Part shown: positions 1 to 64,000 of the stretch, piece after piece
Layout: each line of letters opens with the position of its first letter
Position numbering within the stretch: the first letter of the stretch is position 1
Source: an uncultured Staphylococcaceae bacterium
Lineage (GTDB): Bacteria; Bacillota_I; Bacilli_A; RFN20; CAG-826
Assembly: GCA_964504595.1 (NCBI GenBank)
Contig: CAZDEE010000007.1
Span: 725 to 64,724 of the forward strand
Length of the DNA stretch: 64,000 nucleotides
Reading direction: 5' to 3'
Position numbers and translations under genes: made by a program
The notes under the pieces: model-generated
The model's input: only the letters and a program-made list of their open reading frames with translations
Told to the model about the DNA's origin: nothing
The model's database searches: none

Positions 1-670
1 TTAAAATATCATCTAAGCCATAGACGTTATTCGCACCATTTTGTTTTAAAATTCTTTTACTTCTAAAACGTGTATGAATATCGCATGTCAAGACATCTTT
101 TGTATAGTTTAAAATTGCTTTCGCTTGATTAGCAAAAATTACTTCTACATCGCATCCTTGACTCTTTATTAAATCAATATAAAAATCAATATAATCAACA
201 CCGGTAAACTCATGAACCTTATGGCCAAATAAATTACGATATTGTTCTAATGATAAAATATCACTATATGGATTTACTCCCTTTTCATCTAATTCATCTA
301 AAGTTAATAAAGCATTTCCTACTTCATCACTTGGATAAGATAACATTAAATAAATCTTTTTTACTCCTAAAGCAATTCCTTTTAATAAAATAGAAAATCT
401 ATTTCTTGAAAGAATTGGGAAAATAACTCCTATTTCACCACTAGGAAATTTAGCTTTAACATCTTTTGCAATATCATTTACAGATGCATAATTTCCTTGT
501 GCACGAGCAACAATTGATTCAGTTAAAGCGATAACATCTCTATCGTGTAAATCAAATCCTTCGTTTTGTGAGGCTAAAATCACGCTATTGACAGCGATAG
601 AAGCTAAATCATCGCCTTGTTTAATAATAGGGCATCTAATTCCTCGACTTGTAGTACCAACACTTCTCAT
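1..670 (-). CDS. CofE-like F420-0:gamma-glutamyl ligase family protein (COG1478-like); C-terminus runs off the window
   Basis: Not in the ORF track because it stays open to position 1. Hand translation from ATG 668-670 gives MRSVGTTSRGIRCPIIKQGDDLASIAVNSVILASQNEGFDLHD..., a typical CofE-like N-terminus. It starts 10 nt after the stop (681-683) of the preceding gene. Confidence 0.55.
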   Translation of the reverse strand, partial: MRSVGTTSRGIRCPIIKQGDDLASIAVNSVILASQNEGFDLHDRDVIALTESIVARAQGNYASVNDIAKDVKAKFPSGEIGVIFPILSRNRFSILLKGIALGVKKIYLMLSYPSDEVGNALLTLDELDEKGVNPYSDILSLEQYRNLFGHKVHEFTGVDYIDFYIDLIKSQGCDVEVIFANQAKAILNYTKDVLTCDIHTRFRSKRILKQNGANNVYGLDDIL

Positions 671-680
671 AATTAATAAT

Positions 681-2102
681 TTATCCTTTCTTTGCAATAA
701 TATTTCTTGCAATATAAACTCCACAAGCTCCTGCTTGAGCAAGGCCGCGAGTTAATCCAGCTCCATCTCCACCAACAAACAATCCTTTGATACCTTTAAC
801 TTCTAATGTGTTATCGATATCTGGATGTGCACTATAGTATTTAGCTTCAACTCCATATAATAAAGTATGCTCAGTTGCAATTCCCGGAGTAATTTTATCA
901 AGTACTTTAATCATTTCGACAATTGACTGCATAGTTTTATATGGTAAGCATAATGCTAAATCGCCTGGAACAGCCTCTTTTAAAGTAGGTTTAACAAATC
1001 CTTCTCTTAATCTTTTAACGGTTGTTCTTCTACCTTTTAAGATGTCACCAAAACGTTGTACTAATACAGAACCACAGGCTAATTGATTAGCGAGGGATGA
1101 AACTTTTAAAGCATATTCATTCGGCTTATTAAATGGATCTTCAAAATGATGTGAGACTAACAAAGCAAAGTTTGTATTATCTGAACTATATTTTGAATCA
1201 TTGTATGAATGGCCATTAACATTAACAACACCTTCATAATTTTCCATAACAACATGTCCTCCAGGATTAGAGCAGAATGTTCTTACAGTATTACCTGTTG
1301 ATGTCTTATAAACAAACTTACCTTCATAAAGGTGAGTATTAATCTCTTCCATAATTAAATTATCACACTCAACTCGAACACCTATATCAACTTGAGTTTG
1401 TGACATTTTAATATTATTTTTCTCAAATATATTAGATAGCCATTCGCTTCCTTCTCTTCCGACCGCTAAAACGACCTTATCAGCGAATACTTTTTCATTA
1501 TTATTATCTAAAATGACTCCTTGAATTTGACCATCTTGAACAATAATATCATTTACCGCTATACCAAATTGCATTTCAATCTTATCACTTAAATAAGCAA
1601 AAATACGAGAAAGTATTTTTAAATTCTCTTCGGTTCCTAAATGTCTTACTTTACTACGTAATAACTTAACACCAACAGATAACGCTCTTAATTCAATTTC
1701 TTTAACTTTTGGGGTAAATGGATCAGTTATTAATTCTGTCGCCCCAAACTCAAGATTAATGCTATCAACATAATTAATTAAATCCATTAATTCGTCATTT
1801 GACATATATTCTTGTAGCCAGCCACCAAATTCTGTTGTGATATTAAATTTTCCATCAGAATACGCACCTGCTCCACCAAATCCCGAGGTAATAGAGCAAG
1901 CTGGGAAACATTCCCTATATCCTTCCTTATTAAGAGGACATTTATCAATTTTATGATTCAGTACCGGGCAATTCCTTGTATGTATATCTCTTCCCTTATC
2001 AATAAGTAAAATAGATTTATTAGGATCTAATTTACTAAGCTCATAAGCGCAAAAATAACCAGCAGGGCCTGCGCCAACAATAATGACATCATATTTTCTC
2101 AT
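681..2102 (-). CDS. FAD-dependent oxidoreductase (COG2509-like uncharacterised flavoprotein)
   Basis: N-terminal Rossmann dinucleotide motif YDVIIVGAGPAGYFCAYEL; a Cys-rich block (NCPVLNHKIDKCPLNKEGYRECFPAC); 473 aa. Confidence 0.7.
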   Translation of the reverse strand: MRKYDVIIVGAGPAGYFCAYELSKLDPNKSILLIDKGRDIHTRNCPVLNHKIDKCPLNKEGYRECFPACSITSGFGGAGAYSDGKFNITTEFGGWLQEYMSNDELMDLINYVDSINLEFGATELITDPFTPKVKEIELRALSVGVKLLRSKVRHLGTEENLKILSRIFAYLSDKIEMQFGIAVNDIIVQDGQIQGVILDNNNEKVFADKVVLAVGREGSEWLSNIFEKNNIKMSQTQVDIGVRVECDNLIMEEINTHLYEGKFVYKTSTGNTVRTFCSNPGGHVVMENYEGVVNVNGHSYNDSKYSSDNTNFALLVSHHFEDPFNKPNEYALKVSSLANQLACGSVLVQRFGDILKGRRTTVKRLREGFVKPTLKEAVPGDLALCLPYKTMQSIVEMIKVLDKITPGIATEHTLLYGVEAKYYSAHPDIDNTLEVKGIKGLFVGGDGAGLTRGLAQAGACGVYIARNIIAKKG

Positions 2103-2203
2103 AATATCGTCCCTCCAAGGATTTTATTATAAATAAAATTTAACTAAATATCTATAGTAAAGAAAAAAAGATTATTCAAGTTTTAAAAAAATACACAAAA
2201 TAA

Positions 2204-2241
2204 AAGGCATCAACTTGCATAATATTACAAATAGATGCCTT
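2204..2241 (-). terminator. Putative intrinsic terminator downstream of mntP
   Basis: An 8-bp perfect stem (aaggcatc / gatgcctt). On the minus-strand transcript it is followed by a U-rich tract (complement of the A-run at about 2197-2203). The 22-nt loop is large. Confidence 0.45.
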
Positions 2242-2273
2242 CATTTAATTTATTATTTGTTATTTACTATTTT

Positions 2274-2900
2274 TTATAAGATTGTATGTTCAAGTAAAAT
2301 CGAAAAACCAATAACTATTAACACAATGCCTCCAATAAAAGGAGCTACTTTATTAAATATGCTACCTATTTTTTTACCAAACAATCCTCCAATTAAAGAA
2401 AGAATAAAAGTAACAACTACAATAACTGGAACAATTCCCCAAATTGTCATCTGTTGATAATTTTCAACGCCTAATGAAGCATATAAAGATATTCCTACTG
2501 CAAGAGCGTCAATACTTGTTGCAACACTTTGAAGCAACATCCCTCCAATAGTCAAATCATCGTTATTCTCATCATTTTCCTCTGCAGAACTAGATTCTTT
2601 TTTTCTAACTTCCTTAATTCCATCAAAAACCATTTTTCCACCTAAATAACAAAGAAGAGCCAAAGCAATCCAATGATCCATAGATTTAACAACACTATCT
2701 ACATTACTATTCAAACTTGTTAATGACATTAAATAGTAACCAACAAGAGGCATAATACCTTGAAACAATCCAAAAAGTAATGATGTAAATATCATTTTCT
2801 TTTTCGAATAGTTTTTATAAACAAGTCCATTAGTAATTGAAACAGTTGTGGCATCAACCGCTAAAGAACAAGATAAAATTAATACTTCAATAAAACCCAT
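2274..2900 (-). CDS. mntP: Manganese efflux pump MntP family
   Basis: Two DUF204-type halves (SLAVDATTVSITNG and ATSIDALAVGISL) separated by an acidic loop. The ATG at 2898-2900 is preceded by GGAG; the track ORF begins at an upstream TTG (2915). Confidence 0.7.
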   Translation of the reverse strand: MGFIEVLILSCSLAVDATTVSITNGLVYKNYSKKKMIFTSLLFGLFQGIMPLVGYYLMSLTSLNSNVDSVVKSMDHWIALALLCYLGGKMVFDGIKEVRKKESSSAEENDENNDDLTIGGMLLQSVATSIDALAVGISLYASLGVENYQQMTIWGIVPVIVVVTFILSLIGGLFGKKIGSIFNKVAPFIGGIVLIVIGFSILLEHTIL

Positions 2901-2938
2901 GAAAACAATCTCCAATTTTTTTAAATAATTACATTAAA

Positions 2939-4165
2939 TTAGAAAGCCCAATTTCCGTTTTGGAAAATCAAGACTTCTCTTCCATCCTCTAATATACCTT
3001 TAATTTCTAAATCAGGCGCGCCAATCATGAAATCAACATGAATCATCGAATCGTTAACACCCATTGCATCAAATTGTTCTTTTGTATACTTTGAATAATC
3101 TTTAATACAATTTGAAAATCCTCTTCCTAAAGCTAAGTGACAAGATGCATTTTCATCGAACAATGTATTATAGAATAATATATTTGAATTTGAAATAGGT
3201 GAATCATATGGAACTAAAGCAACTTCACCTAAATAAGGTGCGTTTTCATCCATAGAAATCATTGTTTTTAATAATTCTTCACCAACACGAGCATGAACTT
3301 CAACTGCTTTACCATTTTCAAATCTAATTGAAAAATCTTCAATCAATTCGCCATTATATGAAAGTGGTTTAGTTGCATAAACAATACCTTCCGCTTCACC
3401 TTTTTTAGGTGTTACAAAGCATTCTTCTGTAGGCATATTTGGATTAAAATAAATCTTGCTAGTCGCAGTATATTCTCCGCCACCTAAGAATAAAGCATCT
3501 TTTATTAACCCAACTTTGAAATCTGTACCATTACTTGAATGATAATGCAATTCTTTCAAACCTAAGCCATTTAAATAATCGCATTTACTTTGCATTTCTT
3601 TATTATGTTTTTCCCAAGCTAAAATTGGATCATCATCCACTCTTGTGGTATATAAAATTGCATCCCATAATTTATCAAAAGCAACTTTTTTAGAATCATT
3701 AGGAAATACCTTTTTAGCCCATGCATAGGAAGGAACCGCAACAATAGTCCATTGATATTCATTTTCCATTCGATCTCTAAATGCTTTTATTTGAGGGAAT
3801 CTTATCTTCATTGCTTTTGAATTTTTCTCTTGATCAATTCCCTTTAAGGAATCAGGATCACTTGATTCAATATAAATCATAACTGGTAATGTTGATGCTT
3901 GCCATTCCCATTTTTCAAGTTCCCATTTTTCTAAAGAGCCTAATGTTTTAACATTTTGATATTTAACATCTAATTTACGTAATTCGTCATCGTTCCATTG
4001 AACAACAACCTTTTTAGCGCCCGCTTTATAGCATTCTTGAACCACTAAACGAACAAATTCACTTTGATCAATCTCCGCTCGGACAATAACATCTTGACCT
4101 TTTTGAACATTCGCACCTACACGAGCTATTAATTTAGCATATTTTTTTAATACATTCTTTTTCAT
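2939..4165 (-). CDS. Aminopeptidase, M29 family (AmpS/PepS-like)
   Basis: LKKYAKLIARVGANVQKGQDVIVRAEIDQ at the N-terminus and NASCHLALGRGF near the C-terminus. The start was moved to the third Met of the track ORF because AAGG abuts the first ATG. Confidence 0.8.
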   Translation of the reverse strand: MKKNVLKKYAKLIARVGANVQKGQDVIVRAEIDQSEFVRLVVQECYKAGAKKVVVQWNDDELRKLDVKYQNVKTLGSLEKWELEKWEWQASTLPVMIYIESSDPDSLKGIDQEKNSKAMKIRFPQIKAFRDRMENEYQWTIVAVPSYAWAKKVFPNDSKKVAFDKLWDAILYTTRVDDDPILAWEKHNKEMQSKCDYLNGLGLKELHYHSSNGTDFKVGLIKDALFLGGGEYTATSKIYFNPNMPTEECFVTPKKGEAEGIVYATKPLSYNGELIEDFSIRFENGKAVEVHARVGEELLKTMISMDENAPYLGEVALVPYDSPISNSNILFYNTLFDENASCHLALGRGFSNCIKDYSKYTKEQFDAMGVNDSMIHVDFMIGAPDLEIKGILEDGREVLIFQNGNWAF

Positions 4166-4339
4166 AATCATCCTTCTTTCGCATTTAATAATAGCACAAA
4201 TCTTTATTAATATAAATTTAATAAAAATATTGTATTATATTTGTGGTAAAATAATTTTAGTTTTTAATAAAAAAACTAGTTTTATTAAAATCTATTTAAG
4301 TTAGAAGTCATCTACTTAATTTCTTAAAAAAGGAGTGAT

Positions 4340-4933
4340 TTGTATATGAAAATAAAATTAAGTGATTGCATTGATAGTGTATTTTTATTAATTATAGGTA
4401 TTCTCTTCCTTGTATTTCCCTCACAAATGATCAATTGGATTGGTTTAATCGTTGGTATTTATTTTATCGGCAAAGCTCTAATAGGCTTCTTATTTCCACT
4501 TATTTTCCCATTATCTAGAATTTCCGCTGGTATTAATTTATGCATCGGTATTCTATGCTTAGTATTATGGGGATTATTCCTTAAATTCATTATGATTTTA
4601 ATGAGTATTATTTTATTAGGTGAAGGACTTACAAGTCTAACAAAAACTCCACTTGATTTAAAAAATAAAAAAACTTATTTACCTAATATTCTTGCCATTC
4701 TTGAAACATTATTTGGTGTTACGATATTTGTTACCGCAATTATAAATGCAGAAAATGTATTAGGAATTTTATCCGGTATCACATTAATAATTCTTGCAGT
4801 AATAACATTTCTTAACTCTGCATGTGGAAAAAGCAATGATTCAACCAACGATAATAACAGCGACAGAATCAAGTTTAAATCCGATGTTATCGATGCTGAA
4901 ATCGTAAGTGAAAAACATACCCATCAAGACTAA
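4340..4933 (+). CDS. Hypothetical integral membrane protein (about 6 TM, HdeD/DUF308-like appearance)
   Basis: Hydrophobic repeats with a charged C-terminal tail. The start may be TTG 4340 or ATG 4346, after AGGAG at 4331-4335. Confidence 0.5.
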   Translation: MYMKIKLSDCIDSVFLLIIGILFLVFPSQMINWIGLIVGIYFIGKALIGFLFPLIFPLSRISAGINLCIGILCLVLWGLFLKFIMILMSIILLGEGLTSLTKTPLDLKNKKTYLPNILAILETLFGVTIFVTAIINAENVLGILSGITLIILAVITFLNSACGKSNDSTNDNNSDRIKFKSDVIDAEIVSEKHTHQD

Positions 4934-5120
4934 ATAGCTCTATATGTATTTAACCAAAAAAGTTAAGCTAACTAAAGTAGTTAGAAATACTTAAAAAGTT
5001 AAGTACAAGAGCTTTTTTTATTATCATTTTTCATATTTCATTCATTAAAACTAATAAAAAAGAAACCAATCATAAAGCTAATACTCTATAAATCAGTTTC
5101 TATTAATCTTTATTAATAAA

Positions 5121-5708
5121 CTATTTATTAAATTCAGTTAATTCTATAAAGTGAGGTAAACTTTCACACCACTTACAGAAAATATTCCATTCCTTTAATT
5201 TATGATGTTTTCTTTGATGATACATCGTTTTTAATTGTTGATAATTAGTGGTCATTGTTGCGCCTAAGCAAAATCCGCATGGAAGAGAAGCAACAATCTT
5301 TCTCCATAATAATTGTTTTGTTTCTCCTTCCTCTAAGGTTTTATACTCTTCTACCAATTTGGCAATAACCGCTAAAACTTCACTAGATGTCTCTTCAACA
5401 CATTGATCATTAATCTCAAATTTCATTAAGCAATGCATCGTTGATTGTGAAGAAATAAAATCAAACCAATGATATCTTTGTGCTTGTTTCCACCAATATA
5501 AAGGTGCGGTTACATCCATTTGCACTAAAATACCTTTTAAATAATTATCATGACCTTCTCCAGATTTAGTTGTGCCTAGCTTCATTGCTCTTCTAAAATC
5601 CGCATCAGTAACTTCACTATCATCAATAACTGTTCTCATAGGATTTCCAGAAGCCTTTACCGCTCTATCCAATCCATAAACTGATGTATTTTTAATATTA
5701 AATTCCAT
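5121..5708 (-). CDS. Divergent ThyX-fold (FAD-dependent thymidylate synthase-like) protein lacking the canonical signature
   Basis: The block GEGHDNYLKGILVQMDVTAPLYWWKQAQRYHWFDFISSQSTM resembles the ThyX GH...RHRxxS...SxR region, and TTNYQQLKTMYHQRKHHKLKEW resembles the C-terminal ThyX block. ATG 5706-5708 follows GGGAGG and overlaps the folD stop. Confidence 0.45.
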   Translation of the reverse strand: MEFNIKNTSVYGLDRAVKASGNPMRTVIDDSEVTDADFRRAMKLGTTKSGEGHDNYLKGILVQMDVTAPLYWWKQAQRYHWFDFISSQSTMHCLMKFEINDQCVEETSSEVLAVIAKLVEEYKTLEEGETKQLLWRKIVASLPCGFCLGATMTTNYQQLKTMYHQRKHHKLKEWNIFCKWCESLPHFIELTEFNK

Positions 5709-6492
5709 TTTTATAAGCCTCCCAAACATTTTTTAATAATGATAATCTCGTTAATAAACCCACCCCTCCAGGAACAGGTGTTTGAAGTTGAACTTTTAAT
5801 CCAGGTTTGCAATCACCATAAAGTTTTCCTTCTTCTCGAACAATGCCAATATCAACAATAATCGCATTTTCTTTATATGTAATCGAATCATCTAACATCC
5901 ATTTTTTGCCTACTGCACTAAAAATTAAATCAGCATTTTCTAAATATCTTTTTTTGTCTTCTTCCTTTGTTCTTGAATGTAAAACAGTACAGTTCGTACT
6001 TAAATCAATTAACAATTTTGCTAAAGGACGTCCAACAATATTGCTTCTACCAATTACAACAGCATTCTTGCCACTAAAAGAAACATTTTCCGCTTTTAAA
6101 TAATCAATAACACCTTTAGGAGTGCATGCGATAAAAGAAGAACAAGGATGGAATCCATCAACATCTTTTAAAGGATTAACATATAATTTAATCTTTTCTT
6201 CATCAATATGTGCAGGTAAAGGCATCTGCACAATATAGCCATGAACATCATCACGAGTATTTAACTCATCTAACACTTTAAGTAAATCTTCTTCACTAGT
6301 ATTCAAAGATAATTTTATTAATTCAGAAATAATTCCAACTTCACTACAATCTTTTATCTTACCTTTAACATAGGCATTGCTTGCTGGATCATCATTCATT
6401 TGCACAATAACCAAATGAGGTTTAATAATTAAGTTATCAATTTTTTCTTTTAATTTTATTTTTTCTTGATTAACATATTCTTTTATTTCCAT
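5698..6492 (-). CDS. folD: Bifunctional 5,10-methylene-THF dehydrogenase/cyclohydrolase
   Basis: PHLVIVQMNDDPASNAYVKGKIK, GYIVQMPLPAHI, VVIGRSNIVGRPLAKLL and PVPGGVGLLT motifs. Confidence 0.9.
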   Translation of the reverse strand: MEIKEYVNQEKIKLKEKIDNLIIKPHLVIVQMNDDPASNAYVKGKIKDCSEVGIISELIKLSLNTSEEDLLKVLDELNTRDDVHGYIVQMPLPAHIDEEKIKLYVNPLKDVDGFHPCSSFIACTPKGVIDYLKAENVSFSGKNAVVIGRSNIVGRPLAKLLIDLSTNCTVLHSRTKEEDKKRYLENADLIFSAVGKKWMLDDSITYKENAIIVDIGIVREEGKLYGDCKPGLKVQLQTPVPGGVGLLTRLSLLKNVWEAYKNGI

Positions 6493-6708
6493 AACAACAC
6501 TCCCTAAGAATGACTTCCATATGATTATATCATGAAACCTCTTTATTAACTATAAATTTATAAACTAATTAAAAAGTAAACTTCATAGTTAAAAAATAAA
6601 CTAAAATCAAAGGCATTATTCTTTTTTTCTTATTAAAAGCGCATTTAACTTATAATTAATTTTTTGATTAATATGTTATAATTAAACAATAAATAGGAGT
6701 GAAAAAGT

Positions 6709-7617
6709 ATGGCAAATCCAAATCTAAAAGAAAATAAATTAATTAGAACCGTCGTGTTACCTTTTCGTAATGTAATTAAAACTTTTTTCCCTATTACATA
6801 TGTAAAGCTTCAATATAAGTATATTACACATCATAAACTAAATTTAAAAAATCCTATTAGATATACAGAAAAGCTTCAATATTTAAGAGTGTATACTTAT
6901 CCGAAAAATCCTCTTGTTAGCAAATGTGCTTCTCGAGATGGCTTAAGAGAATACGCTAGTGAATTAGGATTAGAAAAATATCTTGTTCCTATCATAGGTA
7001 TTTATTCATCTTTTGATGAAATAGATTTTAATAAATTACCAGATGCATTTGTTATGAAATGTACTCACGGAAGCGCAATGAACGCAATTATAGAAGATAA
7101 AGCAATAATTGATATCTTAGATTTAAAAAAGAAATTTGATAAATGGCTTAAAACTGATTATGGTAAAAAAACAATGGAAAGACATTATTCTCCTATTAAG
7201 CCAAAAATAATAATTGAACATCTATTAAAAGAAAATGATTATTTACCTATTGAGTATAAAATTCATGTATTTAATGGAAAAGCAAAATCATTATATGTTG
7301 TTACAAACAGAGGAAAGGATATCCGCTACACCAACTTCTACATTAATTGGGAAAGATTTGATGGATCACAATTTAATGGTTGGAAAAGTAGTAAAATAGA
7401 ACCTTCAAAGCCAAATAATTTTGATGAAATGATTTTTCTTGCTGAAAAATTAGCCTCACCTTTTCCTTTTGTGCGAGTGGATCTTTACTCCATTGAAGGA
7501 AAGATATATATAAGTGAAATGACATTTACACCCGCAAAAGGAACGCTTATACTTGATGATGATAATGCTGATTTTGAAATGGGAAGATGGTTAAAACTAG
7601 AAATGGAGGATAAATAA
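6709..7617 (+). CDS. ATP-grasp amidoligase, TupA-like family
   Basis: NLKNPIRYTEKLQYLRV, FVMKCTHGSAMN, EYKIHVFNGKAKSLYV and FVRVDLYSIEGKIYISEMTFTP match the TupA-like ATP-grasp pattern. Confidence 0.7.
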   Translation: MANPNLKENKLIRTVVLPFRNVIKTFFPITYVKLQYKYITHHKLNLKNPIRYTEKLQYLRVYTYPKNPLVSKCASRDGLREYASELGLEKYLVPIIGIYSSFDEIDFNKLPDAFVMKCTHGSAMNAIIEDKAIIDILDLKKKFDKWLKTDYGKKTMERHYSPIKPKIIIEHLLKENDYLPIEYKIHVFNGKAKSLYVVTNRGKDIRYTNFYINWERFDGSQFNGWKSSKIEPSKPNNFDEMIFLAEKLASPFPFVRVDLYSIEGKIYISEMTFTPAKGTLILDDDNADFEMGRWLKLEMEDK

Positions 7618-8565
7618 ATGGTTTCAAGTAGAATACTTAAAGGTGCCGGTTGCCTAGCAATTGCAGGAGCGGTAGGCGTTATAGTTATATATGGCGGAGG
7701 TGACAAAGAAGAAATCTGTAAAGATGAATCTCAAATTAGCTTTTATGGAGACCATAAAAATCATTGTCTTAATATAGAAGATAAAATTATTAATGATTAT
7801 ACTTATCATCCTTATGAAAGTTCAGATAGCAGTGAAAGTTCTCCTATATTTAAAAATATTAAAAACGGAGTTAAGAACATAAGCGATGTCGAAGATGAGT
7901 TCTGTACACCTTATCTAAATGTATTAAATCAAAATTCCGTTGAAGACACTTATACATTAGATGATATAAAAAAGAACAATATTTTCTACAGCATGGCTTA
8001 TGCTCAATATTATGGATTAACAAACTACGCTGATTTAAAAGAAAAAGATTTAAAAATTCCTAGTATTTTTGATGGAGGCATCAATTGTTCTGTTGCAAAT
8101 AGTCGAATTTTTATTAAAGAAAGTGTTGGTGAAAATGAAAATTTAATTCCAACATTCAATTTAAATAAAACCGCAAAAAGCATCAATTACTTTGCAATAT
8201 TTGCTTCATGTAATAACGGAAATATGGATGTTGAATTCACATTTTCCTTATATAAAAAAGAAAGTGATGATAAGTATACTAGATATAAATTTATCTTTGA
8301 TGTCAATATTGGAGGTAATTCTGTAGGTATTCCAAGTTTCTTTGGAGGATACTTTGAAGATTTTATAGATGAAAATTCTAATCAATTTGACCTATCTAAT
8401 TTAGAAGGATGTTATATTATTAGCGTTTCTTATAAAATAAAAGAAAATGGATTACATCCTAACACTCCATTGGAAAATGAAGAAAAATATAAATTTGGAT
8501 TTTTAAAGCTTTATGAAGTTTTACTTCCTGAATCAACATGGTATGAAAAAGGGCTATCAAACTGA
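7618..8565 (+). CDS. Hypothetical membrane-anchored/exported protein
   Basis: The ATG directly follows the stop of the ATP-grasp gene (TAA-ATG). One N-terminal TM segment (GAGCLAIAGAVGVIVIYGG). No recognisable domain. Confidence 0.45.
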   Translation: MVSSRILKGAGCLAIAGAVGVIVIYGGGDKEEICKDESQISFYGDHKNHCLNIEDKIINDYTYHPYESSDSSESSPIFKNIKNGVKNISDVEDEFCTPYLNVLNQNSVEDTYTLDDIKKNNIFYSMAYAQYYGLTNYADLKEKDLKIPSIFDGGINCSVANSRIFIKESVGENENLIPTFNLNKTAKSINYFAIFASCNNGNMDVEFTFSLYKKESDDKYTRYKFIFDVNIGGNSVGIPSFFGGYFEDFIDENSNQFDLSNLEGCYIISVSYKIKENGLHPNTPLENEEKYKFGFLKLYEVLLPESTWYEKGLSN

Positions 8566-8576
8566 CAGCCCCTTTT

Positions 8577-10004
8577 TTAACGATTTTTTAATTCTTCAAC
8601 GATTAATTTATTAGTTAAAGCAGGATTAGCTTTTCCTTGAGATTTTTTCATAACCATTCCCACTAAAAAGCCAATTGCACGATCTTTACCATTTTTATAA
8701 TCTTCGATTGATTGAGGATATTCATCTAAAACTTGCATCACTAAATTTCTAATAGAATCAACATCACTAATTTGAGTCATATTTAATTTGCTAGCAATTT
8801 TTGAAGGCGATTCAAATGTCTTGAGCATTATTTCAAATACTTGACGACTTTGTTTTGAAGAAATAGTGCCTTTTGTTACCATTTCAATTAATTCTGCAAG
8901 TAAATTTGGATTTAATTTAAATTCATTAATTGTAATCATTTCTTTATTTAAATAACCCATAACATCAACCATTACCCAGTTACAAGCAAGTTTATATTGA
9001 GTTGTATGCTTACAGACTACATCATAATAAGAAGAAATATCTTTATCCGACAATAATTGTTCAATATCATAATCACCTAATCCATAAACATCCTTATATG
9101 TTTTACGTTTTTCATCCGCTAAAACAGGGCATGTTCTGATAGCTTCTTCAATAAACTCATCTGATAATCTAATTGGAACAATATTAGCTTCTGGATAATA
9201 TTTATAATCAACCGCATCTGTTTTCTTTCTCATTAAAACAGTTGTTTTAGTTGCTTCATCAAATCTTCTCGTTTCTTGTTCGACTGGAATTCCTGAAAGT
9301 AACAATTGTGTTTGTCGTTTAATTTCACACTCAATCGCGCGTTCAATATTCGCAATTGAATTTAAGTTTTTAATTTCAACTTTGGTGCCAAATTTATCAC
9401 TTCCGTATGGTCTTAAGGAAATATTAACATCACAACGAAGTGAACCTTCTTCCATTTTTCCATCACTTACATCTGCGAAAACAACAATTGAACGAATTGC
9501 TTCAACGTATTTACGCGCTTCTTCACCGGTTCTAAAATCTGGTTTAGTAACAATTTCAATTAACGGTGTACCAGCACGATTATAATCTAATAAAGAACAA
9601 TCTCCTAAATGGAGTTGTTTACATGTATCTTCCTCTAAATGAATTCTTTCGATTTCAATATGACGAACTCCTAATGAAGTTTCAATATCAATATATCCAT
9701 TTTTACCAATTGGTCTTTTATCTTGTGTAATTTGGAATCCTTTTGGTAAATCGGCATAGAAATAGTTTTTACGATCAAAATGGAGCTCATTATCAATAGT
9801 CATATGAAGTGCATGAGCAACGCGAATTCCATTGATTACTGCTTGCTTATTTACCACAGGCATTGAACCAGGAAAAGCAAAATCAAGAGGCATAACATTC
9901 GTATTTGGAAAAGAACCAAAGCGAACTGGAGCGGTTGAAAACATTTTAGTATTTGTCTTCATCTCAACATGGATTTCAAGTCCTATAATAGCTTCAAAAT
10001 TCAT
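8577..10004 (-). CDS. gatB: Asp/Glu-tRNA amidotransferase subunit B
   Basis: MNFEAIIGLEIHVEMKT..., NRAGTPLIEIVTKPD, 475 aa; last gene of gatCAB. Confidence 0.95.
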   Translation of the reverse strand: MNFEAIIGLEIHVEMKTNTKMFSTAPVRFGSFPNTNVMPLDFAFPGSMPVVNKQAVINGIRVAHALHMTIDNELHFDRKNYFYADLPKGFQITQDKRPIGKNGYIDIETSLGVRHIEIERIHLEEDTCKQLHLGDCSLLDYNRAGTPLIEIVTKPDFRTGEEARKYVEAIRSIVVFADVSDGKMEEGSLRCDVNISLRPYGSDKFGTKVEIKNLNSIANIERAIECEIKRQTQLLLSGIPVEQETRRFDEATKTTVLMRKKTDAVDYKYYPEANIVPIRLSDEFIEEAIRTCPVLADEKRKTYKDVYGLGDYDIEQLLSDKDISSYYDVVCKHTTQYKLACNWVMVDVMGYLNKEMITINEFKLNPNLLAELIEMVTKGTISSKQSRQVFEIMLKTFESPSKIASKLNMTQISDVDSIRNLVMQVLDEYPQSIEDYKNGKDRAIGFLVGMVMKKSQGKANPALTNKLIVEELKNR

Positions 10005-11460
10005 TATCTTTCCCTCCTTGTTGATAAATTATAAAAACCACTTGCTTTTTCAATTGCATTAGCGATTTGTAATACTTCTCCTTCTTTAAAGGATTTTCCC
10101 ATTACATTTCCTCCAAATGGCATATTATCCATAAAACCAATAGGAATTGTAATTGATGGTAATCCAGCAAAATTACCTAAAGCTAAATGATTATCAGCGA
10201 TTAAATACTCGCTTGATAATTTATCTGAACTATCATCAAATCTAGGTGCTATAGAAGAAGAGGCAGGTAAATAAATTACATCATTATCTTTTAAGATATC
10301 ATTTATTGCATCAACAATTCGATGTCGATTGCGTAACGCTCTTAAAAAGAGTAATTCTTGATTTTCTTTCATTAAAGCAAAGCTTCCAATAACAAACCGA
10401 CGTTTAATTAATTCACTAAATCCTTTAGTTCTAGCATTCATCATAACTTCTTCATAAGTTTTGCCTCCAAAACGAGGTCCAAACTTAATTCCATCCAAAT
10501 TTGCATTATTTGATGTCGCTTCTGCACAAGAAATAACAAAATAAGTTGGAAATATAGATTCTAATAATTTTTTATCAACGGAAATGTGATTGATTATTGC
10601 TCCTTCATTTTCCAACCATTTTAATGACTCATTAAATTTATTAACAACATCTTCACATTTTATTGCAGCGATTACTTCATCAATAACCGCAATCTTCTTT
10701 CCTTTAATATCTTCATTTAAATAAGAAGTATAATCTTCAGTTTCTTTAAAAGAACAAGTAGCGTCATTATAATCATGACCCGCGAGTAAATTTAAAGAAA
10801 TCGCGGCATCTTCAACACTACGAGTAAAATATGCAACATGATCTAATGATGGCGCAAATGGAAATAATCCAAAACGAGAAATTCTTCCCCATGTTGGTTT
10901 AAATCCAACTAATCCACTATAAGAAGCAGGTTTACGCACTGAATCACCAGTATCTGAACCTAAAGCAAAAGGAACAATCGCATCCGCAACCGCAACTGCA
11001 GATCCACAACTTGAACCACCGATAATACGGGTATGTGTCGCATCATAAGGATTGTATGTTGCTCCTAAATGACCAGTCGTACCGGTACCTCCCATTGCAA
11101 GTTCATCCAATGTTGATTTAGCAATAATAATCGCCTTTGCTTCTTTTAATTTTTTTACTACTGTAGCATCAAATACAGGTACATAATCCTTTAAAATCTC
11201 ACTTGAACCGGTAGTTCTTAATCCTTTAGTGGAAAAGTTGTCTTTAACTACAACTGGTATTCCCCAAAATAAATTATCTTCTTCAACATTCTCTAAACTA
11301 CTTGCTAATTTTAAAGCTTCTTCTTCGTTTAATGTTTCAAAAGCATTATCATTATTTTCTTTAGCTCTTTTTAAGGCTTCTTTAGTTAATTCTAAAGGTG
11401 TTGTTTTGCCTTCGACTAAAGCTTGGTGAATTTCTTTAATTGTTAAATCTAAAATATGCA

Positions 11461-11461
<1 letters not shown>
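10004..11461 (-). CDS. gatA: Asp/Glu-tRNA amidotransferase subunit A
   Basis: Amidase signature GGSSCGSAVAVA...GSDTGDSVRKPAS; overlaps gatB and gatC by 1 nt each. Confidence 0.95.
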
Positions 11462-15957
<4,496 letters not shown>

Positions 15958-16041
15958 TTTTCTCACCTCGCACCTGTTCATTTTATCACGAATGAAGGGC
16001 CTTGAGAATAATTTCTTCTATTTATAGAAGAATTTATTTTA

Positions 16042-16437
16042 TTAATGGATGTAATTTAAGATTTCATTTGTGCCAGAGAAAATAGAATATACTCGATTAT
16101 ATTTTAATACCATAAGTGTTGGGAATCCTTTAATTGCAAATTGATCACCACTATAAACGCCTATCATACTATTTACATTATCCACATAACAAATGTCATC
16201 GCTTTTAGCTATTAAAAAATAATAATCTTGTTTTATAAGAAACTTCAATATTTCATTTTTTATCTTATTACAATTAGAGCAAGTGTACGAAAAAAAATAA
16301 AAAAATCCGTTTTCTGTAGTATTAAACACATCATTCCAACTGATAAATTTATTTATTTCAATATCTAAATAATCATAACTTTTTGTTTTATAACATGAAG
16401 TAATAACTAAGGTTAATAAAAGTAAAATCTTTTTCAT
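16042..16437 (-). CDS. Thioredoxin-fold lipoprotein
   Basis: Lipobox LLTLVITSC after MKKILL; a CxxC motif (YTCSNCNKIK). ATG 16435-16437 follows AGGAGA. Confidence 0.55.
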   Translation of the reverse strand: MKKILLLLTLVITSCYKTKSYDYLDIEINKFISWNDVFNTTENGFFYFFSYTCSNCNKIKNEILKFLIKQDYYFLIAKSDDICYVDNVNSMIGVYSGDQFAIKGFPTLMVLKYNRVYSIFSGTNEILNYIH

Positions 16438-16538
16438 TGTTTTTCTCCTATACTTATTATTTCGAAAGAAAAACAAAAATACCTAAAAAATAATTAATTA
16501 CTTATAAAAATGTGATACCATAAATATAGGTGATAAAA

Positions 16539-17411
16539 ATGATAAAAAAGAAAAACATGATTCAAAGTCTAGCTTTATCCGCTTTAATGACCTCAATTAA
16601 TGCAATTATTATTTTTATTAGCTCTATAAGCGGCGCATTTTTTATTTCCGATTTAATTCTAATCCTGTTTTTCCCTTTAATAACAAGCTTTGCCTTCCTT
16701 TTTATTGATAAAAAAATGGCTTTTTGCTACGTTATAGCGTCTTTACTTATTTGCTTAGTAATTAATCTAGAAAAAACAATATTTTACTTAATACCTTCGT
16801 TAATATCCGGGTTTATTTTTGCTTTACTAATTGAAAAAAAAGTTAATATTATCTGGATTATAACATTTACATGCATAATCAATTCTTTAGTATCATTTGG
16901 ATTGTTTTATGTAGTCGAATTAATTTTCAAAACATCTTTATATGATGCTTTTAGATTATTATTTGGTATAAATGAAGAAAATGCTACGACAATTTTTCCT
17001 CTATTTATTGTTTTAACTTCATCAATTCAAACTATTCTAAACGCAATTATTATTATTCCTGAGCTTAAAAAATTTGATGTGTTTATTAAAATTGATGATA
17101 GTCCTTGTATAATTTTATTAATTATATCGATAATATCATCGCTTTTAGGATGTATATTAATGTACTTTATTAGTGATTTAGCTTATTTCTGCTTAGGTAT
17201 TTCTTTATTATGTTCTATACCTACCTATATTTATATTATCAAACAAAAACGTTATATAATGTTAGGAATAATATTATTCTTGTTAATATTTGGATTTGCC
17301 ATAATATCAACTTTTTTATCCGGTTATGGAGCATTACCTTTATGCTATATAGTTTTAATAATTTCATCTATCGGATTTTATCTTTATAAATATGCGCATC
17401 GATTTGAATAA
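16539..17411 (+). CDS. Hypothetical polytopic membrane protein
   Basis: About 8-9 hydrophobic segments. ATG 16539 follows AGGTGA. No recognisable family. Confidence 0.45.
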   Translation: MIKKKNMIQSLALSALMTSINAIIIFISSISGAFFISDLILILFFPLITSFAFLFIDKKMAFCYVIASLLICLVINLEKTIFYLIPSLISGFIFALLIEKKVNIIWIITFTCIINSLVSFGLFYVVELIFKTSLYDAFRLLFGINEENATTIFPLFIVLTSSIQTILNAIIIIPELKKFDVFIKIDDSPCIILLIISIISSLLGCILMYFISDLAYFCLGISLLCSIPTYIYIIKQKRYIMLGIILFLLIFGFAIISTFLSGYGALPLCYIVLIISSIGFYLYKYAHRFE

Positions 17412-17576
17412 TAATTAGAATTAAAGTAATTAATAATCAAAAAAACTAGTTACTGTACCTTTTATCAATAAAAATCATATCAATTATCGACATAAAATAA
17501 CTTTATAATAACAATTTCAACATTTAATTGCGGGATATTTAAAATTTGGGTACAATAATAACAAAGGAAGTGATCT

Positions 17577-17975
17577 ATGATGATGAGCTTTTTAAAATAC
17601 TGTTTAGCGGGTCTTCTAGCCATTATTCTTAGTCCATTATGGATTACTTTTTTTGCTATAATGATTGTCATTTTACTCATTTCATTTTTACTAATGACAA
17701 TCAAAGTTCTTTATTACGATATAAGAAACTTTTTTGTTCGTGATAAAGACAAAATAGTCGATCCTCTTGGAGACTTAGATGAAGATTATGAAGTTAAAAG
17801 AATAATTGCTGCAAGAGAAAAATCAAGCGTTGAAATTATTACTCCTGAAAGAAAAGAACCAAAGCCAATTGAAGTAACTGAATATAAAGAAAGTTATGAA
17901 GAAAAAAACGATCTAAACCGCATTGAATTTGCTTCCTCTTTAGGAATTAAAGATGGAGGTGAAGATGATGAATAA
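17577..17975 (+). CDS. Hypothetical small membrane protein with an acidic tail
   Basis: AAAGGAAG precedes ATG 17577. Two TM segments, then a charged C-terminal half. Confidence 0.45.
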   Translation: MMMSFLKYCLAGLLAIILSPLWITFFAIMIVILLISFLLMTIKVLYYDIRNFFVRDKDKIVDPLGDLDEDYEVKRIIAAREKSSVEIITPERKEPKPIEVTEYKESYEEKNDLNRIEFASSLGIKDGGEDDE

Positions 17976-18615
17976 TTTTATCTTTTTAATTAAACTTACT
18001 GAGAATGATAAAAGAATTTTAATCTCAATAGCCATTGTCTTTATTTTGGTTCTTGTTTTAATTGGATTACTCGTCGAGCTTGTAAGAAAAGTCATGAAGA
18101 GACAAGGTAAAGTTGTCGATACCTTCATGTATGATTTAGTTAGATATAAAGTCGTTAAAACTACAAAGCATTTTAAAAAAGTAGCAAATAAAAAAAGCTT
18201 TCGCTATTTTTATAAAAAAACAAAAGTCCCTTTCTTTTTAATGATTGTTGCAAGTTTAATCGTCTTTATATTCTGCCTTATTACAAAGCAAACAGATATT
18301 AATTTCTTATTTTCATATGAAAAAGGATTTAATTCATTATTCTATATATTTGATTGGAAAAATATGCCAAAAAACAATTTCTTTGGTTTAACAATTCCTT
18401 GTGACTGGCCAAGCATTATTAATAAACCACATTTTATATATAATGATATACATGCTTGGATTAGTTATATTACTGTTCCATTATTCATTATCGGTTCGCT
18501 ATGGTTTATGTTTAATGTTCAAGCATTTATTGCAAGAAAAATAAGAATAATAAAAATGTCTAAAGATGTCTTTAGTAAAGATTTAGATAAACTTGTAACA
18601 AATAACGATATTTAA
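17965..18615 (+). CDS. Hypothetical membrane protein
   Basis: Overlaps the previous ORF. GGAGG at 17956-17960 favours ATG 17965/17968 over the track start 17953. Three hydrophobic segments. Confidence 0.4.
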   Translation: MMNNFIFLIKLTENDKRILISIAIVFILVLVLIGLLVELVRKVMKRQGKVVDTFMYDLVRYKVVKTTKHFKKVANKKSFRYFYKKTKVPFFLMIVASLIVFIFCLITKQTDINFLFSYEKGFNSLFYIFDWKNMPKNNFFGLTIPCDWPSIINKPHFIYNDIHAWISYITVPLFIIGSLWFMFNVQAFIARKIRIIKMSKDVFSKDLDKLVTNNDI

Positions 18616-18630
18616 GATGGTTCTTTAAAA

Positions 18631-18668
18631 AGAACGGGGGATGAATTTTTTTCAAACCCCGTTTTAAT
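18631..18668 (+). terminator. Putative intrinsic terminator
   Basis: Stem aacgggg (18633-18639) / ccccgtt (18657-18663) with an inner tgaa/ttca pairing, followed by a T-rich run. Confidence 0.5.
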
Positions 18669-19001
18669 TTATAGCTTTTAGACTTTTTTCGTAAAAAAGA
18701 TTAGTTATAAACTCAATCATGTAAAACATTTTATTAATTGAGCTTAATGCCTATTAAATTTAGTAAAAGACATGCTCTTTTTAAAATTTTCTTATATTTT
18801 TATAATTTTAAATCTTTTAAACATTCCCTTACTTTCACATCAAATTTAAGGTATTTTACTTATTATAAATAAATTAAATCTTTAACAATCAAAAATATTT
18901 TATCTTAATTATTAATTTTTTTATTCTAAAAAACTAGCTTTATATAATTTATCGGTTTATCATATTTTTAGCAAAAATAGCAAAAGAAAGAGGTAAGACT
19001 T

Positions 19002-19523
19002 ATGAATGAAACTATTAAAAACATTATATCCAGAAAAAGCATTAAAAAATATAAAAGTGACCCTGTTCCTCAAGAAATGATTGATACAATTTTAGAAGCG
19101 GGTACATACGCTCCAACAGGATTAAACAAGCAATCTCCAATCATTATCGCAGTAACTAACAAAGAAATAAGAGATAAATTGTCAAAATTAAATGCTCGTG
19201 TCGCGGGTATGAGTGAAGATATGGATCCTTTTTATAACGCACCTGTTGTTCTTGTCGTTTTAGGAGATAAAAGTATCCCAACATATATTTATGATGGAAG
19301 TGTCGTAATGGAAAATATGCTCCTTGCCGCACATTCTCTAGGACTAGGAAGCTGCTGGATTCATCGCGCTAAAGAATCATTTGAAAGTGAAGAAGGAAAA
19401 CAATTATTAAAAGAATTAGGAATCGAAGGGGATTATGAAGGAATTGGAAATTGTATTATCGGCTATTCTGATACAACTCCAATCGCACGCCCAAGAAAAG
19501 AAAATTATATTTATAAGATTTAA
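19002..19523 (+). CDS. Nitroreductase family protein
   Basis: IISRKSIKKYKSDPVP, APTGLNKQSP and LGLGSCWI motifs; 173 aa. Confidence 0.85.
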   Translation: MNETIKNIISRKSIKKYKSDPVPQEMIDTILEAGTYAPTGLNKQSPIIIAVTNKEIRDKLSKLNARVAGMSEDMDPFYNAPVVLVVLGDKSIPTYIYDGSVVMENMLLAAHSLGLGSCWIHRAKESFESEEGKQLLKELGIEGDYEGIGNCIIGYSDTTPIARPRKENYIYKI

Positions 19524-19545
19524 TAACAATACTTATTCAAATCAT

Positions 19546-19581
19546 AAGAGAAACTCAATAAATTTGAATTTCTCTTTTTTT
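19546..19581 (+). terminator. Intrinsic terminator after the nitroreductase gene
   Basis: Stem aagagaaa (19546-19553) / tttctctt (19569-19576), followed by T5. Confidence 0.65.
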
Positions 19582-19686
19582 ATTATATATAGTTATAATT
19601 ACATAAATTTCAAAGTATAAAAAAAGATAATGTTTTCTATAAAATAAACATCATCTTAAATTTAAAAGTTCTAATAAAACTAATAT

Positions 19687-20799
19687 TTAGTTTTTCAAAT
19701 AATTAATAATTAAAGTAACACTATCGATTAAAAAATAAATATTCTTAGTTTCATTTTCAAAATCACTATTATTAACGCAGATTTCAAAGGCTATTTTTCC
19801 TGCATCATGAATTCCTAAAATATCCACTACCTCAAAAGAATCAGGAATTTCTTTACATCTAGAACCGCTTTTAAAGGTATATCCACCTAATTCACGAATA
19901 AAGGATGATTCATCTAATCCTTTTAATGAAGTCTCACTAATCGTTTGATCTTTTATAAAACTATCTTCTCCTTTTATAAAGGATGAACATATTATTTTTT
20001 CTTCTGCATCATCCGCGGTCGTTTTAATTGCAAAGTTTGTATTAACACTATATGATTCTTTTAACTTTGCCTCATCATCAATCCATTTAATTTTTAAATT
20101 TGCAAATTCACCATCTTTTTCAAATAAAGAAGTAAGTGAATCTTTAAAATATGTTTGAATGACTAAGTCATAATAATCACTTGGTAAAGTATACACATCT
20201 CTAATTTTTATGACAAATGCGGGATTTTCTGGATAAGCATATAAAGTAATCTTTTTTCTTAATCCTTCTTCATCAAGAGGTAAAGAGTAGATCGTTTCTT
20301 CATATTTTTCTTTTCCCACTACTACCTTGATAATTTCTTCATTTTCACCATAAGCCACTAAATAGTCACCTTCAAGTAAAGAAGTCAAATTAATACCATC
20401 ATCAAGATTTTGTCCAATATTTTTAGGATATGAAGCTTCATTATTTCTACTTGTATCTTTTAAAACGACATTTCCTAAAGGAGAATAAGTAGTAACATCA
20501 AATTTACTTTCAGAAAAATGAAGATAATTACCATATAAAGCATAATCACCCATCATTACGTATTTTCCTAAGCTTATCTCTTCATATCGCTTTTTAGATT
20601 CAGTTCGACTTAAATCATTTAAAGCAACGATTTCTTCATCTTTTTTATCAATCGCCTTCATAATTGAATCGGATGTAAAATAAACAAGATAACCCACAAG
20701 TAGCAAATTTAAAACAATTAAAACCGCACGGACATGTCTTTGTGATCTTAAGCGAATCTTAAGTTTAACTTCATCTTCTTCGTTTAATATCTCCGCCAT
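19687..20799 (-). CDS. Hypothetical N-terminally anchored extracytoplasmic protein
   Basis: A single TM segment (VRAVLIVLNLLLVGYLVYF), then 320 aa with no recognisable motif. Confidence 0.45.
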   Translation of the reverse strand: MAEILNEEDEVKLKIRLRSQRHVRAVLIVLNLLLVGYLVYFTSDSIMKAIDKKDEEIVALNDLSRTESKKRYEEISLGKYVMMGDYALYGNYLHFSESKFDVTTYSPLGNVVLKDTSRNNEASYPKNIGQNLDDGINLTSLLEGDYLVAYGENEEIIKVVVGKEKYEETIYSLPLDEEGLRKKITLYAYPENPAFVIKIRDVYTLPSDYYDLVIQTYFKDSLTSLFEKDGEFANLKIKWIDDEAKLKESYSVNTNFAIKTTADDAEEKIICSSFIKGEDSFIKDQTISETSLKGLDESSFIRELGGYTFKSGSRCKEIPDSFEVVDILGIHDAGKIAFEICVNNSDFENETKNIYFLIDSVTLIINYLKN

Positions 20800-20830
20800 A
20801 TATGGGTACTCCTTTCTAATTCAATTACTC

Positions 20831-22222
20831 TTAGTATTTTAAGTTATTAAATGTTCTTGGGAATGGTTCTGAATCACGAATATTACTAACACCAGTAATA
20901 TACATTAATAAACGATCGAATCCAATACCAAAGCCAGCATGTTTACAACCGCCATATCTTCTTAAATCCATATACCAATTTAAGGTATCAGAAGTCATTC
21001 CTAATTCATCCATTCTTGCTTTTAATAAATCATAACGTTCTTCTCTTTGTGATCCACCAACTAATTCTCCAACACCTGGAACGAGTAAATCACACGCTGC
21101 AACTGTTTTACCATCATCGTTTTGTCTCATATAGAATGCTTTAATATCACGAGGATAATCAGTCAAGAACATTGGTCCATTAACAACAGTTTCCGCTAAA
21201 AAGCGTTCATGCTCACTTTGTAAGTCCATGCCCCAGAAAATTTTGTTATATTCAAATTTATGACCTTCATTTTGAGCTTTAATTAATAAATCAATTGCTT
21301 CTGTATAAGTCATTCTCTTAAAATGAGAAGTTACAATTGCTTGTAAACGTTCAATAATTCCTGGCGCAATCATTTTATTAAAGAATTCCATTTCTTCTTC
21401 ACAATTATCTAAAACATACTTAATTGCAAATTTTAAACAATCTTCAATTAAATCCATATCATCTTCTAAATCCGCGAAAGCAATTTCTGGTTCAATCATC
21501 CAGAATTCACAAGCATGACGAGGAGTATTAGATTTTTCCGCTCTAAAAGTTGGTCCAAAAGTATAAACATCTCTAAAAGCTAAAGCAAATGCTTCCGCGT
21601 GTAATTGGCCTGAAACAGTTAAACTTGCTTCTTTTGAGAAGAATTCTTCTGGATGTTTTAAATCAGTTACTACTTTAAAAGATTCACCAGCACCTTCAGC
21701 ATCATTTGAAGTAATTAAAGGTGTATGAACATATATAAAGCCTTGTGATTGAAAGAATTCATGAATTGCCATCGAAAGAACACTTCTTACTCTATATAAA
21801 GCAGTAAAAGTATTTGTTCTTGGTCTTAAATGAGCAATTTCTCTTAAAAATTCAAAACTATGTCTTTTCTTTTGAAGAGGGTAGTCACTATCAACTGTTC
21901 CTTCAATTATTATGCTCTTAACTTGAACTTCAAAAGGTTGTTTAGCTTCAGGTGTTAAGACAAATTTACCATGAACTGTAATCGCAGAACCAGTAGAAAT
22001 ATGACTAATTTCCTCAAAATTTTCACATTCATTATTAACATATACCAATTGGGCATTTTTAAAGAAGGTTCCATCATTAAATTCAATAAAACCAACCGAT
22101 CCATTATCACGATTAGTTCTAACCCATCCTTGAAGCATAATTTCACCTATTGATTCTTTTTCTAAATGATCGCCATATTTACAAGTTTCATAACATTCGC
22201 GAACAGTTTTAAATTCTTCCAT
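20831..22222 (-). CDS. asnS: Asparagine-tRNA ligase
   Basis: Class IIb motifs [21 protein letters not shown] and GGSQREER...GFGIGFDRL; 463 aa. Confidence 0.93.
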
Positions 22223-22233
22223 AACTCTCCTCC

Positions 22234-22251
22234 TTGTTCCTTAAGGAACAA
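22234..22251 (-). promoter_or_regulatory. Perfect 18-nt palindrome abutting the asnS Shine-Dalgarno
   Basis: ttgttccttaaggaacaa (7-bp stem with a uuaa loop on RNA) lies immediately 5' of GGAGG (complement of 22229-22233). Confidence 0.3.
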
Positions 22252-22332
22252 ACACGTATTAATATTATATCTATTTTTTTCATTTTTTGTCGACAATAAT
22301 TATCTTTTTAATCATTAATTATATTTTATCAA

Positions 22333-23346
22333 TTAATAATTACGATAATCATCTAATTTCCAACTTGGATCGACCCCTAAAGATAAATCCGCAGTTACAT
22401 TTTCTTTAAACAAACGTTCCGCAACCTTTGCTATCATCGCCGCATTGTCGGTACAACACCACATTGGGGGAATAATAACATCAACATCACTATTTTGATA
22501 AGCTTCTGTTATTTGTTTTCTTAAATATGAATTCGCGGATACTCCTCCTGCAAGAACAACTTGTTTTACATTAAATTCTTTAACTGCCCGAGTTGCTCTT
22601 TCCATAATCATTCCAATCGCAGTCTCTTGGAAAGAAGTACACAAGTCTTCAACGATTATTTTTTCTCCTCTTTGTTCACTCTTATGTACCAAATTAATTA
22701 CCGCAGTCTTTAATCCTGAATAAGAGAAGTCATAACTTCCATCATGTAAAGGTGAAGGAAGCTTATATGTATGCTTGCCTGAAGCCGCTAATTTGTCAAT
22801 AGGAATACCCCCTGGATAAGGAAGTCCTAAAACACGAGCAACTTTATCATAACATTCTCCAATTGCATCATCTTTTGTTTCGCCAATAATCTTAAATTTA
22901 AGATGATCTTCCATAATTACAAGTTCAGTATTACCACCACTAACAACAATAGCTAGAAGTGGAAATACAAGTGGCTTAATATATTCATTCGCGTATATAT
23001 GCCCAGCAAGATGATGAACAGGAATAAGTGGCTTTTTATAGAGCATCGCTAATGTTTTTGCCGCTTGTAATCCAACGTGTAAGGCACCGATTAATCCTGG
23101 TCCTCTTGTAACTGCAAAAGCATCAATTTCTTCTAAAGTTACCTTCGCGGTTTCTAATGCTTCTTTTAAAACGATGGAAATATTTTCTGCATGTAATCTA
23201 GAAGCAATTTCTGGCATAACTCCACCATATTTGGTATGAACTTCGATCTGCGTGGAGACAATATTTGATAATAACTTGCCATCACGAGTAATAGCTACCG
23301 CTGTTTCATCACAACTAGATTCAATCGCTAAAATTGTTGTAGACAT
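22333..23346 (-). CDS. tsaD: tRNA t6A37 N6-threonylcarbamoyltransferase TsaD
   Basis: ILAIESSCDETAVAI, HHLAGHIY. ATG 23344-23346 follows AAGGAG; the track ORF extends 15 codons further upstream into rimI. Confidence 0.93.
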   Translation of the reverse strand: MSTTILAIESSCDETAVAITRDGKLLSNIVSTQIEVHTKYGGVMPEIASRLHAENISIVLKEALETAKVTLEEIDAFAVTRGPGLIGALHVGLQAAKTLAMLYKKPLIPVHHLAGHIYANEYIKPLVFPLLAIVVSGGNTELVIMEDHLKFKIIGETKDDAIGECYDKVARVLGLPYPGGIPIDKLAASGKHTYKLPSPLHDGSYDFSYSGLKTAVINLVHKSEQRGEKIIVEDLCTSFQETAIGMIMERATRAVKEFNVKQVVLAGGVSANSYLRKQITEAYQNSDVDVIIPPMWCCTDNAAMIAKVAERLFKENVTADLSLGVDPSWKLDDYRNY

Positions 23347-23782
23347 CAAACATTCTCCTTTCCATATAATAGGCATCATCGCCGTTATCATAATATTTTT
23401 CTTTTACACATGTTGTTTCAAAACCATGCTTTAAATAAAAGTCAATTGCCGGTTTATTATGCACTCTAACTTCTAATGTGCAATTAAAAACCTCTTGTTT
23501 AACCATATCTTTGAACGCTTCCTTAAGCATTTTTGTTGCGACACCATTTTTACGATATGAAGACAAAACCGCAATTTGATTAATTTGACCAACTTCAAAT
23601 GTAATCCAATAATCAATCATGCCAATAATTTTATTATCTTCAATTGCAAGTAAAATTGTTGAGAATGGGTTTTCATTAATCTCATATATAAATTGATTTT
23701 CTCCCCAAGGTGATAAAAAACAAGATTTATCTAATTCAACAACTTCTTGCAAATCTTCTAATGTCATTTTTCTAATTACCAT
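23321..23782 (-). CDS. rimI: Ribosomal-protein-alanine N-acetyltransferase (GNAT)
   Basis: The GNAT core QIAVLSSYRKNGVATKML and its position between tsaB and tsaD. Confidence 0.8.
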   Translation of the reverse strand: MVIRKMTLEDLQEVVELDKSCFLSPWGENQFIYEINENPFSTILLAIEDNKIIGMIDYWITFEVGQINQIAVLSSYRKNGVATKMLKEAFKDMVKQEVFNCTLEVRVHNKPAIDFYLKHGFETTCVKEKYYDNGDDAYYMERRMFDVYNNFSD

Positions 23783-23786
23783 AAAA

Positions 23787-24371
23787 TTAATCCTTTAAAT
23801 AAACTGGTGATAATCCTAATGTATCTTTTACAAGAGTAGTGTCATCCGCTAAAGAAAGCATTTCCGATAAAATATCACTGTTAAATCCTTCTAAAGAAAG
23901 ATATTTTAAATCACCACATATTACAAAATCAGGATGAAGTTTAATATAATCCATTACTTCATCATTTGTCCATATTGTATCTTTAACAATTACTTCATTA
24001 CCTTTATATACTCCAACATAAGAGCGATTACTTCTAGCGTTAATTAAACATATTGAAGGATAATCTTCTTTTTTTAATATTGCTAAAGAAGAAATCTTAT
24101 AAATAGGGCATGAAATAGCTAAAGAAATGACTTTTGCTATAGTTAATGCAATTCTAACTCCGGTATAAGAACCAGGTCCTATAGATACTATAACTCCATC
24201 AATATCAGTTCTATTAACATTATGTTTAGTTAAAAGGGTATCAATTTCATTCACCATCGTTTCACTTTGTCTTTGCCAAGCTTCATATCTAATTTGATCT
24301 ATTAAGGTATTGTCTTTTGATAATCCGACTGCAAGTTCACGATTTGAACTATCTAAAAGGATTCTGTACAT
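23787..24371 (-). CDS. tsaB: t6A biosynthesis protein TsaB
   Basis: ILLDSSNRELAVGL and SIGPGSYTGVRIALTIAK. Confidence 0.85.
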   Translation of the reverse strand: MYRILLDSSNRELAVGLSKDNTLIDQIRYEAWQRQSETMVNEIDTLLTKHNVNRTDIDGVIVSIGPGSYTGVRIALTIAKVISLAISCPIYKISSLAILKKEDYPSICLINARSNRSYVGVYKGNEVIVKDTIWTNDEVMDYIKLHPDFVICGDLKYLSLEGFNSDILSEMLSLADDTTLVKDTLGLSPVYLKD

Positions 24372-24832
24372 ACAAACTCCTCCTTCAACTGATTTATAAG
24401 GTCATTCCATCTATTATCATTACTTTCAATTTTAAAACAACGTATATCATCTTTAACATGTTGAATATTAATCGATAAATAACTATTTGGAATTAAATCC
24501 TTAATATAATTAGGCCATTCAATGACGCATAAGCCATCTCCATCAATAAATTCTTCTAATCCAATATCTTTTACTGTTCCATCTTCTAAACGATAGGCAT
24601 CGATATGAAAAAGAGGAATTCTTGCTTTAAAATAGCATTTAAGAATATTAAATGTTGGACTAGATATCTTTTCATCAATTCCTAATCCTTTAGCAATACC
24701 TCCTGTTAAAGTAGTTTTACCCGCGCCTAAATCACCAGTAAGAAGAATTAATCCATTTGCAAAAGCAAATCTTCCAATTATTAAACCAATTTTCTTAGTT
24801 TCTTCAGCGTTTATAGTTTTAAATTCAATCAT
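24353..24832 (-). CDS. tsaE: t6A biosynthesis ATPase TsaE
   Basis: LTGDLGAGKTTLTGGIAKGLG and SPTFNI motifs. Confidence 0.85.
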   Translation of the reverse strand: MIEFKTINAEETKKIGLIIGRFAFANGLILLTGDLGAGKTTLTGGIAKGLGIDEKISSPTFNILKCYFKARIPLFHIDAYRLEDGTVKDIGLEEFIDGDGLCVIEWPNYIKDLIPNSYLSINIQHVKDDIRCFKIESNDNRWNDLINQLKEEFVCTESF

Positions 24833-25398
24833 TACTCATTCTCCTTTCTAATAAAAGGGGAGAGGTCATGTTGTTCATCATAACTTTTTAAATAGTCTTC
24901 ATAATAACGACGAACAGCTTCTTCTTTAAATGGATACGCTCTTTTTTCCATTAAGTGATGTATAAAGCCAACCTCTTTATTTAATATAAAATCTAGCTTT
25001 CTGCTATAGTTATACTTCTCTTTATGCCTTTCATATTCCTTTTCATCAAGGACTTTAATTACATTTGTTGGATATAATTTTAAATCCAAATCATAATCAA
25101 TATACTTTAAAGCGCGATCTTGCTCTAAAGTTGGAGAAGCTATATTACAATAAAAATAAATACCATCTTCTTTTATCATAGCTATAACATTATACCAATA
25201 CTTTCTTGAAAAAAATGTTATCGCTGGTTCACGAGTATACCACCTTCTACCATCTGCTTCGGTAACTTTTGTTCTTTTAGAAGCAACAACATACATTTCC
25301 GGCGTCACTTCTAACACTAATGCTTGATCCCAAAATCGATGTAAGGAGCCGTCGTGTTTAAAGCTTTGGATTTGTATCCACATTCCACGTTCAATCAT
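24832..25398 (-). CDS. DUF402 nucleoside tri/diphosphatase (Ntdp/YgaC-like)
   Basis: IQSFKHDGSLHRFW, REPAITFFSRKYWYNVIAMIKEDGIYFYCNIASP, KYIDYDLDLKLYP. The start is uncertain (GTG 25407 or ATG 25398). Confidence 0.75.
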   Translation of the reverse strand: MIERGMWIQIQSFKHDGSLHRFWDQALVLEVTPEMYVVASKRTKVTEADGRRWYTREPAITFFSRKYWYNVIAMIKEDGIYFYCNIASPTLEQDRALKYIDYDLDLKLYPTNVIKVLDEKEYERHKEKYNYSRKLDFILNKEVGFIHHLMEKRAYPFKEEAVRRYYEDYLKSYDEQHDLSPFIRKENE

Positions 25399-25646
25399 AT
25401 AAATCACTCTCTTACTTATCCATAAGAAAAACTATAATATAGTTCTTCTTTTTTTCGTTTTTCATTATATCACGATTATAAGATTATGGCATATTATTTT
25501 ATATCAAACTAATTTTAACTCTTAATAAACTTAATTCATGATGAAAATATTATAGTACTTATCGCTTCTATAAAATTAAAAATGAAAAGATTTAAAAATA
25601 GAATAATATTATTACTTTAACAAGCATAAAATATTAATAAACTTAG

Positions 25647-25683
25647 TTTTTAATGTAAATTAACAACTTGTTTACATTAAAAA
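25647..25683. promoter_or_regulatory. 13-bp perfect inverted repeat in the divergent ntdp/glmM intergenic region
   Basis: tttttaatgtaaa (25647-25659) and tttacattaaaaa (25671-25683) with an 11-nt spacer. Flanked by a second imperfect pairing cttag/ctaag. Confidence 0.3.
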
Positions 25684-25849
25684 TAAAACTAAGAATTAGA
25701 AAAAATTTTTCATTGTAATATAGCAGAACTAATTTACTTTAATTTTTGACATTCAAATTTTAATAAAAAAATTGTAAATATTGATAAAATCTTTTATCAT
25801 TATATGTAGAATAAAGTTGGGGCTTTATCTATGAAGGGAAAAAATAAAA

Positions 25850-27181
25850 ATGGGAAAATATTTTGGAACCGATGGGGCAAGAGGTTTAGCAAATCAAGAA
25901 TTGACCGCAAGAATAGCCTATAAAATAGGAAGATTTTTAGGCCAATATCCTAATGGGAAAAAAAATAAAATATTGATTGCAAGAGATACTCGTTTATCAG
26001 GTGATATGCTCCTAGCTTCTTTAGTCGCGGGAATAACATCATCCGGTAGCGATGTTTATGATGAAGGAATATCATCCACTCCTTCAATTTCTTATTTAGT
26101 AAACCGGTTTAATTTTGATTATGGAATCATGATTTCTGCTTCTCATAATCCTTATTACGATAATGGAATTAAGATTTTCTCTCCTCAAGGAGAAAAACTT
26201 TCCTCTGACATCGAATTGCTTATTGAAGAATATATCGATTCAAATATAGATTACTTGCCAACATCACCTAATGTTCTAGGAAGATGGATTAAAGATGATA
26301 ATTTAATTAATGAATATATTGATTTCTTATATAAAAAAGGCGGAGATTTTTCTTTTTTTAAAGTCTTAGTCGACTGTGCGAATGGATCATCTTCCGCGAT
26401 AATTCCTATCTTATTTAAAAAGTTTAATTTATCTTTTGATTGCATAAACTGTTCTCCAAACGGAATTAATATCAATGAACAATGTGGTTCAACCCATTTA
26501 AAATCATTAAAAGACTCTATTGCAAACAAAGATTATGATATTGGATTTGCTTTTGATGGTGATGCAGATCGTTTATTGATTGTCGCTCCAAACGGAAAAG
26601 TAGTTGATGGTGATGCAATTTTATATGCATGCGCTAAAAATTTAAAAGCTAATAATAAATTAAACAACAACAAAATTGTTATTACTGTAATGTCTAATAT
26701 CGGCTTAAAGAAAGCATTAGATAAAGAAGAGATTGGATATGAAATAACTTCAGTTGGTGATAAATATGTTCAAGCCAAATTAAAGGAAGATAAATTATCA
26801 TTAGGTGGAGAACAATCGGGGCATATTATTTTCTTGGATGATCTTAATACAGGTGATGGAATATTAACCGCAATTAAAGTATTAACGATTATGAAAGAAA
26901 GTAAAAAATCTATCTTAGATTTAATTGATGGTTTAACTATCTATCCACAAAAACTAAGAAATGTCGCTGTTGTTAATAAAAACTATATATTATCTCATGA
27001 AGGACTTAAAAATCTTATTAACAAATTAGAAAATGAAGTCTTAAAAGGTAATGGAAGGATTCTATTAAGAGCGTCTGGAACTGAATCTTTAATAAGAGTT
27101 ATGTGTGAAGCTCCAACCAATGAAATATGTGATTATGTTGTTGATACCATCATATCATTTATAGAAGATTTAATTATTTAA
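25850..27181 (+). CDS. glmM: Phosphoglucosamine mutase
   Basis: MGKYFGTDGARG, the active-site SASHNPYYDNGIK, and GEQSGHIIF. Confidence 0.93.
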   Translation: MGKYFGTDGARGLANQELTARIAYKIGRFLGQYPNGKKNKILIARDTRLSGDMLLASLVAGITSSGSDVYDEGISSTPSISYLVNRFNFDYGIMISASHNPYYDNGIKIFSPQGEKLSSDIELLIEEYIDSNIDYLPTSPNVLGRWIKDDNLINEYIDFLYKKGGDFSFFKVLVDCANGSSSAIIPILFKKFNLSFDCINCSPNGININEQCGSTHLKSLKDSIANKDYDIGFAFDGDADRLLIVAPNGKVVDGDAILYACAKNLKANNKLNNNKIVITVMSNIGLKKALDKEEIGYEITSVGDKYVQAKLKEDKLSLGGEQSGHIIFLDDLNTGDGILTAIKVLTIMKESKKSILDLIDGLTIYPQKLRNVAVVNKNYILSHEGLKNLINKLENEVLKGNGRILLRASGTESLIRVMCEAPTNEICDYVVDTIISFIEDLII

Positions 27182-27197
27182 ATTAGGAGGTTTTTTT

Positions 27198-28979
27198 ATG
27201 TGTGGAATTGTCGGTGGAATTGGTAATTTTGACATACGTTCATTTATTATCGAAGGTTTAAAACATTTAGACTATCGAGGTTATGATTCTGCAGGTCTAG
27301 CTTTAAAAACTAAAAACGCTGTTTCCGTTTATAAAACAGTAGGAAGAGTAAGTAACTTAGAAACAAAAGTTCCTAATTTACCTGATGTCACTTTAGGAAT
27401 CGGCCATACTCGTTGGGCCACTCACGGAGCTCCAACTGAAGTAAATTGTCATCCTCATAAAAGTAATCTTGGAAAGTTTACTATCGTTCATAACGGTATT
27501 ATCGAGAACTATCGAGAAATTAAAGCTCGATTAATAAATAAAGGTTATAGTTTTGAAAGTGAAACTGATACCGAAATTATTGCTAATTTATTAGATGAAA
27601 AATACTTAATTTGCAATCGAAATACATTAGAAGCAATCCGTGAAACAATGAAAGAATTAAAAGGATCATTTGCCTTAGCAATAATTAAAAGTTCATCCGA
27701 ACATAAAATCTATTTTGCTAAACGTCATTCTCCTCTTCTTATTGGTGCTGGAGAAAACGGAAATAATTATTTAGCTTCTGATGCTTTAGCAATGATTGAT
27801 AATTGCAATAAATTTATCGATTTAGAAGATGAACAATATGGTTATATTAGTGAAAATGAAATCAAAGTTTTCAAAGATGGAAACGAAGTTGAAGTACATT
27901 ATACAACAAGAAAAGCTGAACTTTTAAATCGTGATTTAGGTGATTATCCTCACTATATGTTAAAAGAAATCGAAGAAGCTCCTTTATGTATTAAACGTTT
28001 AATAGATAATTACTATGATGGAGAAAAATATTTATTTGATGAAGAATTAATAAATGCGTTAAAAGAAGCAGAAGATATTATCTTCTTAGCCTGTGGTACT
28101 TCATATTATTCTTGCTTAATAGGAAGCAACTATATGAGAAGTTTAGGCAAGCGCAGTTCCGCCTTCATAGCCTCAGAATGGGGATATTATCCTGAATTTG
28201 GTAATGATAAGACTCTTTATGTAATCGTTTCTCAATCAGGTGAAACTGCAGATTTAATTAAGTGCTTAAAAATTATTAATGATAAAAAATATAAATCATT
28301 AACTATTACTAATACCAAAGGTTCTACATTAGAAAGAGAAGCAACTTATTCATTACTTCTTTATGCCGGAGTTGAAATTGCTGTTGCTTCCACGAAAGCC
28401 TATAGCGCTCAAGTATCAATTATGGCCTTATTAAAAGGAGCCTATAATAACGACAGAACCGTTATAAACGACTTACAAGACGTTTCTAAAAAACTATTAT
28501 TGATTGAAAGACAAAAAGATTTATTTAGAGAAATTGCTCATCATATAAAAGATAAAAAAAATATTTTCTTCTTGGGTAGAGGTTTAGATTATTATATCAC
28601 CTTAGAAGCAAGCTTAAAATTAAAAGAAATATCTTATATCCATTCAGAAGCCTATCCAGGTGGTGAATTAAAACACGGGCCTATCGCATTAATTGAAAAA
28701 GGAACTCCTGTTTTTGGTTTTATCTCTGATCCATATACAGAAATGCAATTACGTTCAAATTATAAAGAAGTTGAAAGTCGTGGAGCGGAAGTTATTTCAA
28801 TCGTTTCTGAATCACTTAAAAAAGATAATGATAAAGTTATCGTTCCTGATACACCATTATACTTATGCGCATTAACTAAAGTTATGGTCGCTCAATATAT
28901 TTCTTATTATACAGCTTTAGAACTTGGCAACGATATTGATAAACCTCGTAATTTAGCTAAATCAGTAACAGTTGAATAA
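27198..28979 (+). CDS. glmS: Glutamine-fructose-6-phosphate aminotransferase
   Basis: MCGIVG N-terminal nucleophile, two SIS domains (SQSGETADL), C-terminal KSVTVE. Confidence 0.95.
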   Translation: MCGIVGGIGNFDIRSFIIEGLKHLDYRGYDSAGLALKTKNAVSVYKTVGRVSNLETKVPNLPDVTLGIGHTRWATHGAPTEVNCHPHKSNLGKFTIVHNGIIENYREIKARLINKGYSFESETDTEIIANLLDEKYLICNRNTLEAIRETMKELKGSFALAIIKSSSEHKIYFAKRHSPLLIGAGENGNNYLASDALAMIDNCNKFIDLEDEQYGYISENEIKVFKDGNEVEVHYTTRKAELLNRDLGDYPHYMLKEIEEAPLCIKRLIDNYYDGEKYLFDEELINALKEAEDIIFLACGTSYYSCLIGSNYMRSLGKRSSAFIASEWGYYPEFGNDKTLYVIVSQSGETADLIKCLKIINDKKYKSLTITNTKGSTLEREATYSLLLYAGVEIAVASTKAYSAQVSIMALLKGAYNNDRTVINDLQDVSKKLLLIERQKDLFREIAHHIKDKKNIFFLGRGLDYYITLEASLKLKEISYIHSEAYPGGELKHGPIALIEKGTPVFGFISDPYTEMQLRSNYKEVESRGAEVISIVSESLKKDNDKVIVPDTPLYLCALTKVMVAQYISYYTALELGNDIDKPRNLAKSVTVE

Positions 28980-28992
28980 TTTAATTTACATA

Positions 28993-29022
28993 ATGTCTTT
29001 TCTCCTTGAAAAGGCATTTTTT
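28993..29022 (+). terminator. Intrinsic terminator after glmS
   Basis: A 9-bp stem atgtctttt / aaaaggcat (one G-U pair), a 7-nt loop, then T5. Confidence 0.7.
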
Positions 29023-29275
29023 ATTATTAGCTCCCCTACAAAACTTTAGAGAGATTTATTTATATCTATCATCAAATTTAATATAAAAATTGAAATTTTC
29101 GGCAAGAAGCAAAATATAGATTAATTAAATATCAATTTTCATACAATTATTTTTATAAAATAATGCATAAATAATACTTTTTTTAAAATTAATTTTTATT
29201 ACTACTTTGTTCTAAAATATTATTCACTTTTATAAATTTTAAAAGACTGGAATTTACTTTAAGGAGCGTAATTTT

Positions 29276-31351
29276 ATGTTTGATATTAAAAATTTTGGAA
29301 TTAAAGTATTCGATGATAAGATTATGAAGATCAAGCTACCTAGTCCAATATATAAAATATGGCGAGAAACGATTGCAAAATCCGCAACTCTTGATCGAAA
29401 TACCGCTGACGCAATTGCTCACGCCATGAAAGAATGGGCCTTAGAATTAGGTTGTACTCATTATTGTCATTGGTTCCAACCCCTTACTGGCGCTACCGCA
29501 AAAAAGCATGAAGCTTTTATTGATCAAAGAGATGGTGAACCTATTTTTAAATTATCAGGAAAATCATTAATTAAAGGTGAATCAGATGCTTCTTCTTTTC
29601 CTACTGGAGGCTTAAGAACAACTTTTGAAGCTCGAGGATATACTTATTGGGATTGTACATCTCCAGCTTTTGTAAGAGATAACACTCTTTATATCCCAAC
29701 TATCTTTGTCGGTTTTAAAGGTGAAACATTAGATACTAAATGGCCATTACTTAAAAGTATTGAAGCAATATCAAAAGAAGCGACTAGAATTGTTAATGCC
29801 TTTGGTGATAACGATGTTACAAGTGTCATGCCAGTTGTGGGTCTAGAGCAAGAATATTTTTTAATTGACAAAAACGATTTTTATAACCGTGAAGATTTAT
29901 TTTTAACAGGTAGAACTCTTTTCGGTGCTTTTCCTCCTAAAGGACAAGAAATGCATACTCACTATTATGGTATTATTCCTAGTAGAGTTAAATCCTTTAT
30001 GGATGATGTTAATAATGAATTATGGGAATTGGGAATTTATGCTAAATCAGAACACAATGAAGCAGCACCAGCACAATTCGAATTAGCGCCTTTATATGGA
30101 CCAGTTAATATTTCCGTTGATCAAAATCAAATCATAATGGATGTATTAACTCAAACAGCTTTAAAACATAATCTAGTTTGTTTGCTTCATGAAAAGCCAT
30201 TTCTCAGCTTTAATGGAAGTGGAAAGCATAATAACTGGTCTTTATTAACTAATACAGGAATCAACTTATTTAAGTCTTCTAAAGACCCTCATGAGATGAT
30301 TAGGTTCTTAACATTCACCTGTGCAGTTATTCAAGCAATCGATAAATATGCCGGCCTTCTTCGTATGGCCTCATCTAATCCTGGAAACGACTTTAGATTA
30401 GGTGGTAACGAAGCTCCACCTGCAATTATATCTATATTCTTAGGTGAAACAATTGAAAATCTACTAAAGCAATTTGTCAAACATAAACCAGTAACATATA
30501 CTAAGAGTTCCTTAAATGAATTTGGAATTCAATCATTTTCATATTTACCACACGATAATACCGATCGAAATCGAACCTCTCCAATTGCTTTTACAGGCAA
30601 TAAATTCGAATTTAGAATGCTTGGTTCATCAATGAATGCCGCATTTATAAATACAGTTATTAACACTATTGTCGCTGATTCATTAAAAAAAATCGCGGAC
30701 CAATTAGATGAACATAAATATCGTCAAAACAAAAGAGAAATCGCAATGGATATCTGTTCGAAAATAATGATGAAGCATTCTCGTGTTTTATATAATGGTG
30801 ATTGTTACTCTTCTTCTTGGATTGAAGAAGCTAATGCTAAAAAACTTCCTCATTATAAAACCTTTCTTTCATCAATTGAAGCATTAAATAATAAAGATGT
30901 ATTTGATTTATTCTCAAGACATCAAGTGTTTAACGAAGCGGAATTATATTCAAGAATTCGAGTTGCATATTATGAATACTATAATGTTAGAATCGTTGAA
31001 TTTAAAACATTAATTCATTTAACAAGAAGTACTTTCATTCCAACACTTTTAAAAGAAATTAAATCATATAGTGATGTAATTGAACATCTTTCAGAAATTC
31101 AAAAAAATAAAATTAATAAATTAAGCGCCACAATTGATTCGCTTGATAAATATAGTAATGAATTAGAAAATATTATTAATAGTGTTAATGAATATTCTGA
31201 TATCAAAGCAAAAGCGGATTATATTTATAATCATGCAACTTCAATTGCAAATCTTATAATTACAACTTATAACAATATTGAAAATAGCCTAGCGAATGAT
31301 TCACTAGACTATCCTCTATTATCTAAATTACTATTTGGTTTAGAATATTAA
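29276..31351 (+). CDS. glnN: Glutamine synthetase type III
   Basis: 691 aa; THYCHWFQPLTG, EHNEAAPAQFELAP, NGSGKHNNWS are the GSIII equivalents of the GS motifs. AAGGAG precedes the ATG. Confidence 0.85.
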   Translation: MFDIKNFGIKVFDDKIMKIKLPSPIYKIWRETIAKSATLDRNTADAIAHAMKEWALELGCTHYCHWFQPLTGATAKKHEAFIDQRDGEPIFKLSGKSLIKGESDASSFPTGGLRTTFEARGYTYWDCTSPAFVRDNTLYIPTIFVGFKGETLDTKWPLLKSIEAISKEATRIVNAFGDNDVTSVMPVVGLEQEYFLIDKNDFYNREDLFLTGRTLFGAFPPKGQEMHTHYYGIIPSRVKSFMDDVNNELWELGIYAKSEHNEAAPAQFELAPLYGPVNISVDQNQIIMDVLTQTALKHNLVCLLHEKPFLSFNGSGKHNNWSLLTNTGINLFKSSKDPHEMIRFLTFTCAVIQAIDKYAGLLRMASSNPGNDFRLGGNEAPPAIISIFLGETIENLLKQFVKHKPVTYTKSSLNEFGIQSFSYLPHDNTDRNRTSPIAFTGNKFEFRMLGSSMNAAFINTVINTIVADSLKKIADQLDEHKYRQNKREIAMDICSKIMMKHSRVLYNGDCYSSSWIEEANAKKLPHYKTFLSSIEALNNKDVFDLFSRHQVFNEAELYSRIRVAYYEYYNVRIVEFKTLIHLTRSTFIPTLLKEIKSYSDVIEHLSEIQKNKINKLSATIDSLDKYSNELENIINSVNEYSDIKAKADYIYNHATSIANLIITTYNNIENSLANDSLDYPLLSKLLFGLEY

Positions 31352-31352
31352 T

Positions 31353-32684
31353 TTATTCTTCTTCCCTTTTTTCCTTGGTTTTATTTCTAAAATAATCACT
31401 TACATCCATTGTTGAATCGAATGCTAGAACATAATAGTCTTCTTCTGAAAGCATATCTTTTTGATCTAATATAACCGCCATATCATGACGTAATCTAGCA
31501 TTAATTGTTCTATCGAACATATAACGAATTAATTCAAATGGATAGAACTCATCTATATTAGGAATTTTATCACCTTGACAGTAAAATAATCTTAAAATAG
31601 AAATTTCTATTATTTCTAATTGATTATTATAGTAATCGCTATAATCAAAATTATTCACTAAATCAAATAAAGTATCAGAATCTTTATTTCCTTTTAGGTT
31701 ATAAGCAAGAAGTGAAGCTGCTTCTTCTAAATATATTCCATTTTTAATTAAATATTTGGCTAATTTTCTAACTTTACTATTTCTAATGAATCTAACTTCA
31801 CTTAGAATTAAAAGATCAAAATCTCTATTTTCACCAATATGTTCATAGAATAAATCAATTAATTCTATTCTTTGCTTTTTGGTTAAAGGTACATATAAGT
31901 TTATATACATCATAAGAGCGATCTTAGCATCTAAAGAATATGATTCATTTTTTATACATTCAAATAAATAATTTCTTTTTTCAACATCAAGATTCTCTAA
32001 ATCATCAAACTTAATTTCATCATTTCCAACCTCTTTAATTGTTTCATCTATTTGTCTACAATATTCTTCATATTCATTTTGATGATATTTTTTAATATAT
32101 CTTGTCATTTTACTTTTTCTATTTTTACCAAATATATACTCATCATCAATCTTTGCATTAAGATATATATCATAATATGTATCCATAAATTCTAATCTAA
32201 ATAAACTATCAATTTTTTTAAATGAATTATGATCTACGATTAATTTTAGTATAGGAACAATTTCTTCTTGAGCATCTTCTTGAATAACTTTTAATAATAT
32301 ATCTAATTTACTAATTTCTTTTCTTCGAAATACTTTTGTATCATTAATTAATTTCTTAGTATATTCGATAAGAAGTTCTTTTGTATCTAATGCGCCTTTC
32401 TTAACAAAATATGATAGTTGTGTAACAATATTATAAAAGCCATCAACACTAACTTTGTTATTAAACAATTCTTCTTTTAAGAAATTATGATAATACTCTT
32501 CTTCACCTGTTGTAACAATTAAACAAGAGATATAGAAATCAAGATCATTTATTGTTTTTAATCTATGGGTTAATATGTATTTCATTTCTTCTCGATATTG
32601 AACCGCGCCACCATTAGATGGGGTAAGCATATAAAATGCAAATCCAGATCCCATTTTTACTTCTTCAATAAAATCTCTTTTCAT
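31353..32684 (-). CDS. Hypothetical protein (443 aa, predicted all-helical, soluble)
   Basis: A strong RBS (TAGGAGGA) precedes ATG 32682-32684. No motif recognised. Convergent with glnN, with stop codons 1 nt apart. Confidence 0.45.
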   Translation of the reverse strand: MKRDFIEEVKMGSGFAFYMLTPSNGGAVQYREEMKYILTHRLKTINDLDFYISCLIVTTGEEEYYHNFLKEELFNNKVSVDGFYNIVTQLSYFVKKGALDTKELLIEYTKKLINDTKVFRRKEISKLDILLKVIQEDAQEEIVPILKLIVDHNSFKKIDSLFRLEFMDTYYDIYLNAKIDDEYIFGKNRKSKMTRYIKKYHQNEYEEYCRQIDETIKEVGNDEIKFDDLENLDVEKRNYLFECIKNESYSLDAKIALMMYINLYVPLTKKQRIELIDLFYEHIGENRDFDLLILSEVRFIRNSKVRKLAKYLIKNGIYLEEAASLLAYNLKGNKDSDTLFDLVNNFDYSDYYNNQLEIIEISILRLFYCQGDKIPNIDEFYPFELIRYMFDRTINARLRHDMAVILDQKDMLSEEDYYVLAFDSTMDVSDYFRNKTKEKREEE

Positions 32685-32834
32685 ATATCAAATCCTCCTA
32701 TATCCATAATCATTTATAAATTCAATTATTAGGTTTAATAACTATAATTATTAATAATTACTTACTTTCGCCATTTATAGTATATCATTTATAAAAAATA
32801 TTTTTTATACTTTCTAACAATCATTAAATCTATC

Positions 32835-33251
32835 CTATTTTTTTATTTTCTCTCTCAATTTAGTAGAAGAAATCCCATCCGTATGTGGTAAATAAATAAC
32901 ATCAACACCAATTTTATTAAATTCTTTTTCATATTCAATCCAAGATGGCGTATTTTTCCAATCATCACCAACAAAAACAACATCACAATTAAGTTTTTTT
33001 ACCATACTGATTTTATCCATGTTTTCTTGTGTAACAACGTCATCAACATATCTTATAGCACTTACAATAGAACACCTATCAGCACAATTGATAATAGGAT
33101 ACTTTCGTTTTCTTTTATAACACAATTCATCAGTTGTAACACCAACTACTAATACATCACATAAGTCTTTTGCTTTCCTTAATATATTTAAATGGCCTAT
33201 GTGAAACATGTCATAAACTCCTGCAGTGTAACCTTTTTTATACTTTTTCAT
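32835..33251 (-). CDS. tagD: Glycerol-3-phosphate cytidylyltransferase
   Basis: GYTAGVYDMFHIGHLNILRKAK (HxGH), VGDDW, ISSTKLREKI; 138 aa. Confidence 0.8.
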   Translation of the reverse strand: MKKYKKGYTAGVYDMFHIGHLNILRKAKDLCDVLVVGVTTDELCYKRKRKYPIINCADRCSIVSAIRYVDDVVTQENMDKISMVKKLNCDVVFVGDDWKNTPSWIEYEKEFNKIGVDVIYLPHTDGISSTKLREKIKK

Positions 33252-33263
33252 AATTACCTATTT

Positions 33264-34406
33264 TTACTTCTTTCTCCACACCATCTTATTAACCACAGAT
33301 GTATATGATTGAATTAATCTAACAACCTTAATTGAAACATTCTCATCTGTATAATACTCACATGGTTTACCTAAATCATTTTCTTCTATCATTCTAACAG
33401 CCATATCAACTGCTTGTAAAACTTCATTTTTACTAATACCCGCTAAAACAAAGTTACCTGAATCCAATGCTTCTGGTCTTTCTGTTGATGTTCTTATACA
33501 TACTGCAGGAATAGGTTTATTAATTGATAAATAGAAACTACTTTCTTCTGGTAATGTTCCACTATCAGAAACAACACAATATGCATTCATTTGTAAATTA
33601 TTATAATCATGGAATCCTAATGGTTCATGTTGAATTACTCGTCTATCAAATTTAAAATTTCTTAATTCAATAAACTTCTTACTTCTAGGATGACATGAAT
33701 ATAATATAGGCATATCATAAATTTCCGCTAGAGAATTAATAGCATTCATTAATGATAAGAAATTCTCTTCATTATCAATATTTTCTTCTCTATGTGCTGA
33801 TAATAAAATATATTTTTTCTTTTCTAATCCTAATCTTTCTAATACACTAGATGATTCAATACTATCCAAGTTTGCATGAAGTACTTCCGCCATTGGAGAG
33901 CCAGAAACATATGTTCTTTCTTTTGCCACTCCTTCAGCATTTAAATATCTTCTTGCATGTTCAGAATAACAAATATTAACATCAGCAATATGATCTACTA
34001 TTCTTCTATTTGTCTCTTCTGGTAAGCATTCATCAAAGCATCTATTTCCCGCTTCCATATGGAATATAGGTATATGTAAACGTTTGGCCGCAATTGCAGA
34101 TAAACAAGAATTAGTATCTCCTAATATTAATAAAGCATCTGGTTTAACTTCCACCATTAAAGCATAAGCTTTAGCAATAATATTACCAATAGATTCACCT
34201 AAATGACTACCTACTGCATTAAGATAATAATCAGGTTCTCTTAAGCCTAAATCTTTAAAGAATATTTCATTTAATGTGTAATCATAGTTTTGACCTGTGT
34301 GCACTAATACTTGATCAAAATACTTATCGGCACATTTAATTGTCGCTGACAAGCGAATAATCTCTGGTCTAGTACCAATAATTGTCATTAATTTAAGTTT
34401 ACTCAT
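33264..34406 (-). CDS. capG: UDP-2-acetamido-2,6-dideoxy-L-talose 2-epimerase (CapG/FnlC type non-hydrolysing 2-epimerase)
   Basis: KLKLMTIIGTRPEIIRLS...VLVHTGQNYDYTLNEIFF and LILGDTNSCLSAIAAKRLHIPIFHMEAGNRCFD closely follow Cap5G. Confidence 0.85.
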   Translation of the reverse strand: MSKLKLMTIIGTRPEIIRLSATIKCADKYFDQVLVHTGQNYDYTLNEIFFKDLGLREPDYYLNAVGSHLGESIGNIIAKAYALMVEVKPDALLILGDTNSCLSAIAAKRLHIPIFHMEAGNRCFDECLPEETNRRIVDHIADVNICYSEHARRYLNAEGVAKERTYVSGSPMAEVLHANLDSIESSSVLERLGLEKKKYILLSAHREENIDNEENFLSLMNAINSLAEIYDMPILYSCHPRSKKFIELRNFKFDRRVIQHEPLGFHDYNNLQMNAYCVVSDSGTLPEESSFYLSINKPIPAVCIRTSTERPEALDSGNFVLAGISKNEVLQAVDMAVRMIEENDLGKPCEYYTDENVSIKVVRLIQSYTSVVNKMVWRKK

Positions 34407-34445
34407 CTAGATACACCTCCTAAGTATTGATATTTATAAAAAAAA

Positions 34446-35366
34446 CTATTTTAGTTTATAAATTTTTAATTTAATAAGCAGTTCCTTTATTAAAACTTTT
34501 AAAGGCTTTTTTTCTATAAAAAGTATTTTATAAACTTTATTATTAGAAGGAAAATATCCTTTTTTACTAAGAAAACGATATAATGAAAGCATTCCTCTTT
34601 CTTTTTCAGCAGGCACATGCAAAACACTTATCGGATCAAAGCGATAATTTGTTGAAATCATTCTAAAATCGCCCGTCCAATATCTAAAAACATAACCTTG
34701 CGCTGTTTTTACATTACTTCTGATTTTATGAGCAACAATAGATAAAATAAATTCATCACCATAAGTTGTAATAAAATTTCTTTCTATCATTTCTTTATAA
34801 ATATCATGTGTTATCTTAAAAAATATATCATACATAGATTTATTTATAGCAATAAATTCTCCACCATAACTAGTAATTAATCCTAAAGTATTATCAAATA
34901 ATTTTACTTCTTCTATCATTTTAAAATAATCGGCATTATTTAAGCGCCTGTTTATATCATAAAGCATAATATTTTGCTCTGTTTCTATCCACAGATCTTC
35001 CAAGCTAGATTGAAAATAAACATCGTTATCAACCATAAGTACATTATCATATTGTAAACTAAAAGCGTAATTTAAAGCACATAATTTATAAAATGCCAAT
35101 CCCCATTTATAATTATTATTAAAAACAAAATCATTAAATTCTTTAATTAAAATTAAAATCCCGTATTTTAATAATTGCTTTTTAAAAATTTCTGGAACAT
35201 CGATATTTGTAATTAATGCAACATCTGTATTTTTATTTGTTATTTTGGCACTTATGAGTGCCACACAAACATTCTTATAATATAGTTCTTTATTTTTTTT
35301 ATTAATATTTACTCCTGTCTGTAATAACTCACTATCTGCATAAGCGGAAAAAATTAAATTTTTCAT
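34446..35366 (-). CDS. Hypothetical protein, possibly a GT-A fold (GT8-like) sugar transferase
   Basis: Inserted between capF and capG. It has a DxD-like VDNDVYF and a YKLCALNYAF block. The function call is weak. Confidence 0.35.
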   Translation of the reverse strand: MKNLIFSAYADSELLQTGVNINKKNKELYYKNVCVALISAKITNKNTDVALITNIDVPEIFKKQLLKYGILILIKEFNDFVFNNNYKWGLAFYKLCALNYAFSLQYDNVLMVDNDVYFQSSLEDLWIETEQNIMLYDINRRLNNADYFKMIEEVKLFDNTLGLITSYGGEFIAINKSMYDIFFKITHDIYKEMIERNFITTYGDEFILSIVAHKIRSNVKTAQGYVFRYWTGDFRMISTNYRFDPISVLHVPAEKERGMLSLYRFLSKKGYFPSNNKVYKILFIEKKPLKVLIKELLIKLKIYKLK

Positions 35367-35370
35367 TTTA

Positions 35371-36528
35371 TCAATTTCCTTTCAAAATATAATATTTATT
35401 AATTAAATATACTTCTTCATAAATCGTATCAGGATTATCTTTATCAAATGGTTCATTTGCCCACATGAATGTAATTAATTCATCTTCGCCAATATTAGTA
35501 ATTGAATGAGTATATCCTGTTGGAATATTAACGACTTCTAATTTATCACTTGAAACTTCATATTCAATTACTTCTTTAGTTCCTACTTTTCTAAAAGCAA
35601 TAATTGCTTTACCTTGTACGACTAAGAACTTTTCATTTTTAGTATGATGGAAATGATTTCCTTTAGTAATTCCTGGTTTAGATTTATTAACAGAAAATTG
35701 ACCTTGACCTAAAGTTCTGATTATCTCTGTAAATGAACCTCTATCATCTTTATGTTCCACTAAGTCATATTTAAATTTATCAGTTGGTAGATAAGATAAA
35801 TATGTAGCATATAAGTATCTTTCTAATAATGAATTATGATTTGGTACTCCTAATGTTTTACTATGCTCTTTAAAGCTATAAAGAGTATCCACTATTTCAC
35901 CTAAGGTAGTTTTAATTACTGGTTCTACATAACAATAATCATCTACTACTTTTTTTGCTTTGCCATTTATTGCATTAATAATCTCATTAATCACATCATC
36001 GATATAAACTAAATTCATAACATGATTTCGATCATTAACTTGTATTGGTAAATCATTAGCAATATTATTACAAAAAGTTGCAATTGCACTATTATAGTTA
36101 GGTTTACACCATTTACCAAATACATTAGGTAATCTATACACTAATACATTAATATCATTATCTTTACCATATTCAAATATTAAATCCTCTCCTGCTTTCT
36201 TAGATTTACCATAAGGATTATCTAAAGCAGCTTGAATAGATGAAGTAATTAATATAGGACATTTATTATTATGCTTCTTTAATAAATCTAAAACTTTTAA
36301 AGTGAATCCATAATTACCTTCCATAAATTCACTTTCATTTTGAGGTCTATTAACACCCGCTAGATGAATAACAAAATCACAATAAGAACAATATTCATCT
36401 AATTTACTAATATCTGTATCATTATCAAAACATAGAGGTTCAATTAAACCACTATATTTCTTATTTAATAGTTCTGCTTGAAGATTCTTACCTATAAATC
36501 CATTTGATCCAGTTATTAGTACTTTCAT
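35371..36528 (-). CDS. capF: UDP-4-keto-6-deoxy-HexNAc 3-epimerase/reductase (CapF/FnlB type)
   Basis: MKVLITGSNGFIGKNL, HLAGVNRP, FGKWCKPNYNSAIATFCNNIANDLPIQVNDRN, plus a C-terminal cupin part. Confidence 0.85.
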   Translation of the reverse strand: MKVLITGSNGFIGKNLQAELLNKKYSGLIEPLCFDNDTDISKLDEYCSYCDFVIHLAGVNRPQNESEFMEGNYGFTLKVLDLLKKHNNKCPILITSSIQAALDNPYGKSKKAGEDLIFEYGKDNDINVLVYRLPNVFGKWCKPNYNSAIATFCNNIANDLPIQVNDRNHVMNLVYIDDVINEIINAINGKAKKVVDDYCYVEPVIKTTLGEIVDTLYSFKEHSKTLGVPNHNSLLERYLYATYLSYLPTDKFKYDLVEHKDDRGSFTEIIRTLGQGQFSVNKSKPGITKGNHFHHTKNEKFLVVQGKAIIAFRKVGTKEVIEYEVSSDKLEVVNIPTGYTHSITNIGEDELITFMWANEPFDKDNPDTIYEEVYLINKYYILKGN

Positions 36529-36543
36529 GTTTATTACCTCAAT

Positions 36544-37563
36544 TTATTTAAATAAGTCTAATTTAAGTAATAACTTCTTCATACCTTCAACATCTAATCT
36601 TTCAGTATTATGAGAAGTATATTGCTCTATCTTTTCTAAATCTCTATTTCCTTTTGTAAAGAAATTATCATAATTTAGATTTCTATTATCTGCATGTATT
36701 CTATAAAATCCAGGTAATGATTCTGCACGTAACATTTCTTCTGTCGTAACTAAAACTTCATAAAGCTTTTCTCCATGTCTTGTTCCTATAATAGAATAAC
36801 CTATATTAGAACCTTTAAGTTCTAGTACTGCTTTTGCAAGAGTTTCAATTGTTGCTGCAGGTGCTTTTTGTACAAATAAATCACCTTGTTCACCATGTTC
36901 AAATGCATATAAAACTAAATCTACAGCATCTTCTAATGTCATCATAAATCTAGTCATATCTGGATTAGTTATTGTTAACTTCTTGCCTTCTTCTATTTGT
37001 TCACAGAATAATGGTATTACTGAACCTCTAGAAGCCATTACATTACCATATCTAGTTAAACAAAGAATTGGATCTCCTTCTTCCATTTGTCTACTTCTAG
37101 CAATTACATTTTTTTCCATTAATGCCTTTGTCATTCCCATTGCATTAATTGGATATGCAGCTTTATCTGTAGATAAGAAGATTGCTTTTTTAATACCATT
37201 TGCAACACAAGCTGAAATAACATTATTAGAACCAATAACATTAGTTTTAACAGCTTCCATTGGATAGAATTCACAAGAAGGAACTTGCTTTAAGGCAGCA
37301 GCATGGAAAACATAATCTACACCTCTAAACGCTCCTACGATTGAATTATAATCTCTAACATCTCCAATATAGAATTTTACTTTTTCAACATATCCAGGAT
37401 ATTTTAATTGAAGTAAATGACGCATATCATCTTGTTTCTTCTCATCTCTAGATAATATCCGTATTTCCTTAATATCAGAAGTTAAAAAACGATTAACAAC
37501 TGCATTTCCAAATGATCCTGTTCCACCTGTAACTAATAATGTTTTGTCTTTAAATAAACTCAT
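36544..37563 (-). CDS. capE: UDP-GlcNAc 4,6-dehydratase/5-epimerase (CapE/FnlA type)
   Basis: KTLLVTGGTGSFGNAVVNRFLTSDIKEIRILSRDEKKQDDM and TRYGNVMASRGSVIPLF closely follow Cap5E. Confidence 0.9.
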   Translation of the reverse strand: MSLFKDKTLLVTGGTGSFGNAVVNRFLTSDIKEIRILSRDEKKQDDMRHLLQLKYPGYVEKVKFYIGDVRDYNSIVGAFRGVDYVFHAAALKQVPSCEFYPMEAVKTNVIGSNNVISACVANGIKKAIFLSTDKAAYPINAMGMTKALMEKNVIARSRQMEEGDPILCLTRYGNVMASRGSVIPLFCEQIEEGKKLTITNPDMTRFMMTLEDAVDLVLYAFEHGEQGDLFVQKAPAATIETLAKAVLELKGSNIGYSIIGTRHGEKLYEVLVTTEEMLRAESLPGFYRIHADNRNLNYDNFFTKGNRDLEKIEQYTSHNTERLDVEGMKKLLLKLDLFK

Positions 37564-37572
37564 ATTGCATTC

Positions 37573-38379
37573 CTACTTTCTTAAAAATTTTCTATATATA
37601 TATTCCTTTATTCTAACAGGTAAAATTGAAATAATCGTAACACCTATTGAACAATATAAATATTGAAATACATTAATAAATTTGTTTTTTAACATATATT
37701 TTCTTAATAAACGCATAGATTGATTATATTTTTTTCCAGCCCTTCTACTACGCATTTCAATTCCCGAACGCATATATACAAGCGGTTCACTTATATTTAC
37801 GCATTTAGCATTGTTTAATAACAATCGGACCCACAAATAATAATCTTCAGCATAAAGCATATGTTGATATCCTCCTGCTTTTTCAATAGCTCCTTTTCTA
37901 AACATAACAGAAGGATGATTGAATGGTGAACGTTTCTTGGCAAATTTTATAATTTTTTCTTGAGTTTCAGGGACAACTCTTTTTCCAATAATATTGTCAA
38001 TATCATTTTCAAATTCAAGAATTGAAGATCCTACAACATCATAATCTTTAATCATTGCCAATTCTTTTTCCGCTCTTGTTGGGACAGAATAATCATCACT
38101 ATCCATCCTCATAATAATATCACAAGAGCATTCTTTTAGTCCAATATTAAGTGCTTTTCCCAATCCAACATTTTCATGTAACTGAATTCTTTTTATAAAA
38201 CAATATTTTTCCATATATTCATCTAAAAAATCATCTAATTCTTTTGTTAATTTACCATCGCATACAATAATTATTTCTTTCGGAAGAATCGTTTGATTAA
38301 CTATGCTATCTAAGCAAAATTTAAAATTAGAAGATTTTTCTTTATAATATACTGAAATTAAAACTGAATAATCATTCAT
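37573..38379 (-). CDS. Glycosyltransferase family 2
   Basis: YSVLISVYYKEK...SIVNQT and MRMDSDDYS (DxD). ATG 38377-38379 follows AAGGA and sits 1 nt after the licD stop. Confidence 0.8.
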   Translation of the reverse strand: MNDYSVLISVYYKEKSSNFKFCLDSIVNQTILPKEIIIVCDGKLTKELDDFLDEYMEKYCFIKRIQLHENVGLGKALNIGLKECSCDIIMRMDSDDYSVPTRAEKELAMIKDYDVVGSSILEFENDIDNIIGKRVVPETQEKIIKFAKKRSPFNHPSVMFRKGAIEKAGGYQHMLYAEDYYLWVRLLLNNAKCVNISEPLVYMRSGIEMRSRRAGKKYNQSMRLLRKYMLKNKFINVFQYLYCSIGVTIISILPVRIKEYIYRKFLRK

Positions 38380-38380
38380 A

Positions 38381-39192
38381 TTAATTTTCCTTTTCTCCAT
38401 CAAGCAAAACTATCTTGCTAACTTGGTGAGTTGATTTTCTCTCATCTAAAGGAGGTAAAATACGCCAATTGCCATATCTTAACTCCAACCATTTATCATA
38501 ATCTTGTAAAACAAAAAACTTTCTTCCTTCAAAATTCCATTCTATCAAATTATTATAAAAATCTATAGAATGAGGCTTCTTTCCTTTTCCAAAATGACAT
38601 ATTTTACAAACTAATTTTAATGGAATAAAATTAAATAAACGAAGCCACATTTCTGACTTAATATTTACAATTTTTAAAGGGGTTATTAAAGCAAAAAAAG
38701 AAACTAAGTTATAATGCTTAGTGCTAATTTCTCTTTTTATTTTTTCCATCTGACAGATTGCCAAAAATATGACATTTTAAATTGTAATTTATAAACATAT
38801 TTTCCTGTTTTATCCAACGGAAAAATGTCAATATATAAACCTTTATGTTCTTTAACTAGCTCACTTCCTTTTTCTTCAAACACTGTATTATTAAGTTTTA
38901 GTTTACCGAAATTATAAGAATAAAACTTAGATGTTTTTGTAGATTCAAACGTAAATTTAGATGAATCAAGATCTTTTTTACATGCTTTTATAAATTTTTT
39001 ATAATCTTTTCTAAGCATAACAACATCCATGTCATCATCCCAAGGAATAAATCCATTATGTCTAATGGCTCCTAGCATAGACCCACCGTCTAACGAATAC
39101 TTAATATCATTCTTTCTACAAATTCTATCAAGTTCATCCATTATTATTAATAAATTAAATTGAATTGATTTAATTAATGATGTATTTTCCAT
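38381..39192 (-). pseudogene. licD: LicD-family phosphotransferase split into two overlapping ORFs at an A6 tract
   Basis: The N-half (38737-39192) has GGSMLGAIRHNGFIPWDDDMDVVMLRKDY and YIDIFPLD. The C-half (38381-38764) has LRYGNWRILPPLDERKSTH. The frames differ by 1 nt across TGGAAAAAATAA (T6 at 38740-45 on the plus strand). Confidence 0.75.
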
Positions 39193-39198
39193 ATTCTT

Positions 39199-40395
39199 CT
39201 ACCTATCTTTCTTTATGATTAATTTATATAGTTCGTAATACTGAGAAAGCATATATTCTTTGCTAAATATTTTTGCTTTTCCAGCACATTTTTTTCTATC
39301 AAATGGTTGATTATATACATTAATAACAGCGTTTTTCAAACCTTCATAATCTCCTTTAGATACTAAAATACCAACATCTTTGCTAACAATTTCAGAAGTT
39401 CCGCCGATATCAAAAATCACAACCGGACATCCACACGAAATAGCCTCCATAGCAACAGTCGGATAATTATCTGCTAATGTCGGTGACAGGAAAACATCAG
39501 CTATGGAATAATACTTTGCTAATTCATTTTGATTATAAATCGGATTTATTCTAATAATATTATGATGTGTTATAATATTCTCTTCAACACCAATCATAAG
39601 AATTGCATATTTAGATGGATCTAATTCTTCAGCCAGTCTATTAATATACGTAATGCCTTTTGCTTCGCTCCATGGATATGCGACACATAAAATGACAAAT
39701 TTATCATTTATATTATAAGTTTCCCTTAAATTAGATGTCGTCGGATGAAAAACAGATAAATCTATTCCATTATTAATAACAATCTTTTGTTTATATTTCA
39801 ATGTATTTTCTGATCCACAATTAAGATTCCATTTAGATGGTGAAACAAAAACAATTTTATCAAAAGATTGGATAATCTTTTGCTTTTTTAAAAAAAAGTG
39901 ATGTGCTCTATCAAATATAGTTCGTGGATATTCATTTTTAAAATCACATTTTTCGCACTCTTTATAAATCATTTTACATTTTTCAGGAATGGAAGCGCAT
40001 CTTCCTGTAAAAATCCAATTATCATGCAATGTCCATATTACAGGTATTTTATGACGTTGAATAAATTTTGATAGCATTGATAAATTAATATAATAACCAT
40101 GGAGTGTATGGATATGAATTAAATCAAATTTTCCTCTTTTCAATTTTTTTATTAATCTTTTTGTATTAATAAAACTTCTAAAACAATCCGAACCAAATAT
40201 TTTAACTGTAAAACGATTAATCATTTTTAAGATTTTATTCCTATCTATACAATCAACATTAGATTTATCTGTTCTTTTATTAGATACAAATAAAATACAT
40301 TTATTATTATCTTTTGATTCAACATAATTCATAATATCAAGAGATATTTTTCCTGTCGAACCAAAATCACTCCCATTAATAATAGCAACTTTCAT
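39199..40395 (-). CDS. Glycosyltransferase family 4 (GT-B)
   Basis: C-terminal LADNYPTVAMEAISCGCPVVIFDIGGTSEIV motif; 398 aa. Confidence 0.75.
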   Translation of the reverse strand: MKVAIINGSDFGSTGKISLDIMNYVESKDNNKCILFVSNKRTDKSNVDCIDRNKILKMINRFTVKIFGSDCFRSFINTKRLIKKLKRGKFDLIHIHTLHGYYINLSMLSKFIQRHKIPVIWTLHDNWIFTGRCASIPEKCKMIYKECEKCDFKNEYPRTIFDRAHHFFLKKQKIIQSFDKIVFVSPSKWNLNCGSENTLKYKQKIVINNGIDLSVFHPTTSNLRETYNINDKFVILCVAYPWSEAKGITYINRLAEELDPSKYAILMIGVEENIITHHNIIRINPIYNQNELAKYYSIADVFLSPTLADNYPTVAMEAISCGCPVVIFDIGGTSEIVSKDVGILVSKGDYEGLKNAVINVYNQPFDRKKCAGKAKIFSKEYMLSQYYELYKLIIKKDR

Positions 40396-40462
40396 AATTA
40401 CCTCCTCTATTTTTTAATATAAATCATAAGTAATTTAAAAATATAAATTTAAAAAAATTAAT

Positions 40463-43400
40463 CTACTCATCTGTACTTTTTACAAATGTAATAATTTTTT
40501 TTAAATACTTATTAACTAAAACTCTTTCTGATTTTTTTAAAGCATATCTATATAATAGAATTACATATATAAAAATGAATATCATTATCTTAATTACAAA
40601 TAATACTACTGATTTATTAACAATTAAATAATCCAATCCAATTCCAATCATCAAAACAACAACTAAAGTTGGCATTATCGAAAAATGGCATTCCTTAAAA
40701 AACTTCTTAATATCAATATCAAGTATTCTTTTATAAATAATATTCATAATTATAATCATACCAATCATTTTTCCAATAAAAATAGATATAGCTGACCAAA
40801 TTGCTTCATAATTATCAAATACTGATGTAAGAAAAAGTGACAAACAAACAGATAAAATAGCAGTTACAGCAATTGAAATACATCTATATTTAATTCTATC
40901 CTTCACAATTAATAACGAATTTCCAATTTGTTGGGTAAATGTTACTAAACAAGGCAAAAGAAGAAACACTCCCACAAAATAGGAACTATCATAAGAAAAA
41001 CCATCTTTATTCATTTTCCAAATATCATTAATAAATCCTCTTCCAAAAGCTATAAACCCAGTTATAATCACTCCTGTAATCATTAATTGGAAACGCCCAA
41101 CATTAATCATTAGTTTATTATATTCTTCATTTTCAACCTTGTTTTTACTCATAATCGATAATTTAGGAATAAACATTCCATCCAATCCATTAGCTATTTG
41201 CCAAACATAACCTTCTATTGTTGAACCAAGAGTGAATAATGCAATTTCAACTGATCCAGATGTTATTCCTAATATACTAGGTTGAATCGATATAATAAAT
41301 CTTTTCATAATTGATGAAATAGCAGCCCACAAAGAAAATTTAATCAATTCTTTAAGTGTTTTTTTATCACTTTTTTTTGTTATCAATGGTTGAGATCCAT
41401 ATTTGCAATATTTTTTTATATAAATTAACTTGATAATTATTTCTATTAATCCACTTAAAATAATAGCAAATACATACATAAAAATATTATTAAACATCAA
41501 CAACGTAATTGAAACTAACAAAATATTAACTATTCTAGAAATCAATGTAATAAACTTATATTCTGGAAATTTATCATTTCCCATTAATATTCCATTTAAT
41601 GGCATAAATCCAAATGCTAAAACTGAATAAAATCCAACCATAATAAATACTGTTTTTAAAGTAGATAATTCGACCGAAGTTAACTGAATATAAATTGATG
41701 GTATAAATAAATATATAATTGATAGTGCAATTAACATAATTGCTGATAAAAATATGAATATTTTAAAAATAATACCAACCATTTTATTTGATGATTCAAC
41801 ATCTTTCTCTGCTCTATACTTAGCAACAAATCGTGATACCGCAGTTCCTAACCCTAAATCAATCGCAATTAAAGACATAATAGAATTAGCTAGTGAATAT
41901 ATTCCATAATTTGATTGTCCTAAGGTTTTAATCATCCATGGAGTATAAATAAGTCCTGCAATTATGTTCAAAAAGATAGATATATACGATATAATTGCTC
42001 CTTTTGATATTTTTTTTGTTTCACTCGATATTTTTTTACTTTTATTATCTTTTCCAGAGTCAAATTTAGAATTAAAATCTTTATCTTGGTGAATAATTAT
42101 TTTTCTAACCTCATCCTCGGATAATGGTTTTTGAATACTTAAAGGTCCTTCATTTTGATAACAAACATTTCCATCAATTAAACTATTGATAAAGATATCT
42201 AATTTATATATTAGATCATCAATATTAAATTCATATTTCATTGAATTAAAAGCATTTTCACTAATTCTTAATATTTCATTTTTATTATGGCAAAGATATA
42301 AAACTTTATCAAATAAATCATTATCATTTTCAAAATCGTAAATCAATCCGGTCTCTCTATGTTTTATAAGTGTGTATGCAGATCCTGTAGTATGACTTGC
42401 AACTACACAGCAACCACATGTCATTGCTTCGTTAACACAAGCACCCCAGCCTTCCTCTTTATTAGAGCAACTTATAACTATATGTGTGCGTTCCATAATT
42501 TTTTTCACATCATCATTTGGCATTACACCGCAGAACGTGATAAAAAACTCTAATTCATACTTTTTAATCATTTCAAATAAAATTGATTTTAATTCGCCTT
42601 CACCAACTATATTAATATGAAATTCGATATTATTTTCTTTTAAATAATTTGCAAGATAAACTATTTTTTCTGGATGTTTCAATTCAATTAATCTATTAAC
42701 AAACAATATGTTAATAGCCTCTGAATTTTTATATGATAATAACTCACTAAAATCACTATAATTACTTTTTTTTATCCAATATCCCCAATTTAAACACTTA
42801 TTAGAATTATAATTAATTAGATCATAATCATAAGCTGTATAAGAAGAATATGTTAAACAAAATTGTTGATAATGTCGATAAGGGACTTTATGTATTAAAT
42901 TACTTGCTATAGCACGTGGAGTCCACTCTTCATATTCACATTTTTTATACAAACGTTCTGAACATTGCAAAACAATTTTTCCTTTTTTTCTTACTTTTTT
43001 TAATATTGAATCTGGTGCATTTCCATAAATAATAACATCAGCTTCTTCTATCAATTTATCAGCGTATTCTTGTTGCTGAATCGAAATATATCTTCTAACT
43101 TCATTTGGCAAAATCTTATTATATTCAGGATTATATTTTTGATGTTCCAACATCGTTGAATCCAACGATATAAAATGATATCTATCACCATATTTATTAA
43201 TCAAAGCATAATGTGTTTCTATTTGATGAATTGAAAGAAAATTTGAAATAAAAACAATTTTATAATTACTTTTATCAATTTTTGAATATAAAGAATAGTT
43301 TATATTTTGATATTGATAATTCTTTTTTAATCTTTCAATTACACCATAATACAAAAATATCAACACAAAAAAGTATATATTAGCTTCTATCATTGGTTCA

Positions 43401-44566
43401 AAAAAGAATAAGCCAAAAATTCCAAATAAAACATATATATAAAATCTTTTATTAAAACTTTTTTTTGAAAAAATACAATAATCTATCGTATATTTTATAG
43501 ATAATATGCTAATTAATAAGAAAAAAATGAAAGAAATAATACCACCAATTTTATATATATCTAACCATGTATTATGAAAATATGCCGATAAAATATTGCC
43601 ATTTTCATCAATTATTTTACCATTAACTCCCATATTTCCAAATGGACTTTTTAAAAAAGTATCAAAGAATATCTCATACAATCTAAATCTCTCATTATAT
43701 GATTCATCACTTGAGTCAAACAAGCGGTTAAACATAGGAATAGAATTACATATTTTTCTAAACGATTCACTATAACTATATAAAATTAAAAATATAAAAA
43801 TAACACTTAAAATAGTTATTGCAGAAATTAAAAACAATCTTTTATACTTTTTAAAATTAGAAAACATTTGTAAAATTGGATAAATTAAAATCGCAATTAT
43901 AATTAGTAATAAACACGATCGATTTTGAAGTACTATTGTTAAATAAAGAGAAAAAATCAAAGAAATAATCGATATTATTAAATAACAGAACTTTCTATGC
44001 TCTTTAAATAAAAAAATAAGTGGAATACTCATACAAGAAATTAGAATAACAAAAGTATTAACTCCTGTCGCTGCTGTATAAGATTTTCCATAATTCCAAA
44101 TATCTAAAAAATATCTCCCATTTTGAAACAGCCCAAATTCCTTTGTTGTTAATAAAAATCCTAAAAAAGCACGCAATACAAGACCCATTGCAATAAAGAA
44201 AAAAGATTTAAAAACTTTTTTTTCAATATCGTCTATATTATTTCCTACACACATAGATGAGCCTATTAGATATAAAGCAAGAGGGAAAAACAAATAATAA
44301 AAAACATTAGCAATCGAAAACCCTTTATATATATTAAAAAACAAACAATACGATAAAGAAAATCCTAAAACAAAAATAAAGCCTTTATGAATTCTTATTT
44401 TATGACAAATAAATTGCCGAAGCAAAACTATAATACAAAGAAAGGATAAAATAACATTATCTAGCCCAAAAAAATTAAGGCCATATAAAAATAAAATCAA
44501 ATAAAAAAAATTAATTGATAAATCCCTTAAGTTATTTATTTTTAGTTTAGATAAAACTTTTCTCAT
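40463..44566 (-). CDS. Triple-fusion protein: Wzy-like polymerase / GT4 glycosyltransferase / Wzx (MOP) flippase
   Basis: 1367 aa uninterrupted. Residues 1-415 are polytopic with FHNTWLDIYKIGGIISF (Wzy_C-like). Residues about 430-800 are soluble with EGWGACVNEAMTCGCCVVASHTTGS (E-x7-E). Residues about 855-1367 are polytopic with TLGQSNYGIYSLANS...GLGTAVSRFVAKY (Wzx-like). Confidence 0.7.
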   Translation of the reverse strand: MRKVLSKLKINNLRDLSINFFYLILFLYGLNFFGLDNVILSFLCIIVLLRQFICHKIRIHKGFIFVLGFSLSYCLFFNIYKGFSIANVFYYLFFPLALYLIGSSMCVGNNIDDIEKKVFKSFFFIAMGLVLRAFLGFLLTTKEFGLFQNGRYFLDIWNYGKSYTAATGVNTFVILISCMSIPLIFLFKEHRKFCYLIISIISLIFSLYLTIVLQNRSCLLLIIIAILIYPILQMFSNFKKYKRLFLISAITILSVIFIFLILYSYSESFRKICNSIPMFNRLFDSSDESYNERFRLYEIFFDTFLKSPFGNMGVNGKIIDENGNILSAYFHNTWLDIYKIGGIISFIFFLLISILSIKYTIDYCIFSKKSFNKRFYIYVLFGIFGLFFFEPMIEANIYFFVLIFLYYGVIERLKKNYQYQNINYSLYSKIDKSNYKIVFISNFLSIHQIETHYALINKYGDRYHFISLDSTMLEHQKYNPEYNKILPNEVRRYISIQQQEYADKLIEEADVIIYGNAPDSILKKVRKKGKIVLQCSERLYKKCEYEEWTPRAIASNLIHKVPYRHYQQFCLTYSSYTAYDYDLINYNSNKCLNWGYWIKKSNYSDFSELLSYKNSEAINILFVNRLIELKHPEKIVYLANYLKENNIEFHINIVGEGELKSILFEMIKKYELEFFITFCGVMPNDDVKKIMERTHIVISCSNKEEGWGACVNEAMTCGCCVVASHTTGSAYTLIKHRETGLIYDFENDNDLFDKVLYLCHNKNEILRISENAFNSMKYEFNIDDLIYKLDIFINSLIDGNVCYQNEGPLSIQKPLSEDEVRKIIIHQDKDFNSKFDSGKDNKSKKISSETKKISKGAIISYISIFLNIIAGLIYTPWMIKTLGQSNYGIYSLANSIMSLIAIDLGLGTAVSRFVAKYRAEKDVESSNKMVGIIFKIFIFLSAIMLIALSIIYLFIPSIYIQLTSVELSTLKTVFIMVGFYSVLAFGFMPLNGILMGNDKFPEYKFITLISRIVNILLVSITLLMFNNIFMYVFAIILSGLIEIIIKLIYIKKYCKYGSQPLITKKSDKKTLKELIKFSLWAAISSIMKRFIISIQPSILGITSGSVEIALFTLGSTIEGYVWQIANGLDGMFIPKLSIMSKNKVENEEYNKLMINVGRFQLMITGVIITGFIAFGRGFINDIWKMNKDGFSYDSSYFVGVFLLLPCLVTFTQQIGNSLLIVKDRIKYRCISIAVTAILSVCLSLFLTSVFDNYEAIWSAISIFIGKMIGMIIIMNIIYKRILDIDIKKFFKECHFSIMPTLVVVLMIGIGLDYLIVNKSVVLFVIKIMIFIFIYVILLYRYALKKSERVLVNKYLKKIITFVKSTDE

Positions 44567-44568
44567 TT

Positions 44569-45018
44569 TTATTTCCTTCTCTCTTTGATAAATGTTCTAT
44601 ATAGTTCAAAATCAGAATTCTTATATAAATCAGTTAAGGTACAATCTCTGTATACAAATTGAATAACTCTTTTTTGACCATTATCATAATAAATCAAATT
44701 AATCATATTCTCTGTAATATTATGTCCTTCTTCATCATAAAGTGGATTTTTGTATTCATCTCTTATAAATGTGACTGCATGTTGCCAATTTGCTGTTATA
44801 ACATTAATAATTGTCATCTCATTTTCCGCATAAGTTGTTAATGTAGCCCTATTTGTAATCGATAAATGTAGTTTTTGTGTTACCTTTCCATCTAAAACAA
44901 AATAATAATCACCTAATGTTCCCATTTGAAAAATATCTAAAGAAAAAATAAGACATGAAATGATAAAAATAGAACAAACAGCTATAATACTTTTTTTCTT
45001 TATTTCTTTTTTATTCAC
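44569..45018 (-). CDS. Hypothetical N-terminally anchored protein
   Basis: One TM segment (IIAVCSIFIISCLIF). Tightly packed between two polysaccharide genes: 8-nt overlap upstream and a 2-nt gap downstream. Confidence 0.4.
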   Translation of the reverse strand: MNKKEIKKKSIIAVCSIFIISCLIFSLDIFQMGTLGDYYFVLDGKVTQKLHLSITNRATLTTYAENEMTIINVITANWQHAVTFIRDEYKNPLYDEEGHNITENMINLIYYDNGQKRVIQFVYRDCTLTDLYKNSDFELYRTFIKERRK

Positions 45019-47122
45019 TGTAAAAACTCATCCCTTTCTTTTTTAAATAATTCTTTATTTTTTTTAATAGCTTTTTTGGCAATATTTTTTTCAAATACCA
45101 TTTAAAAGTTAATTCAAAACTCTTTGCAAAGCTAATTCTCTTTCTATCGCCGAAATACAATTGATTTTTAGTCAAAAATCTTCTTGATTTTATTAAAAGT
45201 TTGCCTTTTCTTATTGTATCCATAAAAGGAAAAACTTTTTTGCTAGTCATCGCACATCTATATCCTTTTTGTTCCATCTTATTTGACAAAGATACTTCAA
45301 ATTGCCATGGATTCAAATCTTCATTTACCATTTCTTTTAAAACTTCAGTTTTCCAAATACCTGGATACAGATTAACATCATAAACATCTAAAGGATTAAT
45401 AGTTTTAATTTTTTTATATTTTGTTTTTTTCTTTCCAGATGGAGTATTAAATAATCTAAAATAATCATAATCTTCACATTTAATTATTTCTAATAATTCA
45501 TTAATCTTTTTTATCTTTATTGGTTTTGTCAACAAATAATCATCTAATGTAATCAAAACATATTTTGTCGATATTCTACTCAACGCTTCTTTTATTCTAT
45601 GAGAAAACTCTTTCTCTTCCCCTGCAAAAATAAAATGAATATTATCGCGCTTTATCTTTTTATTTTCTTTATCGCTTACTAAATACGTTTCCATATTTCT
45701 ATTTCCAAAATTATTCTCTAAAAGAGTAAAATTTGCATCCCATATATCACTAAATGCATCACACGATAAAATTAATAAAGAAATATCAGTAGAATAATTT
45801 CTCTCATTATTCTTATTAAAAGCATCAATAACTATCGTTTCAAACCTTTTATTATTAATTTCTAATAAATGATTTGTTCTATATGTTTCTTTTGCATTTT
45901 TAAGTTTATTATTAATTTCTTCATTAGAAAAAATAAATGAACGCAAAGATTGTTCTAAATTGTAAGTCTTAGTAATTACACAAGCTGTATCAGTTTTAAT
46001 TAAATACTGAATAACACCACACTCTTCTGAGCCAAATGCAATAGTAGGAATTCCAGATGATAAACAATCCGCCACTTTTGTTGATAAAGAATACTTTGTT
46101 GTTATTATATCCTTGCTTTTTGTTCCTTCAACTATAATTAAAAAATCACTTTCTTTAGTTTTTTGAATTACTTCAGAATATGGTATTGAACCAAATAAAT
46201 TTATCCCTTTACACTTTTTTAAAATCTTAAGATATTGATTTTTATTCTCATTAGTATATACATTTATACAAAAATTTTCATTAATCTTTTGCAATGCATG
46301 TGCAAGTGAAACTAAAGATTCGTTTCTGCCATTTCTTATATTACCAAAATATGAAAAAGTTGGTTTATTGCTTATTTGGTATCCAAATTTATCTAACGAT
46401 AATTCAGAAGAAAGATATATAGTTTGTCCTTTGCAACCATAAAATTCATTGTATTTATCTCGTATTTTATCGCTTATATAAATAATATCACCAGGATAAT
46501 CCATAACTTTTTTTATCAGCTTTTTATATTTATACCTATAAATATGATATAAAGGCGATAAACTAAAATGATCATTAAAAATATAATCATCTCCTGTTGA
46601 AGAAACAATAGGTATATTAAATTTCTTAGCAACATATAAAGCAATTTCAGGAATAAAAAAATCATCTGAAAAACTTAAAAATATTACTTGTGGACAAAAA
46701 TCAACTAACCACTCATTAAATTCTTTTGTAAGCCAATATTTCTTATTCCATAACCATTTTCTCATCAAAAAAACAAATGGTGTTTTGTTACTACCAATTT
46801 TATACAATTTGCTAAAAAAAGAACTTTTAGTTTCTAATTTATTATCCTTCCATTCATCTTGAAGATCCTTATCTTCAAATGAAATGCCTGTTTTAATCTT
46901 TTTTGAAAACCTTCTTTTTAGCAATCTCTGATCCGTAATTTGAAAAAACTTTCCACAGTGCCCCTTTGTAGGAGTTTTATTTATAGAAAAAACTTGAGCA
47001 AGTTTTTCTTTAGGCCAATTATGAAAATAGGCATCAAAAGCTCTAGAAGTAGCATTTTTATTATAAGGAACCGTCCCCACAATTAAAACTCTGGGTAAAT
47101 CTTTATTTTCCATATCATCCAC
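45011..47122 (-). CDS. Putative two-domain glycosyltransferase (GT-B-like N-half, unknown about 260-aa C-half)
   Basis: 703 aa. The N-half has RVLIVGTVPYN and GIPTIAFGSEECGVIQYL. The C-half has LLILSCDAFSDIWD...ITLDDYLL (DxD-like). The function is inferred mainly from context. Confidence 0.45.
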   Translation of the reverse strand: MDDMENKDLPRVLIVGTVPYNKNATSRAFDAYFHNWPKEKLAQVFSINKTPTKGHCGKFFQITDQRLLKRRFSKKIKTGISFEDKDLQDEWKDNKLETKSSFFSKLYKIGSNKTPFVFLMRKWLWNKKYWLTKEFNEWLVDFCPQVIFLSFSDDFFIPEIALYVAKKFNIPIVSSTGDDYIFNDHFSLSPLYHIYRYKYKKLIKKVMDYPGDIIYISDKIRDKYNEFYGCKGQTIYLSSELSLDKFGYQISNKPTFSYFGNIRNGRNESLVSLAHALQKINENFCINVYTNENKNQYLKILKKCKGINLFGSIPYSEVIQKTKESDFLIIVEGTKSKDIITTKYSLSTKVADCLSSGIPTIAFGSEECGVIQYLIKTDTACVITKTYNLEQSLRSFIFSNEEINNKLKNAKETYRTNHLLEINNKRFETIVIDAFNKNNERNYSTDISLLILSCDAFSDIWDANFTLLENNFGNRNMETYLVSDKENKKIKRDNIHFIFAGEEKEFSHRIKEALSRISTKYVLITLDDYLLTKPIKIKKINELLEIIKCEDYDYFRLFNTPSGKKKTKYKKIKTINPLDVYDVNLYPGIWKTEVLKEMVNEDLNPWQFEVSLSNKMEQKGYRCAMTSKKVFPFMDTIRKGKLLIKSRRFLTKNQLYFGDRKRISFAKSFELTFKWYLKKILPKKLLKKIKNYLKKKGMSFYSE

Positions 47123-48367
47123 CTACCTCATACAATTTCTTCCATCATAAACTATCTTATCTTTCAATAGTTTTCTATCTATATCAACTATCTGTTTCCA
47201 TTCAGTTAATACCATAATAATATCGCAATGTTCTAGTACATCTTCTATTCTAGGACAATAATATATTTTATCTTTAAACACTTTAGATAAATCATTTAAC
47301 GCTACTGGATCATAAGCATAAATATTTGCTCTTTCTTCTAGTAGCTTATCAATTATATCTATCGAAGGTGCATCTCTTAAATCATTTGTATTAGGCTTAT
47401 ATGTAACACCTAAGATACCAATATTAAGATTTTCTAACGAACTAAAATCTTTCTTTAACTTATCTATCAAAATATATCTTTGACTTTCGTTAACATCAAT
47501 TGTTGATGATACAATTCTTAATTCATAACCTGCTTCTGAAGCAAACTTAACCAAAGCCTTTGTATCCTTAGAAAAGCAAGATCCTCCATAACCAATACCC
47601 GGATTTAAAAACTTATTACCAATACGAGAATCTAATCCCATGCCTAAACGAATATCATTTATATCCGCTCCTAAGATATCACATAAATTAGCTATTTCAT
47701 TAATGAATGATATCTTTGTCGCCAAGAATGAATTACAAGCATATTTCATTAATTCAGAGGTTCTTAAATTAGTAATAACATATGGAAGATTAAATGAATC
47801 ATATATTGCTTTTAATTTTTCTATTGCTATTTTATCATTTGATCCTATTACAATTCTTGAAGCTTCTAACGTATCTTTTAATGCACTTCCTTGAGATAAG
47901 AATTCTGGATTAGAAGCTATATAAAACTTAACATCATTAACTAAATGAGATTTTATATATTCTTCAACTTTCTCATTAGTACAAACTGGTACTGTTGATT
48001 TAATAACAATCACACATTCTTTGTTAATATAATTTGCTATTAAATCAGCGGTATTATAGACAAATGATAAATCACAACTTCCATCTTCTTTTTCTGGAGT
48101 ACCTACACAAATAAATATATAATCACAATCATTAAAGGCTAAACAAGCATCAGTAGTAAATGTTAATCGTTCTTTATTTTCACTTAACATCTCTTCTAAT
48201 TCTGGTTCATAAATAATACATTCACCATCATTTAACCTCTTAATCTTTTCTTCATTAATATCTAAACAAGTAACTTTATAGCCTTTATGAGCAAAACAAA
48301 TAGCGGTTACTAATCCAACGTAACCTACACCAACAACTGTAATTTTAACTTTACTATTTGTTTGCAT
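47123..48367 (-). CDS. ugd: UDP-glucose 6-dehydrogenase family nucleotide-sugar dehydrogenase
   Basis: KITVVGVGYVGLVTAICFA, catalytic GGSCFSKD, GVTYKPNTNDLRDAP. Confidence 0.8.
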   Translation of the reverse strand: MQTNSKVKITVVGVGYVGLVTAICFAHKGYKVTCLDINEEKIKRLNDGECIIYEPELEEMLSENKERLTFTTDACLAFNDCDYIFICVGTPEKEDGSCDLSFVYNTADLIANYINKECVIVIKSTVPVCTNEKVEEYIKSHLVNDVKFYIASNPEFLSQGSALKDTLEASRIVIGSNDKIAIEKLKAIYDSFNLPYVITNLRTSELMKYACNSFLATKISFINEIANLCDILGADINDIRLGMGLDSRIGNKFLNPGIGYGGSCFSKDTKALVKFASEAGYELRIVSSTIDVNESQRYILIDKLKKDFSSLENLNIGILGVTYKPNTNDLRDAPSIDIIDKLLEERANIYAYDPVALNDLSKVFKDKIYYCPRIEDVLEHCDIIMVLTEWKQIVDIDRKLLKDKIVYDGRNCMR

Positions 48368-48380
48368 ATAATTTTACCTC

Positions 48381-49031
48381 TTATACATTAATTGTTTCTT
48401 TTTCTTCAGTATTTTCTTTAACTTTTTCAACTTCCTTAACTTGTTTTCCTTCGACAATATCTTTGCTAGTAAAAACATTAATTACAGTTTTAAATAAAAT
48501 TTTAATATCCAAGAATATATTCATCTTTTTAACATATTCTCCATCAATTTTAGCTTTTTCTTCCACTCCAAGTTCATCACGTCCGGATATTTGAGCTAGC
48601 CCTGATAATCCCGGTCTAACCTTATTAGCGTCATACTTATCTCGTTCCTCTATTAAATCAAATTGATTCCATAATGCAGGTCTAGGTCCAATAACTGACA
48701 TATGACCCATTAAAATATTAAACAACTGAGGCAACTCATCTATACTTGTTTTCCGAATAAACTTTCCCCATCTAGTAATATAAGCTTCTGGATGCTCTAA
48801 TAGATGTGTTGCAGAATCTTTCGGTGCATCTATTTTCATAGACCTAAATTTCCATATTTTAAAAATCTTTTTATTCTTTCCAACTCTTTTTTGCTTAAAA
48901 AGCACAGGGCCTTTTGAATCTAGTTTAATTATAATTGCCACAATAATCATTGGTATTCCTAATACAATAATCGCAATAAAAGAAGCGAATATATCAAAGA
49001 ATCTTTTCCAAAATAAATAATTTTTTTTCAT
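48381..49031 (-). CDS. Undecaprenyl-phosphate sugar phosphotransferase (small Bac_transf priming enzyme)
   Basis: KRFFDIFASFIAIIVL, GPVLFKQKRVGKNKKIFKIWKFRSM, DELPQLFNILMGHMSVIGPRP. Confidence 0.85.
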   Translation of the reverse strand: MKKNYLFWKRFFDIFASFIAIIVLGIPMIIVAIIIKLDSKGPVLFKQKRVGKNKKIFKIWKFRSMKIDAPKDSATHLLEHPEAYITRWGKFIRKTSIDELPQLFNILMGHMSVIGPRPALWNQFDLIEERDKYDANKVRPGLSGLAQISGRDELGVEEKAKIDGEYVKKMNIFLDIKILFKTVINVFTSKDIVEGKQVKEVEKVKENTEEKETINV

Positions 49032-49036
49032 TATCT

Positions 49037-50878
49037 CTACACCCCAACCTTATCTCTTTCTGGTTGATGATAAGTTGTTATAACCTTTGCCAATAAATCT
49101 TTTACAGTTTGAATATCATCAATTTCAAACACTTGTGATATAAATTCAATTTCATCTAAAATAGGAGCAATTTCATCTGGCTTTTCAATGAATATCTTTT
49201 CATTTGCAGTCTTTATTTGATTATCCAAATCTAGAAGTAATTCTTCATATATTTTTTCACCTGGACGTAATCCTGTTATTTCAATAGGTATCTCAACATA
49301 AGGTTCATATCCAGCTTGTCTAATCATTTTTTCCGCTAATGTAATAATTTTTACCGGCTTGCCCATATCCAAAATAAAGATTTCTCCACCTTTTGCATAA
49401 ACAGCGGATTGTAAAATAAGCCCAACCGCCTCAGGAATAGTCATAAAAAATCTTCTCATTTCTAAATCAGTAACAGTTACTGGGCCGCCTTCTTCAATTT
49501 GCTTTTTAAAAAGAGGTATAACCGAGCCATTGCTACCTAAAACATTGCCAAATCTAGTTGCAGAATATTTTGTAGTGTGAGAAAATTCAGAAAAATATTG
49601 AATAATCATTTCTGCAAATCTCTTAGTTGCTCCCATAACATTTGTTGGTCTAACAGCCTTATCTGTAGAAACTAAAACCATTTTTTCAACATTATATTCA
49701 TGACTCAACTTAGCAATGTTGTATGTACCAATCACATTAGACCTAATTGCTTCTGTTGGTGAATCTTCCATTAAAGGAACATGTTTATACGCAGCAGCAT
49801 GAAAAACTAAATTAGGTCTATATAATTTAAAAATGTTTTCCATTCTCTCTTCATTATAAGTAGCTCCAATTAATGTAACTAATTTAATATCGCTATGTTC
49901 TCTTCTAATTTTTCTTAACAAAAATTGTTGAACATCATATACAGCATTTTCATATATATCCAATAAAACAATAGTATTTGGCTTATAATCAAATATTTGT
50001 CTAACGAGCTCAGAACCAATCGATCCTCCCGCTCCTGTAACTAGAACAACTTTATTATTTATAAAATCATTCAACCCATCGTTATCCAATTTAACGGGAT
50101 CACGTGATAATAATTCATCAATATTAACATCAACAATTCTATTTTGACTAACTTTTCCCATTTCCGATAACAATGGTAATCTCTTTATCTTTACATCAAC
50201 ATCATGTAATAATTCAAATATTTCTCTTAATTTATTTTTACTTAAATGCGCTATTGCGATAATAATTTCACTAACATTATATTTTTGGATAATTTCTTTA
50301 ATATTGCAAATAGGTCCTTCTATTGGTATTCCAGAAAATAATTGTCCTATTTTTTTAGAATCATCATCTATAAACGCTACAACTTTATTGTGCATATCAT
50401 CATTATATCGACATTCATCATACACAATTTTTGCTCCCGCTCCTGCTCCAACAACAATTGTCCTTTTAGTTTTTAAATTAGAACGGCGTCTATACAATCG
50501 TGCGATTCTCTTAACACAACGAACGCTTACCAATAAAAAAGTTTCTGATAAAATAATTAAAGCTGCAATAATTATATTTATTTTTGAAACGTTTGGAATA
50601 AATTGTAACACACTATATCCAATTATATCTGTTATGAATGAGAGAATAATTAATTTAAGTGCATCACTTAAACCAAAAATAGAAGTCACCAATCTATATT
50701 GTCCAATAATCGCATAAGGAATCGTTTTAAATAAAACAATGGATATTATAAAAATAATTTCATTTAAACCTAACGAATTACAAGAAATAAATCCTAATAT
50801 ATTCAAAATAAAAATAATCAAAGCGTCAATGACCACTAATCCTATTGTATTAACAATCTTTTTTATTCTTTCATTCAT
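49037..50878 (-). CDS. capD: Membrane-bound UDP-HexNAc 4,6-dehydratase (CapD/PglF/WbpM family)
   Basis: Four N-terminal TM segments, VLVTGAGGSIGSEL, and MGATKRFAE. GGGAG precedes ATG 50876-50878. Confidence 0.85.
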   Translation of the reverse strand: MNERIKKIVNTIGLVVIDALIIFILNILGFISCNSLGLNEIIFIISIVLFKTIPYAIIGQYRLVTSIFGLSDALKLIILSFITDIIGYSVLQFIPNVSKINIIIAALIILSETFLLVSVRCVKRIARLYRRRSNLKTKRTIVVGAGAGAKIVYDECRYNDDMHNKVVAFIDDDSKKIGQLFSGIPIEGPICNIKEIIQKYNVSEIIIAIAHLSKNKLREIFELLHDVDVKIKRLPLLSEMGKVSQNRIVDVNIDELLSRDPVKLDNDGLNDFINNKVVLVTGAGGSIGSELVRQIFDYKPNTIVLLDIYENAVYDVQQFLLRKIRREHSDIKLVTLIGATYNEERMENIFKLYRPNLVFHAAAYKHVPLMEDSPTEAIRSNVIGTYNIAKLSHEYNVEKMVLVSTDKAVRPTNVMGATKRFAEMIIQYFSEFSHTTKYSATRFGNVLGSNGSVIPLFKKQIEEGGPVTVTDLEMRRFFMTIPEAVGLILQSAVYAKGGEIFILDMGKPVKIITLAEKMIRQAGYEPYVEIPIEITGLRPGEKIYEELLLDLDNQIKTANEKIFIEKPDEIAPILDEIEFISQVFEIDDIQTVKDLLAKVITTYHQPERDKVGV

Positions 50879-50902
50879 TCTTTTGCTCCCACAGCTTTAA
50901 AC

Positions 50903-50925
50903 CTATTATATTATCAATATAATAG
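50903..50925. promoter_or_regulatory. Perfect 10+10 inverted repeat in the capD leader
   Basis: ctattatatt-atc-aatataatag, 25 nt upstream of the capD start codon. Entirely A/T except the outer C/G pair. Confidence 0.35.
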
Positions 50926-51232
50926 CGGTATTTAAACTTAAAGTCAATTCAAACCAATTCCGTTACCAAAATAAGGAATATCATTTAAAGCCATAAACAA
51001 TCAACCTCTAATAAGCCTTATTTTACGCTATATAACTATCACTTCTGTAATAATATTAATGTAACTATATGTTAAAAAATATATGTGATGATTAGTTTTA
51101 TTTAATATATTCTATGCCAAGATTATTCCAAGAAAATCTTTATTTTAATGAGTTCAAATTCCAAATAATTATGGCATTTTTCGTCTTAATATATTAAAAT
51201 TAAATATACGAAAGCGAAAGGAAGGTTGCTCT

Positions 51233-51589
51233 ATGGCGGACACAAGAATTAGAGAAATAAGACTTAGAAAAAACTACGCAATGAAATATATTGCCTACCA
51301 TATCGGTGTAAGCATTCAAACAATCAGTAACTGGGAACAAGGTAAAACCGAACCAGATATTAAAAGCTTAGTTAAAATCGCCGATCTATTTAATGTTTCC
51401 TTAGACTACCTTTTATATCGTGATGATTTTAAACCTCAACTTTCAGCAATACTAAAAGATGTTGAAACAAAATCATCTGAAGAAATTAAATTATTAACAA
51501 TTTCATTTTTAAGAAAAATCGCCGAAATGGATATTCCTAAAAAGAAAAAGAAATTACCAGCAAATAACGATAACAATAAAGAAAAATAA
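51233..51589 (+). CDS. XRE-family helix-turn-helix transcriptional regulator
   Basis: IRLRKNYAMKYIAYHIGVSIQTISNWEQGKTEPDIKSLVKIADLFNVSLDYLL is a Cro/CI-type HTH. Divergent from the polysaccharide operon. Confidence 0.8.
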   Translation: MADTRIREIRLRKNYAMKYIAYHIGVSIQTISNWEQGKTEPDIKSLVKIADLFNVSLDYLLYRDDFKPQLSAILKDVETKSSEEIKLLTISFLRKIAEMDIPKKKKKLPANNDNNKEK

Positions 51590-51610
51590 ACTAATTAAAT
51601 ATAACAACTT

Positions 51611-51632
51611 AGGGGACTAAAATCCCCTTTTT
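51611..51632 (+). terminator. Intrinsic terminator after the XRE gene
   Basis: agggga (51611-16) / tcccct (51623-28), a 6-nt loop, then T5. Confidence 0.7.
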
Positions 51633-51693
51633 ATTTAATTAAAAATCTAAAATAATCACTATTCTTCATACTATTTAACTAACTTAATATAAT

Positions 51694-51727
51694 AAAAAAA
51701 GGACAATACGCTACTGTTATCGTCCTT
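51694..51727 (-). terminator. Putative intrinsic terminator after the nuclease gene
   Basis: aaggac / gtcctt plus an inner ata/tat pairing. The minus-strand transcript continues into U7 (the A7 run at 51694-51700). Confidence 0.5.
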
Positions 51728-51740
51728 ATTAAACTATAAA

Positions 51741-54530
51741 TTATCTAACATATTTTCTTTTATTAGTAAAATAATAAATACAAATAGTAATTAAACCTAA
51801 TAAAATAACTAACAAAGGAACAATACTTCTTAATGAAATAACATTAACTAATGTATTTCCTACATTAGATTGATTATTTTCTAAGAAAGTTAATCTCGCT
51901 TTTGCGTATTCTATCGAATGACCAATCTTACAAGTTCCATAATCATTACTAATATCATCAGCGTTATCAACAATATCCTTACCAAAAGTATCTAAATTAT
52001 CATAATCTTTAATTAAATCAGTAAGTATCTTGTTGTTTGTGGAAATATAATCACAGAAACTAGAGCTTGATTCACTATGCATTTCTAACCAAGAATCAAT
52101 GATTTTATTCGCATCACTAACTTTATATATAGCAACATCCTCTTGACCTGAAGCATAACATGCAAATAACGAGCTAGACTTATTATATTTAAGTGTATTA
52201 CGTGTATTAGTACCTTTAGATATAATTGTCGCAATTCCATCTTCATTAATCGAAATTGACCACGAACTATTAATAGATAACGATGTTTCTGTTTTAAGAT
52301 AATTATTACTAGATGATGCTGCATATAAATATCCTGAACCGGTATTAAATGCATATGTATTGTTAACATTACCATTTTCTAAAGTTAATTCTTGAATAAG
52401 ATTATCTGTATATAAATATGAATTAACATCCGTTTTCTTATTAATATTTACTTGCCCTCTATTATTGGGATTTTGTGTTTGACTTAAAGCAACATCGAAT
52501 CCATATGATGCAATAACATAAGTTTCATTTACTTTTAATTCTGAAACATTTTTCACTAATTGATAATATGTTTTATTACCATTAACAACAACTTCACTTT
52601 TTTTATTAACTGTTACTAAACAACTATCTGTTTTATCTCCTGATGTTGCTGTTATAATTGCAGAACCTTCTTTAATTCCAGTAATCATACCATTATTAAC
52701 GGTAACAATATCGTCATTACTGCTTGACCAAGCAACTGTCTTATCAGTCGCATTTTCTGGTAATACTGTCGCGGTTAATGTTCTAGAATCACCAAGATAA
52801 ATATCTAAAGAGTGTTCATTTAAAGTAACACTACTTACAAGAATACTACTAATATATTTATAAGTTAATGAATAAGAAGCAATATATAATGAATTTGCGC
52901 TTGCATTAATTGTTATAACAAGGTTTTCATTTTCTTTTATAGTATACTCAGCAATATTATCTAAATTAACATCGATATACTCACTACTAAAACTACCTGT
53001 CCACTCCGCGAAAGATTGATTTGGAATTGAATATAATGTCGTACTACCTGCTTTAACGGTAACAAAACCAGAACCTTTCGATTGATTTGATTTCATATTC
53101 AAGACTATATCTGTAATTTGATATCCTTTAAAACCTGATAAAGTTAAAGTTGCAGAATTGTTAGCGGTAATTTGAGATTTTGTATTATAAGTTTGTAAAT
53201 AACTTGCAGATGTTCCTTCAGGTGATATTCCACTTGTAGTAACACTCGATTTAGATTCAACTGTATATTTAACTGTGTTTGCAGGAATATTATCTTCCTT
53301 AGAATCTCCTCCGCTTGTAGAACTTACTGTCACTAAACATGAAGCGGTTTTACCATTAGTTGTTGCTGCGGTAATTGTCGCCGTTCCTTCACTAATACCT
53401 CTAACTAAACCATCATCTACTGTTGCAATTTCATTATTACTTGTCGACCATGTCACGGATTTATTTAAAGCATTAGAAGGTTTATATGTTACTTGTAATG
53501 ATTGTAAACTACCAACTGAAATATTAATGTTACTAGGAGTAATAGAAATTGATTGCACTTCAACATCTTTACCTTCATCACATAATGCTCCATTGCCAAC
53601 ATAAGTATCATCCCAAATCATTGTTGCAAATTCAGGATGATCAATAAATGGATTTCTTGTACCTGTAACTGCTGTACAATAATTATTTCTATTCATTTCA
53701 AAATCATCAACTGGATCTAATTCATTCCATTCAAGTAATAAATCAAACGCTGCATTTTCTGTACCTTTAGTCGTATAAACAACACTTGTAATATCTAAAG
53801 CTCCCGTTTTAGAAGTAGTTTTACTATTACTAACATTAGCGCGATTTGCATTCGCGGTAATAGAAGATGAATAATGAGTATACATATACATTAAAATACG
53901 AGCTACATCACCTTTAATTCCATTACGTGGTTCAAATTTACTATCTTTATAATAATTACCTGTTCCATTACCATTATATTTAATTTCCGTTCCTGATTTA
54001 TTTAAATCAGTATATGGATAATTACTTCTTGTGCTATTAATACTTGGATCAGCGGGTCTTAAATGATGGATATCAGCGCCTGCACCTCTATCAGAATTAT
54101 CTGTCTTTTTATATAACCCATTAGAAAGATCCTTTGGCCAAACATGTTCGCGGTTATAATTATTTCCTTCACCCCATAAATTAGAAAAAGATTCACCAGC
54201 ATAAAATAAAATAATATTTGAAGTATTATTTGGATCTTCATCAGAATAAGCTAAACCACTTCTTAATTCAGCATAAGTATTATAATAACGATGTTTAACT
54301 TCCATTAATTCTGCAAGTTGCTCTAACAAAGCATCACCTTTTAAACCAGTAACATCATAGTTAGTTGTGGTATAAAACTCATTAACATCATTTATTTCAT
54401 CAGCGTATGTTGTCACTAAAGGATCACTATTTGTTCTATCATTATCACCCGCTTGTGCAACAACAATATTACTAAAACATGTTCCTAGTAACATCATCAT
54501 TAGAAACGATATCGATTTCCATTTTTTCAT
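51741..54530 (-). CDS. Cell-surface-anchored extracellular nuclease (Endonuclease I family) with two Big_2 Ig-like domains
   Basis: Signal peptide MKKWKSISFLMMMLLG...AQA. NREHVWPKDLSNG...ADIHHLRPADPSINSTRSNYPY matches the Endonuclease_1 pattern. Two ...VTWSTSNNEIATVDDGLVRGISEGTATITA / ...VAWSSSNDDIVTVNNGMITGIKEGSAIITA repeats. C-terminal TM segment VPLLVILLGLITICIYYF followed by basic residues. Confidence 0.7.
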   Translation of the reverse strand: MKKWKSISFLMMMLLGTCFSNIVVAQAGDNDRTNSDPLVTTYADEINDVNEFYTTTNYDVTGLKGDALLEQLAELMEVKHRYYNTYAELRSGLAYSDEDPNNTSNIILFYAGESFSNLWGEGNNYNREHVWPKDLSNGLYKKTDNSDRGAGADIHHLRPADPSINSTRSNYPYTDLNKSGTEIKYNGNGTGNYYKDSKFEPRNGIKGDVARILMYMYTHYSSSITANANRANVSNSKTTSKTGALDITSVVYTTKGTENAAFDLLLEWNELDPVDDFEMNRNNYCTAVTGTRNPFIDHPEFATMIWDDTYVGNGALCDEGKDVEVQSISITPSNINISVGSLQSLQVTYKPSNALNKSVTWSTSNNEIATVDDGLVRGISEGTATITAATTNGKTASCLVTVSSTSGGDSKEDNIPANTVKYTVESKSSVTTSGISPEGTSASYLQTYNTKSQITANNSATLTLSGFKGYQITDIVLNMKSNQSKGSGFVTVKAGSTTLYSIPNQSFAEWTGSFSSEYIDVNLDNIAEYTIKENENLVITINASANSLYIASYSLTYKYISSILVSSVTLNEHSLDIYLGDSRTLTATVLPENATDKTVAWSSSNDDIVTVNNGMITGIKEGSAIITATSGDKTDSCLVTVNKKSEVVVNGNKTYYQLVKNVSELKVNETYVIASYGFDVALSQTQNPNNRGQVNINKKTDVNSYLYTDNLIQELTLENGNVNNTYAFNTGSGYLYAASSSNNYLKTETSLSINSSWSISINEDGIATIISKGTNTRNTLKYNKSSSLFACYASGQEDVAIYKVSDANKIIDSWLEMHSESSSSFCDYISTNNKILTDLIKDYDNLDTFGKDIVDNADDISNDYGTCKIGHSIEYAKARLTFLENNQSNVGNTLVNVISLRSIVPLLVILLGLITICIYYFTNKRKYVR

Positions 54531-54688
54531 ACAAACGTCCTCACTTAAATTAAGTTTACTTTTTAATATTAAATCATATTTGTTAAATTATTGCTAAAAA
54601 ATAATTAAAAATTTAATTATTTAATTCAATTTTTTACTAAACAAAATACTTTATTTATAAATCACACTAACTTAAATATAGTGACATC

Positions 54689-55609
54689 TTATTTAAACAG
54701 TTTTTCCATCTTTAAGATTACTTTTCTTTTTTGTTCAATATTTGGATGTACATAAAGATTCATTGTTGTTGTAATACTTGAATGACCTAAAATCACACTG
54801 ACGGTTTTATAGTCACAATTACTTTCTATACATCTTGTGGCAAAGCTATGCCTTAAACCATGAAACTTTATAACTGGAATATCTAATTTCTTTAATATCT
54901 TCTTAAAATAATTACGATATGTTCTTGGTTCTATAGGATTGATGTCATTAGATATAACATAGTATTCTTTATTTAAGAACTTTTTAAATGATTTAATTAT
55001 TCTATATAATTCACTAGTTAATGGTATTTCTCGATATGAATTAATTGTTTTTGGTTCACTTATTATTATTTCTGTATTCATCTGATCATAATCATATATT
55101 CTCTGTATGGTTTTACCCACAATAAAAATCTTCTTATCAATATCTATATCTTTCCATTTTAATGCGCATATTTCTCCTATTCTTAATCCTGTAGATAAAC
55201 ATATAAATATTCCTAAATTCTTAAAATTAATATTATCTTTTAAATAGTTAATTAATCTCTTTTGATCATTAATTGATAGTATTTCTAGTTTCTTTTTCTC
55301 ACGTTCTGTAGGAAATAACGCTTCTATTTCATGATATTCAATTAAGTTATTCTTCGATCCAAATTTAATAATCATCTTTAATATCATAATGATATCTTTA
55401 ATAGTCTTTTGAGTTAATTTTTCATCAATCTTATTTAAAATAAAACTTTGAATATCTTCATCTAATATTTTCTCCTTCTCTCCAAAATAAGAAACGATAT
55501 GTTTATCCACTAAAGCAACATAAGTAACATATGTTGATTGTTTTACATATCTTTTCTTTTCCTCTTTCCATAAATTAACAATATCTTTAATTTTCATTTG
55601 CTCTTTCAT
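54689..55609 (-). CDS. Tyrosine site-specific recombinase/integrase
   Basis: TGLRIGEICALKWKDID (Arg I), HGLRHSFAT (H-x-x-R), LGHSSITTTMNLYVH (catalytic Tyr); 306 aa. Confidence 0.85.
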   Translation of the reverse strand: MKEQMKIKDIVNLWKEEKKRYVKQSTYVTYVALVDKHIVSYFGEKEKILDEDIQSFILNKIDEKLTQKTIKDIIMILKMIIKFGSKNNLIEYHEIEALFPTEREKKKLEILSINDQKRLINYLKDNINFKNLGIFICLSTGLRIGEICALKWKDIDIDKKIFIVGKTIQRIYDYDQMNTEIIISEPKTINSYREIPLTSELYRIIKSFKKFLNKEYYVISNDINPIEPRTYRNYFKKILKKLDIPVIKFHGLRHSFATRCIESNCDYKTVSVILGHSSITTTMNLYVHPNIEQKRKVILKMEKLFK

Positions 55610-55846
55610 ATATTATTCCTCCTTCAAATGATATAACTAGAATAATAATGATTAAGATAAATTAAAATAGTTCTGTAGGAGATAATATGGATTAACAATT
55701 TTATTTTTAAAACAGATTTAATATATTAAACTTAATATTTAAAATCCATCAATTTCTTGTAGTAATTATTATAATTTGTAATATAGCAAACAGAACGAAA
55801 GAGGAATAACAATTAATGAAAAAAAGAATACTGATATCTATTAACC

Positions 55847-56155
55847 CTAACGAAACTGAACTGCCCTTTCAAAGTTCACTTTAAATCCGACAGCAATAAT
55901 CATTTGTAAATTATAATGATTGGTATTATAAATTTTTCCATCTTCGGCAGTTATTCGAAATTTTCGAGTAGTTGACTCTTTAAGTAATTCATTATCATCA
56001 AAAATTTTCTTAATATGATAATTGATTGTATGCGATTCAACATCAAAAAGTAATCCCATCATTTTTTGAGTCAACCATATATTTTCATCTTCGTATCTAA
56101 CTTCAATATTTTGTGCTTCTTCATCAATGGATGCTATATAAATAAGATATTCAGA
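55847..56155 (-). pseudogene. rhuM: RhuM-family gene remnant (N-terminal third only, no ATG)
   Basis: The open frame reads SEYLIYIASIDEEAQNIEVRYEDENIWLTQKMMGLLFDVESHTINYHIKKIF...HYNLQMIIAVGFKVNFERAVQFR then TAG. Full-length RhuM proteins continue QWAT... for about 200 more aa. Confidence 0.6.
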
Positions 56156-56185
56156 TTATGAACTTTTAATAAGCATTTTTCTTTT

Positions 56186-56203
56186 TTGGTAATTAAAAAC
56201 CAA
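56186..56203 (+). promoter_or_regulatory. Operator-like palindrome copy 1 (TTGGTAATTAAAAACCAA)
   Basis: An 18-nt sequence with 5-bp inverted arms TTGGT/ACCAA, 8 nt upstream of the -35. Identical to the copy at 56253-56270. Confidence 0.55.
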
Positions 56204-56211
56204 AATAATTG

Positions 56212-56239
56212 TTGACACACAAAACCGAAGTAGTATAAT
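56212..56239 (+). promoter_or_regulatory. Near-consensus sigma-A promoter of the methyltransferase gene
   Basis: TTGACA (56212-17), a 16-nt spacer, TATAAT (56234-39), 48 nt upstream of ATG 56287. Confidence 0.65.
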
Positions 56240-56252
56240 TAATAGCGTAAGG

Positions 56253-56270
56253 TTGGTAATTAAAAACCAA
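56253..56270 (+). promoter_or_regulatory. Operator-like palindrome copy 2 (TTGGTAATTAAAAACCAA)
   Basis: The identical 18-mer, 13 nt downstream of the -10 and directly before the RBS GAAAGGAAGG. Confidence 0.55.
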
Positions 56271-56286
56271 GAAAGGAAGGGTCTAT

Positions 56287-58044
56287 ATGAAATTTGAAGA
56301 TTCGATATTTTTAAAAAGAGAGTTTAATTTTGAGGAGCAAAATTTTGCATTAATAAAAGCAATGGTTTTTATCTACGCTTTTAAAAAAGCGAAGATAAAC
56401 TACCCATTATTTGAAGTTAATAATAAAGTAATTAATCAAAATTATTTAATTAACTTACATGATTTAGCAAAAGATAATTTAAAAAAAATATATAATGTAT
56501 GTGGAGAACAATTAGGATGTCTTATTAATGATTGCTTAGAAAATGATAATAGCAACGTGGAATTACAATCGGAATTAATGCATAAATTATTTCTTTTAAA
56601 TAATTTTACAAGCGAAGATATTGAAAAGTATATAACAAATAAAGACAACTATATTTATGAAAAGAATGATTTTAGTTCCCCTAAAAGTCTTATCGATTTA
56701 GTTATAGGATTACTTTCAAAAGGAACCCATCAATCATGGTTTGATTTAGGATGTGGAAATGGTGATTTTTTAATAGAACTAGTGAAAAAAAATAAAAAAA
56801 ATGAATGTTATGGCGAAGACATTAATTATAATTGTCAATTGCTGACAAAAATAAGATTATTCTTCGCTAACGCTAATGCAAAAATATCTGAAAATAATAT
56901 CATCACAAGTCAATATAATGAAATTGTCGATGTTGCATATGCAAACATACCATTTTTAATGAGGTTATCAAAAACTAATTTTGATTATAATAAGCACAAT
57001 AAATACGTAGGAGAATTAAAGCCAACACAAAATGCTGATTGGATATTCGCGGATAGATTACTTCAATCAATCAAAGATAGAGGCATTATTCTTATGACTG
57101 AAGCAAGTTTAATGAATTTTATCGACATAGAGCAAAGAAAAAACGTTATAGAACAAAATCTAGTAGAAGGTATTATAAAATTACCGGATAATTTATTTAT
57201 ATATACTGGAATACCTGTATCTATAGTTATTTTTAATAAACATAAGGACAATCAAGAAATAAAATTTTTAGATGCTTCAAATATGTGTAAAATTGGTAGA
57301 AGACTATCAGAACTCAATGTTTCTGAAATTATAAGTGCATATAATGCCGAAAAGAAAACTACAAAAGTTAATATAAAATCAATATCAAAAGATGACTATA
57401 GTCTTCATGTAAAAAAATACTTAGATGTCAATGAAATTTTTCTTGAAAATGAAGTACCTTTAGAAAAAGTAGTTAATGAAGTATTCAGAGGTGCACAAAT
57501 TTCAGCGCCTGAAATTGATGAATACTGCAAGAATATAAAAGAAGAAGATAAAATATGCAAATTAATTACAGTTGGTGATATACAAGATAGTATGATAGAT
57601 ATCAATAAGCTTCAAATCATTAAAGATGATGGTAAATATAATAGATATGTAGTCAAAAACGGAGACGTTCTTGTTTCTTCTAAGAGCACAAAAATTAAAA
57701 CTACTGTTTTAGAAATACCAAAAGAGGAAAAATTTATAGCAACAGGGAGCTTATTAGTAATTAGGTGCGATCAAGAAAAAATAAATCCTTTTTATCTAAA
57801 AGCATTTTTCGATTCAACTAATGGAAAAAAATTACTAGAATCAATACAAACTGGAACAACGATTATTTCAATTAACGCAACTGCTTTAATGCGAATGAGG
57901 ATATCTTGTATAGATAAGAAAAAACAAGATAAAATTGCAGAAAGGTACTTACTTAAATTAGAGCAATTTAAATCAACTAAATTAAAACTATATGAAATAG
58001 AAAAAGAATTAATTAATGTATTTGATAATTCAATTAAAAACTAA
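56287..58044 (+). CDS. N6-adenine DNA methyltransferase (HsdM/gamma class) fused to a single HsdS-type target-recognition domain
   Basis: Motif X SPKSL, motif I WFDLGCGNGDFL (56743-63), motif IV ANIPF (56944-55; NPPF variant), LPDNLFIYTGIPVSIVIFNK. The C-terminal about 200 aa (from about 57440) has the Methylase_S pattern VGDIQD...VVKNGDVLVSSKS...ATGSLLVIRC...FYLKAFFDS plus a terminal coiled coil. Confidence 0.8.
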   Translation: MKFEDSIFLKREFNFEEQNFALIKAMVFIYAFKKAKINYPLFEVNNKVINQNYLINLHDLAKDNLKKIYNVCGEQLGCLINDCLENDNSNVELQSELMHKLFLLNNFTSEDIEKYITNKDNYIYEKNDFSSPKSLIDLVIGLLSKGTHQSWFDLGCGNGDFLIELVKKNKKNECYGEDINYNCQLLTKIRLFFANANAKISENNIITSQYNEIVDVAYANIPFLMRLSKTNFDYNKHNKYVGELKPTQNADWIFADRLLQSIKDRGIILMTEASLMNFIDIEQRKNVIEQNLVEGIIKLPDNLFIYTGIPVSIVIFNKHKDNQEIKFLDASNMCKIGRRLSELNVSEIISAYNAEKKTTKVNIKSISKDDYSLHVKKYLDVNEIFLENEVPLEKVVNEVFRGAQISAPEIDEYCKNIKEEDKICKLITVGDIQDSMIDINKLQIIKDDGKYNRYVVKNGDVLVSSKSTKIKTTVLEIPKEEKFIATGSLLVIRCDQEKINPFYLKAFFDSTNGKKLLESIQTGTTIISINATALMRMRISCIDKKKQDKIAERYLLKLEQFKSTKLKLYEIEKELINVFDNSIKN

Positions 58045-58087
58045 GTAATAAAATTATAAAAAAATGTTAAAAAGGATGTGATAAACT

Positions 58088-58999
58088 ATGGAAATCAATA
58101 AACAAATACAACTAAGAGGCGGATTCAGTGATAGAAATAAAATTAAGCCATTAAATATGGAAATGCAATTAACAGAATTTGATCAACGAACACGTATCGC
58201 TTTTATTAATTTAATTAAGCAATGGTATGATGATGAATGGTTTGATAATTATAAATATAGTTTCTATGAAAATTTATTAAGCAATGTATTTTCCATATAC
58301 ATATCAGATGATGTTATTTATGAAATAGAAAATGAAGAAAACAAACTATTTAATACTTATATTTATGATATTATAATAAATCAATCTTCTTCATACGATG
58401 ATATATTAACACTCTTAGAGTATATTGTTAATTGCTTTAAAGAAGCAGAAAGAAATGAGCCCTATAATGCTCTTTTCCCTTTCCGTCAAAATAAAGATTA
58501 TACTCAAGAAATTAATAGTTTATTTATAAAAGAATGTGTAGGCTACAGAATGATTGATAACCAAATAATACCAATTACTGATAAAATTGAATTTGAAGAA
58601 ATACAACAAGCTATTAAAAATAAATTTGAAGGGAGCAAAAATCATTTAAAAAAAGCAATCAGCTTTCTTTATGATAAAGAAAAACCTGACTATAAAAATA
58701 GCATAAAAGAAAGTATTAGTGCAGTAGAATCAATTTGCAAAATTATAATAAATAATGATAATACAACTTTAGGGAAAGCACTTAATAAATTAGAAGAATC
58801 AGGTATAAAAATACATAAATCACTAAAATCTGCATTTTCTTCTTTATATGGTTACTCTTCAAACGAAGGTGGTATAAGACACTCAGAAGGAATGCTTGAA
58901 AGCAATGTATCATTTGATGATGCAAAATACATGCTTGTTACATGTTCCGCTTTTATAAATTACTTGATTCCAAAAATAAATAGTATCGATAATAAATAA
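58088..58999 (+). CDS. AbiJ-N-terminal-domain-like protein with a C-terminal HEPN/Abi_C-like helical domain
   Basis: The N-terminus GGFSDRNKIKPLNMEMQLTEFDQRTRIAFINLI resembles the FSxRxGxKP...ELRNxLWN opening of AbiJ_NTD families. The C-terminus has SSLYGYSSNEGGIRHSEG (58868-82). Both calls are from memory of the families. Confidence 0.45.
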   Translation: MEINKQIQLRGGFSDRNKIKPLNMEMQLTEFDQRTRIAFINLIKQWYDDEWFDNYKYSFYENLLSNVFSIYISDDVIYEIENEENKLFNTYIYDIIINQSSSYDDILTLLEYIVNCFKEAERNEPYNALFPFRQNKDYTQEINSLFIKECVGYRMIDNQIIPITDKIEFEEIQQAIKNKFEGSKNHLKKAISFLYDKEKPDYKNSIKESISAVESICKIIINNDNTTLGKALNKLEESGIKIHKSLKSAFSSLYGYSSNEGGIRHSEGMLESNVSFDDAKYMLVTCSAFINYLIPKINSIDNK

Positions 59000-59039
59000 T
59001 CATTTTACGTCCATCTTTAATAAGTTATTTCTTTAAAAC

Positions 59040-59069
59040 GCAAACAAGAAAAATTATTTACAAACAAAT
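59040..59069 (+). repeat. Direct-repeat copy 1 (GCAAACAAGAAAAAT-tattta-CAAACAAAT)
   Basis: Matches 60852-60875 at 24/24 positions apart from a 6-nt insertion. Ends 17 nt before the KAP start codon. Confidence 0.6.
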
Positions 59070-59086
59070 GAAAGGAATTGTGGCTT

Positions 59087-60781
59087 ATGCATGAACAAAT
59101 TAATAAATTTATCCAAAATTATTTAGAAAAAAACAATACTAAAAGTGCAATTATGTTAACTTCACCTTGGGGAACTGGGAAAAGCTACTATATTAATAAT
59201 ACTTTAATTAAGTATCTAGAAGGAAAATGTATTATTATTCCTCTATATGGATTAAAAGATATTAGTGAAATCAGCAAATATATATTTTTAGAATACAAAT
59301 TTAGAAATTTAAACAAAAAAAATATAAGTACAAGTATTTTTAAAATAATAACTAAAATTATTATAAATGGATTTTCAAATTCTTTAGGAATTAATTACGA
59401 TTTAAATGATAAAGAAATCGAAAAAATATACTCATCAATAGATTTATCCAACAAACTATTAATATTCGAAGATGTAGAAAGAACTAAAATAGACATCTTA
59501 GAATTATTAGGATTTATCAATAGTTTAGTTGAAGATAATGTAAAAGTATTACTTGTCACTAATGAAGACGAGTTTAAATCTAATGACGCTTATTTAAAAA
59601 TAAAAGAAAAAACAATAAGTGATACAATTTATTATAACTTTCCTATCGAAGACACTATTAAAAGTATTGTTTCATCATTCAATAATGAAAAACTAAATTA
59701 TTTAATTAATGAAGACGATATGATTGATAATATTAAAGAAATAATGAATAAAACAAATGGTAATTTAAGGACCTTTATTTTAGCATGCCAAAAAACGATA
59801 GATATTTTAGAAACCTCAGATAAATTAAATAAAAACTTTATGAAAAAAATATTCTTAGGAAACATTGCTTTTTTATTAAAAAATCGAGATAAAACTACTA
59901 AATGGAATCTTGATGAAGAAATAGCATCTCATTCGTTAGGCACATACAAATTTCCTCTTTATAAAATATCTTACGACTATATAATAAATCAAATTTTAGA
60001 TAAAGAAACCCTAGAAAAAGTAAATGACAACTATTGCAAATTAGAAAAAAATAATAAAAAAAATAAAGAAATAGAAAGATATATGCAAACTATTTATAAC
60101 TGTTATACTTCTAATGAAAAAGAATTAATAAATGCTATAAAATATGTAACTGAAAAAATTCTTAACAAAGATATCGATGTTAATAATTATATAATGTTAG
60201 CAAATTATCTAATAGCAATTAAGTACGACCTAGAAATAGATAAAGAAGTAGTAGATAATTGTCTAAAAGCAATGTTATCTTCTGATATAGAAATAGAAAA
60301 TGAAACCCTTGATTTAGATAATTACTCAGGAATAAAGCTAGTAGACAAAAAAGCTATCGATGAATTTATTGATTTTAGTAAAAAATTAAAAAAAACAATA
60401 TATTCTTCCGTTAAAGCTAATATTATTGGATTTGATTATACTATAGAAAAAATCGATGAATTTTATGAAAAAGTTAAAATTAATAGTGATTCATTTATTT
60501 TAAAAAAAGGATTTGCTAAATATATTGATATTACAAAGTTTGCTGAATTAATAAAAAAATGTAACGCCTTTAACATATTTACTATTAATAAAATATTTAA
60601 AACAATCTATAATTTAAGCAATATAAGGGATTTCTTTTATGATGATAAAAGCAATTTAAGCGAATTAAAAGAAAAAATAGAAAAATTAAAAGAAGAACAA
60701 GGTCTTGATAAAGTTAAAAAATACCAATATAAGAATTTTATTACTTATTTAGATAGTACAATTAAAAGACTAAATATGTAA
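59087..60781 (+). CDS. KAP-family P-loop NTPase
   Basis: Walker A LTSPWGTGKSYY (59171-85), Walker B LLIFEDVER, and a long helical C-terminal half. ATG 59087 follows AAAGGAA; the track ORF starts at TTG 59078. Confidence 0.7.
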   Translation: MHEQINKFIQNYLEKNNTKSAIMLTSPWGTGKSYYINNTLIKYLEGKCIIIPLYGLKDISEISKYIFLEYKFRNLNKKNISTSIFKIITKIIINGFSNSLGINYDLNDKEIEKIYSSIDLSNKLLIFEDVERTKIDILELLGFINSLVEDNVKVLLVTNEDEFKSNDAYLKIKEKTISDTIYYNFPIEDTIKSIVSSFNNEKLNYLINEDDMIDNIKEIMNKTNGNLRTFILACQKTIDILETSDKLNKNFMKKIFLGNIAFLLKNRDKTTKWNLDEEIASHSLGTYKFPLYKISYDYIINQILDKETLEKVNDNYCKLEKNNKKNKEIERYMQTIYNCYTSNEKELINAIKYVTEKILNKDIDVNNYIMLANYLIAIKYDLEIDKEVVDNCLKAMLSSDIEIENETLDLDNYSGIKLVDKKAIDEFIDFSKKLKKTIYSSVKANIIGFDYTIEKIDEFYEKVKINSDSFILKKGFAKYIDITKFAELIKKCNAFNIFTINKIFKTIYNLSNIRDFFYDDKSNLSELKEKIEKLKEEQGLDKVKKYQYKNFITYLDSTIKRLNM

Positions 60782-60851
60782 ATGCCCTAATGTACTTGTG
60801 GTAAAATTTTACTCAAAAATTATAGCTACTAACAATTTAATTATGTTATTT

Positions 60852-60875
60852 GCAAACAAGAAAAATCAAACAAAT
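60852..60875 (+). repeat. Direct-repeat copy 2 (GCAAACAAGAAAAATCAAACAAAT)
   Basis: See copy 1. Begins 71 nt after the KAP stop. Confidence 0.6.
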
Positions 60876-60974
60876 CAAAATGATTTATTAATATATTTCT
60901 ATAAAGAATAAATTTTCGTACTTCAGCTTATTATCTAATAATCACTCGCGAAATTAACAAAAAACAGATTTTCG

Positions 60975-61009
60975 AACGATTTAGAACAAAAAAATTGTTT
61001 TAAATCGTT
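60975..61009 (+). promoter_or_regulatory. 35-nt near-perfect palindrome overlapping the -35 of the AAA ATPase promoter
   Basis: aacgatttagaacaa-aaaaa-ttgttttaaatcgtt (14 of 15 arm positions pair). Confidence 0.5.
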
Positions 61010-61023
61010 TGCGAGGTTATAAT
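60995..61023 (+). promoter_or_regulatory. Putative sigma-A promoter of the AAA ATPase gene
   Basis: TTGTTT (60995-61000), a 17-nt spacer, TATAAT (61018-23), 31 nt before ATG 61054. Confidence 0.5.
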
Positions 61024-61053
61024 ATTAATGTGGGAAAAAGGAGGTTATGTTTT

Positions 61054-62172
61054 ATGAAATTGTTAAGAATTCGTGCATCAAACTATAAGAATTGTTGTGA
61101 TAATTTTACAATTGATTTTATAGCTAAATCCAAGAAAACAAGCGAAGATAAAGAGTATGAATTACAAGAAATTGCAGAAGAATTATATGTTTTTAATACA
61201 GCTGCCTTTGTGGGTAAAAATGCATCTGGAAAAACTTCCGCGATTGAATTAATGGATTGTTGCTATTCCATTCTTAGTGAATTCCATTTAGAAAACAATC
61301 ATTATAATTATGATAATGTAAAACTAGAAATCATTTTCTATCATGAAGACTATATTTATAAATACACTACTGTTTTAAAGGCCGATTCAAATTCAGAAAA
61401 TAAAGCCAATTTTACAGAACAACATATTTATCGAAAAAAATATTATAAATCTAAAGTAAAAGAAATTTATTCAAATGATGAATTTGAAGAAATCAAAGAT
61501 TTAGGAGAACTTCCAGAAGATACTTCAATTGTTTTTTTTGTATTGAAAAGAAAAACAACTCGTGCTGTTTATTTTAATTGCAATGGTGAAGGAGTGGACA
61601 CATATCGCCTATTATTTAGAGCAATGAATACTTATAAAATATCAAAAGAAGTATTAATCAAGATTATAAGAATTTTTGATGATAATATTCAAAGCTTAGA
61701 AATGATGGATGAAAAGCATTATAAATTAACATATCAAAATTGTATAAAAGAACTATCTGATTCTGAATTAATTTATATGATTTCTAGTGGAACAACAAAA
61801 GGTATCTTGCTTTATATTCTTGTAGTCGCAGCGTTAGAAAACGGATTTGACTTATTAATCGATGAAATAGAAAATCATTTCCATAAAACACTAGTTGAAA
61901 ACATGATTATCTTATTTAAAGATAAAACTGTAAATAAGAAAAATTCAACACTTGTATTTACAACTCATTATTGTGAAGTTTTAGATTTATTTAATCGTCA
62001 AGATAATATTTGGATTGCTAAATCAAATGATAAGATTTATTTAGAGAATATGTATGAAACCTATAATATTAGACCAGAGATTTTAAAGAGTCGTCAATTT
62101 TATAACAATACATTTGATACTTCTGTTAATTATGAAGATCTCATGGCATTGAAAAAGAAGCTAATGAAATGA
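61054..62172 (+). CDS. ABC-type AAA ATPase (AAA_15/AAA_21-like), no fused or adjacent nuclease
   Basis: MKLLRIRASNYKNC, Walker A GKNASGKTS (61213-39), signature-like SSGTTKG, Walker B LLIDEIENHFH, H-loop FTTHY. ATG 61054 follows AAGGAGG; the track ORF starts at TTG 61009. Confidence 0.75.
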   Translation: MKLLRIRASNYKNCCDNFTIDFIAKSKKTSEDKEYELQEIAEELYVFNTAAFVGKNASGKTSAIELMDCCYSILSEFHLENNHYNYDNVKLEIIFYHEDYIYKYTTVLKADSNSENKANFTEQHIYRKKYYKSKVKEIYSNDEFEEIKDLGELPEDTSIVFFVLKRKTTRAVYFNCNGEGVDTYRLLFRAMNTYKISKEVLIKIIRIFDDNIQSLEMMDEKHYKLTYQNCIKELSDSELIYMISSGTTKGILLYILVVAALENGFDLLIDEIENHFHKTLVENMIILFKDKTVNKKNSTLVFTTHYCEVLDLFNRQDNIWIAKSNDKIYLENMYETYNIRPEILKSRQFYNNTFDTSVNYEDLMALKKKLMK

Positions 62173-62188
62173 AGTATTGAATTATATT

Positions 62189-62222
62189 AAAGCATTTGAC
62201 TAAATAGTCGAGTGCTTTTTCT
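62189..62222 (+). terminator. Intrinsic terminator after the AAA ATPase gene
   Basis: A 12-bp stem aaagcatttgac / gtcgagtgcttt (two G-U pairs), loop taaata, then a T-run. Confidence 0.7.
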
Positions 62223-62288
62223 TATTAGTAAACTGATAAACTTACAAATATATAAGGTTTACGAATCTTTAAAAACTGAGGCGATTAT

Positions 62289-62400
62289 CAAGATTTCATT
62301 CATCACTATAAATATTATAGATATCCAACTTCAAACTAAATAAGTCTCTAATTATTTAAGTGATTAATCTAATTATTTATCTTAATTTATCTTTGTACTT
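62289..62400 (+). repeat. Upstream copy of an about 100-nt imperfect direct repeat bracketing the DUF4143 ATPase gene
   Basis: A hand alignment with 63722-63822 gives about 80% identity plus one 11-nt indel. Contains TCTAATTATTTA twice (62347, 62368), 21 nt apart. Confidence 0.65.
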
Positions 62401-62453
62401 TTTGGATTAAAATCCAAAAAATGTTGAATTTTTTAAAGTTTTTGGATAAAATC
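62401..62453 (+). promoter_or_regulatory. Palindrome TTTGGATT-aa-AATCCAAA plus repeated half-site over a putative promoter
   Basis: 8-bp arms at 62401-08 / 62411-18. tttggat(t)aaaatc recurs at 62441-53. Candidate -35 TTGAAT (62424-29) and -10 TAAAAT (62447-52). Confidence 0.4.
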
Positions 62454-62478
62454 ATAATATAGAATGAGGGTGAGAATT

Positions 62479-63681
62479 ATGATTATAAAAAGAAAAGAAT
62501 ATTTAAATAAGTTAATCGCACTTAAAGACAAGAAAGTTATAAAGATTATAACAGGTGTTAGAAGATGTGGAAAATCAACTTTAATGGAGATATTTAAAAA
62601 CTATTTACTCAAAAATGGTGTTAATAAAAAAAATATAATTTCAATAAATTTTGAAGATTTTGATTTTTATGATTTACGAAATCCCAACAAACTATATTCT
62701 TACATAAAAGAAAAGCTAGATAGTGAAAATCAAAACTATATTTTCCTTGACGAAATTCAACATGTGGAAGATTTTCCACGAGTTGTAGATAGCTTATTTA
62801 TAAAAAATAATATTGATATTTATATTACTGGCTCAAATGCATATATGCTCTCTAGTGAAATTGCGACACTAATTTCAGGTAAATACATTGAAATCTCAAT
62901 GCTGCCATTGTCGTTCGCAGAGTTTGTTGAATCAACAGGAGACAAAAAAGACCTTGCAAGAAAATATATTGATTATATTCAAAATAGTTCTTTTCCATAC
63001 ACTTTAGAACTTAGAGACCAAGCAAATGAAATAAAACAGTACCTTGATGGAATTTATAATACAGTTGTTGTAAAAGATATTGCTTATAGAAAAAAAATTA
63101 CAGATATTTCTATGCTTGAAAATATAACAAGATTTATGTTTGACAATATTGGAAATCCGCTTTCAATGAAAAAAATTGCAGATACGATGACTTCTGATGG
63201 TAGAAAAATCGATGTCAAGACAGTTGAAAAATTTATATCTGGACTTACTGAAAGTTTTGTTTTGTATAAAGCAAATCGATATAATATAAAAGGTAAACAA
63301 TATTTAAAAACTCTTGAAAAATATTATGTTGTAGATATTGGGCTTAGGTATATGCTTCTTGGAACTCGTTCAACTGATGTGGGACATATTTTAGAAAATG
63401 TTGTATATTTGGAACTTTTACGTAGAGGATATGATGTGTATGTTGGCAAAGTTGACAACACAGAAGTTGACTTTGTTGCAATTGACAATAAAAAAACAAT
63501 TTATTATCAAGTATCCGCAACTGTTAGAGATGAAAGAACATTAAGAAGAGAACTTAAACCACTTCAAAGCATAAATGATCACTATCCAAAATTTATTTTA
63601 ACATTAGATGAAGATCCTGAAGCCGATTTTGATGGCATAAGAAAAATAAATGCTCTTGATTGGTTACTGGGTGATATTTAA
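62479..63681 (+). CDS. AAA_14 / DUF4143 ATPase
   Basis: MIIKRKEYLNKLIALKDKKVIKIITGVRRCGKSTL (Walker A), IFLDEIQ (Walker B), and a C-terminal DUF4143-like VGHILENVVYLEL...EVDFV. Start set at the sixth codon of the track ORF. Confidence 0.8.
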   Translation: MIIKRKEYLNKLIALKDKKVIKIITGVRRCGKSTLMEIFKNYLLKNGVNKKNIISINFEDFDFYDLRNPNKLYSYIKEKLDSENQNYIFLDEIQHVEDFPRVVDSLFIKNNIDIYITGSNAYMLSSEIATLISGKYIEISMLPLSFAEFVESTGDKKDLARKYIDYIQNSSFPYTLELRDQANEIKQYLDGIYNTVVVKDIAYRKKITDISMLENITRFMFDNIGNPLSMKKIADTMTSDGRKIDVKTVEKFISGLTESFVLYKANRYNIKGKQYLKTLEKYYVVDIGLRYMLLGTRSTDVGHILENVVYLELLRRGYDVYVGKVDNTEVDFVAIDNKKTIYYQVSATVRDERTLRRELKPLQSINDHYPKFILTLDEDPEADFDGIRKINALDWLLGDI

Positions 63682-63721
63682 TAAAAAAATATTTTTGCTC
63701 TTTAAAATCTATGGTGGTTGA

Positions 63722-63822
63722 CAAGATTTGATTGACCACTCTAAATTTTATAGACATTGAAATTCAAGATGAAAAATTTTCTAATTATTTAAGTAGTAAA
63801 TCTAATTATTTATTTTGTACTT
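63722..63822 (+). repeat. Downstream copy of the direct repeat bracketing the DUF4143 ATPase gene
   Basis: See 62289-62400. TCTAATTATTTA occurs at 63780 and 63801, again 21 nt apart. Confidence 0.65.
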
Positions 63823-63900
63823 GACCTCTTAAGTCTTTCTAACTGTTTTAGTTAGTATAACTTTTGGGGTTAAGTATACATACAACATTTTTTTAAATTT

Positions 63901-63947
63901 AAAAAGTAAGAAAAATCCCGATGAATACTAGGAGTTTCTTACTTTTT
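63901..63947. terminator. Strong bidirectional intrinsic terminator
   Basis: A 13-bp perfect stem aaaaagtaagaaa / tttcttacttttt with an inner tcc/gga pairing. Flanked by an A-run and a T-run. Confidence 0.7.
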
Positions 63948-64000
63948 TTCTTTTTTGTTGTAAAAGACGGGTTTATCATATGTTAACATAAAAAAGATCT

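Follow-up and report, generated by a model that had tools for sequence, protein, structure and literature searches.

Three normally separate surface-glycan enzymes, as predicted from sequence, joined in one 1367-residue membrane protein of uncultured gut bacteria

Can a Wzy-type membrane protein, a glycosyltransferase and a Wzx-type flippase be parts of a single polypeptide, and what would they do together? The question arises from a 4.1-kb open reading frame (ORF) in the window, the whole 64,000-nucleotide stretch of DNA from an uncultured bacterium that was analyzed here. The original prediction had described this frame as one stop-free ORF of 1367 aa, and its coordinates were exact (Table 1). 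At the local base composition (23-24% G+C), a codon is a stop with probability 0.079 and open runs average 12.6 codons, which gives a log10 P of -49 (a chance of about 1e-49) for 1367 stop-free codons; the longest open run in the five other frames of the same stretch is 78 codons. A GAAGGA Shine-Dalgarno motif lies 5' of the ATG. The database annotation of the protein is just "glycosyltransferase", and no described example of this three-part fusion was found in the literature searched, as had been supposed. On sequence evidence, we regard it as confirmed that three predicted surface-glycan enzymes, normally separate, are joined in one 1367-residue membrane protein.

Table 1. Positions of the fused gene, its modules and motifs, and the neighboring genes in the window.
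Feature	Position	Strand	Basis or remark
CapD/PglF-like membrane 4,6-dehydratase, cluster head	49037-50878	-	Family match
PglC-type small phosphoglycosyl transferase, cluster head	48381-49031	-	Bac_transf, 213 bits
UDP-sugar dehydrogenase, cluster head	47123-48367	-	Family match
703-aa soluble protein, conserved neighbor (64-78% identity)	45011..47122	-	No family match
149-aa small protein, N-terminal signal or anchor, conserved partner	44569..45018	-	No Pfam/NCBIfam family
Complete fused gene, 1367 aa, ATG start	40463..44566	-	Wzy_C-type, GT4 and Wzx modules in a single frame
Wzy_C (O-antigen polymerase/ligase superfamily) module, residues 1-420	43307..44566	-	Pfam, AF2 model, PDB fold match
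Y-x-H-N-x-x-x-D-x-Y-x-x-x-G motif, residues 329-342, TM10 outer end	43541..43582	-	18/18 conservation
Junction 1, residues 421-436, short cytoplasmic linker after TM12	43259..43306	-	Near-constant length in family; no in-frame start
Complete GT-B fold GT4 glycosyltransferase, residues 437-812, predicted cytoplasmic	42131..43258	-	Pfam, Foldseek, stand-alone homologues
EGWGACVNE, GT4 E-x7-E motif, residues 705-713	42428..42454	-	E705 and E713 invariant, 18/18
Junction 2, residues 813-855, low-complexity K/N/S/D-rich tether	42002..42130	-	Length and sequence vary among homologues; no in-frame start
MOP-superfamily Wzx-type flippase, residues 856-1367	40466..42001	-	Pfam, stand-alone homologues, hydropathy
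GT4, 1st downstream of fusion in transcription order	39199-40395	-	
LicD, split by frameshift, 2nd downstream	38381-39192	-	
GT2, 3rd downstream	37573-38403	-	
FnlA/CapE-like, 4th downstream	36544-37563	-	
FnlB/CapF-like, 5th downstream	35371-36528	-	
306-aa protein without named family, 6th downstream	34446-35366	-	
UDP-GlcNAc 2-epimerase, 7th downstream	33264-34406	-	
TagD-like cytidylyltransferase, 8th downstream	32835-33251	-	

Each of the three domain assignments of the original prediction scores above its Pfam gathering threshold, with added support from a GT-B fold match and a WaaL fold match. Wzy_C (PF04932) matches residues 202-350 over the full model length (40.1 bits, cut-off 31.7), a match that a scan of the N-terminus by itself gives but a scan of the entire protein does not; homologues P0017 and P0018 score 36.7 and 36.6 bits, and no NCBIfam model matches this module. 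AF2 models were built from 10 sequences (pLDDT 74-78). The model of the N-terminal module (pLDDT 77.7, pTM 0.81) is predicted to have 12 TM helices with both termini inside and a large extracytoplasmic loop (residues 266-339) between TM9 and TM10, and lysine and arginine in the short loops number 15 inside versus 2 outside, following the positive-inside rule. In a Foldseek search of the PDB, its sole significant match is the ligase WaaL (7tpg_B, E 4e-6, probability 1.00, TM 0.52-0.55 over the full length); the runner-up has an E value of 0.23, and no solved Wzy polymerase was matched. The Wzy-type motif quoted in the original prediction, YFHNTWLDIYKIGGIISF, is present at residues 329-346. R151, R216, R281, R293, H331, N332, D336 and E390 are invariant in all 18 fused sequences and map to the outer face in the predicted topology. 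The conserved motif at residues 329-342, together with R151, R216, R281, R293 and E390, is a candidate extracytoplasmic active site.

For the middle module, Glycos_transf_1 (PF00534) covers residues 614-773 (92.8-95.5 bits), Foldseek aligns the GT part, modeled as a complete GT-B fold, with BshA, BA1558, HepE and PglA (about 400 aligned columns, TMt 0.63-0.71), and stand-alone GTs of 381-407 aa align to residues 436-815. The E-x7-E motif was found where it had been noted, and both its glutamates are invariant in the 18 fused sequences, as are K630, E537 and R538. The C-terminal module matches Polysacc_synt (PF01943) at residues 855-1119 with 64.8-70.9 bits (cut-off 28.2) and is collinear, at about residues 848-1360, with more than 100 stand-alone flippases of ~500 aa (30-40% identity). 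Its hydropathy profile has 13 clear peaks and one weak segment, an estimate of about 13-14 hydrophobic segments, and a PDB sequence search gave no match for this half. All 18 fused sequences share P876, W877, Y887, E1118 and R1158. By homology to mapped Wzx proteins (PMC2932511), both termini of the flippase are probably cytoplasmic.

The junctions proposed earlier (about 43280-43330 and 42000-42170, or residues of about 415-430 and 800-855) both fall in inter-domain linkers. Neither frameshifts nor stops were found there. Products made from internal starts only had also been considered: residues 406-450 and 800-865 contain no in-frame ATG, GTG or TTG, and the start candidates closest to the junctions have no Shine-Dalgarno motif nearby. 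Together with the conserved length of junction 1, this speaks for a single product. The predicted topology is coherent, running from 12 TM helices through a cytoplasmic GT-B domain, as the original prediction required, and a flexible tether to the flippase. Because the predicted parities of the module termini agree, extra TM segments are unnecessary.

The same three-domain order recurs elsewhere. Twelve further clusters at 90% identity contain the same open, collinear protein (39-71% identity; NCBI, ENA, JGI and Logan assemblies), and eight more-distant representatives at 50% identity share the architecture, for a family of 13 clusters and nine representatives, respectively. A single fused ORF occurs in three of 185,579 GTDB species representatives (L003-L005). 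Among 18 collinear full-length homologues the frame is open and per-domain identity is 24-75%; in the most distant fused members it falls to 24-33%, with the candidate catalytic residues still invariant. These comparisons show that the three predicted modules are under purifying selection and that uncultured low-GC Bacilli forming a diverged clade have inherited the fusion; judged by its homologues, the bacteria that conserve it are a small group, uncultured and from the gut.

Separate stand-alone homologues cover residues 21-411, 436-815 and 829-1359, in a gene order that matches the fusion. In wzy-gt-(x)-wzx strings of Clostridia and Bacteroidales MAGs (L064, L072, L011, L071 and L078), the neighboring genes resemble those of the fusion (LicD, GT2, GT4 and a ~434-aa GT-B-like protein). 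Identities to the fusion are 23-24% (Wzy-like), 28-35% (GT) and 31-39% (Wzx), but the ORFs are separate with their own starts and stops, and an extra gene often lies between gt and wzx. As this homology and shared gene order show, the fusion arose from such adjacent genes, which are still separate in these relatives. Other forms of fusion were also found, namely GT4+Wzx, Wzx+GT4, GT4+Wzx+GT4 and a four-domain Wzy+GT4+Wzx+GT4, and the four-domain relatives again pass the Pfam thresholds for all three modules.

The fused gene lies within a cluster encoded entirely on the minus strand, with the cluster head at 47123..50878 and the part 3' of the fusion at 32835..40395; in locus L001 the downstream gene order is identical and synteny is conserved. 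The cluster is of the Wzx/Wzy type, with a PglC-like initiating transferase, FnlABC-like genes, LicD and several GTs. A Pfam/NCBIfam scan gave no other flippase or polymerase family match in the cluster, where these families are present solely as modules of the fusion. The window holds one other unassigned polytopic ORF (293 aa), 23 kb from the fusion. Neither a chain-length regulator (Wzz, CpsC/CpsD) nor an LCP ligase was found among the scanned ORFs of the window or in L001, an unusual lack for a capsule locus of the classical Gram-positive kind; genes for them may lie in another part of the genome. The stop of the 149-aa gene lies 3 nt ahead of the start of the fusion. All fused genes examined have a gene of this type on their upstream side, and a lipobox-like LSSC is present in several of the encoded proteins.

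We judge it probable, with some reservation, that this polytopic polypeptide unites three enzymes, each complete, that serve a Wzx/Wzy-dependent route to a surface glycan, and that it works as follows. The PglC-type transferase would initiate an undecaprenyl-diphosphate (Und-PP)-linked repeat unit, which the GTs of the cluster, among them the fused GT4 (at the last transfer or an earlier one), and LicD would build and decorate on the cytoplasmic side. Flipping of the repeat unit would then fall to the fused Wzx module, and the fused Wzy_C module would move the growing chain onto the flipped unit at the outer face. Fusion would keep the Wzy_C and Wzx modules at 1:1 in the same membrane patch, ensuring equimolar co-assembly and bringing a late step in the cytoplasm, translocation and glycan transfer at the outer face close together, while the small lipoprotein-like partner would be produced by translational coupling from the gene directly upstream.

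This proposal has to be weighed against an assembly or sequencing error, a lost stop or frameshift that merged three adjacent genes. In the same window, a 1-nt indel within a poly-A tract interrupts the neighboring LicD gene, so this sequence is not free of indel errors or phase variation. However, an artefact would demand in-frame errors at two independent junctions, neither of which contains start codons or intergenic-like sequence. An identical protein (P0001) is encoded in an independent Logan assembly, and the continuous frame is kept in 17 diverged homologues from NCBI, ENA, JGI and Logan. We consider an artefact effectively refuted by these sequences, its probability being close to nil. 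The fusion may instead be real and of little consequence, with modules that act independently or are cleaved after insertion, having arisen when small indels merged abutting or overlapping genes in an AT-rich genome, and with equimolar expression as its greatest benefit. In unfused relatives the genes overlap or lie close together, as in the 10-nt GT/wzx overlap in L071, so that one indel suffices for fusion, and the many different partial fusions suggest that genes merge in this way often. Junction 2 is long, of low complexity and poorly conserved, as a former intergenic or terminal region would be. Against this, the fusion persisted as domain identity dropped to 24-33%, without stop-codon reversion despite 23% G+C; the near-fixed length of junction 1 suggests a constrained TM12-GT geometry; and the same neighbors have been fused repeatedly and progressively, up to the four-domain form, a classic Rosetta-stone pattern for interacting proteins. 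Both this origin by chance merger and the independence of the modules strike us as possible but rather doubtful.

More of the weighing concerns the reaction of the N-terminal module. The original prediction named it a Wzy polymerase; the assignment to a Wzy_C/WaaL-type module holds, while polymerase and WaaL/TacL-type ligase are inseparable by sequence or fold. Both Pfam Wzy_C and the WaaL fold include polymerases and ligases, so that the label "polymerase" derives from context alone. The Pfam family is itself named "O-antigen ligase" without separating the two, and "Wzy/WaaL" is handled as a single group in PMC4594306. With the same architecture, the module could be a WaaL/TacL-like or PglL/WsfB-like O-oligosaccharyltransferase that transfers glycan en bloc, without polymerization, which we hold to be unlikely but not negligible; we give as little credence to the corresponding acceptor, a glycolipid, the wall or a protein that would receive the flipped Und-PP-linked glycan. 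WaaL as the one significant structural match and the lack of a chain-length regulator among the scanned ORFs of the window speak for a ligase, as does the spacing of R216, R281/R293 and H331, which appears to resemble the essential Arg/Arg/His pattern of E. coli WaaL. LicD and the TagD-like cytidylyltransferase are teichoic-acid-like traits, and the pneumococcal pathway of this type uses a Wzy_C-type ligase, TacL. However, with WaaL alone significant and no solved Wzy polymerase matched, the fold cannot tell ligase from polymerase. The module is the sole Wzy-type protein of a cluster that is otherwise fully Wzx/Wzy-like (a phosphoglycosyl transferase, at least five GT-like genes and a flippase). 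Its stand-alone Clostridia homologues occupy the usual wzy position inside similar multi-GT clusters and have no Pfam match, as is the case for many Wzy polymerases. GlmS similarity places the host among Erysipelotrichales and Bacilli MAGs, which are monoderm; in such a cell lipid A-core, the classical acceptor of WaaL, would be absent. The window showed no LPS genes. Polymerization of Und-PP-linked repeat units is the most likely reaction, given that the cluster encodes no second Wzy-type protein.

How far the polymerase reading extends to a directed machine is a further question. As junction 2 is long, variable and flexible, mere co-localization fits equally well as directed hand-off. It is an attractive but speculative idea that the fusion and its Wzy-GT4-Wzx-GT4 relatives are self-contained assembly lines with direct hand-off, and that the small lipoprotein is a new accessory factor. 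If true, late glycosyl transfer, flipping and extracytoplasmic polymerization would be coupled inside one polypeptide, the first natural demonstration of Wzx and Wzy as a 1:1 physical unit, and the small lipoprotein could be, for example, a minimal stand-in for the missing Wzz/PCP regulator. The fusion is natural evidence for these three enzymes working side by side; a functional coupling that goes beyond tethering is putative.

The protein families (Wzy_C, GT4 and Polysacc_synt/MOP) are shared with the canonical Wzx/Wzy pathway (E. coli, Shigella and Pseudomonas O-antigen; Gram-positive capsule), as are the predicted membrane sidedness of each activity and the organization of the cluster, in which sugar-nucleotide genes and several GTs accompany an initiating phosphoglycosyl transferase. 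In the canonical pathway these are separate proteins, whereas here one polypeptide with about 26 TM segments carries a cytoplasmic GT mid-chain, and its locus has a coupled small lipoprotein-like gene upstream and no nearby Wzz/PCP or LCP gene. WaaL (7TPG) and the N-terminal module each have 12 TM helices, conserved Arg/His residues at the outer face and, preceding TM10, a large outer loop; they share 12% identity with no sequence-level match even by profile, and the module differs in its fusion to a GT and flippase, in its monoderm host and in a context that points to a polymerase. The pneumococcal teichoic acid pathway includes a Wzy-type polymerase and ligase, and the LicD and cytidylyltransferase genes of the fusion cluster recall it, although its components are all separate proteins. 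According to PMC13385700, its MOP flippase is TacF, serving, as would be the case here, a LicD-decorated, Und-PP-built repeat unit. Wzy polymerases also act within defined membrane-protein assemblies, as in WzyE-WzzE and PslJ-PslE (PMC10030265 and PMC13434223); there the partners are non-covalent co-polymerases, in contrast to the covalently joined flippase and GT described here. Relatives of the 703-aa protein encoded upstream are faintly GT-B-like in their N-terminal part.

The 1367-aa ORF lies exactly where the original prediction had placed it (see table), begins with ATG, and is preceded by a GAAGGA Shine-Dalgarno motif. Residues 329-346 and 705-713 contain the two sequence motifs quoted in that prediction. 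The G+C content around the ORF is 23-24%, and local base frequencies predict a stop every 12.6 codons, giving a chance probability of ~1e-49 for 1367 open codons; the longest open run in the remaining five frames over the same DNA is 78 codons. A protein homology search returned 13 homologue clusters of 1299-1393 aa (NCBI, ENA, JGI, and Logan), with query coverage of 95-100% and identity of 39-100%, one cluster being identical to the query. The full three-module architecture was also present in nine of the 1.84 billion representatives searched exhaustively with HMMER, down to 32% identity. Frameshifts or stops at the module junctions were looked for, and the homologues proved collinear, with no indel at the Wzy_C/GT4 linker (residues 421-436) and a variable low-complexity linker between GT4 and Wzx (residues 813-855). 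No in-frame ATG, GTG, or TTG occurs between residues 406-450 or 800-865, and GT and flippase modules with intact N-termini therefore could not be made from internal starts. We conclude that the three-domain protein is real and not an artefact.

The whole-protein Pfam scan detected Glycos_transf_1 (residues 614-773, 92.8 bits) and Polysacc_synt (residues 855-1119, 64.8 bits), and Wzy_C was reported in neither the whole-protein Pfam nor the NCBIfam scan; NCBIfam has no model for this N-terminal module. HMM support for Wzy_C was obtained with the isolated N-terminal 418 residues, which match the full model at 40.1 bits vs a gathering score of 31.7, and two distant relatives exceed the threshold even when scanned full length. 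Residues 1-830 were modelled with AlphaFold2 (pLDDT 73.9, pTM 0.70); after 12 TM helices, the model shows a complete GT-B fold, which matches BshA, PglA, HepE, and other GT4 enzymes with a TM-score of about 0.7. The fold search with this model was dominated by GT4 matches, and the N-terminus was therefore modelled alone (residues 1-428; pLDDT 77.7, pTM 0.81). That model has one significant PDB match, the WaaL O-antigen ligase 7TPG (E 4e-6, TM 0.52-0.55, 436 columns), with the runner-up at E 0.23. Searching the PDB by sequence gave no match for the Wzx module or for the N-terminal module, the latter queried both singly and as a 10-sequence profile. The flippase part aligns end-to-end with more than 100 stand-alone MOP/Wzx proteins of ~500 aa at 30-40% identity.

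An alignment of 18 sequences, with domain identities down to 24-33%, points to candidate functional residues in all three modules. The invariant positions are R151, R216, R281, R293, H331, N332, D336, E390, and P391 in the Wzy-like module; H447, E537, R538, K630, E705, G708, and E713 in GT4; and P876, W877, Y887, E1118, and R1158 in Wzx. A first hydropathy scan was too noisy for a helix count and was replaced by the AlphaFold2 helices together with a positive-inside count. With an N-in, 12-TM, C-in arrangement, short loops hold 15 K+R on the side predicted to be cytoplasmic vs 2 on the outer side, and every invariant polar residue of the N-terminal module maps to an outer loop or to the outer end of a helix. 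TM12 is joined to GT4 by a linker of 16 residues, nearly constant in length, which would place GT4 in the cytoplasm. The tether that follows is 40-55 residues long and K/N/S/D-rich, and the flippase, with 13-14 hydropathy segments, is predicted to have a cytoplasmic N-terminus on the basis of homology to stand-alone Wzx proteins. In this predicted topology, the sidedness of the three activities is reconciled without extra helices. The architecture read in the original prediction is supported: the protein is one conserved polypeptide, and its three modules are intact and correctly oriented.

The fusion gene lies inside a co-directional cluster encoding, in transcription order, a CapD/PglF-like dehydratase, a PglC-type phosphoglycosyl transferase (PGT), a UDP-sugar dehydrogenase, a 703-aa protein, a 149-aa small protein, the fusion, a GT4, LicD, a GT2, FnlA/CapE-like and FnlB/CapF-like proteins, a 306-aa ORF, a UDP-GlcNAc 2-epimerase, and a TagD-like cytidylyltransferase. 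This gene order is kept in L001, the locus of a 52%-identity relative.

Coordinates of the fusion gene, its surroundings, and counterparts in other loci
Feature	Locus	Position	Strand	Remarks
Three-module fusion	window	40463-44566	-	1367 aa
Glycan cluster	window	about 32.8-50.9 kb	-
Small upstream protein	window	44569-45018	-
Small upstream protein	L001	9560-9985
Small upstream protein	L002	522-923
Small upstream protein	L003	8294-8737
Small upstream protein	L004	9513-9935
Small upstream protein	L083	2023-2424
Four-domain fusion (P0017)	L083	2424-7724
703-aa soluble protein	window	45011-47122	-	no Pfam or NCBIfam family
LicD	window	38381-39192	-	151-aa + 127-aa ORFs; 1-nt frameshift near 38737-38750
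306-aa ORF	window	34446-35366	-	no Pfam/NCBIfam match; 307-aa gene in L001
Cluster-associated 443-aa soluble protein	window	31353-32684	-	no Pfam/NCBIfam match
293-aa ORF	window	16530-17411	+	about 10 hydrophobic segments; no Pfam family
Region beyond the cluster	window	51741-63681

The small protein (134-152 aa) is encoded directly upstream of every examined fused gene, abutting or overlapping the fusion start. It carries an N-terminal signal or anchor, with a lipobox-like LSSC in several members, and its homologues form one family with invariant G36, N56, W78, E96, Y110, F121, and R141. It has no match in Pfam or NCBIfam and may be an accessory factor of the fusion machine. The 703-aa protein has relatives of 64-78% identity in L003 and L004, loci with fused genes, while the counterparts in L001 and L005 comprise the N-terminal ~440 residues only, with a faint Glyco_trans_1_2 match; the 703-aa protein is probably a glycosyltransferase with two domains, from a family not yet described. 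LicD is split at the poly-A tract GG-A6-T-A5, where one more A would yield a ~270-aa LicD as found intact in L001. The split may be a sequencing error; otherwise, it would represent phase variation, through a homopolymer, of a gene for surface-glycan decoration.

Besides the fusion, no protein of the cluster matches a flippase or polymerase family, and this Wzx/Wzy-type cluster has no separate copies of either. The sole other polytopic ORF without a family in the window, of 293 aa, is 23 kb away. In the proposed pathway, the PGT would prime undecaprenyl phosphate, and the repeat unit would be completed by LicD and the GTs, with the fused GT4 acting at some step. The Wzx module would then flip the finished unit, and the Wzy_C module would use it at the outer face. 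That last step could be polymerization or ligation. The one significant structural match is to a ligase, and a search for Wzz/CpsCD chain-length regulators and LCP ligases, meant to separate the two activities, found none among the scanned ORFs of the window or in L001. We predict that the Wzy_C module probably acts as a polymerase, and consider action as a ligase rather unlikely. Fusion into one chain enforces 1:1 stoichiometry and proximity, and may plausibly bring about true substrate channelling.

Among GTDB species representatives, single fused ORFs were found only in L003 (71% identity) and in L004 and L005 (both 52%), the latter two being Erysipelotrichales MAGs. GTDB matches from Clostridia and Bacteroidales that resembled GT+Wzx or full-length fusions are actually separate adjacent genes in the same order: a Wzy-like protein of 388-398 aa (23-24% identity to residues 21-411), a GT of 381-407 aa (28-35% to residues 436-815), and a Wzx of 502-522 aa (31-39% to residues 829-1359), sometimes with one additional gene between GT and Wzx. 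In one such locus, L071, GT and wzx overlap by 10 nt, so that one indel could suffice to fuse them. Another, L072, has neighbours (GT2, a GT-B-like 434-aa protein, LicD, and GT4) resembling those in the window. Other grades of fusion among the homologous proteins are GT4+Wzx (P0041), Wzx+GT4 (P0023), GT4+Wzx+GT4 (P0085), and possibly Wzy+GT4 (P0054); contig ends may have truncated the gene calls of P0054, P0022, and P0024, which would then not be true two-domain proteins. A four-domain Wzy_C+GT4+Wzx+GT4 form of about 1760 aa (P0017 and P0018) has also incorporated the counterpart of the GT4 gene that lies downstream of the fusion in the window. In L083, the four-domain gene adjoins a Hachiman-type defence pair (HamA + helicase).

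For two decades, it has been proposed that the flippase, the polymerase, and the cytoplasmic glycosyltransferases in the Wzx/Wzy pathway assemble into a physical complex. Confirmed contacts are those between Wzy and Wzz only (PMC4863624). The full-text literature searched yielded no account of naturally fused Wzx, Wzy, or GT proteins, and a 2025 Wzy review does not mention any; matches for "fused" were cloning constructs or reporter fusions. The architecture is new, the families are well known, and no new kind of system is involved. A conserved natural fusion, alongside a graded series in which the same neighbouring genes are fused partially or more extensively, constitutes Rosetta-stone evidence for a GT-flippase-polymerase complex. 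Its value lies in this evolutionary evidence for a long-postulated coupling and in a tractable, stoichiometrically defined single chain with which the flip-to-polymerise hand-off could be studied by cryo-EM, cross-linking, and in vitro reconstitution. The source databases name the fusion proteins merely "glycosyltransferase", a label that arises because whole-protein HMM scans miss the Wzy_C module. Clusters with such fusions could look devoid of wzx and wzy, and automated surveys could score wzy as absent.

Elsewhere, the window encodes chromosomal housekeeping functions, including GlmS, GlmM, and TsaBDE. Among named sequences, the nearest to GlmS come from Erysipelotrichales and Bacilli MAGs (56-59% identity), which puts the host in an uncultured low-GC Bacilli lineage. 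The 293-aa ORF, apparently unrelated to the glycan cluster, shares a low-GC patch (16-20 kb, 24-26% G+C) with several small ORFs. Bordering the glycan cluster are, on the - strand, a 929-aa surface protein (Endonuclease_I + Big_2) and an integrase of phage type, beyond which a + strand block encodes an N6 DNA methylase, AbiJ_NTD4, an unassigned 567-aa ORF, AAA_21 (AbiEii-like), and AAA_14/DUF4143. This region looks like a defence or mobile island, and the GC skew switches sign at about 56 kb.

Follow-up and report, generated by a model that had tools for sequence, protein, structure and literature searches.

Within the stretch of DNA analyzed here (64,000 nucleotides; hereafter, the window), the 18-mer TTGGTAATTAAAAACCAA is present in exactly two copies, both on the + strand and 67 bp apart from start to start, and no third copy was found in the 64-kb window even when up to 3 mismatches were allowed. 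The corresponding pattern, TTGGT-N8-ACCAA, was observed 2 times versus the 0.04 occurrences expected under a first-order Markov model. The two copies flank a promoter consisting of the −35 hexamer TTGACA (56212..56217, + strand) and the −10 hexamer TATAAT (56234..56239, + strand), separated by a 16-nt spacer. This clamped promoter is a consensus-strength sigma-A promoter, with 12/12 consensus positions matched, and is the sole 12/12 TTGACA/TATAAT pair within 55.6-64 kb. Box 1, the putative upstream operator (56186..56203, + strand), covers positions ~−60 to −43, counted from a transcription start predicted near 56246, with 8 nt separating its end from the −35 hexamer. Box 2, the putative downstream operator with the identical 18-mer (56253..56270, + strand), covers positions ~+8 to +25, starting 13 nt past the −10 hexamer and ending 3-4 nt short of the purine-rich ribosome-binding site (RBS), AGGAAGGG (56274..56281, + strand), which was assigned by reading the sequence; the ATG of a methyltransferase-like gene follows at position 56287. 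In the alignment of promoters from related loci described below, the core columns of box 1 are invariant and the −35 hexamer is conserved, and the −10 hexamer and box 2 are supported by the same alignment. Thus, the positions of the two identical copies around a near-consensus promoter given in the first-pass annotation of this DNA were confirmed. The term palindrome that was used for the boxes holds for the arms only: complementarity within the 18-mer is limited to the outer 5-bp arms, TTGGT and ACCAA, whereas the inner AATTAAAA is asymmetric, a restriction that is implicit in the notation TTGGT-N8-ACCAA used in that annotation.

The methyltransferase-like gene (56287..58044, + strand) is followed, 43 nt downstream, by an AbiJ-like gene (AbiJ_NTD4; PDC-S32; 58088..58999, + strand), with which it is probably co-transcribed, and then by a PDC-S49-like candidate defense gene identified with PADLOC (59078..60781, + strand; probably in the same operon) and a gene for an AbiLi-like AAA_21 ATPase recognized by both Pfam and PADLOC (61009..62172, + strand; probably the last gene of the operon). 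The sole terminator-like hairpin downstream of the clamped promoter lies at 62189..62218 (+ strand), and no terminator-like site was found between the promoter and position 62189; the clamped promoter probably also drives the AbiJ-like, PDC-S49-like, and AbiLi-like genes, up to this terminator. On the other side, a divergent remnant of a RhuM-family gene (55847..56176, − strand), with an in-frame stop at codon 7 and cut after ~110 codons, is the left edge of the module and provides no candidate regulator. Beyond this remnant, 580 bp upstream, lies a tyrosine recombinase gene (54689-55609). As proposed in the first-pass annotation, no DNA-binding regulator encoded in the module was detected by Pfam and PADLOC across 54.7-64 kb, and the open reading frames (ORFs) of the same region contain no HsdR-type domain. 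A small helix-turn-helix (HTH) controller gene was found neither in the module nor in common among the related loci. The XRE-family gene (51233-51589) is 4.6 kb off, past nuclease and integrase genes.

The protein encoded directly downstream of the boxes consists of 585 amino acids and combines an HsdM-like methyltransferase (MTase) domain with one HsdS-type target recognition domain (TRD) and a long C-terminal helix, an architecture supported by Pfam, PADLOC, AlphaFold2 (AF2) modeling, and Foldseek searches; it is our candidate autorepressor. Pfam assigns residues 128-383 to N6_Mtase (E = 1e-32), and both the type I M and S models of PADLOC match the protein, with the Specificity_I models aligning at residues 386-565. 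In the AF2 model (pLDDT 86), the TRD spans residues ~384-545 and the long C-terminal helix residues 544-576. Foldseek matched the model to HsdM subunits, CamA, and the Vibrio vulnificus M-S fusion 7eew, and the TRD with the helix is similar to both the half-S homodimer Esub1 and the S subunit of EcoKI. For the TRD and helix of the family, Esub1 is the closest solved TRD (E = 1.7e-24). Motif I is intact, with FDLGCGNGDF aligning to motif I of EcoR124 HsdM, and motif IV, aligned to NPPY of EcoR124 HsdM, reads NIPF rather than NPPF/Y. The N-terminal region (residues 1-138) is all-helical, with no Pfam match at E <= 1 and no HTH detected. The HsdM structures 3lkd, 7vs4, and 3khk align over 440-480 model columns, that is, over more than the MTase domain alone. 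Because the N-terminal domain lacks a detectable HTH, is covered by the HsdM alignment that extends beyond the MTase domain, and is poorly conserved among relatives, we classify it as HsdM-N-like and consider it unlikely to read the boxes. For the same reasons, namely the absence of a domain match, the HsdM-N-like fold, and the lowest conservation within the protein, an N-terminal HTH of the kind present in SsoII-like enzymes was rejected.

Related loci were gathered in three ways: by exact-protein look-up, by scanning the DNA of 185,579 species genomes for the box pattern, and by a protein-first scan of metagenomes and plasmids. A database of 5.8 billion proteins contained only 41 relatives at E <= 1e-10. 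The relatives, 18-76% identical in sequence, yielded 29 distinct loci with upstream sequence, which lie in unrelated neighborhoods: the family genes adjoin DUF3990/NADAR, AAA_14, AbiEii, HNH, and housekeeping genes, and are also found on plasmids and next to type I restriction-modification (R-M) operons. The hosts, many of them gut bacteria, include Lachnospiraceae, Christensenella, Oscillospiraceae, Anaeroplasmataceae, and other Bacilli. Among the named genomes with family members are those of Eubacterium ruminantium FB3002, [Eubacterium] cellulosolvens LD2006, and Subdoligranulum variabile TSDC17.2-1.1, and the clamp is also present in Lachnospira pectinoschiza M83. Left outside the family were relatives from Clostridium plasmids (~28% identity, ~630 aa), in which no TGGT boxes were found, and a relative from Salimicrobium pSJ25, in which another palindrome, AGTAAT-N3-ATTACT, surrounds the promoter of the operon.

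At least two boxes of the TGGT-N8-ACCA type are present in 26 of the 29 loci, with the GG-N10-CC spacing being invariant. The geometry of the clamp is maintained as well. Usually, 0-12 nt (mostly 7-10) separate the end of the upstream box from the −35 hexamer, which in some loci falls inside the box; in L024, L029, and L035, it is the box spacer that holds this hexamer, as in TTGGTTATTGACAACCAA. The downstream box of the related loci starts 4-19 nt (mostly 10-13) past the −10 hexamer, the box-to-box distance is mostly 62-68 bp, and 6-35 nt separate the end of the last box from the start codon in loci with a confidently placed start. The promoters of the related loci match the consensus at 9-12 of 12 positions. 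In an alignment of nine promoters, invariant columns are confined to the cores of the boxes and to portions of the two hexamers. Several loci contain a terminator immediately upstream of box 1, and the module therefore appears as an insulated transcription unit, and in one case (L008) the box-promoter unit is tandemly duplicated. In four loci (L009, L014, L030, and L037), a full type I operon, separate and equipped with hsdM and hsdS genes of its own, follows the family gene; in two of these (L014 and L037), this gene and the ~175-aa partner discussed below run straight into hsdM, and in L030 there is no terminator ahead of hsdR and hsdM. The box-promoter-box arrangement is a conserved cis element of this methyltransferase-like gene family.

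The association between the clamp and the family gene is close to exclusive. The scan of the 185,579 species genomes for the box-TTGACA-box pattern produced 19 matches, 11 of which are coding or chance matches and 8 intergenic clamps. Six of the intergenic clamps are immediately followed by a family gene, another stands at the head of an operon of five genes, a family gene among them (L027, the same locus as L004), and the eighth (L035) precedes a short ORF close to where the retrieved sequence ends. Four of the 11 coding or chance matches, from lactic acid bacteria, are located inside one conserved coding sequence, which we read as efp. Within 21 group-A loci totaling 220 kb, 37 boxes lie at most 200 nt upstream of the family gene and 2 elsewhere; these two additional TGGT-N8-ACCA sites were rejected as operators, being by coincidence part of the sequence that codes for the HsdM peptide G[LV]YKPH. 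The pattern scan of viral contigs returned 2 chance coding matches, no relatives of the protein were found in these contigs, and tblastn detected no match to the family protein in the phage collection. Among upstream ORFs of at least 35 aa within 2.5 kb, none is homologous between any two of 27 loci. The sole recurrent neighbor is a downstream gene of ~175 aa, which follows the family gene in L005, L006, L008, L014, L016, L029, L030, L037, and L043. Because no other gene is common to the loci, the methyltransferase-like protein is the only constant companion of the boxes.

The pattern of conservation within the protein points to the TRD as the part that would read the boxes. Family-wide, conservation is highest in the TRD and lowest in the N-terminal domain, the latter with 8-46% identity to the window protein; in one relative (P0032), identities amount to 48% for the TRD, 35% for the MTase domain, and 28% for the N-terminal domain. 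In ordinary type I systems, TRDs are hypervariable. The combination of a highly conserved TRD with a poorly conserved N-terminal domain is the reverse of that trend and, judged from the sequences, fits a fixed DNA target. In the logo derived from 46 group-A boxes, positions T2 G3 G4 T5 and A14 C15 C16 A17 are near-invariant, and the length of the N8 spacer is invariant with its bases being variable. Variant boxes occur in deep branches, TTGGA-N8-TCCAA in L048, L051/52, and L054-56 and AGGT-N8-ACCT in L040 and L042, and represent mostly symmetric changes that follow the protein clade. The covariation is not clean, given that some group-C downstream boxes are hybrids, TTGGA...ACCAA, and a correlation between box and clade does not distinguish the TRD from the remainder of the protein. 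The ratio of TRD to MTase identity is ~1 or below in the TTGGA clade, and its fall in group C is modest and confounded by overall divergence. The two boxes of one locus share lineage-specific inner bases, indicative of concerted change, and the logo contains weak symmetric preferences (positions 6/13 and 8/11); both observations count against a type I-like TRD dimer, as such a dimer is not expected to read these positions.

There is precedent for a dimeric reader of such a site. Homodimers of half-S proteins recognize interrupted palindromes, for example, GAA N7 TTC, and in a derivative of EcoDXXI, the two target bases are separated by 8 nt (PMC3874165), as are positions 5 and 14 of the boxes; Esub1 is itself a homodimer of a TRD/half-S protein (PMC11754733). 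Hence, the suggestion in the first-pass annotation that the symmetric site suits a dimeric enzyme with a single HsdS-type domain stands insofar as the TGGT-N8-ACCA dyad fits a half-HsdS homodimer and the gene for such a protein accompanies the boxes family-wide.

With moderate confidence, and based on sequence comparison, we infer that the methyltransferase-like protein dimerizes like half-HsdS proteins and that its occupancy of the boxes, rather than their methylation, represses its own promoter. Under this scenario, the C-terminal helix would mediate homodimerization, as in half-HsdS proteins, and the two identical TRDs of the dimer would read the half-sites TGGT and ACCA located 8 bp apart. 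One dimer, bound at ~−60 to −43, would block the UP-element/−35 flank, and a second dimer, at ~+8 to +25, would act as a roadblock; with the box centers 67 bp apart, about six helical turns, the two dimers may touch. Once enough protein has accumulated, the consensus-strength promoter would be shut, resulting in negative autoregulation. The same promoter probably drives the co-directional defense genes in the window and, elsewhere, type I hsdR/M/S operons. Autoregulation by the methyltransferase was already envisaged in the first-pass annotation, and the conserved operator-like pair, the repressor/roadblock geometry, and the constant gene downstream agree with that part of the proposal.

The part of that proposal that is not supported is methylation-state sensing, which is also the substance of the alternative that fares best, namely, catalytic feedback of the AhdI/CfrBI type, whereby m6A in the boxes, rather than their occupancy, would tune the promoter. 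AhdI provides a precedent, attenuating its own MS promoter by methylation of a site that overlaps the −10 hexamer (PMC2275141). The window protein retains an intact SAM-binding motif I as well as N, P, and F of motif IV, and in some relatives (L024, L029, L035, L040, and L042), a box overlaps the −35 or the −10 hexamer. However, in the window and most other loci, the boxes are located outside both hexamers. Furthermore, the bases methylated by type I-like enzymes are an A of the 5' half-site and, in the 3' half-site, the base paired with a T (PMC3874165), whereas positions 5/14 of the window box are T/A, the polarity opposite to that rule. The family has non-canonical versions of motif IV (NIPF, NTPF, HTPF, YMPF, and EFPL, never the canonical form in the close family), and group C has lost the motif. 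L032, L048, L051, and L054-56 lack both the glycine-rich SAM loop and motif IV, with Pfam recognizing only the C-terminal half of N6_Mtase in L032, L051, and L054, but keep the full clamp. It is the TTGGA clade, catalytically dead as judged by motif loss, that has A/T at positions 5/14. We therefore consider catalytic feedback unlikely.

Still less likely, in our assessment, is that another protein binds the boxes: the ~175-aa partner, the XRE protein (51233-51589), or a conserved host regulator. The partner follows the family gene in many loci, but is missing from the window and from L009, L011, L012, and L032, all with intact boxes. Its AF2 model, which consists of a long helix and a flavodoxin/CheY-like fold, shows no HTH or other DNA-binding signature and yielded only weak PDB matches, and a link to DUF2325 was rejected (hhalign probability 2%); hence, we do not consider the partner a regulator. 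The XRE protein is an unlikely binder because it is encoded in no related locus, and its gene is distant from the clamp. The lack of an upstream ORF common to the 27 loci likewise speaks against another binder. A widely conserved host factor may be conceivable for the metagenomic loci, and the TGGT/ACCA half-sites presumably recall GntR-type operators, but the hosts range from Lachnospiraceae to Bacilli, whereas the box variant follows the clade of the family protein.

Finally, a structural or recombinational origin of the repeats, that is, a hairpin, a duplication scar, or core sites of the tyrosine recombinase, appears very improbable. In its favor, pairing between the arms is possible, the layout of TTGGT-N8-ACCAA, with two arms and a spacer, is that of a recombinase core site, there is a tyrosine recombinase gene nearby, and a tandem duplication occurred in L008. 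Against it, box 2 folds as RNA no better than shuffled sequences (−3.8 kcal/mol, z 0.42) without involving the RBS, so that RBS occlusion by a hairpin was rejected, and box 1 is not transcribed from the clamped promoter. Even between deeply diverged relatives, the sequence of the arms is maintained and not only their complementarity. The flanks of the two boxes are unrelated in sequence, and a simple duplication is thus ruled out. The repeats are direct, 67 bp apart, and kept in loci without a recombinase, none adjoining the clamp in the gene-called loci barring a resolvase in L004/L027 and a serine recombinase ~3 kb upstream in L014.

Occupancy-based autorepression could be part of a broader evolutionary scenario, which we put forward only tentatively and regard as possible rather than probable: the family might derive from a type I methyltransferase exapted as a TRD-based transcription repressor heading defense operons, with sequence-specific DNA binding having become the principal function of the HsdM-half-HsdS fusion. 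In that case, the operators would mimic the ancestral bipartite methylation target; in the possibly active members, the target base pair would have been flipped (T/A at positions 5/14), rendering the operator unmethylatable, and in some branches, the catalytic core would have decayed fully. Type I methyltransferases use SAM as a cofactor, and because of this dependence, it is conceivable, as pure speculation, that SAM-binding members could tie derepression of the defense genes to the depletion of SAM by phages.

Autoregulation of methyltransferases is already known, in AhdI, SsoII-type enzymes, and CfrBI, and a double clamp read by a TRD would be a variant of this theme. The closest parallel is AhdI, a type I-like M2S2 enzyme that represses its own strong promoter ~2-fold in vitro and ~4-fold in vivo (PMC2275141). 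As in AhdI, HsdM-like and half-HsdS-like parts are combined with a symmetric bipartite site, the product is proposed to lower the activity of its own strong promoter, and the M gene would need no dedicated regulator (PMC2275141). The differences are that AhdI relies on methylation at one site over the −10 hexamer, whereas the window contains two flanking sites in which positions 5/14 have the wrong polarity; that catalytically dead relatives keep the sites; and that M and S form one polypeptide here, accompanied by neither a cognate endonuclease nor a C protein. The SsoII, Ecl18kI, EcoRII, and MspI-type enzymes, which repress their own genes, are C5 methyltransferases with a separate, operator-reading N-terminal HTH region, unlike the present protein, in which no HTH was detected and the proposed reading head is the TRD. 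A methyltransferase of the SsoII type doubles as a transcription repressor of its own gene, binding a palindromic operator within the promoter region (PMC3978073); autoregulation of CfrBI, according to a preprint, involves methylation of the CfrBI site in a shared promoter region.

Half-HsdS homodimers, including EcoR124I HsdS(delta50), EcoDXXI truncations, NgoAV, and Esub1, consist of a TRD and a coiled-coil helix, as does the C-terminal part of the family protein. These homodimers are restriction-enzyme parts, except for Esub1, which is a protein with no known DNA target, and a connection with operators in the promoter of their own gene has been reported for none of them. The TRD homodimer of Esub1 has been called transcription-factor-like by its authors (PMC11754733). 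Another parallel is with the autorepressors of defense islands (RptR, BrxR/CapW, and C proteins), in which the first gene of the operon represses its own promoter via repeated palindromes and which are often associated with type I R-M (PMC12255303). The family gene similarly heads type I or Abi operons, but the putative regulator is a 585-aa methyltransferase-like protein, unlike these small HTH or helical proteins. Control of the RptR type was rejected, the RptR motif, TAGCTA, being different (PMC12255303). Our literature search on the motif and on such fusions found no GGT-N8-ACC or GGA-N8-TCC methylation motifs and no M-S fusion with its own TRD as the operator reader. Neither did this search reveal a description of a two-operator promoter clamp, its conservation between Clostridia and Bacilli, its persistence in catalytically dead branches, or its position at the head of defense operons.

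For classical type I systems, control is believed to act post-translationally. Little is known about the transcriptional control of type I-like methyltransferases and of defense islands in Firmicutes. Should an M-S fusion indeed use its TRD to read operators in its own promoter, this would be a new kind of bacterial DNA-binding regulator made from restriction-enzyme parts, and the family offers a natural series for its study, comprising possibly active members, catalytically dead members, and three operator variants. If this is true, the terminator, operator, consensus promoter, second operator, and single gene would together make up a compact, portable module that would buffer the expression of toxic defense genes after horizontal transfer.

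The left edge of the methyltransferase-like module lies against a RhuM-family remnant (window 55847-56176, minus strand), which carries an in-frame TAA at codon 7 and is cut after about 110 codons. Its ATG (56176) lies 9 nt from box 1, the first of the two TGGT-N8-ACCA-type sites that clamp the promoter, which suggests that a RhuM gene was displaced or truncated by the module. An identical methyltransferase-like gene is present on three metagenome contigs, all of which break 210-350 nt upstream of the gene, either inside the RhuM remnant or just short of it.

The clamp itself varies among related loci. At L008, tandem duplication of the box-promoter unit (4460-4640), with units of about 64 bp, has produced three boxes and two consensus promoters, and three Lachnospiraceae-type loci (L024 7374-7467, L029 2449-2540, and L035 7497-7586) contain 3-4 boxes each. 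In these three loci, the -35 element TTGACA is located within the spacer of one box, TTGGTTATTGACAACCAA, and L024 has a further box lying over the -10 region. A distant relative of 632 aa is encoded on the Salimicrobium jeotgali plasmid pSJ25 (L062), between a DUF2325 gene and a type I hsdM/hsdS pair, and on either side of its operon promoter (2080-2250) stands another palindrome, AGTAAT-N3-ATTACT. This arrangement may be a comparable clamp that is bound by some other protein. Similar patterns also occur within genes: the full box-TTGACA-box pattern was matched inside one conserved coding sequence, presumably efp, of four lactic acid bacteria (L021, L028, L031, and L036), and TGGT-N8-ACCA is encoded by the HsdM peptide G[LV]YKPH (hsdM; L014 7432 and L043 6190). 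Both kinds of site are useful as false-positive controls in motif scans.

Within the window protein (56287-58044, plus strand), catalytic motif IV (residues 220-223) reads N-I-P-F, as opposed to NPPF/Y, and across the family, its first two positions drift (NTPF, HTPF, YMPF, QPPF, EFPL, and DTPL). L032, L048, L051, and L054-56 have lost motif IV together with the SAM loop. Judging from these motifs, part of the methyltransferase-like family consists of predicted pseudo-enzymes.

In many loci, the family gene is directly followed by a conserved partner gene encoding ~170-176 aa (L005 4038-4421, L006 3517-4047, L008 6400-6927, L014 6783-7295, L016 6832-7344, L029 4278-4805, L030 4273-4794, L037 4362-4892, and L043 4377-4895), which is absent from the window. 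The partner protein has no family match in Pfam or NCBIfam; in its AF2 model, a long N-terminal helix precedes a domain with a flavodoxin/CheY-like fold, and all PDB matches to the model are weak. The two proteins may constitute a two-gene system.

In the window, the family gene is followed on the same strand by a defence island (58088-63681, plus strand) with the gene order AbiJ-like (PDC-S32), PDC-S49-like, AbiLi-like AAA_21 ATPase, terminator, and AAA_14/DUF4143 ATPase (PDC-S01). In four loci, with or without the partner, a complete type I hsdR/M/S operon is located directly downstream of the family gene (L009 2706-7361, L014 7346-11779, L030 4926-8000, and L037 4879-5445); in L037, hsdM begins inside the partner ORF, and in L014, an AbiJ_NTD4 gene separates hsdM and hsdS. 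This adjacency of type I operons suggests that whole defence operons are driven from the clamped promoter.

Follow-up and report, generated by a model that had tools for sequence, protein, structure and literature searches.

A methyltransferase–specificity fusion with a conserved operator cassette at the head of a probable mosaic defence-island operon

Introduction

Three neighbouring genes, encoding a DNA methyltransferase fused to a specificity part (M-S), an AbiJ-like protein and a KAP-like NTPase, raise the question whether they form one dedicated defence system or a collection of separate defence genes behind a shared promoter. An earlier note on this DNA had proposed a single, unnamed three-gene system. 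We followed up this proposal in the window, by which we mean the whole stretch of DNA analysed (64 kb), and in related loci from genomes and metagenomes.

Results

Gene content and transcription unit

The locus consists of three intact open reading frames (ORFs), each preceded by a Shine–Dalgarno-like sequence. They and the elements that follow them are:

56287..58044, + strand: M-S fusion gene, 585 aa (N6_Mtase 1.1e-32; Type I specificity models)
58088..58999, + strand: AbiJ-NTD4 plus AbiJ/Abi_C (predicted HEPN) gene, 303 aa, PADLOC candidate PDC-S32
59087..60781, + strand: divergent KAP-family P-loop NTPase gene, 564 aa from ATG, PADLOC candidate PDC-S49
61054..62172, + strand: AbiLi-like AAA_21 ATPase gene, possible fourth gene of the transcription unit (PADLOC AbiLi 3.1e-38; AAA_21 8.7e-12)
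62189..62218, + strand: terminator-like hairpin with a T-run (13-pair stem, 4-nt loop, then TTCTTATT)

As described earlier, the three ORFs are co-directional and follow one strong promoter, with gaps of 43 nt between the M-S and AbiJ-like genes and 87 nt between the AbiJ-like and KAP-like genes. Most of the earlier gene and domain identifications were also correct, although the Abi_C match is faint and the KAP call indirect. The terminator that had been placed after the KAP gene needs correction: a terminator scan revealed no terminator-like site between the three genes or directly after the third, and the hairpin at 62189–62218, 3′ of the AbiLi-like gene, is the first and the sole one on the + strand of the region. 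Since no such site occurs until after the AbiLi-like gene, the transcription unit may hold four genes. The M-S, AbiJ-like and KAP-like genes are probably co-transcribed, judging from this layout.

We compared the locus with known types of restriction–modification (R-M) system. A Type I R-M system was rejected for want of HsdR: the ORFs and a profile search of 54.6–64 kb yielded no ResIII, HSDR_N or SWI2_SNF2 ORF, and tblastn with three HsdR queries found no HsdR in the island, the lone match in the window being weak (12102–12263, E=0.01). Neither hsdM, hsdS or hsdR genes nor hsd remnants were detectable in the island.

A conserved operator pair flanks the promoter

The DNA upstream of the M-S gene holds three elements:

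56186..56203, + strand: operator copy 1, TTGGTAATTAAAAACCAA (TGGT-N8-ACCA core), separated by 8 bp from the -35 hexamer downstream
56212..56239, + strand: sigma-70-type promoter, TTGACA-16 nt-TATAAT, 12/12 consensus match
56253..56270, + strand: operator copy 2, identical to copy 1, 3′ of the -10 hexamer and 5′ of the ribosome-binding site

The promoter is the single 12/12 match within 55.6–64 kb. The 18-bp palindrome occurs in exactly two copies in the window, at 56186 and 56253; with up to 3 mismatches we counted 6 matches, a number reached by 0 of 100 shuffles. For the core TGGT-N8-ACCA, 2 occurrences were observed in the 64 kb against 0.25 expected, both at the M-S gene's own promoter. Phylogenetic footprinting recovered the pair, identically placed, in each of the 11 independent M-S loci, whose M-S proteins are 23–69% identical to that of the window and whose intervening DNA is not conserved; in these homologous cassettes the -35 and -10 hexamers are conserved and the spacer sequence is not. 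The M-S gene is the sole gene common to all 11 operator-bearing operons. The footprinting thus bears out the operator-controlled promoter claimed before, and this conserved operator–promoter cassette of a methyltransferase is the more unusual part of the locus.

A C-protein-controlled R-M system was rejected as well: the ORF list contains no small HTH controller ORF in 55.6–58.1 kb, and TGGT-N8-ACCA differs from C-boxes, which read GACT...AGTC.

The S part of the M-S fusion resembles a half-S protein

From its N-terminus, the M-S protein comprises a helical domain, a gamma-class N6-adenine methyltransferase (motif I, DLGCGNGDF; motif IV, NIPF), one TRD and a C-terminal dimerisation-type helix. 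Models of Type I specificity subunits matched one domain (residues 386–565), and no endonuclease domain is present. With the NCBIfam hsdM model the protein reached 66.9 bits where the cut-off is 242.75, and its catalytic domain is only remotely related to HsdM of the L011 type. The AF2 model (pLDDT 86) ends in a long helix at 544–576, and Foldseek matched it to HsdM, PacII M1M2S, CamA (full length, TM about 0.52), M.TaqI and BpuSI.

The same design, a gamma-class N6-adenine methyltransferase with a Type-I-like TRD behind it in one polypeptide, is seen in CamA, M.TaqI and Type IIG-like proteins, and in the EcoKI M-S fusion ('Type IMS'), an engineered protein that is functional (PMC3510504). The M-S protein differs from these in carrying motif IV as NIPF/NTPF instead of NPPF/Y and in having a single TRD with an S-type C-terminal helix, which would imply a dimer. 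The M-S family of the window also stands apart by its operator cassette and its small partner gene, both of them conserved.

The best sequence match of the S part among solved structures is Esub1 of Streptococcus pyogenes (phmmer E=1.2e-12 over 147 residues, 41–189 aligned to Esub1 33–179). Esub1 is a half-S homodimer (PDB 8VSQ/8VSR) with one TRD and a dimerisation helix, giving two identical DNA-binding heads; its authors judge it repressor-like, and the phage protein paratox blocks its DNA cleft (PMC11754733). Both phmmer and the AF2 model support one TRD and a C-terminal helix homologous to Esub1 in the M-S protein. With one TRD per M-S chain, a pair of TRDs would have to come from a homodimer, which is plausible from this homology. 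In 24 of 29 M-S homologues the conservation of the TRD equalled or exceeded that of the catalytic domain, and across the family no part of the protein is better conserved. Esub1 differs in being a free-standing 23-kDa protein without a methyltransferase domain, whereas the module is fused here to an apparently active N6-adenine methyltransferase and has a candidate target in the operator pair.

Taken together, the operator pair in 11 loci and the conserved Esub1-like TRD suggest that M-S represses its own promoter as a putative operator-binding repressor. The recognition domain and the operator point to autoregulation at a rare palindromic site, not to genome-wide self-marking.

The operators could instead be bound by another protein, with M-S simply an orphan or Type-I-associated methyltransferase; we regard this as possible, if somewhat short of probable. 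Candidates are the usual partner of the M-S family, the product of a neighbouring AAA_14/DUF4143 gene or a regulator from another part of the genome. The partner, a protein of 127–176 aa (~170 aa), is encoded in 7 of 11 independent loci and gives weak, sub-threshold SAP-domain matches (E about 0.04), and AAA_14/DUF4143 genes adjoin the cassette in four loci (L009, L019, L152 and the window). The M-S protein has no recognisable HTH, its N-terminal domain being all-helical and included in the HsdM structure alignments. The adenine polarity of the half-sites in TGGT-N8-ACCA is opposite to that of classical Type I target sites, which also counts against autoregulation by M-S. However, the operators are kept where the small partner gene is missing (the window, L006, L153 and L188) and where AAA_14 genes are lacking within 10 kb (L005, L006), so that of these genes the M-S gene alone accompanies them throughout. 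Its unusually invariant TRD of the homodimeric Esub1 type would also fit a fixed palindromic bipartite site.

The two accessory proteins match named candidates

In the AbiJ-like protein, AbiJ_NTD4 (PF18863) covers residues 13–178 (9.1e-17; 62.4 bits, cut-off 34), and PDC-S32 (PDLC04997) aligns over residues 12–298 with positions 9–282 of its 285 (7.8e-84, 279.7 bits). Abi_C (PF14355) gives a faint precomputed match and is carried by the homologues; with AbiJ_NTD4 above the Pfam cut-off, the protein is thus like the lactococcal AbiJ family (PF18863 plus PF14355). RefSeq relatives are annotated 'AbiJ-NTD4 domain-containing protein'. The family has an invariant GGIRHxE, in which R264 and H265 are adjacent with no H at +5 to +7; it is the sole invariant adjacent R/H pair, and the canonical Rx4-6H spacing is not visible in the protein. 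The AF2 model (pLDDT 71) yielded one HEPN match, a weak one (2hsb, prob 0.82, TM 0.65, E=3.1). The protein is predicted to be an RNase.

For the KAP-like protein, for which a TTG start at 59078 is also possible, the N-terminal half (residues 6–265) matches PDLC05031 (3.3e-41, 140 bits) and residues 4–564 match positions 4–614 of 619 of the full-length PDC-S49 profile PDLC05029 (3.5e-27, 93 bits). No Pfam model matched at E<=0.01. PF07693 was found in 25 of 28 full-length homologues (34–52% identical, best E 3.8e-09), and because these matches come from the homologues and not from the window protein, the KAP assignment is indirect. The protein has both Walker motifs, A (GTGKS) and B (FEDVER), and W28, G29, G31, K32 and S33 as well as E128, D129, E131 and R132 are invariant in the family; the protein is a putative NTPase.

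PDC-S32 and PDC-S49 are computational candidates in PADLOC that the window proteins match over their full length, and no experimental tests of either were found in the searchable literature. Their frequent embedding in Type I loci and their juxtaposition here are not seen in the PADLOC catalogue entry.

The three genes do not travel together

The PADLOC comparison identified the AbiJ-like protein as PDC-S32 (280 bits) and the KAP-like protein as PDC-S49 (140 bits), both single-gene candidates. When the two proteins served as queries for the neighbourhoods of their relatives, the same partners were not found: a KAP-like gene was present at 0 of 51 genome loci of the AbiJ-like family, and an AbiJ-like gene at 0 of 79 labelled metagenome loci of the KAP-like family (80 fetched). 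Nor does an AbiJ-like or KAP-like gene lie directly downstream of any M-S homologue. The whole trio was seen in this organism alone, on the identical contigs L001–L004, and the nearest homologues of its three proteins (55%, 49% and 69% identity) occur in different gene contexts. On viral contigs the three families are essentially absent (1, 0 and 2 loci). Since conserved co-occurrence is lacking and two of the proteins match named candidates, a single unnamed three-gene system is not supported.

Both accessory families do have a recurrent association with Type I genes. The order hsdM–AbiJ-like–hsdS, with genes overlapping or nearly abutting, was found in 7 of the 9 genome loci whose AbiJ-like protein is 40% or more identical over its full length to that of the window, and hsd genes lie within 3 kb of the AbiJ-like gene in 10 of 37 non-redundant clusters. 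For the KAP-like family this number is 12 of 36 clusters, mostly in the order hsdS–KAP–hsdR with gaps of -45 to +48 nt. In most loci, each family occurs alone. Defence genes inserted between hsd genes have been described, the hsdS–hsdR junction being a hotspot (TgvAB, PMC11411939; DarTG2, PMC12255303). The NTD4-plus-AbiJ architecture is also on record, and AbiJ proteins lacking N-terminal domains were the ones commoner in R-M operons (PMC3710099), whereas here the NTD4-bearing clade is the Type I-embedded one.

This association bears on the proposal that the trio is one restriction-less guard system, with M-S as scaffold, self-marker or bait and with AbiJ-like HEPN and KAP proteins that M-S would keep latent and that phage inhibition or titration of the methyltransferase would set off, as with PrrC and EcoprrI. 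The guardian idea for R-M-linked genes is already established (PMC3710099, PMC12707154); PrrC is an anticodon nuclease embedded in the Type Ic R-M locus EcoprrI, and HEPN genes are linked to R-M (Anantharaman et al. 2013, PMC3710099). The intact ORFs, the single promoter, the short gaps and the lack of an intervening terminator-like site would suit such a system, and the translational coupling of relatives of both accessory genes to hsdM/hsdS in Type I operons is analogous to the position of prrC (PMC3710099, PMC12707154). As with PrrC, a predicted HEPN-type gene is tied to adenine-methyltransferase or Type I genes, the closest AbiJ-like relatives lying between hsdM and hsdS. The analogy has backing in these relatives and in a third of the KAP-like clusters, all of them embedded in complete Type I R-M operons; the window has no such operon and lacks HsdR and a separate HsdM or HsdS. 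The AbiJ-like protein moreover starts with AbiJ-NTD4, has no ABC-ATPase domain or P-loop and departs from PrrC in its R/H spacing; without an ABC-ATPase–HEPN fusion, a guardian of the PrrC type was rejected. Against such a guard system, neither the 131 loci nor the nearest homologues showed any pair of the genes together, the Type I hosts of the relatives all have the L011-type HsdM that is so distant from the M-S catalytic domain, the M-S family has another conserved partner in the ~170-aa protein, and both accessory families are solo in most loci. A specificity of the TGGT-N8-ACCA type would also mark few sites, namely the two at its own promoter in 64 kb. We therefore consider a guard system unlikely.

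The surroundings of the operon

Three further genes lie next to the operon:

54689..55609, - strand: tyrosine recombinase (XerC/D-like), left island edge (Phage_integrase 9.4e-29; Phage_int_SAM_3)
55847..56074, - strand: RhuM-family remnant, 75-aa ORF, truncated pseudogene (Virulence_RhuM 4.2e-11; PDC-S05 2.4e-31)
62464..63681, + strand: AAA_14/DUF4143 ATPase (PDC-S01), a separate downstream gene (PDC-S01 2e-163; AAA_14 4.6e-35; DUF4143 3.8e-20)

All NCBIfam Xer models scored under their cut-offs on the recombinase, to the left of which lie chromosomal polysaccharide-synthesis genes and a secreted endonuclease I. The RhuM remnant spans positions 1–45 of 252 of the Virulence_RhuM profile and 34–108 of 214 of PDC-S05. 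A complete AbiL (AbiLi plus AbiLii) was rejected: the AbiLi-like gene stands alone in the window, followed by the terminator-like hairpin and then 290 nt without an ORF. In L078, L088 and L025 a gene of ~170–205 aa follows the AbiLi-like gene. The RhuM fragment and the AbiLi-like gene lacking its AbiLii are pieces without partners, and this supports a mosaic origin of the neighbourhood.

Discussion

We consider it probable that the locus is a mosaic defence-island operon behind an autoregulated M-S cassette, and not a dedicated three-component system. The M-S gene directly heads a Type I operon in L009, L019, L150 and L153, and the operon of L019 includes an AbiJ-like gene. Together with the Type I embedding of the AbiJ-like and KAP relatives, these M-S-led operons make the window resemble an M-S-led operon minus its hsd genes. 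It may have originated by loss of the hsdM, hsdS, hsdR and small-partner genes from such an operon, PDC-S32 and PDC-S49 keeping the gene order expected within it. Elsewhere the cassette usually comes with the ~170-aa partner gene and often heads a complete Type I R-M operon. The M-S protein would dimerise, bind both palindromes, repress its own promoter and so keep the entire operon at a low set-point. From this promoter PDC-S32, an AbiJ-NTD4 sensor domain presumably fused to a predicted HEPN RNase, and PDC-S49 would most likely each act alone as an abortive-infection or stress-triggered effector. A functional analogue of the role proposed for M-S is RptR: the first gene of its island encodes this autorepressor, which binds to repeated palindromes in the promoter of the island (PMC12255303). 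RptR is, however, a 9-kDa helical protein of Gammaproteobacteria that binds TAGCTA, whereas the candidate repressor here is a 585-aa methyltransferase–specificity fusion with the operator TGGT-N8-ACCA in a window without hsd genes.

Several observations weigh against a mosaic operon. Intact, tightly spaced ORFs behind one promoter are also what a functional unit resembles, and both accessory families occur repeatedly in adenine-methyltransferase operons, so that a functional link to the methyltransferase may exist. The 131 loci without co-occurrence are compatible with a young, lineage-specific combination. Loss of the hsd genes would need three clean deletions, none of which has left a detectable remnant.

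The same gene order could mark a decaying relic of an M-S-led Type I operon whose remaining genes no longer serve defence. The order M-S/AbiJ-like/KAP is that predicted from L019 and the KAP-embedded operons minus the hsd genes, and the RhuM pseudogene and the missing AbiLii and small M-S partners fit decay. Yet none of the four ORFs is truncated in comparison with its homologues, the catalytic and nucleotide-binding motifs are intact, the promoter and both operators are perfect, hsd remnants are absent, and in most genomes the two accessory families work, or at any rate persist, as solo genes. A relic is hence quite improbable in our opinion.

The M-S fusion may have a further role, which we put forward as a highly speculative one: a methyltransferase-derived repressor doubling as a sensor of phage anti-restriction proteins. 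If this were true, an Esub1-like M-S homodimer on both operators would keep a defence operon nearly silent, made up of Type I R-M genes elsewhere and, in the window, of the genes for the AbiJ-like HEPN and KAP proteins. A DNA mimic or TRD-cleft binder from a phage (Ocr, ArdA or paratox-like) would displace M-S from the DNA and derepress the effectors. The window would then be a minimal, restriction-less version of this arrangement, with bait and switch in one protein.

Gene organization of the locus

The three genes that the earlier note had proposed as one defence system, encoding an M-S fusion methyltransferase, an AbiJ-like protein and a KAP-like NTPase, are co-directional within 56.2-60.8 kb and separated by intergenic gaps of 43 and 87 nt, with a purine-rich ribosome-binding site at each of the three starts. 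The 18-mer TTGGTAATTAAAAACCAA, a palindrome with the core TGGT-N8-ACCA, has exactly two copies in the 64-kb window, one on each side of the promoter (56186 and 56253). The intact ORFs, the promoter and the 18-mer pair thus bear out the description of closely spaced genes behind a regulated promoter.

Features of the locus (window coordinates, strand, description)
51741-54530, -, secreted protein with Endonuclease I and Big_2 domains and a C-terminal membrane anchor
54689-55609, -, tyrosine recombinase
55847-56170, -, RhuM-family remnant (ORF 55847-56074), truncated to about the first third, no clear start codon
56212-56239, +, promoter TTGACA-16-TATAAT, 12/12 consensus positions, sole perfect match in 55.6-64 kb
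56287-58044, +, M-S fusion gene, intact ORF, 585 aa
58088-58999, +, AbiJ-like gene, intact ORF, 303 aa
59087-60781, +, KAP-like gene, intact ORF, 564 aa from ATG; a TTG at 59078 is also open
61054-62172, +, AbiLi-like AAA_21 ATPase
62189-62218, +, terminator-like hairpin (consensus scan)
62464-63681, AAA_14/DUF4143 protein, matching the PADLOC phage-defence candidate PDC-S01

The earlier note saw no terminator until after the KAP-like gene. Our consensus scan of the + strand found no terminator-like site 3' of this gene before 62189-62218, the sole + strand site in the region, which lies past the fourth gene (61054-62172). The transcription unit may therefore hold four genes, with the AbiLi-like ATPase gene as the fourth. 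An Rfam search (E<=1) of 54.5-64 kb detected no known RNA element at the operator or in the 5' UTR.

The left flank consists of chromosomal polysaccharide-synthesis genes and the secreted endonuclease I, and the locus is a chromosomal defence island in a genome of low GC content (~27%); related contigs come mostly from gut and rumen metagenomes. The large Endonuclease I/Big_2 gene stands between the polysaccharide-synthesis cluster and the island. The RhuM remnant abuts the operator cassette of the M-S gene; RhuM-like genes are common passengers of R-M loci (PMC3710099). Besides this fragment, a second partner-less piece in the neighbourhood is the AbiLi-like gene: in three other loci (L078, L088 and L025) its relatives are followed by an AbiLii-type gene, which is missing here.

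The AbiJ-like and KAP-like proteins match catalogued candidates

The AbiJ-like protein carries an AbiJ_NTD4 domain (62 bits versus a cut-off of 34) and matches the PADLOC candidate PDC-S32 over its full length (7.8e-84), and PF18863 and PF14355 (Abi_C) are present in its homologues. The C-terminal domain of AbiJ was assigned to the HEPN class by Anantharaman et al. 2013, and the same work had already described the AbiJ-NTD4 architecture and a linkage of HEPN genes to R-M systems (PMC3710099). The AF2 model of the AbiJ-like protein is moderately confident (pLDDT 71) and gave no significant match in the structure search; the one HEPN match is weak (2hsb, prob 0.82, TM 0.65, E=3). Its invariant motif, GGIRHxE, differs in spacing from the canonical Rx4-6H. 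For the KAP-like protein itself we obtained no Pfam match; it matches PDC-S49 (3.3e-41), KAP_NTPase is matched by 25 of its 28 full-length homologues, and its homologues show no variation at the Walker A and B residues. PDC-S01, PDC-S32 and PDC-S49 were already catalogued as PADLOC candidates, and a literature search found no experimental papers on PDC-S32 or PDC-S49.

The three genes were not found together outside one lineage

The same arrangement of three genes was observed only in four contigs (L001-L004) whose proteins are 100% identical and which derive from one set of sequencing runs. We labelled 51 genome loci of AbiJ-like homologues, with flanks of 10 kb, by iterated profile searches, and of 80 metagenome loci fetched for KAP-like homologues 79 were labelled. 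None of the 51 AbiJ-like loci contains a KAP-like gene, none of the 79 labelled KAP-like loci contains an AbiJ-like gene, and neither gene occurs directly 3' of M-S in any of 11 independent M-S loci examined. The claim of a single undescribed system had been tied to conserved co-occurrence and to the lack of a match to a named system. Because no conserved co-occurrence was found and two components match named candidates, PDC-S32 and PDC-S49, this claim is refuted by these criteria: the trio brings together, in one lineage, single-gene candidates that were already catalogued. The domain identifications, the regulation of the promoter and the affinity to Type I systems hold. Viral contigs yielded 1, 0 and 2 loci for the three families, so a phage origin was rejected.

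In most loci both accessory families are solo genes, and distant relatives of the AbiJ-like protein (e.g. in Acinetobacter), whose genes stand alone, align in the C-terminal half only. Closer homologues occupy fixed positions in Type I operons. In seven of the nine AbiJ-like loci with >=40% full-length identity, and likewise for the closest homologue (P0002, 55% identity), the AbiJ-like gene is flanked by hsdM and hsdS in a complete Type I operon, and the reading frames of the three genes overlap or nearly abut. Genes for hsd subunits were found within 3 kb in 10 of 37 non-redundant AbiJ-like clusters and in 12 of 36 non-redundant KAP-like clusters, the latter mostly in the order hsdS-KAP-hsdR and spaced by -45 to +48 nt. 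A KAP-like homologue of 49% identity lies in another defence island together with Type I genes, a Schlafen-type helicase and McrBC. The Type I operons that host AbiJ-like or KAP-like genes also repeatedly encode a predicted membrane-like protein (~220-330 aa, no significant Pfam match), whose gene is placed in the hsdS-hsdR interval or 3' of hsdR (L011, 10189-11172; L023, 12231-12890; L085, 12928-13929; L091, 11172-12092).

Embedding of known defence genes in Type I operons has been described for PrrC (PMC3710099, PMC12707154), TgvAB (PMC11411939) and DarTG2, which lies between hsdS and hsdR (PMC12255303). By analogy, a PrrC-like guarding function would be attractive for those relatives that reside in Type I operons. 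For the window two points speak against it: the sole methyltransferase there belongs to a family different from, and only remotely related to, that of the Type I operons hosting relatives of the accessory genes, and in most loci the two accessory families are maintained as solo genes.

The M-S family combines a methyltransferase with an invariant target-recognition domain

The M-S protein is a gamma-class N6-adenine methyltransferase (N6_Mtase, 1.1e-32, residues 128-383), followed by a single Type I specificity-type target-recognition domain (TRD, residues 386-565). Motif I (DLGCGNGDF) is intact, and motif IV reads NIPF compared to the family consensus NTPF. The corresponding motif of the adenine methyltransferases Erm and KsgA is N-I/L-P-Y, so that, as far as the motif tells, the NIPF variant need not mean an inactive enzyme. 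The AlphaFold model is confident (pLDDT 86), and Foldseek matched it to HsdM subunits (3lkd, 7.6e-21), PacII M1M2S, M.TaqI and BpuSI, and over its full length to the orphan methyltransferase CamA (~545 aligned columns, TM 0.52). A precedent for a workable M-S fusion is that of EcoKI (PMC3510504).

An alignment of homologues revealed the TRD (window 57442-58044) as the best-conserved region of the family; in 24 of 29 homologues its conservation equals or exceeds that of the catalytic domain. This pattern is opposite to that of ordinary Type I S subunits, and the invariance implies that the DNA specificity of the family is fixed. In sequence, the S part comes nearest to the half-S protein Esub1 from Streptococcus pyogenes (E=1e-12). 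The crystal structure of Esub1 shows a homodimer with two identical DNA-binding heads; it was deemed repressor-like by its authors, and its DNA cleft can be blocked by a phage protein, paratox (PMC11754733).

A conserved operator cassette accompanies the M-S gene

In all 11 independent M-S loci a TTGACA/TATAAT promoter lies between TGGT-N8-ACCA elements. In the window the core is confined to the two copies of the 18-mer, against an expectation of 0.25 occurrences. L009, L149, L150, L152 and L153 have the 18-mer either unchanged or with a single base difference, and variants occur in L006, L019, L188 and L190. In L005 the operator pair lies 1.4 kb upstream and heads an operon that also contains a resolvase gene.

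Operator pairs, small-partner genes and AAA_14/DUF4143 genes at M-S loci (coordinates of the respective contig or window)
Window: operator pair 56186-56270; AAA_14/DUF4143 gene 62464-63681
L005: operator pair 8500-8581; small partner 11754-12170
L006: operator pair 9896-9975
L009: operator pair 9900-9981; small partner 11749-12273; AAA_14/DUF4143 gene 8321-9616
L019: operator pair 2809-2917; small partner 4614-5129; AAA_14/DUF4143 gene 664-1914
L149: operator pair 2171-2253; small partner 4038-4421
L150: operator pair 1658-1735; small partner 3517-4047
L152: operators 4460-4604; small partner 6400-6927; AAA_14/DUF4143 gene 3038-4357
L153: operator pair 428-510
L188: operator pair 7856-7987
L190: operator pair about 6040-6106; small partner 7954-8466

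The M-S homologues at these loci have 23-69% identity to the protein of the window, and within the cassette the DNA that separates the conserved elements is not itself conserved. Among the 154 loci searched the 18-mer was present at M-S genes only, M-S is the sole gene common to all operator-bearing operons, and loci lacking the small partner or the AAA_14 neighbour still have the operators. The cassette is a feature of the M-S gene rather than of the trio. Upstream of one M-S homologue (L152) the operator-promoter unit is duplicated in tandem with a period of 64 bp, so that three operators and two promoters are present. AAA_14/DUF4143 genes (PDC-S01) adjoin M-S cassettes in four independent loci, which may be ordinary clustering within defence islands.

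TCA-N8-TGA is an example of a site recognised by dimers of truncated HsdS. If M-S dimerises as an Esub1-like half-S homodimer, its target would be a bipartite palindrome whose half-sites are ~8 nt apart, and it would therefore be expected to bind its own operators and autoregulate the operon, for which we see roughly an even chance. The adenines of TGGT...ACCA give the half-sites a polarity opposite to that of classical Type I targets, so M-S may bind the operator without methylating it. A protein other than M-S may instead occupy the operator. Among possible regulators, the small partner is less likely as the repressor because the operators persist without it, and RptR, known from autorepressor-led islands (PMC12255303), was ruled out, as its operator (TAGCTA), protein and taxa all differ. 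In viral contigs we found no operator pair; 30 scattered matches to the 18-mer, one copy each, were judged to be chance. One viral contig (L185) carries a palindrome, TTGCA-N9-TGCAA, at about 7230-7310 between promoter and ribosome-binding site of a distant M-S-like gene (31% identity, partial). This single case may fit a co-variation of operator and TRD.

Directly downstream of M-S, 7 of the 11 loci encode a protein of 127-176 aa without a significant Pfam match. We found no remnant of this small partner in the window by tblastn. In L009, L019, L150 and L153, M-S, with or without the small gene, lies directly 5' of a Type I operon on the same strand, complete or truncated by the contig end. 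The operon of L019 contains an AbiJ-like gene between hsdM and hsdS, and its small-partner gene overlaps the start of hsdM.

A probable mosaic of a leader cassette and accessory genes

The most economical reading of the locus is a mosaic, in which a regulated M-S leader cassette would drive two single-gene candidate effectors that are independent of each other, possibly together with the AbiLi-like gene. The accessory families sit in Type I operons at fixed positions, and the M-S cassette frequently heads operons of this kind. The order M-S/AbiJ-like/KAP in the window corresponds to a composite of L019 and a KAP-embedded operon, minus the small partner, hsdM, hsdS and hsdR. The operon may accordingly be an M-S-led Type I operon that lost its hsd genes; no pseudogene remnants of hsdM, hsdS or hsdR were detected in the window by tblastn. 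What appears to be new is the restriction-less juxtaposition of M-S, PDC-S32 and PDC-S49, as well as three features of the M-S family: its conserved operator cassette, its invariant TRD and its small partner.

Taken together, the results do not justify listing the trio as a new multi-gene defence system, and in this respect the value of our analysis is mainly negative. The main leads are M-S autoregulation and the Type I embedding of the two candidates. PDC-S32 and PDC-S49 are recurrent passengers of Type I operons at the hsdM/hsdS and hsdS/hsdR junctions, respectively, which provides a concrete setting for testing PrrC-like guarding. The M-S family brings to light a conserved, uncharacterised partner protein of ~170 aa, and its cassette is a testable case of a Type-I-like methyltransferase module acting as autoregulator or leader of an operon.
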